Source of the DNA: Nymphaea colorata
Taxonomy: Eukaryota
DNA: 64,000 bases
Direction of reading: 5' to 3'
Assembly: GCF_008831285.2 (NCBI RefSeq)
Contig: NC_045138.2
Location: 4,092,001-4,156,000, forward strand
Shown here: in pieces, positions 1 to 64,000 of the stretch
Layout of the letters: the number at the start of each line of letters is the position of its first letter
Numbering within the stretch: position 1 is the stretch's first letter
Program-made: the position numbers and the translations under genes
The notes under the pieces: generated by a model
Told to the model about the DNA's origin: nothing
Seen by the model: only the letters and a program-made list of their open reading frames with translations
Databases searched by the model: none

Positions 1-490
1 GTATATAGAAAATTAGCCGATTGTAGTTTTTCATCAACGATCTTGCTTTCCATTTCTCTTCAATAGCATTTTTCTGTAGTCACTACTAAGATATTCAATC
101 TTTGGTGACATTTTCCCAGAACAAAACATGAGTAAAAATTTCATTTTCTTTTGTTTTCAATGCCGATTTTTTAAAATGTCAATAAAGGTGATAACCTTCG
201 GTGACATTGCCCGTAAACGCCAGTAAAAATTTCAAATTTTTTATCTCCCACACTTGTTATTTTAATTTGAAAAGTTTAATCATTAGTTGCATGATACTTC
301 ACATCAGTACATGTTAAATTTTTAAATTTCCTCCAATATCCTTTCTCGCCCATATTTTAAACTTTTAGTGACACGAACACATTTGCGGAACTACAAATCT
401 GCTGCCTTATCGAAATAGATGTGCCTCCCTCATTCGCATATTTTCTCTTTCTCCCTTCCTCCTTTCTACCCGCTCAAAGGTTTGCCCCCC

Positions 491-577
<87 letters not shown>
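491..577. repeat. (CT)n-(AT)n compound microsatellite; further long (AT)n arrays at ~1652-1732, 12552-12615, 15458-15519, 20850-20907, 28915-29030, 40814-40932
   Basis: Directly visible; these arrays explain the IYIY/SLSL/RERE ORFs. Confidence 0.98.
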
Positions 578-580
<3 letters not shown>

Positions 581-1648
581 TATTTTTTTATGCTTATCGT
601 CATTTTAAATTATATCGTCATTTTAAATTATATTGCAAAAAGAAGGATGTCAATTGCCACATCAATTATGGATGCTAAAATTGGTCGTAATTAGTACCTT
701 TTGTTTTGTTCTTTTCTTATTTGTCATTTTCTTTTTCTTATTAATTTCATAGAACATTAAGACATTAAAACAAATAGTTTCATTTAAAAAAAATGAATGA
801 TGGTATCGAAAAAGGCCGCTATCAATATGTTCTTGGTTACTCCATTGGGATTTGCGTTACTGAATGGTATTGGGCTATCTTGATCATAAAATCCAAATTC
901 AAGGATATATTTAAATCCAAATTCAGTGACGTATTTAAATTGTGTAGCAATACCCTGATCACATGGCTGAGTTGGATTTCAACTTCATATTAGCTTTGGT
1001 CAAAATGAATTTGGATTAACATGAGGAAAAAAAAAAACGAGTACCAAATTTAGATCCGAATAGCTAGCTAATTAATCAGATGTATGCATATAGTCAATCT
1101 GAAAAGGTGTGCTGAACCATGGACAAGTTAAGTGTTAGGTATGACAAAAATGAAAAGAAAAAAAAATCGACTTTGTAAATATCAGTATGGTCTACAATAT
1201 ACATTGACAAACAATGCCGCGCATTTTTTCGTTTCTTAATGGAAAAGTAATTTAAAACGAAAAAAACTTTAAATAGAATATTCAAGTTAGAGAGATCACG
1301 TGCCAATAGTTTGTTCTTCATTTAGGAAATTGTTAGTCTTCATTTTAATATCATTCACATTCTATTAGCTTACTTACCCCAGCATGAGCTTACGTCGCCT
1401 TTATTTATTTTTTTTCTTAATTGGAGGAGACCTCGAAGTCCAGATGACGTAGAAGATTAGGATTTATTTAGCAGCAGTCATGGATCTTGCCAAGCTGTAG
1501 AGAACGTGGGCTCACCACAACCCAAATTAAGTGGTAGGCCTGCTGATGGGATGATTCTTTCGCATAAAATCCACAACTACGAATTAACAAACCGGAAGAC
1601 CTGCTGCGCTTGTGTATAGAGAGAGAGAAAGAAGGCCAAGAAAGGTCA

Positions 1649-1739
<91 letters not shown>

Positions 1740-1741
1740 AG

Positions 1742-2047
1742 TGTTAGAGGGTTAGCTCTAATCCTCATGGCAAACTACCAATCTAATGAAGAACAAGAAC
1801 ACAAATTGAATGAAAAAGAAGGAAACATGTACAAAGGAAAGCAAAATAATAGGGTTTTAAATTAATTATCTTCACCCTCTGGAATGAACTAGCTACACGT
1901 TCCTTTAAATGGAAACCATTAAATAGAGCTTCCTAATTAATTGGGTCTTGGACCCAAAATTAAAATAATAATGTCCAAGCTCAATCTAATGGATGAAAAC
2001 TTATAAAAGATCCGATAAAATCAAAATAAAGTGGATCCATTCTAAGA
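1742..2047. mobile_element. Possible solo LTR (Copia-like)
   Basis: Begins TGTTAGA and ends TCTAAGA (one mismatch from TCTAACA); not seen in the paralogous segment. The flanks TGTAG/TATGG match only 3/5. Confidence 0.35.
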
Positions 2048-2091
2048 TATGGGCTGGGTGAACTGCTCCTGCAACGTTGTTGATCTGAGTG

Positions 2092-2132
<41 letters not shown>

Positions 2133-2170
2133 ATATATATATATATATATATAACCTGTGCCACACTGGT

Positions 2171-2895
2171 TAGGGGTGGGTATCGGGGCCGGGCCGGGTC
2201 GTCGTGCATCCCCGCGGCGAGTGGTGGGTAAGAGGATGGAACGCGCTGAGGCGAGTTAGGAAGCCGACTACGCCTACCGAGACTTCTCCACGCGCTTCTC
2301 TGCCCCGCTGAACAAGTCCAGATATCTCTCAAAAGATATGCCGGTTTTCATGGCGGCTCATTGACGACGACGAGCAAGATGAAACGGAAAATCATAGGGA
2401 AAGGGGGAGCGGAGAGGAGGAGAAAGAGGGAGAGGGGGAGCAGTAGGGAAAGGGGGAACAGAGAGGAGGAGAAAGAGGGAGAGGGGGAGCGGTAGGGTAA
2501 GGAGAGGAGAAAGAGGGAGAGGGGGAGCGGTAGGGAAAGGGGGAACAGAGAGGAGGAGAAAGAGGGGGAGGGGTAGGGAAAGAGGAGGAGAAAGATGGAA
2601 AGGGAGACGGAGTACAGGAGGAGGGGGAGCGGTAGGGAAAAGGGGAACAGAGAGGAGAAAGAGGGGGAGGGGTAGGGAGACGGAGGAGAGGGAGAGGGAG
2701 ACGGAGGACAGGAGGAGGGGGAGCGGGACTGCGGGAGGGGGAGGCGGGAGCCTGGAGTAGGGCCGGCCGGGCCGCCATCGGGCCGGACTATCCGGCCCGG
2801 GACTGCTGCCGGGCTGGCCTAACGTGCCCGGGCCATGTTTTCCCCGGCCCAGGCCGGGCCGACCCGACGGCGGCCCGGCCCGACGCCCAGCACTA
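2171..2895. mobile_element. Non-autonomous hAT element (725 bp)
   Basis: Perfect 8-bp TSD ACACTGGT (2163-2170, 2896-2903). Imperfect TIRs TAGGGGTGGGTATCGGG and (revcomp) TAGTGCTGGGCGTCGGG; GGCCCGG subterminal motifs; internal G/A-rich tandem repeat 2396-2750. Confidence 0.88.
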
Positions 2896-3113
2896 ACACT
2901 GGTTTGTTGAAGATTAAATTACTAGCTCTGTCCACAAATCCATCAGCAACTAGAAATTAAAGAAGACCTGCTGTAGTTATATTCACACACAAGAGAGAGA
3001 GAGCCAAGAAGACTATATATATGTGTGTACACACACCTACTGTTATGCCAATATGTACTTCTGTAACCAAGTCCAAATTTGACTATGAAGTCCAGCAAAT
3101 TATTTGTAGCTAC

Positions 3114-3744
3114 AGTGCTGGTACGAGTACGGGAAAATGGGTGCGGGTACAGCGTTTTTACAAATCTTGGTACGGGTACGAAAAAACTTTTATTATGATA
3201 ATATGATTTTTTTAATTAAAAAATAAAAGAATTGAAAAAAACAAATGATATCATCTAGAATTTGCATATTAGGGCAACACATGCAAATAGATTTGTATAT
3301 GTTTTCGACAACGGGAAAACAAGAGAGAAAGAAGAATGGTTTCTCAAACCAACTCCAAAGTGAAAAGAAACTAATTAAATAGACGGTGCCAGTTGCTTGA
3401 GTGGTAAAGGGCCTCAAATTTAGACGGTGCTATTTTGTTAGTTTAGGGAGGTTTGTTGTATGGTGCTTGATAGAACTCAATCTCACAAATGAGAAGGAAT
3501 TGGGGAACATGTCTTCCAAGGAGTTCCACTGCCCTTGTAACAAGTTTTCACGCCTGCATAAACCAAGTACTGACGTGTTTAATCCTGCCGTTGCCCAAAG
3601 CCTGCTACCGCTACTTACAAAACCGAGACTAAGACTAAGGGAGAAAGAAGGAGTCGGGTATTTGTTGGTTGGGAATATGGTTTGGATCTGGTTCTGATTT
3701 GAAACCAGATTCAACCAGAACGTCAACGTACCACGGTGACATAG
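3114..3744. mobile_element. Non-autonomous hAT-like element
   Basis: Perfect 8-bp direct repeat GTAGCTAC at 3106-3113 and 3745-3752; GGTACGGGTACG-type subterminal motifs; right end ...GTGACATAG. Confidence 0.7.
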
Positions 3745-4259
3745 GTAGCTACTAGTTTGGTCATACCCAACATCGAAATAAATTTGAATACAAGATGGTA
3801 AATTGTTTTTACATAATGAAATCAGATAAACGAACGACTAACAAGAAACCTGACGAGAATAAAAAAAAAGGGAGCTCAAAGAGATGTAATAAAAAAAAGG
3901 GAGCTCAAAGAGATGTAGAAGGTTTGGGTTGGGAGATTCTTTCCACCAGATTTAATAATGAGCAGTATATAAATCAACTAATTAAATTTCTTATTTAGCA
4001 CACAACTTAATAAAAAAATGTATGATTGAACATTTTTCTCATGTGCTTCAGTATTATAAACATGTTTCATTAGATTGAAGAGAAAAACAGGTCACACCAT
4101 TACCAGGGGAAAATTCATGTGAACGGCAGAAACATGAAGGACGAGAGAGCCGTCTATGGAACTGACAAAAGAGCGTGGAAACCGAGAGAGCCGTCTATGG
4201 CATCTACTCTCTGCCCATATTATGGAGCTAATTGTCAATGGTAATTGTGGCAGGGTGGT

Positions 4260-4271
4260 CTTTATATATTG
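4260..4271 (+). promoter_or_regulatory. Candidate TATA box of NLR copy 1 (counterpart at ~10547-10557 in copy 2)
   Basis: CTTTATATATT lies ~90 bp upstream of the ATG, followed by a CT-rich 5'UTR-like tract; the position is conserved in both copies. Confidence 0.45.
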
Positions 4272-4351
4272 CACTTTGTCTTTCTTCCCTCCCCCACCTG
4301 AAAATTGCTTCTCCTCCTCTTGCTCTTCCATCGACAGAGAAACCGGGGAAG

Positions 4352-5348
4352 ATGGCAATAGCAATTGACGCACTTGCGGCAACAGCTATTTCGAATCTGC
4401 AAACGGCTGTAACCAGTTTGTTGAAATACGAGGCGGACCTCATCTTGGATGCCAAAGACGATCTCAGCAGAGCAAGCTGAAACACCTGCAGAAGACCAAC
4501 GACGATCTCAGGCAGCTCCAAAGCAAGCTGAAACACCTGCAGAAGACCCTCAAAGACGCAGATCACAAGCCCTTTTCCAGCGACGAGCATGAGAGAAATG
4601 TGTCGGGAGAGCTGGAGGACGTTATTTATGATGCCCAGGACATCATGGAAGAATATCGAACCATAATTGAGCTCACCAAAAGGGAGAACTTTGTAATTGC
4701 TTTTTGGAACAAGGTAAAAGAACCCTGGATCACTCTATGCTCTTGCTTTAATGAACATGCATATGCTAATCCCTACCAACTTGGAACTAATATTAAAAAG
4801 ATCAATGAAAGGCTTGAAGAAATAGCGAAAGATAGTAAAATGGCAGGTTTGCCCAACACAGCACCAAAAGAGAGTTGTGAAGAGGGTCCTCTTGGTAGTG
4901 GTAGTGAACATGACAAAATTGAAGAGACAAACCATCACATTGGTACTGCACAACCACGCATAGGCAGAGCCGAGGATAAGAAGAAAGTAAAAGAACTCTT
5001 GTTTGACGTCTCTACAGAAAGTAGTGTGCCAGTGTGGTCCACAAAGTAGGGTACTTGTTGCGTGCAAAAAGTATGACAAGCGATGACTGGGAAACGGTTG
5101 AGAATAGTGAGATCTGGCAATGGGCAATGTCAGCCCCATCTTCCATTGATACCATTCTTTGACAGAGAAGAACATTTGTGATTTCCCCAATCTGAAGTTT
5201 CTGGTGGACGTCAATAATGTTACTCCCCAACAAAATAACGTACCAGCCACACGTCCCAACGGATGCAAAGGAACAGATTGCCTGCCTCTCGAAGCTTGAT
5301 CAATCGTTGATAATTTACAGATGTCACGCACTTGATCTGCTGCAATGA
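4352..5348 (+). pseudogene. CC-NB-ARC (Rx-type CNL) resistance-gene pseudogene, copy 1
   Basis: ATG 4352 (MAIAIDALAATAISNL). An imperfect 44-bp internal duplication (4457-4500) causes a frameshift and stop. The frame from 4501 gives the Rx-CC EDVID-like motif ELEDVIYDAQDIMEEY and pre-P-loop IGRAEDKKKVKELL. The P-loop to GLPL region is deleted relative to copy 2; homology resumes at the ARC1-like DDWETVENSEIWQW, followed by an LRR-like remnant. Confidence 0.9.
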
Positions 5349-8185
5349 TAGGAGATGATTAGTGTTTTTTTATATCATGCTGCTGAAAATTTTCTATTCA
5401 TTTTAAATTGTCTGTAGTGTGTGTGGATTTAAAGTCAGTGACAAAATTGTAACTAATCTTTTTGTTAAATATGCAATTTTTGCATTTTATCGGCTCTTGA
5501 TTTTCTCTCTCTCCCTTGTTTGATTTGGAACTTGCGAGATTTTTATGTCATGTTTTCCATCTACAAAAGTAGAGAAAATGTGTAAGAATCAATAGATTGC
5601 AACTATCTTCAGCAAACGTGATAGAAGCAGGAGAGTGTGTTGCCGTTTGACAGGATTTAGTTATCTTAGTGTAGTTTGTAGCCATCTGGCTTAGCTTGGA
5701 AGCAGTGATTAATTTCTCAGCAGGTCATAACTTTCTCTTTCACCCACCACACATTTGGCCTATATATTAATTCTTGGCAGATCCAACCACTGTTTTACTT
5801 TCCATCCATATATATATATATGTGTGTGTGTGTGTAAAAGATCAAATCTGCTCAATCCCATCCATATTTAAAAATGTAAGGTAGCTAGCAAAGATGATCA
5901 CCTCCTATTGTATTCTTGAGCCCTCCATCTAAGGCTAATTTTGATAAACATTGCTCTTTATGAAGGCACTGCAATGATATTCCCTCGTGTGTGGTTCACC
6001 AGCACCTTAGTCTCCCTCGTGAACAATGTTTTATTTACGTCACACTCTTTCAAAGTAAGAGAATTATCTGAAGTACTACCAGTACTTACTCTTCATTTAA
6101 TTAAGCCCAACATCCAGATATGTTTGAATTTTGGAAAAAAGAGGATTGCACCAAATCTTATGATGTTAAATGAAGTGTTTGTCTCAAATAAACGAAAGTT
6201 AAAGTTTTTATACCCAAAAAATATTTGCAAAAAGTATCAATTATGTACATATCGGTACCTACCGGCACCATATATAAATGATACATGCGGTGCTGTTTGG
6301 ATCAAATAGATGGACACAATACTAAAAATTACCTTTTTCCTTTTACTTTAAGGAAATTTTAAACAACAATTTTAAATATTATTTTGTTTTATATACACCA
6401 AGAATATAACCCCACGTTTGGTACATGATCCTTTAGGCAATGTTCAAAGTTTTGTTCGCACTGATTCTTTATCTCTTTTCTCTCTTTCTCTCTCTCTTTC
6501 TCTCTTTCTATCTCCCTCTCGCCCTTGGCAGTTGGCCAAGGGTTTCATTCTCGATTGCTATATGAGGTTTTCGTTTTCATGGCAAACCCTCCGCCGGTTG
6601 CCGATTGCTATACATGCGGTGCTGTTTGGATCAAATAGATGGCCAATGTCGTTTGCCTGAATGGGTACCAACACTAAAAACACAACAATTTTAAATATTA
6701 TTTTGTTTTATATACACCCGTTGATGCATGCCGGCCCCACGTTTCCCATTACTTATAAAACACATACACACTCTTTCAGAATTGCATGCCGGCCCCATGT
6801 ACAAAGTTTTGTTTTTTCATATCTTATGATATTCACAAAGTTAAAAACACACACACTCTTTCAGAATTACGCACATATATATCTTTATATTCGCCGTCGG
6901 GTTTCACTAAAACACATACACACCCTTCCAATCTATTATTCCAAAAAAATTACAAATACAAAGAACTAACAAAATGTTCACTTACAAAGCTGGTTATATG
7001 GGTGATACTGGTGCACAAAATTTTTTTACACAACGACAAAAATACCTCTCATTCACATTAAAAAAACAAGTTTTTTTGTAGAATACAAATCAAAATCAAA
7101 ACTAATGAAATGACTATAAAAAAACACATGTTTTTTAATTACAAAAACTCTTTCTTTTTTGTTACTGTGTATCGCACGAAAAGCGACGCACGCAACTCTT
7201 TCTTTTTTTCCTCCCTCTCCTCTGCTATGCAAGACCGGCAGTGGCGTCCCCTCTCGCACTGAGTCTTGATCTCTTCTCTCTCCCGCTCTCTCTCTCTCTC
7301 TCTCTCTCTCGCCCATGGCAGTTGGCCAAGGGTTTCATTCTCGATTGCTATACGAGGGTTTCGTTTTCATGGCAAACCCTCCGCCGGTGGCCGAGGGCTT
7401 CTTTTTCATGGAAAACACCTTTAATCTGCGGTGGAAGTTCACGGAACTAAAATCTCTTAATGGTGAATGAGAGGGTTTTTGCACACAGACAGGTCCTCCA
7501 TGCTTCGGATGGGCTCTCAGATACTTTCGATCAGATTAAAGGCTTCTATTGCTGGTAGTCCTAACTGAAACATCGAATAAACAAGTTCATTGTACATTTT
7601 CTTTTTCCGATTATTTCTTTCTTTCATCTCTTGTAAAGTTTCATCAAGGATGCTTAGAATGTGATATTTTTAGGCACAGTATATTTTTAGTAAAGGTTTT
7701 TCATACTTTTAGGGACGGTTTTAAACATTGTTAAAGGGAGATTTTGTTAATAAAAGGTTTTAATAGAATGTTGTAGAAATGCTACTCCAGCTGAACAGCT
7801 TAGGGAGAAGAATGAAGTATTTGCTCCTAAATTAAACACAAGATGTCAAATATTTGTAAAGTCCCCAGTGATTCTGATCAACAAAGTAGTGTATTTGGGA
7901 ATTAAAAATTTATAATTCACACTACAACAAAATACAGACCTAAGGTCGTTCGAAGCTGATTATATACAGCACATCCATGTATGTAAATTTCATAAAAAAC
8001 CATGATTAATACAACCAGAAACTTTATGTAAGGATAAGAACGGGAACCACAAAAGGAATATTTGAGGATTCGATAAAGATAAAATTTGTCAGTCTATATA
8101 TACATATCGTTATAACCAATGTATCCTTTTAAATAGTAAAAAATATTTTCATTTTTTTGCCCCGCTTATAGCATTGTGTCTTGAT

Positions 8186-8520
8186 CTCATAAATATTTTA
8201 TTATCTCACAAACATTATCTCATACTTATTTTTAGTGTTACCACATATATCCGTCCATTACCTCATTATTTCATAAATATTTTATTGTCTTGTAAACATT
8301 TTCTCATACTTATGTTTAGTGTTATCTCGTGCATCCATCTGTTATCTTATTATCTCATAAATTTTTTGTCATCTCATAAATACTATCTCATACTTATGTT
8401 TAGCATTATCTCATACATCTATATGTTTGTTATCTCGATATCTCATAAATCTTTTGTTATCCCATAAATATTATCTCATATTTATTTGTTATTTTATACC
8501 TATTTGTTATCTCATGCACA
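8186..8520. repeat. Degenerate ~84-bp tandem repeat, ~4 copies
   Basis: The unit start TCATAAAT recurs at 8187, 8271, 8355 and 8443 with matching downstream sequence (TCTCATACTTATGTTTAG). Confidence 0.8.
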
Positions 8521-9850
8521 TGCATATGTAACGTTTTGGCATAAAAGTAAATGTACATGTTGACAATAAGGTTCACCCTCGGCGTATGCGCGCACGTAAC
8601 TCGATCTTAGGGTCGTTGGTAATATTAACATACAATGTTGACGTTTTGAACCGTTGGGTCATGACCTGCCCTATGTCGTCTCTCTCATCATGTTCGGACT
8701 TATTAAGAACAGATTCATGGAACACTTGCCAGGGTGTTTTATAAATCTGCCATCTTATTTTAAGCAGGTTCATAGGATAGTAACAATATAGTCAAACAAC
8801 TTGGTAAAGACTCACCAATCCCTCACGAAGAAGTCGACTTTATAAATGTGGGTGCATTTAATGAACCATTTTTTTCCTTTCATAATTAAGCAAAAGTAAT
8901 TAAAACAAAAAAAAACCAAATAGAATATTCTCGGTTATAAGAGTGAAGATCACGAGCCACTACGCTTTTCCATATATCTGGCACCATGTTCCCTTACGAC
9001 TTGATTTAGGAATTTTTTTTTTACTCTCCATTTTAACACCATTCATATTCATATTCTGTGAGCGCATTTCGCCTCTAACTTCTTTTTCTTAATTGTCGAT
9101 ATTTGAATTTTTTTTGTTAAATAAAACACTAAATTAAGTCAAGATAAACTTGTGGGAGTCAAAAGCAGCAGCTAGATCATGACCCAACTAATCCAGACCC
9201 TCCGCACACCACATCCCATGTCAGCAGACTCTTTCTTTACAACTGCCAATTGTAATTGGCTTCATACTGTGCTTGGTATCTAATCTCATGTAGTCTTTGT
9301 TGTGATCCCAATTGTCAATTAATATGTTTATTCAAATTTTGCTCTTCGGCATGTCTAACTTCTTTGGCCCAGTCTGAACTCGAACGGGTTGCGCTCACCT
9401 AGCCTACTAATCCCAACATATTATATTCTTGGATCAAATAGCGCGTGTTGAGCCAACAATGGCCATGCAGACCTGGCTGGATCAAACTCAAGACCTTCAA
9501 ATTAAGGCAGGTCAAGGGTTTATTATTCAAGAACATCTCAAAGCATCTTTCAGTCCTCTAGGGCATCTTTCAGGTAACGTAGAAGATTAGGATTGGGGGA
9601 ATTTTCCCATATTTATTTAACAGCAATTGTGGATCTTGCAAACCTCTAGGGCACATGTGCTCACCACAGTCCAAATTAAGCGGTGGGCATGTTAAACTTC
9701 TGACTTTCTTATAAAACTAACAACTAGGATTAAAGAAATGTACTTTGATGCCCCGGGTATTACACGCTAAAAATGTGCTTTCAAAATATAATATACTTGG
9801 ACTTTTACGATACATGGAGGGCAGGAATGGCTAAAGGATTCCACCTTCTC

Positions 9851-9896
<46 letters not shown>

Positions 9897-10636
9897 ATAT
9901 ATATATATATACATATAATTTCTTAATGTAACTTGTTTTAGACTGACTTGAATGGTGGTAGACTTGTACGATGTGGCAAAAAAACATGTGAATTTACATT
10001 TTAAAATGTACTTAATTTTTAATTCAATCAACGATACATTTCAGCAACTGATTTATGATAAAAAAAACATGTGTATTTTTGTTTTAACATGTAATTTCTT
10101 GAGGCAAAACGCTTGCCGGTGATTTTAGAGATGTAGAAGGCTTGGGTTGGGGGATTTTCCATTTAGCATCAAGTAAATTAACTAATTTAATTTTTTCTTT
10201 AGCACAACTTAATAAAAAAACGTATCATTGAGTATTAATTTTTTTCATGTGCTCCAATATTATAAACAAGTTTCACCAGATTGGAGAGGAAACCAGGTCA
10301 CATCACTACTGGTGGAAAAATTCATGTGAATGACAGAAATATGGAGGGAAAAGGAAGCAGCAATCTGAATGTAACTAGTTTAGAGGAGAGAAAGAGCCGT
10401 CCATGGAACTAACGAAAGAGCGTGGAAGCCAAGGGCTGGACGTCTTTTTACATTATTGTCTAAATTAAAGGGAGTGAGAGAGCTGCTTTATCTACTCTCT
10501 ACCTACATGATGGAGCTAATAGTCAACGGTAATTGTGGCAGCGTTTTCTTTATATTTAGTACCTTGCCTTTCTTCCCCGCCACTTGAAAATTTCTTCTGT
10601 TCCCTTGCTCTTCCATCTACTTACAAATCCGGGAAG

Positions 10637-12101
10637 ATGGCAATCGCAATCGACGCGCTCTCAGAAACAGCTCTTTCTAATCTGTTGGGGGCTGTAAGCA
10701 GATTGTTAGAAGACAAGTTGGGCCTCATCTGGAGTGCCAAGGACGATCTAAAGCAGCTCGAGTGCAAGCTGGAGCACTTGCAGAAGGCCCTCAAAGATGC
10801 AGATCACAAGCGGTTTTTCAGCAAGGAGCACGACATAGATCTGGAGAGAGAGTTGAAGGACGTTTTTTATGATGCCCAGATTACCATCGAAGAATACCTA
10901 ACCACAATTGTGCTTAGCAAAAAGGGGAACATCTATTCTCTTGCTTTATGGAACAAGGTAAGAAGACTCTTGATCACTTTATGCTCTTGCTTTGAAGAAC
11001 ATCTATCTGCTTTTGACCAATTTGGAACTGAAATTAAAAAGATCAACCAAAGGCTTGACGAAATCGAAGAAGCTAGTAAAATGGTGGATTTACTCAACAC
11101 AGCACCAAAATATACTAGTGGTGAAGCTCTTATTTGTGGTGAACATGACAATCCTCGAGAGATATCCTATCACGTTGGTACTGCACAACCACCCATTGGC
11201 AGGGCACACGATAAGGAGAAACTAAAAGAACTCTTGTTTGATGGCTCTATAGGAAAACATGGTGTCTCTATTGTATCCATTATAGGTCAAGGCAGCATTG
11301 GGAAAACTACTCTTACAAAAATGGTCTTTAATGAAGTTGAGGAACAGTTTGGGAAACGCAGTGGTGGGTTTGTGTTTCAGAGAAGGTAAACCGTATGAGT
11401 TTGTTGCAAAAGATACTAAAAGAAATATGCAACGGATCGGAAAGAAAACTTGAGGGCATCACTTCCTTTAGTGACTTGTGCATACGACTACAAAGCGAGC
11501 TCGCAAAGAGCAAGTTTTTGTTGGTCTTAGATGACGTATGGGAATTAGATTGGTGGATGGGAGCGGTAGAGGATGTCCTGATGGGGGGTGCAAATGAGAG
11601 CAAGATTTTAATCACCAGTGGAAACATAGAAGTCTCCCAATGGATTGGTGTATAAATTACCCGAAATGACTCTCGATGAAAGTTGGAGATTGTTTCTGAA
11701 TGTGGCAATGAAAGAAGAAAATGAATTGGCAAGTCACAATTTGAAAGATATTGGGGAGAGGATGGTGAGCAAGTGTGGTGGGATTCCACTTGTTGTCAAG
11801 AAAGTAGGGTGCTTAATGCGTACAAAAAAGATGACTAGAGATCACTGGGAAGCCGTTGAGAATAGTGATATCTGGAAATGGGCGATGCGTGCCCCATCTT
11901 CCACTGGTAGCTTTCTTTGACAGACATGGCTTCCCCAATCTAAAGTCTACCAAGTCCCTGGTAGACGTCAATATTACTCCCCAACAAAAAGATGCAGTAG
12001 CAACATGTCCCACGGATGCAAAGGAACAGATTGCCTGCCTCTCGAAGCTTGATCAGTCGTTGATAATTTGCAGAAGTCATGTACCCGATCTGCCGCAATG
12101 A
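10637..12101 (+). pseudogene. CC-NB-ARC (Rx-type CNL) resistance-gene pseudogene, copy 2
   Basis: ATG 10637. Motifs seen: ELKDVFYDAQITIEEY, P-loop GQGSIGKTTLT, RNBS-A WWVCVS (after a frameshift at ~11360), kinase-2 KFLLVLDDVW, RNBS-B SKILITSGN, second frameshift at ~11650, RNBS-C ESWRLF, GLPL-like CGGIPLVV, stop at 11918-11920. No RNBS-D or MHD. LRR-like remnant (GFPNLKS...LSKLDQSLIICRSHVPDLP) to 12101. Confidence 0.93.
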
Positions 12102-12549
12102 TAGGAGATGACTAGTGTTGCTATATCATGCTATGCTATTGAACTTTTTCTTTTTATTTCAAATTGTCTGAAATGTGTGTGGTTTTAAGATCAGTGAAGA
12201 TTGCAAGTAATATTTTGGTTGAATATGCAATTTTTGCATTTCAGCGGCTCTTTTCTCTCTCTCCCTTGTTTGACTTGGGTGATGCAACTTTTTTAGATCA
12301 TGTTTTCCATCTCTAACAGTGGGGAGAATGTGTAAGAATCAATAGAGTGAAACTGTTTCCGCAAACCTGACTGAAGCAGGAGAGCATACTGCCGTTTGAC
12401 AGGGATCAGTCAGCTTGGGTGTGTTTTGTAACTATCTGGCTTAGCTTGGAAATAGTGATTAATTAATTTTTTGATCAGGTCATAATTTTCACTTTCACCC
12501 ACCACACATTTGGGTTATTAATTCTTATCGCATCCAACCACCATTTTAA

Positions 12550-12617
<68 letters not shown>

Positions 12618-13569
12618 AAAAATAAGGATCCAAATTTGTTCGATCCATATTTAAACCAGTAAGGTAGCTAACACATATGATCACCTCCTATTGTATTGCT
12701 GAGCCCTTCACCTAAGGCAAATTTTGGTAAAAAATTCTTTGTAAGAAGGCCAACAATGGTATTATGTCATGCATGATTCACCTGCCTCCCTCTCATGAAC
12801 AATTTTGTATCTACGCCGACACATGCACCTTTTCAAATATTGTACTAAGCAAGGGGATCTCAAGTATGTACCGGTACTTAATCTTCATTTGACTATACCC
12901 AACATCCAGTTACAATTGAATTTAGGAAAAAACAATATTTCACTAAATCTTATGATGTTAATTAAGTGTTTCTCTCAAATAAACGAAAGCTAAAGTTTTT
13001 AAACGAAACAAAAAAGAAAAAAGTTATGTATTACGTGAACATCAGTACGTACCGGCACCATATATAAATGATACATATGTGGTGCTGTTTGGATAAAAAG
13101 GATGGCAATGTCCATTGGCCTGAATCGGTACCAACATTAAAAGTTGCCTTTTCCATTTAAGAAAATGTAAAAAGTAATTTTAAATATTATTTTGTTCTAT
13201 ATACACCAATTGACGCATGCAGGTCCCGATTAATTGGCTCATACAATAAAAGCTATGTTGGCCAACTTATAAAGGTATAGATTCTTTGAGCGACGCTCAA
13301 AGCTTCATGTTTTTCATATTTAATGATATTCACAAATTTCGAACGCAAACAGTCAGAAAGTTGCGCTTATATTCTTATATTCACCTTCAAAGATTTGTCA
13401 TGTTAGCCATATGGCGGGATCTCTCATTCTTCTTTTCCATATAAACACTGCCAGCGGCTCCTGTTTCCAGTAGCAGCTGCACCAAATAGCTCCCCATATT
13501 TGTGCCAATGAACCTCAAGCAATGTCTCTCCCCACTTACGCAAAACTCGCCCATTGCCAAAAATAACAA

Positions 13570-13793
13570 GTGGCCCCCGGGCATCAGCTCCCATAGCCGA
13601 CCCGATCGGGCTTGAGCCCAGGCGGCCAGACGGGGCTTGATTTGGCCCGATTTTTTTTATATTATTTTTATTTAATAATGATATGTATTTTTTATTAAAA
13701 GTATATTTTATATTTAAATTTTTTTATTTTATATTTAAAAAATATATTGTTTTTTAACCAGAATGGGCCGGACTGGCCCGATGCCCTGGCCTT
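13570..13793. mobile_element. Decayed hAT-type MITE
   Basis: Right end GGCCCGATGCCCTGGCCT resembles the terminus at 39950-39968; GC-rich ends around an AT-rich core; no TSD recognised. Confidence 0.45.
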
Positions 13794-15454
13794 TATGCAT
13801 ATAACCATCTTTAGGGTGCCTGAATCAGCTGATCCAAATAAGATGAAGAGCTGATACAAGAGCATCAAAAAATCGACCTTTTTTTATAAATCTTTCGATG
13901 CCATAGGTTTCTTGTGTGCAACAACAATGCTGAAAGTTTCGATGCCATCGTGAAAGTTTCGATACCATAGGTTTCTCGTGTGCAAATTGGGAAACTGAGT
14001 AGTGTACAACGGAATTAAAAATTTATAATGTAGTCCATAAATTTGTCAAACCAAGAATCTCATATCTTTGAGAAAGTAGACCTTTTGAAGTTGCTGATTA
14101 TGGTATGAAACTCCAACCAAAGTACAGAACCAAATGAACCCAAGATGATTACATTTAAAACCTTGAATAGAAATCTTTGCTGTCCTACTTCATATACCAT
14201 AATGTAGTTTTTCAAATGGCTTCTTGCAACTCTTCCGCTCTTCACCGATACCCTGTTGGTTTTCTGTGGTTTTCAAATGTTGATTAGACTGGATGCCCTT
14301 CAATCTGTCATGTTACTATAATATATTGTACTGGTACTGGTAGCAATTGCATATCATGGAGTGCAAAAGAGAAGCCTATTGTTGCATGATCGAGCACCAT
14401 GATTTCTATACGAGCAGAAATAGTTATCCCGAGTATAATAGCAAGTTTAGTGTTTTTTTTTTCTTAAAAAAAAAAAAACAATGACACATCCTCAAGCATT
14501 TTGGATGGAAACATAAACTATATAATAGTAATGAGAAGGGCATATGTATATGTTGAATGTATGGGTAACTGCTAGAATCATAGCACAAGATGCTGATCCT
14601 GGCTTCGTTAGGACATAAGCTTAACAAAGTGGAATTGCAAATTTTTTTTGCCCTTAATTTGCTTCCTTTTTATTTGATAAATTTGGCAATTAAAAACTAT
14701 GCGGAGACATATATGAGCCATGGGGGCACAAGTCCACATTTCATTTGCGAACAACGAATGTCCACATGAAACCTGTGCTACCCATAAACCTACCTACGAA
14801 CAACGAATGTTCGACTTAACTGGAAGTTTTGAAGGCAGATACTCAGTCCCTGAAAAATGGATTAGCATTTGAGGTTTGCAGTTGGATAGAATGCAAACTG
14901 CACTTAGTGTCGCACATATCAGTGCATTTGGGCCCATTCATTAAGCAGTTGCCCTTATGGGTCCGCAGTTTATGAATAAGGAGTAGTTTGGGTATTGGGT
15001 CCAACTACAGGAGTAGTGACGAAGTTTACTTGTTAGGTGCCCCACAACCAAAAATTCTTAGCTCCACTGCTAAAAGAGAAGGTCAAAGGTCCCACTGGGT
15101 GGCACCACCCTTAGACTCTGACGGCATCCCTAGGCTCTCTTAGGCCTTGTCTAGGCCTTCCCTTCTATCCTTATATTCTGTGACCCCTTCTATCCTTATA
15201 TTCCGTGGTCACAGTTGTTGGCAGGTTATCTAGTCAGAAAATCATTTCTACCGCATCTTCGATGCTACCCAGCGCAAGCCTTGTTGCTAGAGTTGCTCGA
15301 GTTGGGCATTGGGCCGGCTGGTCCAGTACAAGTATCAAGACAACCTCGGCTCTGGCCAGCCATCAAGATCTAAGCCCATGCTCACCCCAGCCCTACTTCG
15401 CTATAGTTAAAATGAAATAAAAAAACATATATAAATATACATCAACCCAAAAAA

Positions 15455-15522
<68 letters not shown>

Positions 15523-15927
15523 CAGTCCAACCCAACCAAAAAATAAGGTACCCAACCCTGTCACGGGCCGACTTTTTCAAGCCTTATTTGGCCCGCGCGG
15601 CGCCGAAGGTTTCCCCAATCCTTCGGCCAGCCTGACTCAATCTCAGTATAGCGAAAGCTTTCATCTATCTTTTGGGATTGTGGCCTAGACGAGAAGTGTT
15701 ATGCACACACCATTACCCAGGTTTATCACATAGTAGACCATCAGCAAGCCGTGGTCATGAGGCCCTGTTAGAACATCGCAATTCCTCCAAGTGCCTATAT
15801 ACGTCCATACAAAATCTAGGTAGAAGTAGATTTCCTTTGGGAGGAAATCTCCAGCCGAAGCTAGTTGACGACTATATATCATTCAGCAAGGCAGCCGACC
15901 ATCGCCCTACTCGACGACAAGTATTCA

Positions 15928-18420
15928 AGGGGCGTTTGTCACGCTGGAAATCTATTGTTCACCCAAAAAAAAATTTCCAAATTTTTAAAATTTTTCCAGC
16001 GTAACAAACGCGGAAAAAAATTTTCGACCGTTGGGTCGATTCCAGAAATATTTTTCCGGAAACATATTTCCACCCGGACGGGTAGAAATATATTTCAGGA
16101 AATTTTTTACGGCCCGTTGGGGCACGCTTCTTCCTTCCTGCTGCCGTGAGTTCCTCATGCACCGCAGCCGCCTCTTTGTCGTCGTCATCTCCCTCCCACA
16201 TTCAGATTCCTGCACCTTGATCTTCTCCGTCGATTCAGTCTACGCAGGTACCAGTCCCCTTCCCTTCACTCTCTTTCTCTCTCCCTCTCTCTCTCCCCTT
16301 TTCAACCCTTGCCGCCGGCCTTCTTACTCCAGCCAGACAGTCGCTTGTAGCGTCGACCCAGGCCGCCTTCCGTCTCTCCCTTGCTTTTGGTTTGGGTCAA
16401 CTTCTGGTTTAATTAACGTCTTTATGGTACGTATTCTTCAGCATGGCTAACTACGCCTGTTCCATGTCTTTCTTTTACGGAACAAAATAATTATGTTGTC
16501 TTCAGCATTTTCAGATTTATAACGGGGCTAAAACAGGACACGCTTAATCACGCACCCTTGGTCTCCCTTTTTCTTGAGTAAACACATGTTTATGTTTACA
16601 TGAACAAAATTTCATATTAGGGATTTATGACATTGCATTGTCCTTAGTTGATGCCGATTCAGTTACAAGGTCTAGCATGATTCACAGCTAAGTGTATTAG
16701 GGAGGATTCATACTAATTAATATAATAAATTGAGTTTTTAGGTCATTTTTCTTTGTTGATCTGTTTTTTCTTTGATGTTAGCTTTAATCATGGTCAAAGA
16801 TTTATAATGGGGTTTTCCTATGCCTTTTCAAAAGAAAAAAGGTTAAATTGGTTACTTCTGTTTATGAAATGATCTGCTAGATTTTTCTTATGAAAAATGT
16901 TTTCGTTAGTGGCTTTGTGGAGAGGCTCATGGTATCTGTTCTTGTTATGTTCCTTTAATGTTATTGATGCAAATGGATGGATTGCTGTTCCTTGAACCTC
17001 TGACAATGTATGCTGACTGGACTCTTTACTGGTGGATTAAGGACTTGTTGGCAAGGTTGATTTTACTCATTCCCTTCAAGTTGGACCGATTTTACCAAAT
17101 ATCAACCATGCATTGGGGCTGTTCTACTGTTGTACTTTATCATTGTGTCTTAAGAAAGCATTAGGATGTCCCTTTGAGATTCAATTGGGTCAGTAGTCAG
17201 ATACTCAAGTTTTTCTATTTAAACACATTCTTCTAAAGTCATCCCCTATTGGTTATATGTTTATTTTTTCAGTGTGCTGCCTATTCTTTTGAATATGATA
17301 TATTCATGCAGTTTCTTGATACGTTTTATCTGATGGTATTGTTAATTTGGTTTAGATATGTTTATTTTGTGTTGACATATGAAATGCTTATGTTGCATTA
17401 CAATCCTTACAGTACTCGTTCAATATGTAGTGGAATGATGTCCAAGAAACAAACTCCTTATCTCACATATACACGTATACAAGAGAATGATATTCAAAGC
17501 TGTAAAGTAAAGCTCCAAGAGCAAGGAGTCAAGAATGTCTTACTACTACAAAATGAGAGAAATTTTTACAGTTAATATTAATGATATAAACTGTCTTTTA
17601 AATAACATTGTTGAAGTTAAATGTCATGTAGCACGACAAGAATGATATTTACAGAACCAGTGGATAAGAAGGCTTTTGTGGTTTATCTAGTGTATGTATG
17701 TGGTTTATCTAGTGTTGCATGTGGTTTTATCCTCCTGCTTTATTGCTCATTTTTGTTATGTGTGTTGCTTCGTTGAAGACTTTTGTTGTGAGCGCAGCTG
17801 TGATTATAGTTGGGTTTGTTTTGTATCCTAGCATGGAATATGTGAAGAATAACAAGTGGCTGATGTTTTATTCCACGGTTTTACCTACAAGCCAAGTTCA
17901 TGAAGCTGCTCCTGCAGTCTGTGAAGGCAAGGAAGTAATAGATGAAGCATCAGTGTGCTTTCTCTCTGAACCATCTTATGCTAAGAAGGAAGTACATAAT
18001 GAAGATAGCAGTATGGAAGGAGTCTTAACGTTTGACTAAAGCTTTCTCGAGCATAAACTATGCCATTGTCCAAATGATATATTTCATTCTGTTGAAATTG
18101 TAAATTTTTCTGTGTTGAGTTATGGGCTTTCCATAGAGGGAGAGAGAGCGAGAATAGTGATTTAAGAAACTCTATCTATAGATTATGTAAATCTGCAAAT
18201 ATGTTTCCTTATTATCAAACTAAGAAATAATTTTCTGGAAATCTAGAAATATATTTCTTTTTCATCAAACAGAGAAATAAATTTCAGGAAATTTATTTCT
18301 CAGTCATCACACATACATCAAAATGAGAGTTGGAAAGATTTTTCTCATCCCTCTTTTCCAAGAAATTTATTTCGAAAAATATTTTTCCAATTCCAGGTTT
18401 CCAACCCGTCAAACAGCCCC
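15928..18420. mobile_element. PIF/Harbinger-like non-autonomous element carrying host gene fragments (Pack-type)
   Basis: TIRs AGGGGCGTTTGTCACGCTGGAAATC and (revcomp) GGGGCTGTTTGACGGGTTGGAAACC; 3-bp TSD TCA (15925-15927, 18421-18423); GAAATATATTTCAGGAAA-type subterminal repeats at both ends; no transposase. Confidence 0.85.
17719..18039 (+). pseudogene. Captured 3' fragment of a polyamine uptake transporter (PUT/LAT family, At3g19553-like)
   Basis: PPALLLIFVMCVASLKTFVVSAAVIIVGFVLYPSMEYVKNNKWLMF...DEASVCFLS resembles the last two TM helices and the tail of plant PUT transporters as recalled. The rest of the gene is absent. Confidence 0.75.
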
Positions 18421-20289
18421 TCACTTACTCGCCTCCGTGTGACTCTACTCGGTTGTGGACGCAGCATATGTGTCTACCGAGGGAATTGCCCTTACGCACG
18501 TGCACCCCCGTGCGCATCCAAACGCTACGCGTGGGGAACCCAACTGATTCACCACTGATGGACTTGTAATTCCAAAGGGACTGATGACCATGATGCATTT
18601 ATATGCTTCGTCGCTGCACCACCGCGCTACACATCCACGTGCATTGCTTTCTACTTAACTTAGCATCCGATTGGATCCCACATGCTTTCCGAGCAATGCC
18701 TAAACTGGCCAAGCAGCATCTCCTTCTACTGGCATGGCCGGCCATACACAGTCAGTCCACAACATTCTTCCACCACCAAATCGTCAATATCCTTACTGAC
18801 TATGCCCTGGGCAAGAGAAATTCTACAGCCATCCCCTTCATTTCCTTTCAACTGAGCCTACATCTGTCTGATTGACGCACCCGTCACGTCGCAGCTACCA
18901 GCCTTATCGGGTGTTTTTCCTCTAGTCAATCCTCAATTTCTTTAAACTTTTCTGTCATTGTTCGCACTTTTCTTTAGTAAAGTCTGGAACATCTCCGAAG
19001 ACCACTAAGTCTCAAATTTCCAAAATGTGTTGCCAACTTGTACTTTACATGCTCCTTTCCTCAAGTCATGTTAACACCAAGGGCCACTGCCCTCCTGAAC
19101 AATCTTTTTTCATGTCGGACCCCTCTTTTTTCATGTCGGACCCCTCACCCTATTTGCCTCAGCGAGCGGCTCTCTTGGCCTTTCTGCTCTTGACACCCAG
19201 ATACCATCTTCGGAGCGTATGATCTCCATCTGGCCAACACTAATGTGGTCACTTGAACTCATTTTCGACGAACATGCTCAAAACGTAGGGCACCAATAAC
19301 AAGCCAATGTTTTTTCAGAACCACTTGTTGATTGTCTTCGCAGCTTTCTCATTTTTCAAGTTCTTTCCGAGAAATTGTCTGCTCTGATACCACTTATCAC
19401 GGGCCGACTTTTTCAAGCATTATTTGGCCCCCGTGACGCCGAAGGTTTCCCCAATCCTTCGGCCAGCCTGACTCAATCTCAATATAGCAAAAGCTTTCAT
19501 CTATTTTTCGGGACTCTGGACTAGACGAGGAGTGCTATGCATTCGACACACAATCATCCAGGTTTATTCCATAGTAGACCATCAGCAAGCCATGGGCATG
19601 AGACCCTGTCAGAACATTGTCATTCCTCCAAGTGTCTATCTATGTGACCATGAGGCCCCGCGTGACTCTACGCATTTGTAGACGAAGCATATGCGTCCAC
19701 CGAGGGAATTGCCCTTAACCCATCGCACCCCTTGCGCATCCAAACGCTACGCGTGGGGAACCCAACTGATTTCCCATTGACAGACTTACACTTCCAAAGG
19801 GACTAATGACCATGATGCATTTATATGCTTCATCGTTGCACCACCGCGCTGCATATTCACATGAATTGCTTTCTGCTTGACTTAGCGTCTGATTGGATCT
19901 CACATGCTTTCCGAGCAATGCCTAAACTGGCCAAGTAGCATCTCCTTCTACTGGCTTGGGCAGGCCATACACAGTTGGTCCGCAACAAACCCAATGCCAT
20001 GTCTTAATTGTTGCATTCCATATCTATTTCAGATCCTTTCCAAGTCCTATACCAATAAACTTCTTATCATATGCCTCCACCAACCTCTCCTCTCCCCCCA
20101 CCCTCCCAAATACATTTACTTTATGGGGCCCTCAAATTAATTTTTTGGATTTTATGTTTAACAAAATTACCAAACTAGCCTTCAGGCGCCTCTTTTACAA
20201 AAAAAAAGCCCTCCAGCTAACCACTTCCCATAAAAAAATAAAAAAGAAAGAAAGCCACCATTGGCTCATGGCTGGGGGTGCTACGAGAA

Positions 20290-20800
20290 TATTGATCTTT
20301 AGTGGCACTCTTCAAATGTCAATAAAGCATTTGTGGGGTGCACCACAAAAAACACAATTGAAAGTAGAGTGAATGATTCCCTTTTTGTCTGCATGTACCA
20401 CAGGATAATGTGCCACTGAAAACATATCAATGATGTGCGCCATTGCAGAGTTTTTTACAGCTGCTAGAGTATGTCATTAAAGTGGCTTTCAGTGGCATTC
20501 AAAAAATGTCATGGCAAAGAAAAATGCCACTGAATGGTTTCCTATGACAATGAATAAATTTCATTGAGAAGTATCAGTGCGACACGCATTTAATATACCA
20601 TTCTCGACAATCTAAGCACCACTAAATACCATTCAATGAGACACTCTATATGCCATTATTTATGTTTGATGGTGGATCAAAAGTGCCACTAAAGATTTTT
20701 CAATAGGACATATTTATATATGCATGCCGTTAGTGATATTTTATGACAACCCAATAGCGCCACAAAAAACCTTTCACTGCTTCTAGCAATGGTTTTCTTG
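20290..20800. repeat. Decayed CACTA-like subterminal repeat array
   Basis: Repeated GCCACTAAA/GCCACTGAA and TAGTGGCA motifs in both orientations; no terminal CACTA pair found. Confidence 0.4.
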
Positions 20801-20847
20801 GTTTTTGCTTCTTATCCAGGTGGTCTATTACTTACCAGTCTCTCTCA

Positions 20848-20910
<63 letters not shown>

Positions 20911-21999
20911 CTACTGAATCCCAGATACTATCAGATGACTACATTTTTTTAAAAGTTTTGCCAAAATTATTCATTAGAATGATACTAACCATGGTTTAGT
21001 ATGCATGCATCTTTTCTTGCCCTTTGTTATGTAGCTTTTTGCAGAAAAAAGAGCTGCCAGGCCTCCCTTTTCAGCCAGCAGAGAGAGAGAGAATGAGAGA
21101 GCCCTTAAGTTTGTCTTGCTGGAACATTTCCATATTGTTTAAAATTCAGATTTTATATATGCTACTTCAAAAAGCAAATCTTTGTAATTGATAGCTGCTT
21201 GTATTTCCAAAGTTGATTTTGGTTTTTCCAAATAGAATTTATTTTGAAAGTGCAAAAACGAGAACCTCCATGTTGGTATGAGGCTTAGCCGTCCGTTGTG
21301 CCTTTATTGAAAGTAACTAAACCGAAGCTATCTTCATTTTTGATTTATTTTCATGTTCACTTAAAAATTATCATCAACTCTACAGGGTAGTACATGGTAA
21401 AGATTTTAGAGTGTCATAAAAAACTAAAGTTTTATAAAGCGAAGAAAATATGAAAGAGTAATTCTTTGAAATAAGAAAGCCATTCTAAACCCTTCCAAAG
21501 AATATAACTTTTTGATAAAATGGCTAGGGAAATGTTTTGGATAATTATTTTGATTTTGGAAAAGCTTTTCAAAAGGGGAGTTTAAACTCTTTGAAAATCT
21601 CAAAAAATAAGGAAAATTAGAGTTGGTCTTTCAAAATCTTTTTCTAAATATACAATCAATTTGGTTGGATAGTGTTTTCTGTAGAATATTAAGTAGGTTT
21701 AGAGTTTTACTCTAATTTCTTTACTACTTAGTTAAAGCTCAACATGGTCTTTGCATAACCTTCATGGAGGAGTGTTTGGGATCATTCATAAATCCCAATA
21801 AGTGATTGTGTATGATTGCATAAAATTCCATATGGTTCAAAATAAATCATTATTTCTTACCACTACATTTATCTAAAAGCATACTTACCATGACATGTAT
21901 CTAAAGTTTTATTTATTGAGACTATTCAAGGAAAAAGTTTCAGAAAATTGATTGGAGCTATAGGCTACTAAGTATAGCCTCAATGCTGGACATATTACT

Positions 22000-22900
22000 T
22001 TGGTTTTGGCTTGAGTGAAGTTGGCAGATGGGATTGTTTTGGCTACGAATCGAATTTTCTTGAATAAGGTAGGGTTCGGGTTGAGGTTGAAGTTTCAAAT
22101 CACAGATTGGATCCGTGTTTAGACTTGAAATACTGATTTTACATCCAGTTTTGGATTTAAAGTGTGAAATTGAGTTCAACAGTGATCTAAATTGAATTAT
22201 GATCCAGGAGATTGATTCTTGGGCTAGATTTTGGGCATTTGGATTTGCACTTTGGGTTTGGATTCGGATTTTGGTTTTTAAATCTAATTTGGATATGAGG
22301 GTGATTTTTTAGAACTAGAGTTTTTTTTTTTGTTTTGGATTAGATTTCAATTTCAGGTCCAGTTATGGATCTTGGACTGAGTTATGGATCTGCTGTCTTA
22401 TTATAGATCTAAATTTTGGATTTAGATCCAGATCTAGTTTTTGTTTTTTTATGTAGATCTGGGATTTATATTTGGATCTAGATATTAAAATTAGACCCGG
22501 ATCTAGATCTAAATTTCTATTTTGGATCTTCATATGAATATTTGGATCTGGGTCGAGATATTGGGTTTGGATTTATATATATGGATCCAAGGTTTTGTTT
22601 GGAGGTAGTGCCGGGATTTGGATCCAGATATGGATCTAAGCTGTGATTTGGGATATGGTGCTTGGATTTTTATCTAGATCAGGATCTAGGGATCGGGTTT
22701 CAACCTAGATCTTGGATTTAGGTCTGTATTGAGGTCTGAGGTCAGGTTTTCGATCTAAAGTTCACATTTGGCCATTTGTGTGAAAATTTGGACGAACTCA
22801 AGATCTATATTTGGATCCAAAATTTAGATGGCTGTTGGGCTTGGGTCAAAAGTTTGCAAATTAGATCACAATGGACTCGAAATCAAGTTGACAATCAAAT
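22000..22900. repeat. GGATCT/AGATCC-rich degenerate repeat (probably a TE subterminal region)
   Basis: Many TTTGGATCT(AGATC) variants, no credible ORF. Confidence 0.55.
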
Positions 22901-22979
22901 CCAAGAAGAAATATATCAAAATGAGTATACATTGAAGCATTTGAAGCTCGAATTTGTTGAAAATGAATATAAAATATGA

Positions 22980-30450
<7,471 letters not shown>

Positions 30451-32444
30451 TCAAATTTAAGTCAATTTGCTGAGCATCTAACCAGTGGAATCTCTCTCTC
30501 TTTGTAAACTGAAACGTGTCATATCAGCTTTTATTGATCTGTTGAGAGGACCATCAGATCTGACTCGGTAGAGAATAGTAAAGCAACAGATGCAGTTCGA
30601 TTTTTTCTTCCTTTTAACTTTTGTACACATAGTAGACAATGAAAAGAAAGACTTAAATAAAAAAGAAATTCAAGCAGGAATTGCATTCTGCAGTAGCTAA
30701 GGAGGCAAAAGTTGCAGAGATGGGCTCAACGACAGCACATTGCTTTATCAATGTGAGCAGCAACCAACTTGATGAATACTGGATTTTATTTTCCAAAAAA
30801 GCTAAAACTATAAACCAGAAAAACAGCTTTATAAAATTTCGTATGGTATTTTATTGACATATAAACAAACACATTTAGATCTTATTCCTTTGTATGATGC
30901 GCTAATCGTGGACCGGTAAATTTTGTTGTGGAAAGGGACAACAAAGAGCAAAAGAGGGAGATAAAATAGTGAGAAAGAAGAAATGGAAATGAAAAACAGA
31001 GAGAGAGGGAGAGAGAGAGAGAGTCAAGAACATTCGCCAGCCTTTTCCAGTTCTAACTATAAAAAAGTCACATAACTGATTAGTTTAGATGGCCAAATTT
31101 GAAGATCAATCAATAATTATCTGGTATAACTTTAATTAGGTGTACTTATCTTGGTCAAGAAAATGATTGCTAATTGATGGACAGCCATATGATATTGTTA
31201 CAATATAAGTAGAGAACGCAATGGGAATGTGGTTCAATCACATGAACAAACTAACAATAATGTGTAATAAGGTTTGTTACGCTTAAAGAAATGTTTGCTA
31301 TTAGACTCTTAAGCAGGAGAGCGCTTTCTCCAAAAAAATTGTGGAACCAGCTAACTGAACGTAGGAATGAAGATGATGCACATCAGACTTCACGGGATGC
31401 TGACTTCTATATTCTTTGTGCCAAGCTTAGGACATGCAGTTCATGGACGCCTTGAAGATCATGAAGAGAAAGACATTATGAAGGGAAATTCAAAAAAGAG
31501 GGCAGACATGTTGATAACCACCTATTTACACATGTTCAATGGGTAGACTATTGGTTATGTAAGTTATACTGCAAGGTTTGGTGGTGTTGAAACTGACATC
31601 TTGGATGTGCATAGTCATTCATGCATATCTATTGACATCTTGGCCTTGAATTTTCCATTTATATGAGATGTGATGCCTGTGGCTCATAGTGCAGAACTTG
31701 TTTGGCTACCTGGCATTCAACAGTATATTCATAACATAAAGAACTTCAAAATTAATGTGGGGGAATGAGGAGAAGGACTTGTTTTCAGCTACACATAGAA
31801 AGTGAAATTTTACCCTCTATTATTGTCTTGGGAGTTAAACCTTGCTGTGACATGTCAACATGAAAAGGGGAAAAAATTGAGGGGTGTCATGTCAACATGA
31901 GAAGTGCTTCGCTAAGAGTAACATGGCAGCCATGTGTAAAAACAAGGTGCAGGGCCTCGCCATCCAGCCAAAACTTCTTGGTGGTTGGGGCCCCTGAGGC
32001 AATATTTCTTTAGTGAAGAAATCTCATTCCTCATGGGTGGACTCCTTTTTTGTCACTCAAGTGTCTCCGTTTTTGCTCTCTCTATCTCTCTGTCTCTCTC
32101 TCTCTCATACAAACTTCTGTCTCTCTCACATACACATATGCATGTGTGCATGCATATTCACACATACTGAGTAAAGAAGAAAAAATTGAACTCGGAAATG
32201 TCAGATGGAAGTTTGAAGTTTGATGAAATGGATAGAAAGTACTGCAGTTGCTGCTTCAGGCCATGCATTTGTTAAGCTGCGCAAACTTGCTCCATAGATT
32301 GCACTTACAGAAAAAAGATGAAAATTGGGCCATGTTCCAGAAATAAAAGGAGGCTATGTCACCCAATCAGTTGAAGTTACCATATGGAATGAAGACACAC
32401 ACACATATATATATATATATATCACAAGAACAAGGAAAGTGGAA

Positions 32445-32501
<57 letters not shown>

Positions 32502-32669
32502 GTAGTAGACATTTAAATGCCAAAGGGATAAGGAACAATTTCAGCCATTGATCTCTTGTAGATCAATAGTTGATAAAGTGTGAACTAATAATAAATTTCG
32601 ATGTTGACCTATCATCTTTTTCTCTTTGCTTTTCTTTCAACCACGGATCAGGAAAAGATTAATTTGTAT

Positions 32670-32765
32670 TCTATTCAGGGCTGCAACCAGCTTGTTGGAA
32701 CAGAAGGTGGGCCTCATCTTGAAAGCCGAAGACAATTTCAAGGTGTTCCGAATGAAGATATAATG
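32670..32765 (+). pseudogene. Third NLR CC-domain remnant
   Basis: GGCTGCAACCAGCTTGTTGGAACAGAAGGTGGGCCTCATCTTGAAAGCCGAAGACAAT aligns with 4405-4462 and 10690-10747; translates AATSLLEQKVGLILKAEDNFK. Confidence 0.7.
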
Positions 32766-33078
32766 CTGAACTGCATATATAGATCATCGAGTAGCATGTG
32801 TAAATATGTATACGAGACTTTCTATTCAGCAACAACATAATTGCATAAAGTACAACTAGCTTGACTAAGAAGCAGCGGACAAAAGCACATTTTGGATGCA
32901 CTTTGGTGGAAAAGAAAATGCCTTTGCCAATGTATAAAGCATACATTTTTTTATCAATAATTGAAGATTTCAACAACAGTGACTATCCTAACCTTAATCT
33001 AACATAAATGGTAAAAGAATAAGCACCATAAAATTTTATATATTCACGACCTCAATCTACTATTGTTATGTAAACAAT

Positions 33079-33930
33079 GTGGTCATGAAATCCATAGTGG
33101 ATAATTGTTGGTTTAGGTTCATTCTTAGGCTTGGTTCTCCTAATTGGGTGTCAGTTTCAAGAACGACAGTTAAGAGAGATGTCATGAAATTATATGAAGA
33201 TGAAAAGAAGAAATTGCTTCTTGTCTTCAAGGGTGTTGAGAAGATTGCTTTGACTACAGATATGTGGACATCAAACCAACAACTTGGATATATGGCATTA
33301 ACAGCACATTTCATTGATAAAGATTGGAAGATGCAACATCGTATCATCAACTTTACCGAAGTTGAGCCACCTCATACTGGGGTAGTTTTAGCAAATGTAA
33401 TTGCTAAGCATCTTGCAGGAGTGGGAGATTAAAAAGAAAATAATATCTATTACAGTTGACAACGCTTCATCAAATGATGTTCTTGTCAGAAAATTAAAAG
33501 AAAACATGGAAAAGAGCGGCATCAACTTGTATCATGGAGGTAAATTTTTTTCATGTGCGATGTTGTGCACATATTTTGAATATAATGGTACAAGATGGGT
33601 TGAGTGCCATTAAAGATGAAATCATTAGCATTAGAGAGGCAATTAAATATATCAAAGTGTCACCTTCAAGACTTCATGGTTTTGCAGCTGCAGCTACAGA
33701 GTTGGATCTTTCAACGTCAAAGAAGTTAGTGCTAGATGTACCAACTAGATGGAATTCAACATATTTTATGTTGGAAAGAGCTCTTGTATATAAAGATGCT
33801 TTTGCAAGATATAGCATGGAAGACCCAGGTTTGGTATGGTTGCTTGGACCCGAGGATTGGGAAAAAATTGCAGTGATATGTATTTCTTTCAGGTTGAGGA
33901 CGAATCAAGTGAATATATATCATTAGAATG
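33079..33930 (+). pseudogene. hAT (Ac/RICESLEEPER-like) transposase fragment with two frameshifts
   Basis: Motifs SRTTVKRD, ALTTDMWTS, YMALTAHFID, ITVDNASSND, HVRCCAHILN and DVPTRWNSTYFML spread over ORFs 33079, 33401 and 33534. The BED finger and C-terminal dimerisation domain are missing. Confidence 0.95.
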
Positions 33931-34577
33931 ATTCAAGTTGCCTCTTGGTAATGCTTTTTTTTTGTTGTTTTGTTTTCTTTTTTTTCTTGATCTAATGTGA
34001 TTCTAGTGTCTGTTTCAGTTGCCTCTTGTAGTTTTCTAGTGTCTGTTTCTTTGATGTCTTTCACTCTTTTTTTCTGTTGCTAAGTTTGTCATCCATAGTT
34101 TCACTGTTTTTCTTGTTGAAAGCTTAGAAAGCTTTAAGTCAAACTAGTTGATATTAGTATTCCATCTCCAATGCAGAACCACGCAGGAGAGCTTTTTTTT
34201 CTTGCAGATCTCTCACTCTATGGATTGCTGCCTAATCTGATGACAGAACATTGCTACTTTACCTGTTTTGTCTCATCCATTTATTGGCACCTATGGCATA
34301 ACTTGAATGGGCATCCACACACTTTTTTGCTGTCACAATATCAGATTCTATGACTGCTGTTCCTTGTTGAATCTTAGAAGTGTAAACATTGGTTTTGTTA
34401 GAATATATATATATATATATATATATATATTCCATCACATAGTATTGTTTTGAATACATAAGCATGTACATGTGTAGATCTTTTGCATGTTTGTGTTCTT
34501 TCTCACTGTTGTTTGTGTTCTTTCTCACTGTTGTTGGTGTTCTTTCTCACTGTTGTTTGTGTTCTTTCTCATTGCAG

Positions 34578-34811
34578 TTGTTTGTGTTCTTTCTCACTGT
34601 TGTTGGTGATAGGAAGCTGAGTAAGGTAATGGTTTGTATTCTTTTGCTACTTCGGTACAAATGATCAGTTATCACTAAGCCATGCTGAATCATGTCTAAA
34701 ATTGTAAGTGTCTTTTGTTTTTTGGGTCATGGTTTTCTCCAGGTTGTTCAGGAAAATGTTAAGGAGCTGCTGTATTATGTTGTTGCTTTTCTGCAAATGA
34801 CTGAAGAGCAG
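34578..34811 (+). pseudogene. Captured importin-9-like fragment (2 exons, 1 intron)
   Basis: Exon 34578-34625 LFVFFLTVVGDRKLSK, GT-AG intron 34626-34742, exon 34743-34811 VVQENVKELLYYVVAFLQMTEEQ, then a GT donor. Resembles plant importin-9 as recalled (QLFEFLLTIV...NVKELVYYTIAFLQMTEQQ). Confidence 0.75.
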
Positions 34812-34871
34812 GTAGGTTTTGATCTCACAAGTGAATCCATATTCTATACTTTACTCAAAGATCCAGTAAGA

Positions 34872-35016
34872 GATGACAAGACTATCAAGGTTGGTTGAAT
34901 ATATAAGTGTTTGATATTACCTAAAGATGGTTGCTAATCTCTTGTGTGGGTAGGTGTGGGATGCGGTTATTGGTGCTAAACAATATACGTTTGAGGGTCA
35001 TGAAGCTCCTGTTTAG
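34872..35016 (+). pseudogene. Captured TOPLESS/TPR WD40 fragment (parts of 2 exons, 1 intron)
   Basis: DDKTIK (34872-34889), 64-nt GT-AG intron with a GCTAAT branch point, then VWDAVIGAKQYTFEGHEAPV* (34954-35016). Matches the TPL segment DDKTIKVWDAATGVKRHTFEGHEAPVYS as recalled. Confidence 0.85.
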
Positions 35017-35844
35017 GTACTTGCTTCAAAAGGGTATGTTAATCGACATACCCTCAAAAGGATGCTGAAAGGGTATGGCACCTGCGTGCTTCAGGTATGT
35101 TTTTTGGAATCGAGATGCAGATTGTGCCATAAATTTTGCTTTTTCATATTAAGTGCTCATAATACCTTTGGAATGTTTTTTCTTCTCCCCTAATGCTTTT
35201 TTTTTTACTTTGTTTCACGTTGATTGCTTCCATGTTCTACGAAGAAGTGATCCACCATTTGTCTCTTCGGCATCTTTCCTGCAGCAAGGATTCTCTTCAT
35301 TTGTACGATAACTATAGCTTGGTTAATTATGTTGTTACAAGTTGATTATGATATCTTCACATTCTTTATTGTCATATTATATGGCTTGTAGATGATTCTA
35401 TTATTTATATTTTATTAAGCTCAGTCATATTGTGCGTCTGGTTTAATAATTTCTGTTTCTATCAGATGGAAGAAATAAAAAATGTTCCAAATGTAGTTTC
35501 ATCGAAAGGGTATGTTAATCGAGCCTTAAACGAGCTCGATAAGGATACGAGTAATAATTGAGCTCACGTGTTCGAGCATTAGTCGAGCTTCACGTATTCG
35601 AGCCTTAGTCGAGCTCACGGTCGAGCTCGAGCTCAACAAGTATGGATGACTCAACTAAACGAGCTTATTGAGCTTAATCAAGCCGAGCTCGAGCTCGAGC
35701 TCGACAATTGACTATCGAGTCGAGTTCGAGCTAGGATAGTCGAGCTATAATCGATTTTGAGCCGAGTCGAGCTCATGTCTTACTTAGTTGAGCCGAGTTC
35801 GAGCTGACCGAGCTTGGGCTCGACTCGGCTCGTGTTCAGCCCTA

Positions 35845-38800
35845 GTTACGGAGACAGTTCAATATGATGTTGGAGACAAACATTATTCGACCGTCAAAGG
35901 CACTGTTCGGACCCCAGTGTTATTCCAAATGAAGCATGGCGGCTCGAAGTGTCTGTGTATAGACTACCATGCATTTCATAAGGTAACGGTCAAGAACAAA
36001 TACCCATTGCCACTCATTGTTGACTTATTCGATCAGTTGGGGAATGCACGAATCTTTTCGAAATTGAACCTTCAGTCGGGTTACTAGCAAGTCAAGATAG
36101 AAGAATAAGATGAATGAAAGACTACTTGTCTCACTCATTATGGTGCTTATGAATTCCTCGTTATATCATTCGATTGACTAATGCCCTAGTGACCTTCTCA
36201 ACATTGATGAATAAGATCTTCTACTTGTACCTTGACAACTTCATGGTGGTCGATCTTGATGATATAATGGTCATTAGTGGCAGCATGGATGAGCATGTCA
36301 GTTATTTGTAGATAGTGTTTCAAGTATTGAAGGAAAATGATCTGCACGTGAAAAAGGAGAAGTGTCACTTTGGCCAACAAGAGAACATATTTCTCGGCCA
36401 TGTTGTTGAAAAACATAACTTGGGTTTGGATGCAATCTGCTCTGAATGCTTCTGAAGGTTTGAAAAGAACTCTTGTGCCAAGGGATTGGGCTAAATTTGT
36501 ATGACCACTTAAAATAGGTTTATACTGACACTTCTGACTTTGCCATTGGCGGGTATTGATGCAGGAGGTCCTCTAATTGTTTATGAGAGCCAAAAGCTAA
36601 AGGAGGTAGAGAAGTGCTATACTACGCACAAGAGAGAAATGACTGTTATCGTACATTGCCTTTGCTTATGAAGGCATTATCTGTTGAGAGCTTAGTTTGT
36701 CATAAAGACTGACAATCTTGCCACAAGCTACTTTCAGACATAGAAGAAGTTATCTCCAAAGAAGGCTTGCTAGTAGGAATTCTTGATCGAGTTAGAGTAT
36801 AAGGGGGGAAAGACCTACATCATTGTTAATGCATTGAGTCGAAAGGCTATAACTTGCAGCAACTTAGGTAGAGTCCTTCGAAGTACAACTAGAGGGTGCT
36901 CTTCTCAAGCACGTTAGCAAAGGGATGCGATAGGATACAATACCTGGTGGCCTTGGCCGAAAAAGAGAAGACTCGAAGGTTATAGTTGCAAGATGGACTC
37001 CTCCTCACCAAAGGAGTGTCACCACCCTGGCCAAGAGCACACCCTAGCACTCCTTGAACGTGGCTATTATTGGCACAGATGTGAGATGTGTTGCAGCATA
37101 TGTGAAGATGTGTCTCATCTGCTAGCAAGATAAGGGGTTGAACTAGAAACATGTTGGCCTTTTAGAAGTGTTGCCTATTCCAGAGCATCCATGAGAAAGC
37201 CTCTCTATAAACTTCATTGTGAGTCTACCAAAAGCAGATAGCTTCAGCTCTATCTTTGTTATTGTGGAAAGGTTTTCAAAGTATGCTACCTTTATCCCAA
37301 CTTCAAATGAGTGCCCCATAGAGTACACAGTAGAGTTCTTTGTGAAGAATATAGTAAAGCACTAGGGCATGCTGATTAATTTACCCACTTTGATTACATA
37401 TCTCTTCAAATTTAGAGGGCACTGACTCACCGGAAAAGGTCAAGGCATAAAGGTACATACGCAGGCTTGCATGGATCTAATTGTGTCTTCATTCTAATGT
37501 CTTCTATCATTTTCTTCATTTGTCGGATCTTAAAAATTTAAGGACATGTTACATTTAACCTTCAAATTTTAGCTTACCGGCAGCTCCATGGTTGACACAA
37601 TGTTGCCAAAATAATTTTTGTAATTTTTTTGAAAAATTAAATCGAAAATATCAACATTATTTAAAATTAGAACAATTATTAGTATTTTAAATTTTTAAAA
37701 AGTTACATGGCATGCTCTTGAACCAGCCACTGGATTGAATTCATTTTGTCCAAACTCTTGTCCATTTAGCTTGGTGTCCAAAATTACACCCTGTTTTCCA
37801 CAATTTTCCACCCACAGACAAACAGCTAGACGGAGCGTATCAATGCCTTGTTGGAACAATATTTGTGTCACTTCATCAGTGCAAACCTGAAAATTAGGTG
37901 AAGCTACTCGATGTTCACCAATTCTGCTACAACTTGCAAAAGAGCGAGCCTTCTGGGCACAGTCCATTTGAAATAGCTATGAATTACTGATGCCACACAC
38001 TTTTGCTACCCCTGAAATGGGAAGGCCTACATTTGCCTACTGGTTTGTCAAGGACTGATAGGAGCAGACGGAACTCGTCAAGGAATTCTTGCCTAAGGCT
38101 GCCAAAAAGATATAAAAATAGGCTAACAAAGATTAACGACCTGCCGAGTTCTGAGTTGGAGACCAGGCCCTCGTGAAGCTGTATCCTAATCTCACTAGTA
38201 TCTTTCATGGGTGACATTGTGCTTTAATCTGGAAGTATGAAGGGTTATTCACTATGGCCAAGAGGATTGGGAAGTTGGCGTACAAGCTAAGTCTGTCGTC
38301 AGACTTCAAGGTGCATCTAGTGTATCACATATGTAACTTGAAACCATTTTGTGCTGATGTCGATGATCTAGAGCGAAGCCAACTGTAGTGGGAGTCAATC
38401 TTACAAAAAGCACATGCAGGTAAGTCTGCAGCCGACAAGTAGCTGGAGTAGATTTTTCGACACAAGATCAACTATATTGGAGAGCCGAAGAAGTATTTTG
38501 TCAAGTAAGCATATGAAGAGCAACTGGGAGTATGCGTTTTGAATGAAGCAACGTTACTCAAATGAAGTCAGAGCATACCATGACGCAATGGGCACCAAGG
38601 ACAGCGAATGATTTTAAAGGAGAGAGCTTAATTTCCAGTGTCTATGTTTGTATAGTCTTTTCTTTTGCTTAGAAGAACCATTTGTATATACATGTTTACT
38701 TGTATGGGAGTACCTTTCTACCAATCTGAATGTCATGTTTGGGATTTCTTATTTTGGCTGTTCAGCATGAGGATCCTTGTATAAGCCCTCGAGCACCCTT

Positions 38801-40007
38801 GAAAGTAAAGTTGAGTCAATCTACTTGCTTACTTTCTTTTGTGATGTACTGTCTTTCTAAGTGAATGAAACAGCTCATTGTAAGTTGTTCTCCTCTTTGT
38901 CTTTATTTACGCACTCTTTGTTTTCAAGTTATTTGCATACTTGCTTACCCCCTTTAAGCTTGCGGTGGTTGGGAGGGCCGTCGCACCGCTAGGCTTGGGC
39001 GCTGGGCCGAACCGCCATCGAGTACCCGGTACCCGGCCCGGTCCGGGCCCAGGTTCAGGTCATGGTTTTTCACGTTGGGCCTTAACCCGTTGTGCCGGGC
39101 CTGGCCCGACATCGTAACGGGCCAGATCTGGTGTAACCAATCGGCCCATTGGGGCCCGTTCGGCCCATTAAGTCGGATGAGTTTGAAGTTTGAACGAAAA
39201 ACATTTCGACACATCACTTACGGTTTTCGTTTGGAATTTAGAAAAAGAAAGAGCTAAGTCACTGCCACCGTTACCGCACCGCCGCCAGTCCGCCACAGCC
39301 ACCATCGACCTTTGGTCTCCACCACAGCTTGAACGTTGTTCTCCTTCAAGTAAAGGTGGCATTGATTCAAATAGGGAATCAAAGAAAATACTACTGGAAA
39401 CTTCAAGTTTCTTGCTGGATTTTCAGAAACATCATTTAGCAGTAGCAGATTTCGAGTTCTCTTTCAAACCTGAGCAAGTTTTTCAGTTTTTCGCAATTCT
39501 TCATTCAGTCGGTGGTAGATTCAATCCTAAGATTATTTATGACAAGATCCCTAACTTAAAGGAATTAAAAACCCTATATTTAATGTTGAAAATTGCATGT
39601 TACTGCCGTCAAGAGGGAGGAGAACATACACAGAGAAGCACACCTGAGACATGTACCTTTTACCAGCGAAGCAACGGTGCTGAGGAAAAGGCTCTGCCGA
39701 CCAAGACGTGATGTGAGGAAGAACATCTCACGAAGCTGCTGCTGCAACGAAGCGAGGAAGACGAGAGGAGAGAGACACCCAGCCCGGCTATCAATTTAGA
39801 AATGGGTCGGGCCGGGCCTTAAGCTGGGAAGACGAGGCCCGGTACCAGGCCCGGCCCAGCCCATTAATGAACAGACCGGGTAGCGGGTCGGTCAGATCCG
39901 GCCCGTTTTCTTAATGGCGCTTCTAAATCGGGCTGGGCCGACCCGGCCTGGCCCAATGCCCTGGCCTATGCGTTGCACGGTTTGGCGAGAACAATTGCCC
40001 CGTGACA
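35845..40007 (+). mobile_element. Decayed Ty3/Gypsy (chromovirus-like) 3' half: RT, RNase H, integrase, possible chromodomain, PPT, 3' LTR
   Basis: RT motifs [32 protein letters not shown] and VVDLDDI; integrase FHPQT; many stops. PPT at ~38616-38626; LTR ~38628-40007 ending CCCGTGACA, like the LTR end of the 15.5-20 kb element. Confidence 0.9.
38990..39968. mobile_element. Non-autonomous hAT element inserted in the Gypsy LTR
   Basis: TIRs TAGGCTTGGGCGCTGGGCC and (revcomp) TAGGCCAGGGCATTGGGCC; CCCGG subterminal repeats. The flanks CGCACCGC/TGCGTTGC differ only by transitions. Confidence 0.8.
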
Positions 40008-40303
40008 GATTATGATATAATTAAATATGGAACCGATTCGACTCTAACCAGAGTTGGCATATATCCCGATTAATGAAAAATTGGCGATAGGATCGAAGAA
40101 TGGTAGCCCAAATTGTGGCGGTGAAGGATAATCCCTTGATCGCAAATAGTTCACTTCTCCCAAGTCAATTTCATATGAATTAATGATGTGAAGTTGTCCA
40201 AATCCAATCAAGTCATAGCATGTTGTTATGCATGTTCCATGTTTGCTAAAAACACTAACAATCTACTACTTTATATATATATATATTCTTCAACACATAC
40301 ATA

Positions 40304-40336
<33 letters not shown>

Positions 40337-40337
40337 T

Positions 40338-40937
<600 letters not shown>

Positions 40938-41557
40938 GTGGCATCATGAGTATGTAAACCAAATCCAAGGATAAAATTAAAACCTCTCATGCAAAAAGCA
41001 ATTAAAGAAATGAGAGAAATGGTCATCATTTTGAGTAGGTTAAAACCAAAACAGAAGGATCTGTCAGCAAATAAAACACCAATTCAGTTCGACGACAAGG
41101 CTTCAATTAATTCCAATATCCAAATCAAACAAGTGAGAGAGAGGGAAAGAAAAGAGGCAACCAAATGGAAAATTGCATGTTTAACCAAATAATTAATTAC
41201 AATTTGTCACCGGCTTTGCAAACCAAACAATTTTACAAAATTTATCTAAAATGAAACACAAAACAGCTCAGTAATTACATGATATAACAGCACCTCTTTT
41301 TATGTATAACCTTCCCTCAATACGGTCTGTTAACTCCTTTGTCTTCAAGCTTTAAGAGGCAGGTGATCTGTTCCTTTAGATACCGTTTGGTTGCAAAAAC
41401 AATTGTTCTTAGAACACTTGTCCTTAGAACAAGTGTTCTAAAGACAAAGATTCATTGTCTATATAGACAAGTTGTAATTTTGTCCAGTGTTTGCTTATAA
41501 AGACAAAATTTTCAACTTGTCTTGTCTACCGTTTGTTTAAATAACTCGATGAACAAG

Positions 41558-44031
41558 TTAACACATAGAAGAGGTAGCAGCAAGGCCCATAGGAGTCGAC
41601 AGGATGTAGACGCCTCCTTTCTCATAGCCGCCACCAATCGTCTTCCTAGTTTGCAAGTCCTGAAATGAGCATGAATCAGGGTCAAAAATAATATGACAGT
41701 GTAAATCAGTAGTCAACTGTTTAACCGAGAGTAAATGAGATGGAAATTTAGGAGCATATAAAACATGTGGAATAGTCATAGACTTTGAGAGTTTCACATC
41801 TCCAGAACCCAATATGGGTGACAGTCTACCATCTGCAATTTTTACATGACGTGGCTGGGGAAATTTATGCAGAGTAGTAAAAGACTCGTGTCTGCTGCAA
41901 AAATGTCTTGATGCTCCTGAATCAATAATCCACGAAGTACCTGAGTCAAACATGGAAGGACCCGCTGAGAAGGCTCGATCAGTCACCGCTGTAGCAGCTG
42001 AAGCCTGTGAGGCTTTGTGTGCCAAAATTTGCTCATACTCAACTCTGTGAATGCTAACTGTCTCTGGAGCTATACTAGGCGAAGAGTCCTCCACTGTAGG
42101 AGTGGCAGTCTGTGCAGAACCCATAGACGAGTAAGTAGAGCTCTTGCCCTGTTTGGTGACCATATTTCTTCCTTGTGACAAGGAGGATGGGCGACCATGT
42201 TTATCCCAACAGCGATCCTCTAAATGACCAATCTTACCACAATAGGTGCATTGGAACCTCCCACGGCCCCCAGTTCCACGACCTATACCTCTTCCTCTTG
42301 TACTATAGGTGGAGCCATGACCACGACCACCCCCCACAGCAAGTGCAGAGGCAGGCGTCACACCAGCTGGTTGAGACAGACTAATAGCAAGACGGCTAAG
42401 TCTGTTGTACGCATCAGAGAGGTCAGGAATTTCACTTCCAGTGAGCATCTGATCCTTAGCAGCAGCATATTCAGGAGAGAGACCAGCAAGAAACTTTGCA
42501 ACCATAGTAGGTTCAAAGTGTGACTTATAACACGATTTGCACGGAGGACGCAAGAATTTCAAACGTTCATAAGTGGCTTTAACTGTGGCAAAGTATTGAG
42601 ATAAATCCTGACTTTTCTGTCGGAGATTGTGCAATTCTTCTTCAACTTGAAGGATTTTACTCACATTCTTATCTTGAGAATATGTCTGTCTAAGAAATTC
42701 TCACATCTCCTTCGCAATAGTATAGTACGTAATAGTAGAAGCAATTTGAGGTTGAACACTATTCATAATCCACGACATTACCATGTTGTCGTCCTCTTCC
42801 CAGGTTATGTACTTCCCTAACTTGTTAGTAGGCTCATCCTCTTCAATTATGTGTCTCTTTCGATGACCTTTAACAGACAACATAAAGGATCTGGACCACA
42901 GTTCATAGTTGTGTCCATCTAATTTAACTGTAGATCCATAAGAGAAGGGATTTCCACCTCCTTTGTGATCGTTACCACCCTCGGAATTTCGGCTCTCAGC
43001 CATAATAAATCACAGCAAGGATAAGAATACCAAGATAAACTGTATATAAGCAGCAACTTCACGAGGACAACAGGAATAACACGAAACGAAGGAACATGCA
43101 CACGTTTCTTTCACATCCCCAAACAGCAAATAAAAGTAGCCTGCTGAAACCACACCAGAAACGGACAGAGAATAACTTGCTGAAAATAGTGACTTGCTGA
43201 AAATAGCCTGCTGAAAAACACACCAGAAAATAACAACTTGCTGGAAATAGCTTGCTGAAAAACACGCCAGACAAGAACAGGGAATACAGCCTGCTGAAAA
43301 ACACGCCAGAAAATAACTTGCTGAAAAAAAACCTTACAAACAAGGTCTGCCGCTGCTTCTACCATTCCCAACCTCAACTCTTAAACAGCACGTCCATATC
43401 TTTCGTAAAAAAAAATCAGCAAAACATGTTCTGCGTCACCAAAACTTCTGATCATACCTTACACCGCAGCCACTAACAGCATAACGTTCCACTCAAATAC
43501 TCTCAACAGCGTCCATCAACAGCCCATAACCTTGTCCACGCACTCCACTAGAGGATCTGATCACGCCTTCCACATAGGCGAGATCAGGTCCTCTTCCACG
43601 CAAGAAGAAAAATAGGGGAAACCAGCGATCACGCCAGCAACAACTTGAGATGCTCACGTACAAGAAGTCTGAGACGATTGGTTCATGCCAGCAGACTTGA
43701 AGGTTCACGCCAGCAGACTGAATCAATACCGCAACAAGGAAGGCACGAGAGGAGCACGCCAGCAAACTTGAGTCGATCACACCAGCGTAGGCTCTGATAC
43801 CATGTTACGTGATGAAGAAGGGGAGAACGAGAGAGGGAGAGAGAGAGAGAGAGAGAGACGAAAAAGATATATTGATCTCGTGCTCTAATCTCAACTTAAA
43901 GGGAGATTAGGGCACGGCTGAGGCAGTTACAAGAGAAGGACAAATAAAATATTAAAAGGACAGAAAGGAACCCTAACTCTTAAATAGTCAAATAACTACC
44001 ACATTTAAAAACAAACTTTCTAATTTCAACA
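41558..44031 (-). mobile_element. Ty1/Copia element A, 3'-truncated: 5' LTR 43803-44031, PBS, gag-protease
   Basis: PBS-Met at 43791-43802; LTR TGTTAC...TTCAACA. ORF from ATG 43003 with one in-frame TGA (42701-42703); zinc knuckle CTYCGKIGHLEDRC; protease WIIDSGASRH. Tandem repeats in the leader at 43120-43330. Confidence 0.93.
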
Positions 44032-46745
44032 AATAGCTCGGGTGACATCTAATAAATGGCGATTTTTATGTTCGGCCACGTCATTTTGGGGAGGAGTATA
44101 ACTACAGGACGTCTCATGAACAACACCCTTGCCCCGCAGGAAGTCATCCAGAGATTGGGAGACATACTCCCTGGCATTATCAGTACGGAGTGTCTAAACA
44201 GAGGTCTGAAATTGATTTTCGACAAAGGCAACAAAATTTTTGACAACGACAGGAACCTCACTGCGTTCTTTCAACAAATACACGAACGTACAATGGGAGT
44301 AGTCATCAATCAGAGTCATAAAGTAATGGAAACCACGACAAGTGGGTACTCCCGAAGCACCCCAAACATTAGAGTGAACCAAAGCAAAAGGACGAGTGGT
44401 TTTATTGAGAAAAATAGGGTACGAAGCCCTAACATACTTAGCAAACTGACACACTTCATATGTGAAGGAGTCCATGGAAACAGAAGTAAACAACCTAGGA
44501 AACAACTTCTTAATCAACTGGAATGGGAGATGTCCAAGACGCTCATGCCATCTCATAATGCTAGACCTGTCCTCCACGCCCGTCGACTGTCTGCTAGTGG
44601 CTGAGATGAGAGCAGAGGCAACCTGTACGGGGCAGTCTGTAGAGGCCATCAATAACCGAACCAATCCCAATCTTCCTCCCCGTCACCAAGTCCTGCAGGG
44701 TACAATGATCAGCAGAGAAAATTAGATTACAATTGAGTTCTTTGGTGATACTACTGACAGATAACAAATTCACAAGAATATTGGGAACATGAAGAGCATT
44801 ATGCAAAAGATATTTATTTAATAAGGACAAACTTCCTTTTCCAGCCACAGAGATCGAGGACCCATCAGCCATAGATACGCGTTGCTGCCCTGAAGACAAT
44901 TTGTACTCTTGAAACATCTTAGGGTTCCCTGTCATATGATGAGTAGCTCCACTGTCAACTACCCAATCACCAAGTAAGGGATTACCTTGATCACTTGTGG
45001 CAACAAGAGCTTGGGCTAACTGAGCTCCCTCAAACGTGGAGGCATCCTCCTTAGTAGTAGATAACCGGCTGATGTAAGCTTGTAATTCTTTGATTTGGTC
45101 AGAGGAAAGCTTCGGTTTTTCAACACTGGGAGAGCTAGTATCAGCCATAGGAGGACCCCGCCTACCAGAGGGAGGACGACCATGGGTGAGCCTCTTCTCA
45201 GGATGAAGATCCCAACAAAAATCAACTGAGTGTCCCAACTTGTTACAATGACTGCAACACTGAATGGGACGCTACCCAGTCCCTGGAGCACGGCCAACAA
45301 AAGCAGAGGGTGAACTACCATGACTGTAGTCAATATGCATCACGTGACGGCGTTGTTCCTCAGATTCCACCCGGGCATACACCTCCTCAATTCCAGGGGT
45401 CTCGTCACAGTTGAGAATTTGACTCCTAATGGATTCAAACTCATCACGCAGACCTCCCAGAAAAATAAAAGTGCGGTCCATCCATTCTTTCTGCCAGTAC
45501 AGTTCATGATCAGAACCACAATGCCAATCATCATTCACATGATAATCCAGTTCCTCCCATTTAGTCTTCAGGGCTGCATAGAAGGATGCCACAGACAAGT
45601 CACCATGTTTAAGAGAATAGATGTTGTGTTTAATCTGGTATGTACGCAGGACTCTCTTTTTACGACCATACATCTTCGCAAGCACAGTCCACATGTCATA
45701 TGAGGTCAACTTTCGCAAAATAAGGGGCTGAATATCAGCAGAAACAGAACTAATAATCCAAACCTTAACTTGACTATCTTCCAACGCCCAAGTCGCCCAT
45801 CCAGGATCAGTTTTACTAGGCGCAGGTTTCTCCCTCGTGATATAGGGCAGACGATCGCGACTAGTGATCCCAATTTCCAGCGCAGCAGACCAAAAGAGAT
45901 AATTGTCTTTGTTCAGCCGAATAGAGGTGACTTGAACAGACAAGTTTTCGCTCTTGGTATTGCTGCCCGTATCAAAGTTAACATCGGTCTTGGAGGTCAT
46001 CTCTTCAGCCATAACAACCACAAAAGAAATCCAACAGTCAGAGAATACCAAAAAAAAAACGCAGGAGGAGGACCCGGGCACTATGGCACTTTGCCTACAA
46101 TGGAGGACGGGCAGCAGCAGAGTAGCGGGATTCCCGGCAAGCAGTCACAGGGCGTGGAACAGGCCAGGCGACTGCGGGCGGCGTCGAACAGCGAGTGGCG
46201 TTGGCGCAGCGGTGTCAGACCGGCGGACGGCAGCGGCGCACGCCAGGCAACAGCGGACGGCGGGCTGCGTCAGCAGCGGGACGTAGGGCGACGTCAGCGG
46301 CGGTGGGACGGCGGTCTACGTCGGTGGCGGTGGGACAGCGGGCTGCGTCGGCGGCGGGGCTAAGAACTCCAGCAAGATCAGACTTAGGGTTCAAAAAAAA
46401 AACTCTAAATCACACACGAACGAAGAAGCCAAACAGCACGATTTTGGCTATGATACCATGTAGAAACACGCAGCGGAAGAAGAGAAAGGTAAACAAACAC
46501 AAGATTTACGTGGAAAACCTCGGGATTAGGTGAAAAACCACGGGGAAGCTCTAACCTAGGGGCAAAACCGCAACCCTAGGAGAGAGAAAACTTAATTCAC
46601 TTAATCAACAATAACAATAAGTCATTAGAATAAAAGATGGAGGAAGAGAGACCCGCCTAGGGAACCGAGCCCGTCCTCGGTTCCCGCACCCATGGGTACC
46701 GGGTCCATATCCGGACCCGGTTCCCTATTACACGGTATTCTAACA
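44032..46745 (-). mobile_element. Ty1/Copia element B: 5' LTR 46459-46745, PBS, gag, protease, 5' part of integrase
   Basis: PBS variant GCTATGATACCA at 46447-46458; LTR TGTAGA...TCTAACA; gag ATG 46012; CSHCNKLGHSVDFC; WVVDSGATHH; WHERLGH; integrase cut at AEHKNRHLLDVTRA by element A. Confidence 0.93.
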
Positions 46746-48540
46746 TAACTTAACAGCGAAGGATATTATAATGGTTGGAGCAGATATGGCATTTAACTCA
46801 GGAAAATTCAACCAGGTTTGTAACAAGAGACCCTTAGCTCTAATCAGTATATCAATGATCTAATCTAACAAGTCATTCCTTCCACAAGTCGAATCAAGAA
46901 CCAAGATAGAAACAAATGCAGAGAATCATCTGGCCCAGATATGCAAACCTGATTCTTCCCAATCAAACTAAGTAATGAACAGAAGATTGGAGACGGTTAT
47001 GAGCTTTTATAACATATAATCGAATGGACCTTGGAATTTGAAATGGCAATCAAGAGCCTAGGATAGGTCTAACAAATTCTAGTAGGTTTCTCCTGTAAAG
47101 GTTCAGACTTTGAACATCTTATTTGTCTGCATTTCAATCATTTCCATCATTTGTTCCCTTCGTTTTGTTGTCTTTGGTAGCATGTTGTTCTCATACTGAT
47201 TGTCCCATTTGCAAGGTGACAGCTTTACAAGTTTTATTTCTTTGTCCCTCTCTCATACATGCTTTTATATGTGTTCTTAAGATATGAAATCTCATCATGA
47301 TCCACCAATATCATCTGTACTGGAATACCTTCAATCATCACGACCTCACCTGCCTAAGTTTATGAAAATGCTTGATTGTGATGTTTTGGTGTTGGCTGTA
47401 AAAATTTCAAACAACAAAATGTTATAGATAACTAGGGGTTTCAACAGGACAGATTCGGATCAAGCTATATCCATTGGGAGCCATATGTAACTAAATGAAA
47501 CACCAGAAAATCCACCTAGAGAATCTGATGCATTTGCATGCCTAGCCATGAGTTTTTTTTTAACATTAAATAGTGAATGAAGAAAACAAAAAAAAATGCC
47601 CCTTTTACCTTAATGCAGAAACTTTTAGCATGCTGAAGATGATGAGCCAGAAAGGCATTATCAGTACTGAAAAGTTTAACAGCAATTTGCTTTTGAATGC
47701 AGGTAACTCTCACCTATATCTCTGCTTCTAAACTTGACTGTGTCCAAACTATTGAGGAAAACAGAATCAGGAGACATGATGTCAGGTGCCATTAACTTGT
47801 ACACTTCTTTTTACAGAGGAAGCAAGTTGATCTTTCAATTCAAACTTTTGTGCTACAGAAAATAAAAGCTGCAGTTAATTGTGGGAAAAAGGTTTCTGAT
47901 ACATAACGGATTTGCATTGTGGACTTTGCACATGATGAAAGTATATGCTTCATCGTTACAGCAATAGGACCCCACATTCCCATAATTTCACATCAGCACA
48001 TACAGTGAAATACTAGTACAAAAAAGATAGGGTTTTCTATGAACTAAAAGGTAGAAAGTAAACCATCCTAATATTGTAGCCTATAATATCCATACAAATC
48101 GACAAGCCACCACCACCTTCTTGCCATGCAGAGTCTAATATTTGTACAGTTGATTTTTAACACTTTACCTTCAAGATGGTGCCAAATGCCAACCCTACCA
48201 AGCACCAAGCCCCACATGATTAATCACTTCATAAGTGCAGGCTACCTCCAGAAGGCTGTAGATTTTATCAACAATATGACTTTTCCAGATAACACTTGTG
48301 TCTGAACATTGATGCCAACTGCAAGAAGAGCTCATGGATAAGAATAACTTGCAGTGGAGGCAGGAAAGCACATTCTTCACATTGATTTTGAAATATCTGT
48401 GGCATTCCTGCAGCTTTCTGAGATTTATGCTACTTGTTAAAATAAGGACAAGCATCATAAATAAGGAAGCTGAGCACAACCTTGTTAGGCTTAAAGCTAC
48501 ATTGATCTTCTTCATCAGACAGAACTTCAGGGTTTGATAA

Positions 48541-50208
48541 CTATCCAGCTTCCTTCATCAGATAAGTCAATAAGTGTAGCATTTCATAGATCTCTTCAAT
48601 CTGATAATGAGTCTTGTCTTCTGGTGCAAAGTAGTGTCTTCTGTTTCTTATCTCAATCCAACTAAGTGCCGGTTGCTTTTTCATTCCCCTCTCCTTTATA
48701 AGGACTCGTAGCTGACTAACATGCTTCCATCTTCTAGCACCAGCATAGACGTTTGATAGACTCACATACCTCGCAACATTTGTAGGCTCCAAACTGAAAA
48801 GGGACTCAGCAGCTTCACTAGCAAGGTCCGCATTGCCATGGATCAGACAAGAACCAAGCAGTGCACCCCACATGCCCACATCAGGTTGAGAACTGATGCT
48901 TTTAAGCAACTCAACTGCTTCATTTAGACGACCAGACCTCCCAAGTAGATCAATCATGGCTGCGTAATGGTCTGATCTAGGACGTACTCCATAGTGTGTC
49001 TCCATCAAGATCCAATATTGATGCCCTTCTGATACTAAACCAGCATGGCTGCATGCAGCTAGAACACCAAGAAAGGTAACGTCATTTGGTTTCACACCTG
49101 ATGTGCTCATTCTATCAAAAATTTCCAAGGATTCTCTTGCACAACCGTTCTGTGCAAAACCAGTTATTAATGCATTCCATGAAACAATATCTCTTTCGCA
49201 CATCTGTTTGAAGTGTATTAAGGCTGAGCCTATGCATCCACACTTCGCATACATGTCAATCAAAGCATTTGAGATAAAGGTGTTGGCCTCAGGCATTGTT
49301 CTAATGATGTGTCCATGAAGCTGCTTGCCACATTCAATGAGGCCTAGACTTGAGCATGCACTTAAAACACCAACAAATGTAAATGCTGTAGGAGGAACAA
49401 ACTCTTTTTGCATTTCAGAAAAGAGCTCCAATGCCTTTTCACCTTGATCATTTTGAGAATGCCCAGTGATTAATGCAGTCCATGAGACCTCATTTTTTAC
49501 TGGCATGCGCTCAAATAGCTGGCGTGCCTCTTCTAACTGATTTAACCGAGCGTAGCTAGAGAACATTGAAGTCCATGATATTACATCTCTTTCCTCCATT
49601 CTATCAAAGACTATCATTGAAGTCCTTAAATCTCCGCATTTTCCATAAGCATCAATGAACGAATTTAACATGATCAGGTTCAGCTTAAGCCCCATAACCA
49701 CAACAGCACCATGAATCTGCCTGACCCATTCCAGAACCTTGAATCTGGAACAGACATTTAGTAGGCTAACAAGCGTGAACTTATCAATCCACATTTTTTC
49801 TTTCTGGAAGCTGCGGAAAATACCAATGGCGCCTTCCCAATTTCCACATCGAGCAAACCCGGATATCATTGAATTCCATGTGACTACATTCCTCTCAGGC
49901 ATTTGGTTAAAAAGCCCTTGTGCATCGACTAGCAGCCCATTTCTTGCATACCCACCAATGATAGTGTTCCATGTATATGCATTTCTCTCAGGCATTTCGT
50001 CAAACAGTCGGCGGGATGATGAAATTGAGTTGCATTTTGCGTAGACTTCGACCAACCGGTTAGCCAAGAAAACATTCAAATCAAGCGCAGTCTTAATAAG
50101 AGCAGCATGGACTGATCTGCCCAGTTTGAGATTGGTCTCTTTGATGCATCTATCCAGCAAGTATGTGTACAGCGAGCCACAACCTTTCTCACTAGCATGA
50201 GACTGCAT
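48541..50208 (-). CDS. PLS-class PPR protein with E/E+ domain, no DYW (probable organellar RNA-editing factor)
   Basis: Intronless ORF (first ATG 50208) with repeated ERNVVTWNSMISG/DVISWTSM/DIVSWNALITG motifs and E domain WGALLGSCLIHGN...YVSLSNVYA...GMKKQPALSWIEI. Confidence 0.93.
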   Translation of the reverse strand: MQSHASEKGCGSLYTYLLDRCIKETNLKLGRSVHAALIKTALDLNVFLANRLVEVYAKCNSISSSRRLFDEMPERNAYTWNTIIGGYARNGLLVDAQGLFNQMPERNVVTWNSMISGFARCGNWEGAIGIFRSFQKEKMWIDKFTLVSLLNVCSRFKVLEWVRQIHGAVVVMGLKLNLIMLNSFIDAYGKCGDLRTSMIVFDRMEERDVISWTSMFSSYARLNQLEEARQLFERMPVKNEVSWTALITGHSQNDQGEKALELFSEMQKEFVPPTAFTFVGVLSACSSLGLIECGKQLHGHIIRTMPEANTFISNALIDMYAKCGCIGSALIHFKQMCERDIVSWNALITGFAQNGCARESLEIFDRMSTSGVKPNDVTFLGVLAACSHAGLVSEGHQYWILMETHYGVRPRSDHYAAMIDLLGRSGRLNEAVELLKSISSQPDVGMWGALLGSCLIHGNADLASEAAESLFSLEPTNVARYVSLSNVYAGARRWKHVSQLRVLIKERGMKKQPALSWIEIRNRRHYFAPEDKTHYQIEEIYEMLHLLTYLMKEAG

Positions 50209-51798
50209 TCCTCCTCCCAATGCAAGCTAAGGAGGAGGCAGAAAACTAAATTAGAGAGGTAGAATAAAATGGAACTAATAATAATTTTACATATCGATCT
50301 AACAAAGGTACGTCTCTAGGAAAGAAACCTTTAGATAGTTATTCCAAAGCATACCTTATCAAACATCTTATATGTGCTTGGTGTCCTGAAAACCATTTCT
50401 AATCAATTCATTGCTGGCAGTATCAAACATGTCGTGGTTAACTTTGCTCTTTGAGTCCTTACTTCTTAACTATTCCACAATTCGTAGTTCTAACACGAGG
50501 AGCCATGTTAAGGGGCTGAAGATATGACCTATTCAACAATAAATCAGCTACTTTGTGACATGTGACAAACTCTGTTGTGTATACACACTTGCACTCTTAC
50601 CAAACAATCTTTTATGCTTGCGTTGATTTATTTTTTCCTTGATCTTTTATGTATAGTTGTATGCTTCATAATTCTTTTGTTTTTTGTTTCACGTCAAATA
50701 TTTTTCTTTCTAGGTCTAAAGGGTGCCCCATGTTCTTTGTTTAACACGCCCCCTCGTGTTTTACTTTTTTAGATGAAGCGACATTTTTGGTATTCAAACA
50801 ATGGGCATTTCCATCATTTTATGTGAAAAGTGACTTTTGTTTTTTATTTTGGGTTTCCAAAAAGTAGATTTCACTTTCTATTTTTGGTGACGACGTCAAT
50901 GAATCCAATAACTCAATTTGGATTAGAAATCCAATCGAACCATTCCAAATAAATTAATATCTAATTAAGAAATTGAATCATTTTCGGATATAAAAAACAG
51001 CACTTGATTGGAGTAGGATTCAAATCGATTTACTTTTAAATAAATATTCTATATTGAACACTCTTACATTTTCAAAAATGGTCCAGATTTGGTTCAAAAT
51101 TCGGATTCAGATGTGAGTTTTAAGATTTGATTTGTGAATCTGGATTTCATAAATTTCTTCCCTTATATTTGAACTTTAATTTAAATATATGTAAATATCC
51201 AAATGAAACAGATACAGTCAAGAGTATATCTGATTCAAATCTAATCTATTTACATCTCTAATTTGTAAACAAACTGCCCACTATTAGGGCCTAAGGATCC
51301 AGCTTAGCTCATAGAGTTGGCCAGTTGGGCTTAAGAGATGTTAGCTGCCTTTGACCAAAGCACACAAACGGATCATTAGAATCTCGTCCCCGAATATGCA
51401 CAGATATTAAGGACGTCCAAGAGACGACACCTTTGTAAACCATATCATCGAACACTTTGGTTACCTACTTGGGCCTAAGGCCCGCCATCGGGTTGGTTAC
51501 AGGTATCAAACCCGAAACGGGCCAGGCTGGGACCACAAAATCGCCGTCGGCTTCTTCGGGCTGGGTACTAGCAGCCTCATAACCTATATAATTCTAAGAA
51601 TATAATGGCAAAATTTGCATTAACCATTAAGTGATGGCTGTGATAAAACAGTTTAACGACGAAAAACCGGAGGAAGTGTTCAAGTAAAGAATCTCAATGA
51701 TCAATAAAAAAAGTTTCCCACTGGGCTTTACTATCAAACTGCAAAACTAGCTTTTGGAAAGAGGAGCTCATCTGCTCATTCAGAAAAACTCAAAACAT

Positions 51799-53452
<1,654 letters not shown>

Positions 53453-55534
53453 CTATAAAAGGAACATAAACTCAGAAACAAAATTCACATCCTCTTAGTA
53501 ATGAAATTATAAGATTAGCATCTGTCCTCATAATTCTTGAAACAAGTGTACTTCATCAACAAGCTATTAAAGAAGGAAACTGCCAGGACATCTTAACAGT
53601 GTAACAGCATACAATTAGCAAGAACCAACATCAAGGAAAATTATAATACAAATTTACATACACTATAAACTATAAAGTTCTGTGGGAGCCAATAACGTTA
53701 AAAGACCAGGGTTACTTAAAAAATAACACTTCACGGAACTAGTTGATTCATTTACAAGACTAAGAGTAAGCAATTGTGGACAAGAGGAACTGCAAACTAC
53801 GGCAAAGAATCCGCAAATGCAAAGGTAGCCTCTAATATGGCAAAAAATCGATTTACCATTGCATTAAAAAAAGGTTTCAGAAATCACTTCAACCACTACA
53901 CAATAAAAAGCCAAAACAGGCAGAGGAACAATGGAAGTTTATCATTCCTTTCTATTTCTCGCAATTTGAAGCTCAAGATCCCACACAAGAAAGAAACAAA
54001 CTTATAACAAGAGAAATGGACACTCTGCCCTCATTCCATTTTTTTTGCATCAAGGAAGAAAATAGAAATGAAATAGAAGAAAAGAGAACACAAATTTTCG
54101 AGTATTGAAAGGAAAATCCAGAGTTATGAACAGCAGTTCGAATAGTGGTAGAACTGTGGCTCCCCAGATAGCACGTCTGTTGAAAAGGGTCCCGAGGCAA
54201 GCTCCCGAAAACTGACCATAATCGTTTTGTATTGGCCCCAAACAAGTTTTCTCTTGAACACTACATTATTAGTCTGGGCTCACACTTCTGCTTCACAAAG
54301 GTCGTGAATGAACACAAAAAAAATACTTCAACGGTGGCTGGAAACAGAAACATAAAACCCCAGAAAGAGCATGAGAAACAACTCAACACCCATTCCATGG
54401 CAATCTATTCAATCTATAATATACATTGCTGGAGAAAATGAAGGCTCAAAGACCCTCTTCAACCAACGAGAAAGGGAGGACTCTGAGCCCTCGACTTCAA
54501 CTGCCGAAGAAAATAAGGCTCAGAGTGCTCGGCTGAAGAAAAATGGCAGGGGGAGAGAGAGAAAGAGAGAAGAAGCAATGAGAGGGTAGCAGCCTTCTAC
54601 TGACGGTGGGAAAATGATGGAGGGAAAGAGATAGAGTTACCTTTCGCCGCTGCTGAGACGCTGCGCTGGTGAGAAAATCCCCACAGGCCACAGCAAGCCG
54701 CTGTTGAGAGGAAAAATAGTACCAAGAGGAAGAAGGGAAGCGAGATGAACGATGAAGTGCGCGGACCCTTGAACGAAGCCCTAACCGAACAACAAAAAAA
54801 ATACCCACAAAAGGGAGGGGTCCGAATTTTTTTCTAGGAGAATTTTCTCCGAATCCGACTAACGTTTTCTCCTTGTTTGATAACGTGGGAGGAAAAAGCG
54901 TCCACTCCCGCAACTCTTTCCTAGTTGCACAGTGTCTTTTTTCCTGTGCATCAAACGCCCATTACAGGGAAGGCGTTTTCTGAATTCTGTAAACTCTGAA
55001 AAAAAAAAAAAAGATGAACTTAGCTTGTGTACATGGGAGTAGCACAATTAGGTCAGGGTGATCGAAGATCCGTGGATTCAAAATCGAACCCTCCCTCATC
55101 TAAGTTCATGGTGTTTAACATGTCAAATCTATGCTATTAAAATCCTCATTTTGAACAAATTGAGGATCTCCTAAAACACCTCTTTTTATGCAGTCTTAGA
55201 TGATGTAAGATCTGATGTAAGATCTAATGCTATCCAATGCAACCTTGTTAAGGGCCAATTGAGCATAAGCAGTGAATCTCCAATTCAAAACCTAGGCTAC
55301 TCTTCCTACATTGTAAATGATGACAAGCACACCGGACACCCAAGTTTAAAAGTGTCTTATACTCATAAGTCCACATAAGTCCAATAACAGCATCGGATCT
55401 CAAAGGCCGAACATATTTAGTAAACCCAAGAATCAAACTCTCCCATCCAGCGAGGCAACCGATTCTTGACAAAATCACCCAAGTTTTGGGACTTAAATGG
55501 ACCGGAAGGTCCCATGTCTGCAAAAACTTAATCA

Positions 55535-55821
55535 TGGACCTGGGGATCCGGCCAACCCTATGTTTGAAACCCGAGCTCCGGCTTAACCTGGACCCACACA
55601 GTTACAATACAAAAATATTTTTTAAATATAAAATAATGTTTGTAATATAATTTGTTATTTTTAATAATAAAATATATATTATTAAAAAAATAAAAATAAT
55701 ATTTAAAAGTTTAAAAGTTATCGAACACAATCGAGCCCCTGTTGGATCGACCTGGAACGGTTTTTTAGGCCCGAGCCCAACCAAGCCGGGTACTGGGTTC
55801 CCGTCCCGATGCCCAGGTATA
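55535..55821. mobile_element. Decayed hAT-type MITE upstream of RPL7
   Basis: Ends TGGACCTGGGGATCCGG and (revcomp) TATACCTGGGCATCGGG around an AT-rich core; no TSD match. Confidence 0.5.
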
Positions 55822-56739
55822 CATGTAACCGTTTTCTTGTCAAAACTTATCTCGAACTTGTTAGAATTTTGTTCTTTTAATATCTTGAATAATAACGTTA
55901 GAGAATACACGAGTGTCTTACGCCTATATTTTCTGATGTCTTGAAAAAGTACCACAAGAATTTACACTTTAGGTGCTTTGTTGATTGCCGGAGACGTTAA
56001 CATCTTCAACAATAAAAACCGATAGATCATGACGTCCACCTTCCAAAGGGTTGGATTTGCTCAAAAGGTTCAGAAAATATTAACATCTGATTGACACAAT
56101 TGGAAGGACTAGAATTTTTAAAAATGATATAACATCGGATTTAAATGAGAATGATTTACATTCTGTCTTAAATCAGATTTGTTTTTGAGTTCAGTCTCAG
56201 CTTTAATTTTTAAATAACGTCCTGTATTTAATTTCATACATTTCGAAAGTCAGCTTTCAATATATAATGGAATGGTTTGGACTCAATAGTTTATTTAAAA
56301 GTCGAATTGGGTTGTGAATTTAAAGTAGGAATTAGGAATGGCATCAAATTAAAATTTAGAATTCAAAGTACTCACTTCATTCATATTTGAATAAAATTTG
56401 AACCTAAATATATGAATGCTTTCTTCATTCATATTCGAATCAAATTTAGACCTAAATATATGAATATCTGAAAAATTAGATACCACAAGTTGATAGATCC
56501 CATCCGTTTACATCCCTACAGTGTCGCCGTTCCGAAAAGGAAAAAATTGCCTTGTAAGTGCAATGAACTCCATTAGCTTAAAAAAAATAGGATCAAATTC
56601 ATTTTGCAATTCAAATTTTAGTAAAACAAAGAATTCCAAGACTCGCAGACATGAAAGAATCGGAGTTTTCAACATAGCATAGGCCAAAGCATACATAGGA
56701 CCTCAGCGACATACTAGCAGCAGAGTTTCTGCTCTCTAA

Positions 56740-56900
56740 AAGACTATTTGGCAATAGGAATAGTATGTTACTGTTTCATGTATTCATGCTTACGCTAACA
56801 GTTTGGCACGATACAAAAAGATTGTTTGGCAATAATAATAGTATGTTTCTATTCTATTTATCTAAAACAATACATACCGTTCCTGTTGCCAAATGCCTCC
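56740..56900. mobile_element. Tourist-like (PIF/Harbinger) MITE
   Basis: Inverted repeats ATTTGGCAATAGGAATAGTATGT and ACATACCGTTCCTGTTGCCAAAT, flanked by TAA/TTA. Confidence 0.65.
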
Positions 56901-57799
56901 TTAAGAAATGCATCTAAGCCTCGCCATCTAACAAAAGTTAGAACTGACCAACCATTGAATGTACTTTGACTTACAGCATTCAGATTCTGTAAATTAGATC
57001 AGATACATGGCCAATAAACATAAGTCTGGTCAGTGTAATCAGATTGCAATTGGTTTGAAAAAATGACCAGCCGCGTCAGGACTCGGGCATCCGATCTTGA
57101 GCTGATGAATCTAACCAGCTGATTACATTTGCACGAGGTAAACGCATCAGTTTTGTACCCAATTTGGGAAGTAGAGCGCCATAAACAGAAAAACCAGGCT
57201 CCTCCATTTGTCCTATCTGATGTTAATAGATAGCAATCGGAAAAAATAAATATGAATCAACACATAGATTGCAGCTGGCACTTCCCTTATCAGGGAAAAT
57301 TGTTAGTTGACAATGTTCAAAGGAGAGCAGGCAATACATATGGAGAAGATGATTAGGAACCATGGATGGAAATGGGAGATCCAGAATTCCATTAACCTTT
57401 AACAGTTCAACCCCCTTTCCATGCAGCGCACGGAGCCATAGTTTTTGACAAGTCTGATTCTAACCACTATCTACAGGAAAAAATACTGATTCTGATCCCG
57501 TTTTGGGAGAAAGCAGATCATCATCAAGAGTCTAGCTATCTTCTCCGAATGTCACTGGTGAATGGTTAAAGCGTCCAACTTAAACAGATGTTAAGAAGAT
57601 GAATCATCAGAAGTTTGTTAGCAGATCCTTAAAACATGAGGATTATCTGTGCAGGTTTGATTTGTACAGGCTCCGCAGTACGTATGCACATCTTTGAAAC
57701 AAAGAAAGTGGAACCAATCTGTCATTAAAAGTCAGTCATCCCATTATTCCAAAAAAAATGTAGCCCACCTTGTCAACACCCTGTCAAGCCTTCGGCAAA

Positions 57800-60700
57800 T
57801 CAGTTGTCAGCATCTCCACCCACGTCAGATAAGATAGCACCTCTTGACTTGTTAGTTCTGCAGGGGAAAAACCATTGTAAAAAGATAAGAAAATAATATG
57901 CCAAACTTTGGTACTTAACAATATCTCCTGTTTACCGGTGTACAGTTGGAAATGCTTTGTGTTTCCCACTTGTGGACTGGGAAGGTGCCTTCTGGTTGTC
58001 AACTTGATTATCTGCACAAAAATGGGAATTGAAACAAGGCTTGAGGAATATCATTCATTGGCATCACCAACTCAGGTAAAAAAAGTTTCATCAACCGAAA
58101 GTAGTCAGTTAACAAAGCACACATACCGAAAGTAAAAATTTTACATCTTCCTGATTCTCCAATCCATAAGGATGATATACACGGTTTGTTTAGGATCCAC
58201 GATAACTAAAGACAGCCTAGAGAACAAATTTTAGGTTCGTTCATTCAAAAATCAGATGGATCAACTGAATCACTCAAATCTCCCATACGTCAAACCAAAG
58301 AAAAAGAAAACGACCAAAGGACCAGTTTCTCAAACATGTGTAGCAAACTTGCAATTCTCAGAATAAAATAAATATTTAGAAAGAAAAAAATAAAAGAAGC
58401 ATAGTCTGTATGAGAAACTTAACGACATACACTTAAATAAACCATGAAACTAAAATATCATTGGCAGTGAAGGATGGACGAGACACTGACCAGTAAAAAA
58501 TTATTTCTACTGAATATACTCAAGAAGAGGAATCAAGTAATCATTTAAGTCATATAAATGATTTGCATGACGATTCTCATTTTCCAGTATCTATGTGCCA
58601 TGATTTCTCAATGTGATTATAACTTACCCCATCTACAAGGTGAGTCCTTGATGAGTCCTATTTCCCCACTCCTGTTACTCCAAAGTCCAAAGTCCAAACT
58701 AGACCATCAGAAATCATTTCCCAGTTTGCCCCAAAAGTCTCGGCCAACTTACTTTGCCCTATTCGATTCTCACTTTGCCCCAGAAGGTCATTTCTTCCTT
58801 CCTTTAGCTACACTCTATACTTCTTGAAACTGTTAAGCACTGAGTTTTTTCCCAAATGTTCCTGATATTTTTCTTCCAGGGACATAGCTGAGGCTGACTG
58901 GAACATAAGGATATCCCAGAGATAATATAAATTATCCTGCTTGCTACTATTTATCACAGATACAAGTATCCACTGCCAAATTCCATAGATAGTCGGTTGC
59001 TTGTTTTTGCTCCTAAACCACATTGAGAGAAAAAGCCATCCAAGGCATATCGTAGAAATAGGATTTGGGAATCAAATTGGCGCATTCAGCAATACAGCGG
59101 CTCAATCAGTTATAATCAGAAAATATATTTAAAAAATTAGATTTTTTTGAAAAAAAATAGATGAAAAATTATATAAAAGTTAGTTAAAATAAGAAAACTC
59201 TTAAAACATTTAAAAACAACTAAAAATTTAACATGTGGCATTCTTTGAATCGGCCACTGAATTGAATGAATCAATTCTGATTACACTGATCCAAAGCATG
59301 GAAGTCTCAGTTGCACGATATAGCATGAAAGTCTCAATTCCATTGTGTATAAAAATGTTTCTTCATGTGCATTTTTTCCATTTGTGGATATAAGGCAATA
59401 TAATATAACTTTTATGTTTTAACACAGAACAAAACAACATTAATGACACTCATGAAATTTTTTATACTGCTAAAAGTATTGAAAGACACAGCTATTCAAG
59501 AAAAGTTTTACCTTCCTTGCATTGGAAGAAAAGTTTTACCTTCCACCTAAATATGAATTTAGCATCCTAATGTTCATGTACCAGAAAAAACATTCTACGA
59601 TTCAAAATTTCTAACAGCAATTTGGCTTTGCAAGCAGATAACTCACCTACAGAGGTTTCCAAGCTACTGAGAGAAACAGAATCAGAAGACTTGGAATCTG
59701 ATGCCGTCAATTTGCGAGCTTTTCTTTGATTGGAGCAAGCAAGTTGATCTTTCAAAGCCTCATTTTTACCCTATGAAGAAAACAGAGGCCTCAGCCAATT
59801 GGAGGATATGGCCCTTAGACATAAGACTTACATTATCAACTCATGATATGATTGAACTAGCAGTACAAAACAAGTATCTTTGTAACAGCAGTGCCCATGA
59901 CTAGCAGTAGCACCTTCACATCTTGCATTGACACACTACCACAAGAAAAGAATTGCCTTTGACATGGCAAAAAGGGTCTAAAGACGAGCCACATACTGAC
60001 GTTATTATGTATCCATGCAACTACACAAGCCACCATCAGCTTCCGAGTTCTGACCATAGCAGAGACAAAACTTCATAAGTAGTGCCTTGCTACTTCAAGA
60101 TGGTGCAAACCCTACCCGACCCAGCATCTCTGACATGCACAGGATCATGTTCATATATAACTATGAGATGGAGTTCACAAGGTGTACAAGGTGCCAAAAT
60201 GGTATTTCTAGCAGCATTTTCACAAATTTATCCCCATATGTTCAGGACCATCCAATATATAGGAATTGACTGTTGAATTATAAACCCTTCAAAAAACCAT
60301 GAATTTATAGGTTTTAAATTTTAGGAAAATCTTTAGACTATTGTCTTGTAAATAAGATACCCATTTCACATGTTTCAACCAAACGATTCATGAAAAAGTT
60401 GGTCTGAAAATGAGCACGTCAATTACATCTAGTAGTGTTTGTGTGTGAACCTGCAAATAGCAGTAACACATTCTCTATGGGTACAGAATCACCTTTTCAG
60501 CTGAAAGCATAGTTGTCAATTGAACTGTTTGTCTCTGCTCTGCTGACACACAAGACAAATGAAGAAATTGTTATTCTAAATTTTACAAGTGCAGACAAGC
60601 ATGCAATAAGTATAGATACCAGAAGCAGGTTAGAAAAAAAATAAGAACAAACGAAATGACAGAACTGGACAACTAGAACAATGAAAGAGATGCATAGCAA

Positions 60701-62865
60701 AAGTGAGCACTTACAACTGCCTACTTTAAAAAACTAGCTGACATCCAACACATACCTTTCCTATTTATGCATTAGTTATTCTTGGCCTAAGAAACATGTG
60801 GACTTTCATTTCGCCAATTCAAATGGCTAAAATGGTGTACAATAAATCCTTTAGCAAAAGAGTGTTAGTTATCTCATGAGAAACACAAAACAAGTTATTT
60901 CCACTTTAGGCAGATATCTGAAATGTACCCAGGTAACACAAGTGCTTATCTGTAGCAACAAAAAATGTGTGAGGTCCTATGTAAGTCTAGTTATGTACTA
61001 TGGTGAATTTCTCAAAAAATATCTTCACCCATAGAAAGGAAATAGAAGAGATTCAAAAAACAGAGGGAAAAGGGAAAGATGTTTTTATTTAAGTTTCGGT
61101 CTCTCATATCCTATGTTGTCAAGGCACCAAGGCACTGCCTGGCCACCAGGTAACGCCTAGGGCCTAGGTGTGCCTAGGCAAAAAAAGGCATCCGATTTTC
61201 TTTAATTAATTTTTTTAGGTATGTCAACTATTTCATAAAAAAAATATGTAATTACTGACTGAACTGTAAGCTTCTGTTCCAGGTGTGCCTATCACCACTA
61301 ACACAGACGTGTAGTACAAAAATGTAAAACATGCAGAACTGTTTTGCTCTTGTTTACATATTAGAAAACTGTTCTGTTCTGTTCTAGCCAATACCTTAGT
61401 TTGATGCACAAAAGAAGGCACATCATTCTTGTTTACACTGGACACAATACATACTGGACACAATGCCTGCATTTCTTAGGATGAGATCCTGTCAGAATCC
61501 AATGCCAGACACATACCTCAAACATTCTGACTGTAAAACAACAGTTTCTCTAGATAAAGTACCGCAATAGAAAAACTAAATATGAATTCTGGTGTAAATA
61601 ACTGTATATGCTGCTATGAATTGGAATCCATTTTATATAGGACCTTATAGACTATTTCATTTGAATCCTTTCAAACAAAGATCGTATCAAATCAGCACAT
61701 ATAATATACATTACAACAGACTGTACATATAACATACAATATACATTATAACAGCTTGTACAAATCAGTACATACCTTTCCATGGACTAGGCGTGCTGAT
61801 GCCTAGTCCAGCCTAGGCAAATGTGCATACATGTGGGAAAATATGAATGTGCATGTATATACACGTGAGCAAATGTGAATGTGTGACTGTTTTTGGTAAA
61901 AGCCAATTGCTCTATGTTCTCTTTACATGGAATCCAGTGTTACAAATAATATATACTTATCAAGTAACTGTATTTACTTATAAATTATGCCAACTATGTA
62001 AACTGATGAGCAGAAAGCAACCCATGATATCAAAAATTGAAACATTCTTATGCAACCTCACAATAGTTAAATCACATTTGCCACCTCAAACTTGAGCCAG
62101 GATTGATTCTAAACAGCTAAAGGGACAAGCCCAAATAAGATATGTTCATTAAATCACTCGGGCTCAATGCTGACAATCACAACCTAATTTCAAGCAACTC
62201 AAGTAAATTAGTAAACTGATTACATGCTTGTTCTGTTTGTTCAGTTCACCTTCCCAGCCCTAATTTAACATTAGAATTTAGATGACCTGAAACAGGAAAA
62301 GCATGGAAAAAGAAAAACTTTACATATGTTTGTAACTCAAGAAAGCCCTTCTTTTAATAAATTCCCAGAGTTCCAGGTGACAGATTAGTATCATGCAAAC
62401 AAATTCACAAAAATTACAGAAGACTAGTGTTATAAATTACCATATGCGTTGCCAGAAAATACAATGTTTATAACAGTGAACTGTCCAACATTTAACTAAA
62501 ATTTTTCCTCAATGTGCATAGAATAGTAGCTTCTCTCTCATGATCAAAGAATTATGGCTAATCCTATCGTGAAGGCAAATTGTAAGTAAAATATTCATTA
62601 TCATAAGAACAGAAAAGGCGATTTGCAGAAAGCAATATTAACACAGAAGAATTTCCAGAGGTGATTGGCAAAGAATACATTTTCAAGAAGAAAAATTAAC
62701 CACCTCTAGCAACATCTTTGCATTTCTTCTTGTAGCTCCTGTACAGTTCAATTGCGATAAACGCAATAGCATCCTTTGCACTGGACTCTGGAACTCTCTC
62801 AAGAGGTATAGAAATGCGAGGCATTCCTTTAGACACCTGAGCTGTTAGCTTTGCAAATCTGGCAC
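57800..62865 (-). CDS. At5g64010-like protein (plant PAXX-like NHEJ factor), 3' part; exons 62865-62704, 60539-60493, 59770-59647, 58011-57936, 57857-57800; 5' exons not identified in the window
   Basis: GT-AG exons join in phase: GARFAKLTAQVSKGMPRISIPLERVPESSAKDAIAFIAIELYRSYKK...EQRQTVQLTTMLSAEKGKNEALKDQL...AFPTVHRTNKSRGAILSDVGGDADN*. This resembles the recalled family consensus AKLVAQKSKGMP...VPAYRRAKVRGALLQD. Confidence 0.82.
61110..61830. mobile_element. Decayed hAT-like insertion in an intron
   Basis: Starts CTATGTTGTCAAGGC, with GCCTAGG subterminal repeats at 61140-61180 and 61785-61820; right terminus not recognised. Confidence 0.4.
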
Positions 62866-64000
62866 CTAAACGGTACAAATGCACAAAAAGAAGATATCAG
62901 ATGCCACCTGACTGGTTAACTATGATCTGTTTGAGCACCATGACGCATACGAGCATATGAACTTAAGCCGCTCTAAGCAACAGATATGTACATTTGAGGA
63001 ATAACTAGCAAACAACTTAGCAATGATATCATCCTCAATCAACAAAAATGGAAAACAAGGGAGCTAAATTAACAGATAGATCAATCCGAACCTGAAGGAA
63101 AAGGAAAAGTTCTATTATCAGTTTCCAGAAAAAAACCTTTTAACTTGTCAACCCTCTCATTTTTGCTTGAACGAATTGTCACAGAAATTAATAAAGCATA
63201 CTTCAATTCACACAAAAAATAGTTCAGCCACCAATGACAAGTTCAGCAAACAAGTATAGCTGACTGCTAGTAATAAAGTAACTTGCAGAAAAGTGATCAT
63301 AAACAAGACATTAGTTAGAAAAATGATCCCCAGGGCTTCAAGCTAGTTCTCTTTACATACCCTACAAAGTCAGATGTATAACAGGAAACAACACAGTAAT
63401 ATAACTGCATAATTCATCTGCTAATCTATTGTCCTTTTGTTGAATTGATGATCAGAGGGCAAATAATTGAAAGATATTCCTGAAAAGAATAGAAGAAATA
63501 CTGGTAACTTCAATCCATACTTATAAACATGCCAAATTCTTGAATTATTGAATGATAAAGCTACATATCCACATACAAAAAAATTCCAAGGAAATTACCC
63601 TACTCCCAAAAACTTGAAATGCCCTGGTGGATTTTGGTAACTTTCAAGTTTAAACTGTCACACAACTTCCAAGGATTGCCAAAGAAATTATATTTATCAA
63701 AACAGACTTTTCGCCTTTCCATAAAGTCATATCAACCCCCGGTTGCAGTCCTTTCCTTATCAAGGCAACAGCATTAAATGCTACCTGCCTGCCCCATAAT
63801 GCATGAGCTGAACTTTGATTGCAAAGAGGGAAACCTCCTTTTAGTATATGATTTATGAGACCATTTCCACTATTCTGGAGAGAGAGAGAGAGAGAAGGTT
63901 GCCAGCCACAGATACTTTCCAGAATTTCTTTCTCAAAAAAGAAAAGGTTTCCGAATTATCATGAGACATTCTTTTACTAAGAATATTCAAAGAATAAGAT

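Follow-up and report, generated by a model that had tools for sequence, protein, structure and literature searches.

A probable Pack-PIF element nested in a retroelement LTR of Nymphaea colorata carries a 3'-terminal fragment of a PUT5/LAT5-like transporter gene that was likely captured by template-switch repair and is likely decaying

Pack-PIFs have been annotated in maize and rice (PMC8903248), and transduplicating Pifvine-3 elements have been described in grapevine (PMC2528002), in the portions of both reports on which we draw here. The original prediction for the locus described below had called gene capture less well documented for PIF/Harbinger elements; these two reports, in those same portions, document it better than was claimed. 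In the part of the maize and rice survey considered, Zm-Pack-PIF cluster 18 has terminal inverted repeats (TIRs), a 3-bp target-site duplication (TSD) and no transposase, has cargo-free relatives that share its ends, and carries 163 bp at 97% identity to a host gene in an element of ~0.5 kb. As presented in the sections of the grapevine report used here, Pifvine-3 was found via transposase homology, holds host exon and intron DNA together with a long 5' region that is neither ORF1 nor transposase, and has some cargo that is multicopy. Finally, single-copy Pack-TIRs attributed to gap filling have been described in animals (PMC8277862, a report whose main text does not contain the words PIF or Harbinger). 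One of these, Ssk-FB4, is reported to combine a 2-base microhomology at one junction with a 45-base filler, made de novo, at the opposite one.

The element that we describe here lies in a 64-kb window of Nymphaea colorata DNA, by which we mean the whole stretch that was analysed. Like cluster 18, it has TIRs, a 3-bp TSD, no transposase and cargo-free relatives with the same ends, and its 379 bp of host DNA are ~95% identical to their source. Unlike cluster 18, it is 2.5 kb long, occupies a TCA target and resides in an early-diverging angiosperm, and there is no evidence that it has been amplified with its cargo. It resembles Pifvine-3 in combining host exon DNA and intron-like DNA with a long 5' region, and differs from it in that a transposase is absent and a donor for the 5' region was not found. 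Internal breakpoints, and the pairing of a short microhomology at one junction with tens of bases of filler at the other, are shared with the animal cases, though the host in our case is a plant. This is ordinary gene capture of a kind already described in maize, rice and grapevine; a thin literature search returned no published description of PIF/Harbinger gene capture in water lilies (Nymphaea).

Our main reading, to which we assign a probability of roughly 85%, is that a Pack-PIF inserted in the LTR of an older retroelement contains a 3' end of a PUT5/LAT5-like gene, which was likely acquired by template-switch repair and is likely decaying. The sister copies and the donor were seen through contigs of 8 of 21 public sequencing runs (X-numbers below), in which contig depth is not a measure of copy number. 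The features are collected in Table 1.

Table 1. Features of the element, its cargo and the retroelement that hosts it (window positions)
Feature	Position	Strand	Remarks
Host LTR element	15559-19987	-	TSD AACCC (5 bases) on both sides
Interrupted 3' LTR	15559-18764		purine tract beside it
5' LTR	19395-19987		primer-binding site 19382-19393 beside it
Element	15928-18420		~2.5 kb; flanked by TCA on both sides; without transposase
Left target-site copy TCA	15925-15927	+	empty-site contigs of X1, X2 and X3 continue with CTT
Left TIR, imperfect	15928-15953	+	junction bridged by zero-mismatch contigs (X1, X2)
Left subterminal region	15954-16140	+	12-base near-palindromic motif three times (16045, 16059, 16085); common to diverged contigs
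GC-rich exon-like block	16141-16247	+	56% GC; ends GCAG/GTACC, GT donor-like
Intron-like T-rich DNA	16248-17412	+	common to diverged copies elsewhere
Exon-like block after CAG	17413-17575	+	46-codon ORF
Junction filler	17677-17729	+	two exact 17-base repeats and a degenerate third copy
Captured 3' end of PUT5/LAT5-like gene	17730-18108	+	residues 411-512; stop 18037-18039; 69 bases of 3'UTR
52 bases between PUT piece and family backbone	18109-18160	+	matched in the rest of the window by short GA repeats only
Right subterminal region	18161-18394	+	12-base motif three times; common to many diverged contigs
Right TIR	18395-18420	+	alignments of 12 X3 contigs and 3 X19 contigs reach 18421 and diverge there
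Right target-site copy TCA	18421-18423	+	

The GTTTG core is a hallmark of Tourist elements. Both termini of the element have six bases followed by the predicted GTTTG, and 18 of the 26 terminal bases are identical between the two ends. This pair of ends ranks top among five such pairs in the window, and 18 matches were reached in one of 200 block shuffles, the end pattern and the motif count both having been devised after the sequence had been seen. The predicted TCA duplication is borne out by empty sites. Other copies of the host LTR carry a single TCA, with joints that lead from 15927 to 18438 and from 15927 to 19656, the latter in runs X1, X2 and X3 (X1 and X3 being one sample). Since the empty-site contigs carry a single TCA, insertion of the element with a 3-base duplication is demonstrated. 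The 5' LTR of the host retroelement was also considered as an intact empty site and was ruled out by its internal deletion of ~120 bases, which spans the insertion point. The longest stop-to-stop frame inside the element in a six-frame translation is 153 aa; therefore, the element is without a transposase, as claimed, and the five frames scanned gave no Pfam match under E 0.05. Autonomous PIF/Harbinger partners carry a DDE transposase and a Myb/SANT ORF, neither of which is present here. Rfam returned no match within 15500-20100, and searches of metagenomes with the PUT piece and with a subterminal motif returned no loci.

In the sections of PMC4482050 used here, PIF/Harbinger elements are described as preferring TWA targets and as having TIRs shorter than 60 bp that begin with A or G. 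The imperfect TIR of this element is 26 bases long, its ends start with A and G, and its TCA target is not the canonical TWA. TCA is tolerable as a minority target because TTA and TAA account for only 52% of PIF elements in rice and 81% in maize, in the figures taken from PMC8903248. The CTNAG target (TNA between C and G) of NuwaII, a PHIS element, was considered as well, from the same portion of PMC4482050, and rejected; the TCA at the empty site stands between a T and a C. Other elements that share these ends were found, as many diverged contigs match the right end (~18161-18421) and diverge left of 18155-18186. In all three whole right ends among the 24 loose ends listed of 248, CAAAC is followed by six bases and then by TTA (one end) or TAA (two ends). 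Because the sister ends carry TTA or TAA, and because the absence of a transposase leaves the termini as the sole basis for a superfamily, we classify the element from its termini as a putative non-autonomous, Pack-type PIF/Harbinger element. It has no transposase, an intact host gene exists elsewhere, and its relatives share the termini and differ inside. The Pack-type PIF/Harbinger reading of the original prediction is therefore supported by the termini, the TSD, the sister ends and the PUT donor. Elsewhere in the window, a TTA with a GTTTG-type end occurs at 41379, where the best partner end matches at only 12 of 26 bases, and two tandem elements of ~240 bases with inverted ends, 86% alike, lie within TA repeats at 40318-40832.

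The nesting of the element in one LTR of the retroelement at 15559-19987 had been overlooked in the original prediction. Self-comparison of the window matches 15561-15804 and 18435-18764 to 19397-19645 and 19658-19987 at 86.7% identity, and the K2P distance of the LTR pair is 0.127 over 573 columns. The interior of the retroelement is ~630 bases long and has no long ORF; this short, non-coding element belongs to an apparently abundant family in the DNA runs. The LTRs have diverged by ~6% each since insertion, as compared with ~5% in total between the PUT copy and its donor, mostly on the copy's side, and on this comparison the capture probably took place somewhat later than the insertion of the LTR element.

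Other parts of the window hold further repeats and genes. Copia-type gag/pol remnants (Retrotran_gag_2/3, Pol_BBD), apparently of more than one element, occupy 41558-46144 on the minus strand, and two frames at 32998-33926 resemble what we take to be hAT transposase fragments, with no Pfam match for these frames at E 0.01. About 8 kb at 23000-31000 are of low complexity with a strong G/A skew (GC skew reaching 0.8). At 3909-6401 and 10127-13209 lie two NLR-like genes, duplicated and broken, that share 70-74% DNA identity, with Rx_N matches in both and an NB-ARC match in the second, and an open frame of 561 codons at 48541-50226 (minus strand) encodes a PPR protein with an E motif.

The 106-aa ORF at 17719-18039, which had been proposed to be the C-terminus of a PUT-family polyamine transporter, has a single match among longer proteins (P0002, E 4e-50), namely XP_031495509.1 of Nymphaea colorata, a 512-aa At3g19553-like polyamine transporter of the PUT5/LAT5-like type. 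Between 17731 and 18036, 90 of 102 residues (88%) are identical to residues 411-512 of this protein, so that the proposed assignment holds. The captured piece comprises the last 102 codons, the stop and, as the proposed 3'UTR-like tail, 69 bases of donor 3'UTR. No PUT gene was found elsewhere in the window; an intact donor is present outside it, as evidenced by the full-length protein and by donor contigs, which differ from the piece at 17 of 336 bases (X1, X2).

The donor contigs also define both breakpoints. In three RNA-like runs the donor match starts exactly at 17730, and in X15 the upstream letters code for the donor's preceding residues. At the other side, donor contigs in X19, X1 and X2 stop at 18107-18108 and continue in other sequence, the alignments spanning 17730-18107 in X19 and 17773-18108 in X1 and X2. 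The piece starts mid-codon with no acceptor AG ahead of it, and it ends inside the 3'UTR without poly(A). Because of that start, the cargo is a fragment of an exon rather than a whole one; the "host transporter exon" of the original prediction is thus a real transporter piece but an incomplete exon. A retro-copy origin was considered and rejected, as 18108 is not followed by poly(A) and the copy breaks off within the 3'UTR, where the X19 donor contig extends for 58 letters more. The element's own PUT copy was seen in one of the eight runs, X4, as a 225-base match at 17839-18063 with zero mismatches, the gaps in the other runs being uninformative.

The left junction is built from repeats. The exact 17-base repeats begin at 17677 and 17699, and the degenerate third copy overlaps the donor start by two bases, TC. 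The ATG and first four codons of the ORF come from this filler, and PUT similarity begins only at 17730. The original prediction had placed near-identical repeats at 17677-17714 with the ATG following them. The repeats are indeed present, as exact 17-base copies, but the ATG overlaps the third, degenerate copy rather than following the repeats. The claimed template-switch junction fares better, as the slipped repeat and the TC overlap support a junction of the repair type. In sister elements, the sequence left of 18161 resembles the repeat region (best 3 of 491 element windows), and in the same scan over the whole 64 kb, the score of the junction is equalled or exceeded in 11 of 25,584 windows. 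This resemblance is no more than suggestive of an origin of the repeats in the native family backbone.

The termini of the element and of its sisters, the TSD with its empty site, the host LTR, and the donor with its two breakpoints were all observed, and from them we infer how the element may have formed. An autonomous relative would have supplied the transposase that mobilised it in trans. Inside the element, a break ~260 bases short of the right end would then have been patched with a slipped triplication of the 17-base motif, PUT DNA and 52 bases of other filler, the PUT DNA being joined through the TC overlap with the third repeat copy. The ATG of the ORF would have come into frame by chance.

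Two other origins for this arrangement have to be weighed. A left-end element and a separate small right-end MITE could have lain on either side of PUT DNA at the donor locus and transposed as one unit, with later deletions, a local-hopping model that has been proposed for Pack-PIFs (PMC8903248, in the portion used). The contig depth of the right subterminal region, far above that of the left end and interior, is what an abundant MITE would give. However, no internal TIR remnant matches the end patterns, and both donor breakpoints border filler rather than TIRs, with the slipped repeat at the left one a better fit to repair synthesis, so that we regard local hopping as very improbable. More improbable still, to the point of being hardly credible, is attachment of the PUT piece to the element by an assembly error. 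Such an error would be consistent with the observation that no contig spans 17729/17730 or 18108/18109 among the matches listed, at eight records per run. A mis-join would reproduce the donor unchanged, whereas the piece differs from the donor contigs at the 17 positions noted above and X4 carries the exact diverged version, and the presence of filler on each side of it points to a biological event. Template-switch repair remains our preferred account of the capture.

The interior to the left of the repeats is less readily traced. The GC-rich 5' block with a donor near 16247 that had been noted from the sequence is present, as is the T-rich intron-like DNA (34% GC and 41% T over 16414-17412). 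Diverged contigs in both DNA and RNA-like runs match 16141-17700, one contig of X17 matches 16590-16975 with 33 differences, and the ATG at 16157 reads ACG in related copies. Of the exon-like block predicted at about 17413-17575, the block after CAG and its ORF are there, but it has no credible protein match. As protein, 17408-17572 matched nothing among longer proteins, and its best Atlas score, 0.78, is below the lead threshold of that resource. Two leucine-rich-repeat proteins were rejected as chance matches to this block (34-35% identity over ~36 residues, with scores summed over 3-4 repeats). The block could be what is left of PIF ORF1 or of a second host gene. No credible protein match or donor was found for 16141-17700, which may be either family backbone or an older capture.

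High-depth contigs from RNA-like runs of relatives match the block at 16141-16247. Summed contig depth across 16247 in such runs falls from 48.5 to 0.5, from 8.2 to 0.6 and from 365 to 21, with no such fall in X20 (595 to 356). As contigs cannot show ends, this drop is a weak hint that related loci splice at 16247.

The original prediction had further suggested an apparent chimeric gene, which our data do not support. A working expression unit would consist of a left-end promoter and 5' exon spliced to the TAG at 17710-17712, which would bring the PUT ATG close to the start, and would yield a 106-aa membrane micro-protein or a regulatory RNA. Several observations are in line with this: the PUT frame is intact, a donor-like GT stands at 16248 and the TAG lies six bases ahead of the ATG, and the depth drop in three of four RNA-like runs of relatives hints weakly in the same direction. 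In addition, X4, which is of unknown library type and poor in LTR contigs, has zero-mismatch contigs at 15955-16262 and 17839-18063. On the other hand, the first of these contigs extends 15 bases beyond the donor. The 16157 ATG is out of the PUT frame at every acceptor tried; with the 16247 donor, the only one taken, no YAG acceptor in 16248-17760 joins it in frame to PUT, and when spliced via 17713 its frame, 69 codons long, runs across the PUT start. There are twelve ATGs between 17413 and 17719, and the ORF has a poor start context. The exact 106-aa protein is absent among ~15 billion sequences, and the RNA-like runs examined have donor-type bases at the listed PUT positions. None of the 21 runs is registered as RNA, which counts neither for nor against expression. 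Run X4 itself is rich in transposon-end contigs, has a further zero-mismatch contig at 19833-20227, and could be an open-chromatin, reduced-representation or RNA library.

The substitutions in the copy bear on the same question. Conserved residues have been lost: at the 12 amino acid differences from the donor, 62 other plant PUTs (65 matches minus two algal proteins and P0002) have the donor residue as the more frequent state at nine, are tied at one and have neither state at two. For L422V, L418F and L487F, the donor residue is found in 62/62, 60/62 and 57/62 of these proteins. The probability that the open frame survives 16 random changes is 0.47. The base differences listed (at least 13) comprise 8 replacement changes over 226 sites and 5 silent changes over 66 sites; their ratio of ~0.5 lies below neutral and would favour a working unit. 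Because the differences listed are incomplete and both lineages are pooled, this ratio neither shows nor excludes selection. Taken together, we consider a working expression unit to be unlikely, with a slim chance at best, and judge from the substitution pattern that the PUT copy is likely decaying rather than a working new gene.

The PUT fragment spans the final two hydrophobic segments in the P0002 prediction and lacks the first 410 residues, so that the AA_permease_2 domain (36-416 in P0002) lies nearly all outside it, and no Pfam match was found for the fragment. Arabidopsis PUT5 has 12 predicted membrane segments, in the part of PMC7695346 used. Because the 106-aa product would retain no more than two predicted membrane segments, the final ones, and the tail of a ~12-helix transporter, it is predicted to be unable to transport alone.

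A broader version of the expression idea would make the left end of this PIF family a portable cassette of promoter and first exon, with splicing at 16247 in many members, that transcribes any DNA captured downstream of it. Here, RNA of the PUT5 tail would then give a two-helix micro-protein, or 24-nt siRNAs acting on the PUT5 donor in trans. We think this improbable, with odds as low as those of the working unit itself. A link to siren RNAs was considered and rejected. Nymphaea siren loci are enriched in hAT elements in the portion of the report used here (10.64898/2026.08.14.744852), and this enrichment lends the present element no support.

The decaying Pack-PIF copy that we favour leaves existing knowledge unchanged, and the locus would carry greater weight only if the family's 5' cassette were a reusable promoter or if the copy regulated its donor. 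It is an anatomically clean case, in which the empty site, the donor and both breakpoints can be read, and it offers one more example for repair-type capture. With it, gene capture by PIF/Harbinger elements is extended to an early-diverging flowering plant.

What the first reader, a model, noticed from the sequence alone, without database searches (positions are those of the whole stretch)
33930..35844. hAT derivative with intron-containing fragments of at least two unrelated genes (importin-9 and TOPLESS)
Seen: between a hAT transposase remnant and a hAT terminus lie same-strand exons with intact GT-AG introns. Two are importin-9-like and, 60 bp later, two part-exons are TOPLESS-like. More unidentified exon-like pieces occur at ~34208-34350, ~34830-34866, ~35020-35095 and ~35466-35520. 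Retained introns indicate DNA-level capture rather than retrocopying. Inference: a Pack-hAT that strings several host exons downstream of its own transposase, a possible source of chimeric transcripts or siRNAs against TPL and IPO9.
Basis: partly seen in the sequence, partly recalled or inferred. Interest (0 to 1): 0.82.

Follow-up and report, generated by a model that had tools for sequence, protein, structure and literature searches.

The report
Broken hAT transposon carrying three gene fragments
A broken jumping gene (hAT transposon), likely of a water lily, holds short intron-containing pieces of TOPLESS, of the ubiquitin ligase RKP and likely of importin-9, which were likely stitched in stepwise by error-prone DNA repair and likely copied to several places; this is a clear example of a known kind of gene-fragment capture.

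Summary
Largely confirmed, and of a known kind. A hAT transposase remnant (33091-33881) is joined by a 6-bp overlap to what is likely its own last exon (33893-33931). About 1.45 kb of cargo and a true high-copy hAT end at 35844 follow. TOPLESS (34870-35015) is confirmed by homology and by host mRNA reads. Importin-9 (34578-34811) has a spliced GT-AG intron but only weak homology hits (E 0.07-0.5). Contigs from two organisms show variant copies of the 34600-35500 block at about 3-8 times single-copy depth. Corrections: the left TIR and target-site duplication are absent. The '35020-35095 exon' is mostly a patchwork of short copies of the 30 bp before it (39 of 54 bases; 0 of 2000 shuffles), like polymerase-theta filler. 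TOPLESS probably sits inside an earlier captured piece. No chimeric splice joint appeared among 152 RNA reads laid; siRNA was not testable. Links from cargo to terminus or transposase in other copies fall short of the 31-base bridging rule. Closest known: grapevine Hatvine-6, maize Ds2/Ds-l4, Pack-hATs. The scan noted similar hAT captures in other genomes.

The parts
33091..33881 (+). hAT transposase remnant (middle of the catalytic region; N-terminus, BED finger and C-terminal half missing; frameshifted)
   Evidence: X2 loose end before 33091 and X2/X4 loose ends behind 33881
33876..34058 (+). likely the hAT's own last intron end, last exon (33893-33931, 12 codons plus stop) and 3' UTR; joined to the transposase remnant by a 6-bp overlap at 33876-33881 (internal deletion)
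   Evidence: X1 depth 2241, like the transposase bins; 27 RNA reads spliced onto 33893; its first six residues recur only in the last exon of full hAT L010 among 628,436 residues
34059..34209 (.). unassigned low-copy DNA ending in a polypyrimidine-AG
   Evidence: X1 depth 32 in bin 34115-34171; no RNA there
34210..34488 (.). captured piece of a single-copy-depth locus, not shown to be an exon; includes an (AT)14 run; right edge approximate
   Evidence: X1 4457-nt contig at 43.7x and X2 213-nt contig at 6.5x both match 34210-34319 with 11 differences and 1 gap
34488..34608 (+). 22-bp tandem array (5.4 copies) amplified from the start of the first importin-9-like exon
34573..34829 (+). likely importin-9 fragment: acceptor, exon 34578-34625, intron 34626-34742, exon 34743-34811, start of next intron (right edge approximate)
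   Evidence: RNA joint of 117 nt GT..AG in 9 reads; weak PDB hits to human IPO9
34830..34870 (+). left half of unidentified piece W (left edge approximate)
   Evidence: one X2 contig joins 34870 to 35017 (8.5x, 25-base side, letters between not known); 2 RNA reads cover 34834-34869
34870..35015 (+). TOPLESS/TPR fragment: exon end 34870-34889, 64-nt intron, exon start 34954-35015 (WD40 region)
   Evidence: RNA loose ends before 34870 (20 reads) and behind 35015 (26 reads) read as TPL
35017..35046 (+). right half of piece W with a GT donor-like site at 35034; shorter copies join the subterminal repeats right after 35046
   Evidence: X1 joint 35046 to 35571 (79x, 30-base side); X2 loose end behind 35046
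35047..35100 (+). patchwork filler: one inverted and four direct 7-10-nt copies of 35017-35046
   Evidence: 39 of 54 bases covered; 0 of 2000 shuffles; 8 of 2511 window controls reach it, 6 of them in the 22-bp array
35219..35302 (+). one whole exon of the E3 ubiquitin ligase RKP (RNF123-like) with flanking intron DNA; acceptor AG lost in this copy (35218), present in other copies
   Evidence: E 7e-8 to Nymphaea thermarum RKP, 26 of 28 residues identical; RNA reads run on into the next RKP exon
35466..35504 (+). unidentified AG-led piece V
   Evidence: sequence; no RNA depth
35505..35522 (+). exact 18-bp duplicate of 35029-35046
   Evidence: longest repeat in 300 shuffles was 14
35523..35844 (+). 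right subterminal region with CGAGC/GAGCTC repeats and the terminal inverted repeat ending CAGCCCTA at 35844
   Evidence: related full hAT L010 has TAGGGCTG...CACCCCTA ends and an 8-bp TSD

Best explanation
This is a left-truncated, internally deleted hAT transposon derivative whose 3' non-coding region holds intron-containing pieces of TOPLESS, RKP and likely importin-9, likely added stepwise at the DNA level by error-prone break repair and likely spread as a non-autonomous Pack-type hAT family. Shown: the transposase remnant, the terminus, the TPL and RKP fragments with their introns, variant copies of the cargo block, the 18-bp duplication and the patchwork at 35047-35100. Inferred order: (1) an element carried the importin-9-like piece plus piece W next to its right subterminal repeats; (2) the TPL piece was inserted into W; (3) a break at 35046 was repaired by local primer-template switching (filler), then by copying RKP and piece V, and rejoined at the 18-bp word; (4) transposase from intact relatives moved the product. 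Inferred pathway: microhomology-guided template switching of the polymerase-theta type. This copy is likely dead: it has no left end, and its RKP acceptor is mutated. It likely makes no protein, because the transposase's stop codon lies upstream of the cargo.
For: Retained introns. RNA reads are donor-type: 32 of 32 carry C at 34989 and 25 of 25 carry G at 35266, letters that the multi-copy contigs lack, and they run on into TPL and RKP coding sequence. Two different X1 contigs cross from the importin-9-like exon into W (34786-34899, 1 difference, 108x; 34768-34899, 6 differences, 49x). One crosses TPL-W-filler (34959-35205, 126x) and one crosses RKP-V (35198-35502, 121x). Single-copy-like contigs are 39-44x. 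In X2, 5 cargo contigs are 31-51x against 6.5x. Shorter forms exist: W joined straight to the subterminal repeats and W without TPL. A 6-bp overlap sits at the transposase deletion. The filler statistic is; templated insertions from break flanks are described as a hallmark of polymerase-theta end joining in Arabidopsis (PMC10923293, passages). L010 shows that this transposase clade uses the same TIR type.
Against: No left TIR or TSD in the window. No listed contig bridges cargo to terminus with 31 or more bases on both sides: the sides are 30 bases (X1) and 8 bases (X2). None bridges the hAT 3' UTR to the cargo in another copy. Depth over 34115-34570 is low (25-77x, one bin 116x), and 2 X1 contigs carry other DNA before 34573, so the transposase-side link may be private to this locus. 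The tool warns that contig depth is not a copy number, and only 16 of 192 pieces were shown. The TPL-less form rests on one contig with a 25-base side. The filler window was chosen after seeing the sequence, and the repeats could be native to W's donor. The importin-9 name is weak. W, V and 34210-34488 are unnamed.
Confidence: 0.66

Rival explanations
1. Two elements fused. A cargo-bearing non-autonomous hAT (importin-9-like piece to terminus) is a real multi-copy family, but the transposase remnant and 34059-34488 belong to a neighbouring hAT copy, and a local deletion joined them. The cargo would then not lie downstream of 'its own' transposase.
For: Depth drops over 34115-34570 and rises from 34571. 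Two X1 contigs have other sequence before 34573 and two behind 34488. A tandem array sits at that seam. No listed contig links the hAT 3' UTR to the cargo in another copy.
Against: The order transposase, last exon, 3' UTR, terminus is that of a single element, and L010 pairs this transposase clade with the same TIR type. No internal TIR remnant was found. The contigs before 34573 may include the donor gene itself.
Confidence: 0.22
2. The fragments were patched into a resident hAT by repair but never moved by hAT transposase. Extra copies come from segmental or tandem duplication, or from a larger carrier such as a Helitron.
For: No TSD is testable. Copy numbers are modest. Most single-copy animal Pack-TIRs are reported to form without transposition (PMC8277862, passages).
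Against: Both immediate left-flank contigs in X1 are at 18-24x with 0 differences while cargo contigs are at 108-236x, so flank and cargo are not co-amplified. Structural variants are joined to the subterminal repeats.
Confidence: 0.1
3. The cargo is a retrocopy of a chimeric or trans-spliced RNA, or an assembly artefact.
For: All named pieces are in the sense orientation.
Against: Both internal introns are present and are spliced out in host mRNA. Independent contigs from run X1 cross three cargo junctions, and one from X2 crosses RKP-V.
Confidence: 0.02

Closest known systems
Grapevine Hatvine-6 (Benjak et al. 2008, PMC2528002; passages read)
   Same: A hAT family whose members share transposase sequence and TIRs, with a variable region matching genic (introns and exons) and non-genic host DNA, unique or shared by few copies.
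   Different: Here the left end is lost, three donors are named within 0.75 kb, and nested order and filler junctions are resolved; the passages read give no junction analysis.
Maize Ds2 and Ds-l4 elements with gene fragments (Du et al. 2011, PMC3260210; passages read)
   Same: hAT derivatives with intron-containing captured gene pieces and filler DNA; capture is proposed to occur by replication errors during break repair.
   Different: The examples read have one named gene fragment per element, with both TIRs and an 8-bp TSD. This one has several donors and keeps transposase sequence.
Pack-hAT / Pack-TYPE elements of rice and maize (Gisby and Catoni 2022, PMC8903248; passages and section 10 read) and rice Pack-MULEs (via PMC12187468 and PMC5861414, passages)
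   Same: TIR elements holding fragments of more than one locus (about 23% of rice Pack-MULEs hold two or more, per PMC12187468).
   Different: packFinder needs two TIRs and a TSD and would class a transposase match over 250 bp as autonomous-derived. Its paired-insertion capture model predicts contiguous flanking DNA; it does not obviously give 80-250-bp pieces joined by microhomology and filler.
Animal Pack-TIRs, gap-filling and FoSTeST models (Tan et al. 2021, PMC8277862; passages read)
   Same: Microhomology-guided template switching followed by transposition of the chimeric element.
   Different: This is a plant element with at least three successive donors and a local patchwork filler.

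Membership tests
hAT superfamily | hAT-type DDE transposase sequence | tested here: met
   E 9e-23 and 2e-13 to a relative with PF02892, PF14372 and PF05699; weak Hermes hits E 0.12-0.16; no significant Pfam hit on the fragments themselves
hAT superfamily | short TIR with subterminal repeats at the element end | tested here: met
   right end at 35844; same TIR type as full hAT L010
hAT superfamily | two TIRs and an 8-bp target-site duplication | tested here: not met
   no left TIR at up to 3 mismatches and no matching 8-mer followed by a TIR in 64 kb; left flank is an NLR remnant, right flank a retrotransposon-like frame
Pack-hAT (Pack-TYPE) | host gene fragments inside the element | tested here: met
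   TPL, RKP, likely importin-9
Pack-hAT (Pack-TYPE) | cargo enclosed by two TIRs with a TSD | tested here: not met
   this copy has one TIR only; sister copies could not be read whole because no genome is held
Pack-hAT (Pack-TYPE) | cargo moved with the element (dispersed copies tied to the terminus) | tested here: inconclusive
   variant junction contigs and 3-8x depth ratios, but terminus links have only 30 and 8 bases on the short side
Pack-hAT (Pack-TYPE) | non-autonomous, no transposase match over 250 bp (packFinder rule) | tested here: not met
   a 791-bp broken transposase remnant is present; rule read in PMC8903248
Retrocopy | introns lost | tested here: not met
   117-nt and 64-nt GT..AG introns retained

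The most novel reading that the evidence does not exclude
This hAT family preserves the successive intermediates of cargo building (W alone, W split by TPL, W extended by filler-RKP-V). The joints are polymerase-theta scars that use 5'-splice-site-like words (AAAGG|GTATG at 35029, 35068 and 35505) as microhomology. That would name the enzyme behind Pack-element capture and explain why captured exons line up in the sense orientation. In sister copies with an intact RKP acceptor, the phase-0 pieces could splice into one stop-free frame of about 124 codons.
Probability: 0.2. Interest if true: 0.62.

Novelty: new member of a known kind. Interest (0 to 1): 0.38.

Why it matters
[quoted passage not shown] Its value is as a worked case in a likely water-lily genome. 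Three unrelated genes are packed into 0.75 kb, shorter variants suggest an order of capture, and one joint carries a strong templated-filler signature. How cut-and-paste transposons pick up genes is still debated (paired insertions versus gap repair or template switching), and a family with intermediates makes the two models directly comparable once a long-read assembly is searched. No regulatory effect on TOPLESS, RKP or importin-9 was shown.

Tried and rejected
No whole genome is held, so intron positions could not be compared on donor genes directly; host mRNA reads served instead. Importin-9 searches without a useful hit: (0 of 4 candidates; 2 hits, both long repetitive proteins, a UCH array and a gag array by Pfam; rejected as spurious; Atlas, no usable hit), and Pfam/NCBIfam. 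Reading across the intron with X did not improve the PDB score (E 0.48). Piece W: no PDB hit, no Pfam or NCBIfam hit; three Atlas tries did not complete. The RKP exon has no PDB hit. No RNA holder of the whole stretch was listed; this is no evidence on expression. Run X23 laid 0 reads (no test). A 26-nt pattern from the last exon found 0 metagenome matches. I first read the 33893 exon as a fourth host gene and rejected that (depth like the transposase; match to L010). I first used G34758A as a donor marker and dropped it, because 23 of 56x in X2 also carry it. The 35017-35094 'exon' was rejected as a whole exon. A search for the upstream half of the right-flank retrotransposon left of the element found none by motifs or Pfam (74 of 106 listed frames were scanned, plus one).

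Full report
Setting. The window is plant DNA of about 36% GC with CC-NLR genes at 4369-13200, a long GA-rich block at about 23000-30200, copia remnants and a PPR gene. No genome is held. The best protein hit of one cargo exon falls in a cluster of 4 proteins from Nymphaea thermarum, N. colorata and Victoria cruziana, so the source is likely a water lily (inference). I laid 5 of 24 listed runs: DNA contigs X1, X2, X4 (organisms A, B, C) and RNA reads X22, X23 (organism A). X1 matches two left-flank stretches with 0 differences over 412 and 610 bases.

The transposon. 33091-33881 encodes a frameshifted transposase piece. It found 65 relatives among 391 candidate metagenome stretches and aligns to residues 151-255 and 301-426 of a 665-aa relative with BED, hAT RNase-H and hAT dimerisation domains. 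The fragments themselves gave no significant Pfam hit. One relative, L010, is a whole 3547-bp element with TAGGGCTG...CACCCCTA ends and an 8-bp TSD, the same terminus type as the window's end at 35844. That end is real: 54, 59 and 77 contigs run off into unrelated DNA behind it. The 17-bp terminus occurs once in the window, with no left partner at up to 3 mismatches and no matching TSD. The left flank holds a decayed CC-NLR start (32663-32760), and an X4 contig follows that flank to 33091 and then continues elsewhere. The right flank reads like a Ty3 reverse transcriptase by motifs (label recalled, no Pfam hit). The left part of the element was therefore likely deleted.

The exon at 33893. Other copies continue the transposase after 33881, and other contigs carry intron-like DNA before 33876, so the two parts overlap by 6 bp. 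27 RNA reads splice onto 33893. Depth there (2241x in X1) resembles the transposase bins (1154-2050x). Its first six residues recur only in L010's last exon among 628,436 translated residues. It is likely the transposase's own last exon, followed by 3' UTR to about 34058. The cargo thus lies behind the stop codon.

Cargo named. TOPLESS: the only hit among 2 candidates was TPR4 (E 0.33); tblastn gives 17 of 20 identities at 34954-35013, and the six residues before the intron match TPR4's preceding word with one change. RNA loose ends before 34870 (20 reads) and behind 35015 (26 reads) read on as TPL, and RNA depth across the intron bins is about what exon-only coverage would give (my estimate). 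RKP: E 7e-8, 1 of 9 candidates; 26 of 28 residues of exon 35219-35302 are identical, and the two differences are restored by letters seen in 19 of 19 and 22 of 22 RNA reads. Importin-9: two phase-0 exons with a 117-nt intron spliced in 9 reads; human IPO9 is the only PDB hit and the top of 4, all at E 0.067-0.48; searches found no importin. My recall of plant importin-9 agrees, but that is not a test; I rate the name as likely. 34210-34319 matches single-copy-depth contigs in X1 and X2 with the same counts (11 differences, 1 gap), but has no RNA and no name. Pieces W and V are unnamed.

Copies. In X1, single-copy-like contigs are 39-44x (flank contigs 16-24x, probably one haplotype), while contigs over 34600-35502 are 49-236x. 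In X2 the figures are 6.5x against 31-51x. The tool warns that depth is not copy number. Firmer: two different X1 contigs (1 and 6 differences) cross from the importin-9-like exon into W, one crosses TPL-W-filler and one crosses RKP-V. At 16 listed positions between 34585 and 35484 all or most X1 depth differs from the window, so this copy has private mutations, including loss of the RKP acceptor at 35218. Against: no shown contig ties cargo to the terminus with 31 bases each side (30 in X1, 8 in X2), none ties it to the transposase side, depth over 34115-34570 is low, and only 16 of 192 pieces and 18 of 69 loose ends were displayed.

Order and mechanism. An X1 contig (79x) joins 35046 to the subterminal repeats and an X2 contig ends the same way: a short form without 35047-35522. 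An X2 contig joins 34870 to 35017 (25-base side, letters between not known): W without TPL. 35029-35046 is repeated exactly at 35505-35522; the longest repeat in 300 shuffles was 14. Right after 35046, 39 of 54 bases are one inverted and four direct 7-10-nt copies of the previous 30 bases; 0 of 2000 shuffles and 8 of 2511 window controls reach this, 6 of the 8 in the 22-bp array (window chosen after inspection). Such flank-templated fillers are described as polymerase-theta footprints in Arabidopsis (PMC10923293, passages). I infer stepwise capture by break repair with template switching, then transposition in trans. Loss by deletion between the 18-bp repeats could also give the short form, but would not explain how the repeat arose.

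Output. Of 152 X22 reads laid on 33830-35530 (about 6% of the run was read), 149 fit only partly; the single RNA joint listed is the importin-9-like intron. TPL and RKP reads carry donor-only letters (32 of 32 at 34989; 25 of 25 at 35266). Two reads cover 34834-34869 and cannot be assigned. X23 gave no test. Splicing the importin-9-like exons to the TPL exon hits a stop; skipping TPL gives a stop-free frame of about 124 codons with no start codon before its last piece. Chimeric transcripts are therefore not shown, and siRNAs were not testable. siRNA cross-talk from captured fragments is a published general idea (PMC12187468, passages; 10.1101/777037, listing only).

Comparison. hAT capture of intron-containing gene pieces is published for grapevine Hatvine-6 (PMC2528002), maize Ds2/Ds-l4 (PMC3260210) and rice and maize Pack-hATs (PMC8903248); template-switch models are in PMC8277862. 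I read passages of each, plus section 10 of PMC8903248, and no supplements; that paper's S1 Table counts multi-locus elements and may hold hAT cases like this one. Searches for water-lily hAT capture (6 papers each) listed nothing on it. In one search none of the 10 listed of 45 papers mentioned polymerase theta. The library is limited, so this is not proof of absence. The element works like a Pack-hAT; this copy fails the two-TIR, TSD and no-transposase criteria, so I file it as a truncated transduplicating hAT derivative. The scan's own index held nothing on this DNA and two hAT captures in other genomes.

Verdict. Real, correctly spotted in outline, richer than reported (RKP, nesting, filler), but a new member of a known kind with no shown function. 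Interest 0.38.

Noticed in passing
window 31004-32410: A separate high-copy repeat (X1 depth 358-1900x, X2 86-309x, X4 only 1-36x) with internal deletion variants (joints 31386-31760, 31387-31481) and no RNA depth; family not identified.
   Followed up: no
window 30530-30800: Low-copy stretch with RNA reads (8 of 8 differ at 30730 and 30738) and open frames on both strands; may be another gene fragment. No significant Pfam or NCBIfam hit on the frames tried.
   Followed up: partly
window 23000-30200: About 7 kb of strongly purine-skewed GA-rich repeat, with a 281-bp direct repeat at 23795-24075 and 30171-30451 (93% identical).
   Followed up: no
window 3909-6401, 10127-13209 and 32663-32760: Two duplicated, frameshifted CC-NLR genes (Rx_N, NB-ARC) and a third decayed CC start just left of the hAT remnant.
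   Followed up: partly
window 41561-46144 and 48544-50226: Two copia-type gag-pol remnants on the minus strand and a 561-aa PPR-E frame on the minus strand.
   Followed up: no
window 33949-33963 and 35191-35205: A 15-bp direct repeat between the hAT 3' UTR and the intron DNA before the RKP exon; could be chance (T-run) or another switch point.
   Followed up: no
L010:1223-4769: A complete 3547-bp plant-type hAT element with both TIRs and an 8-bp TSD in a metagenome contig; transposase broken by stops.
   Followed up: partly
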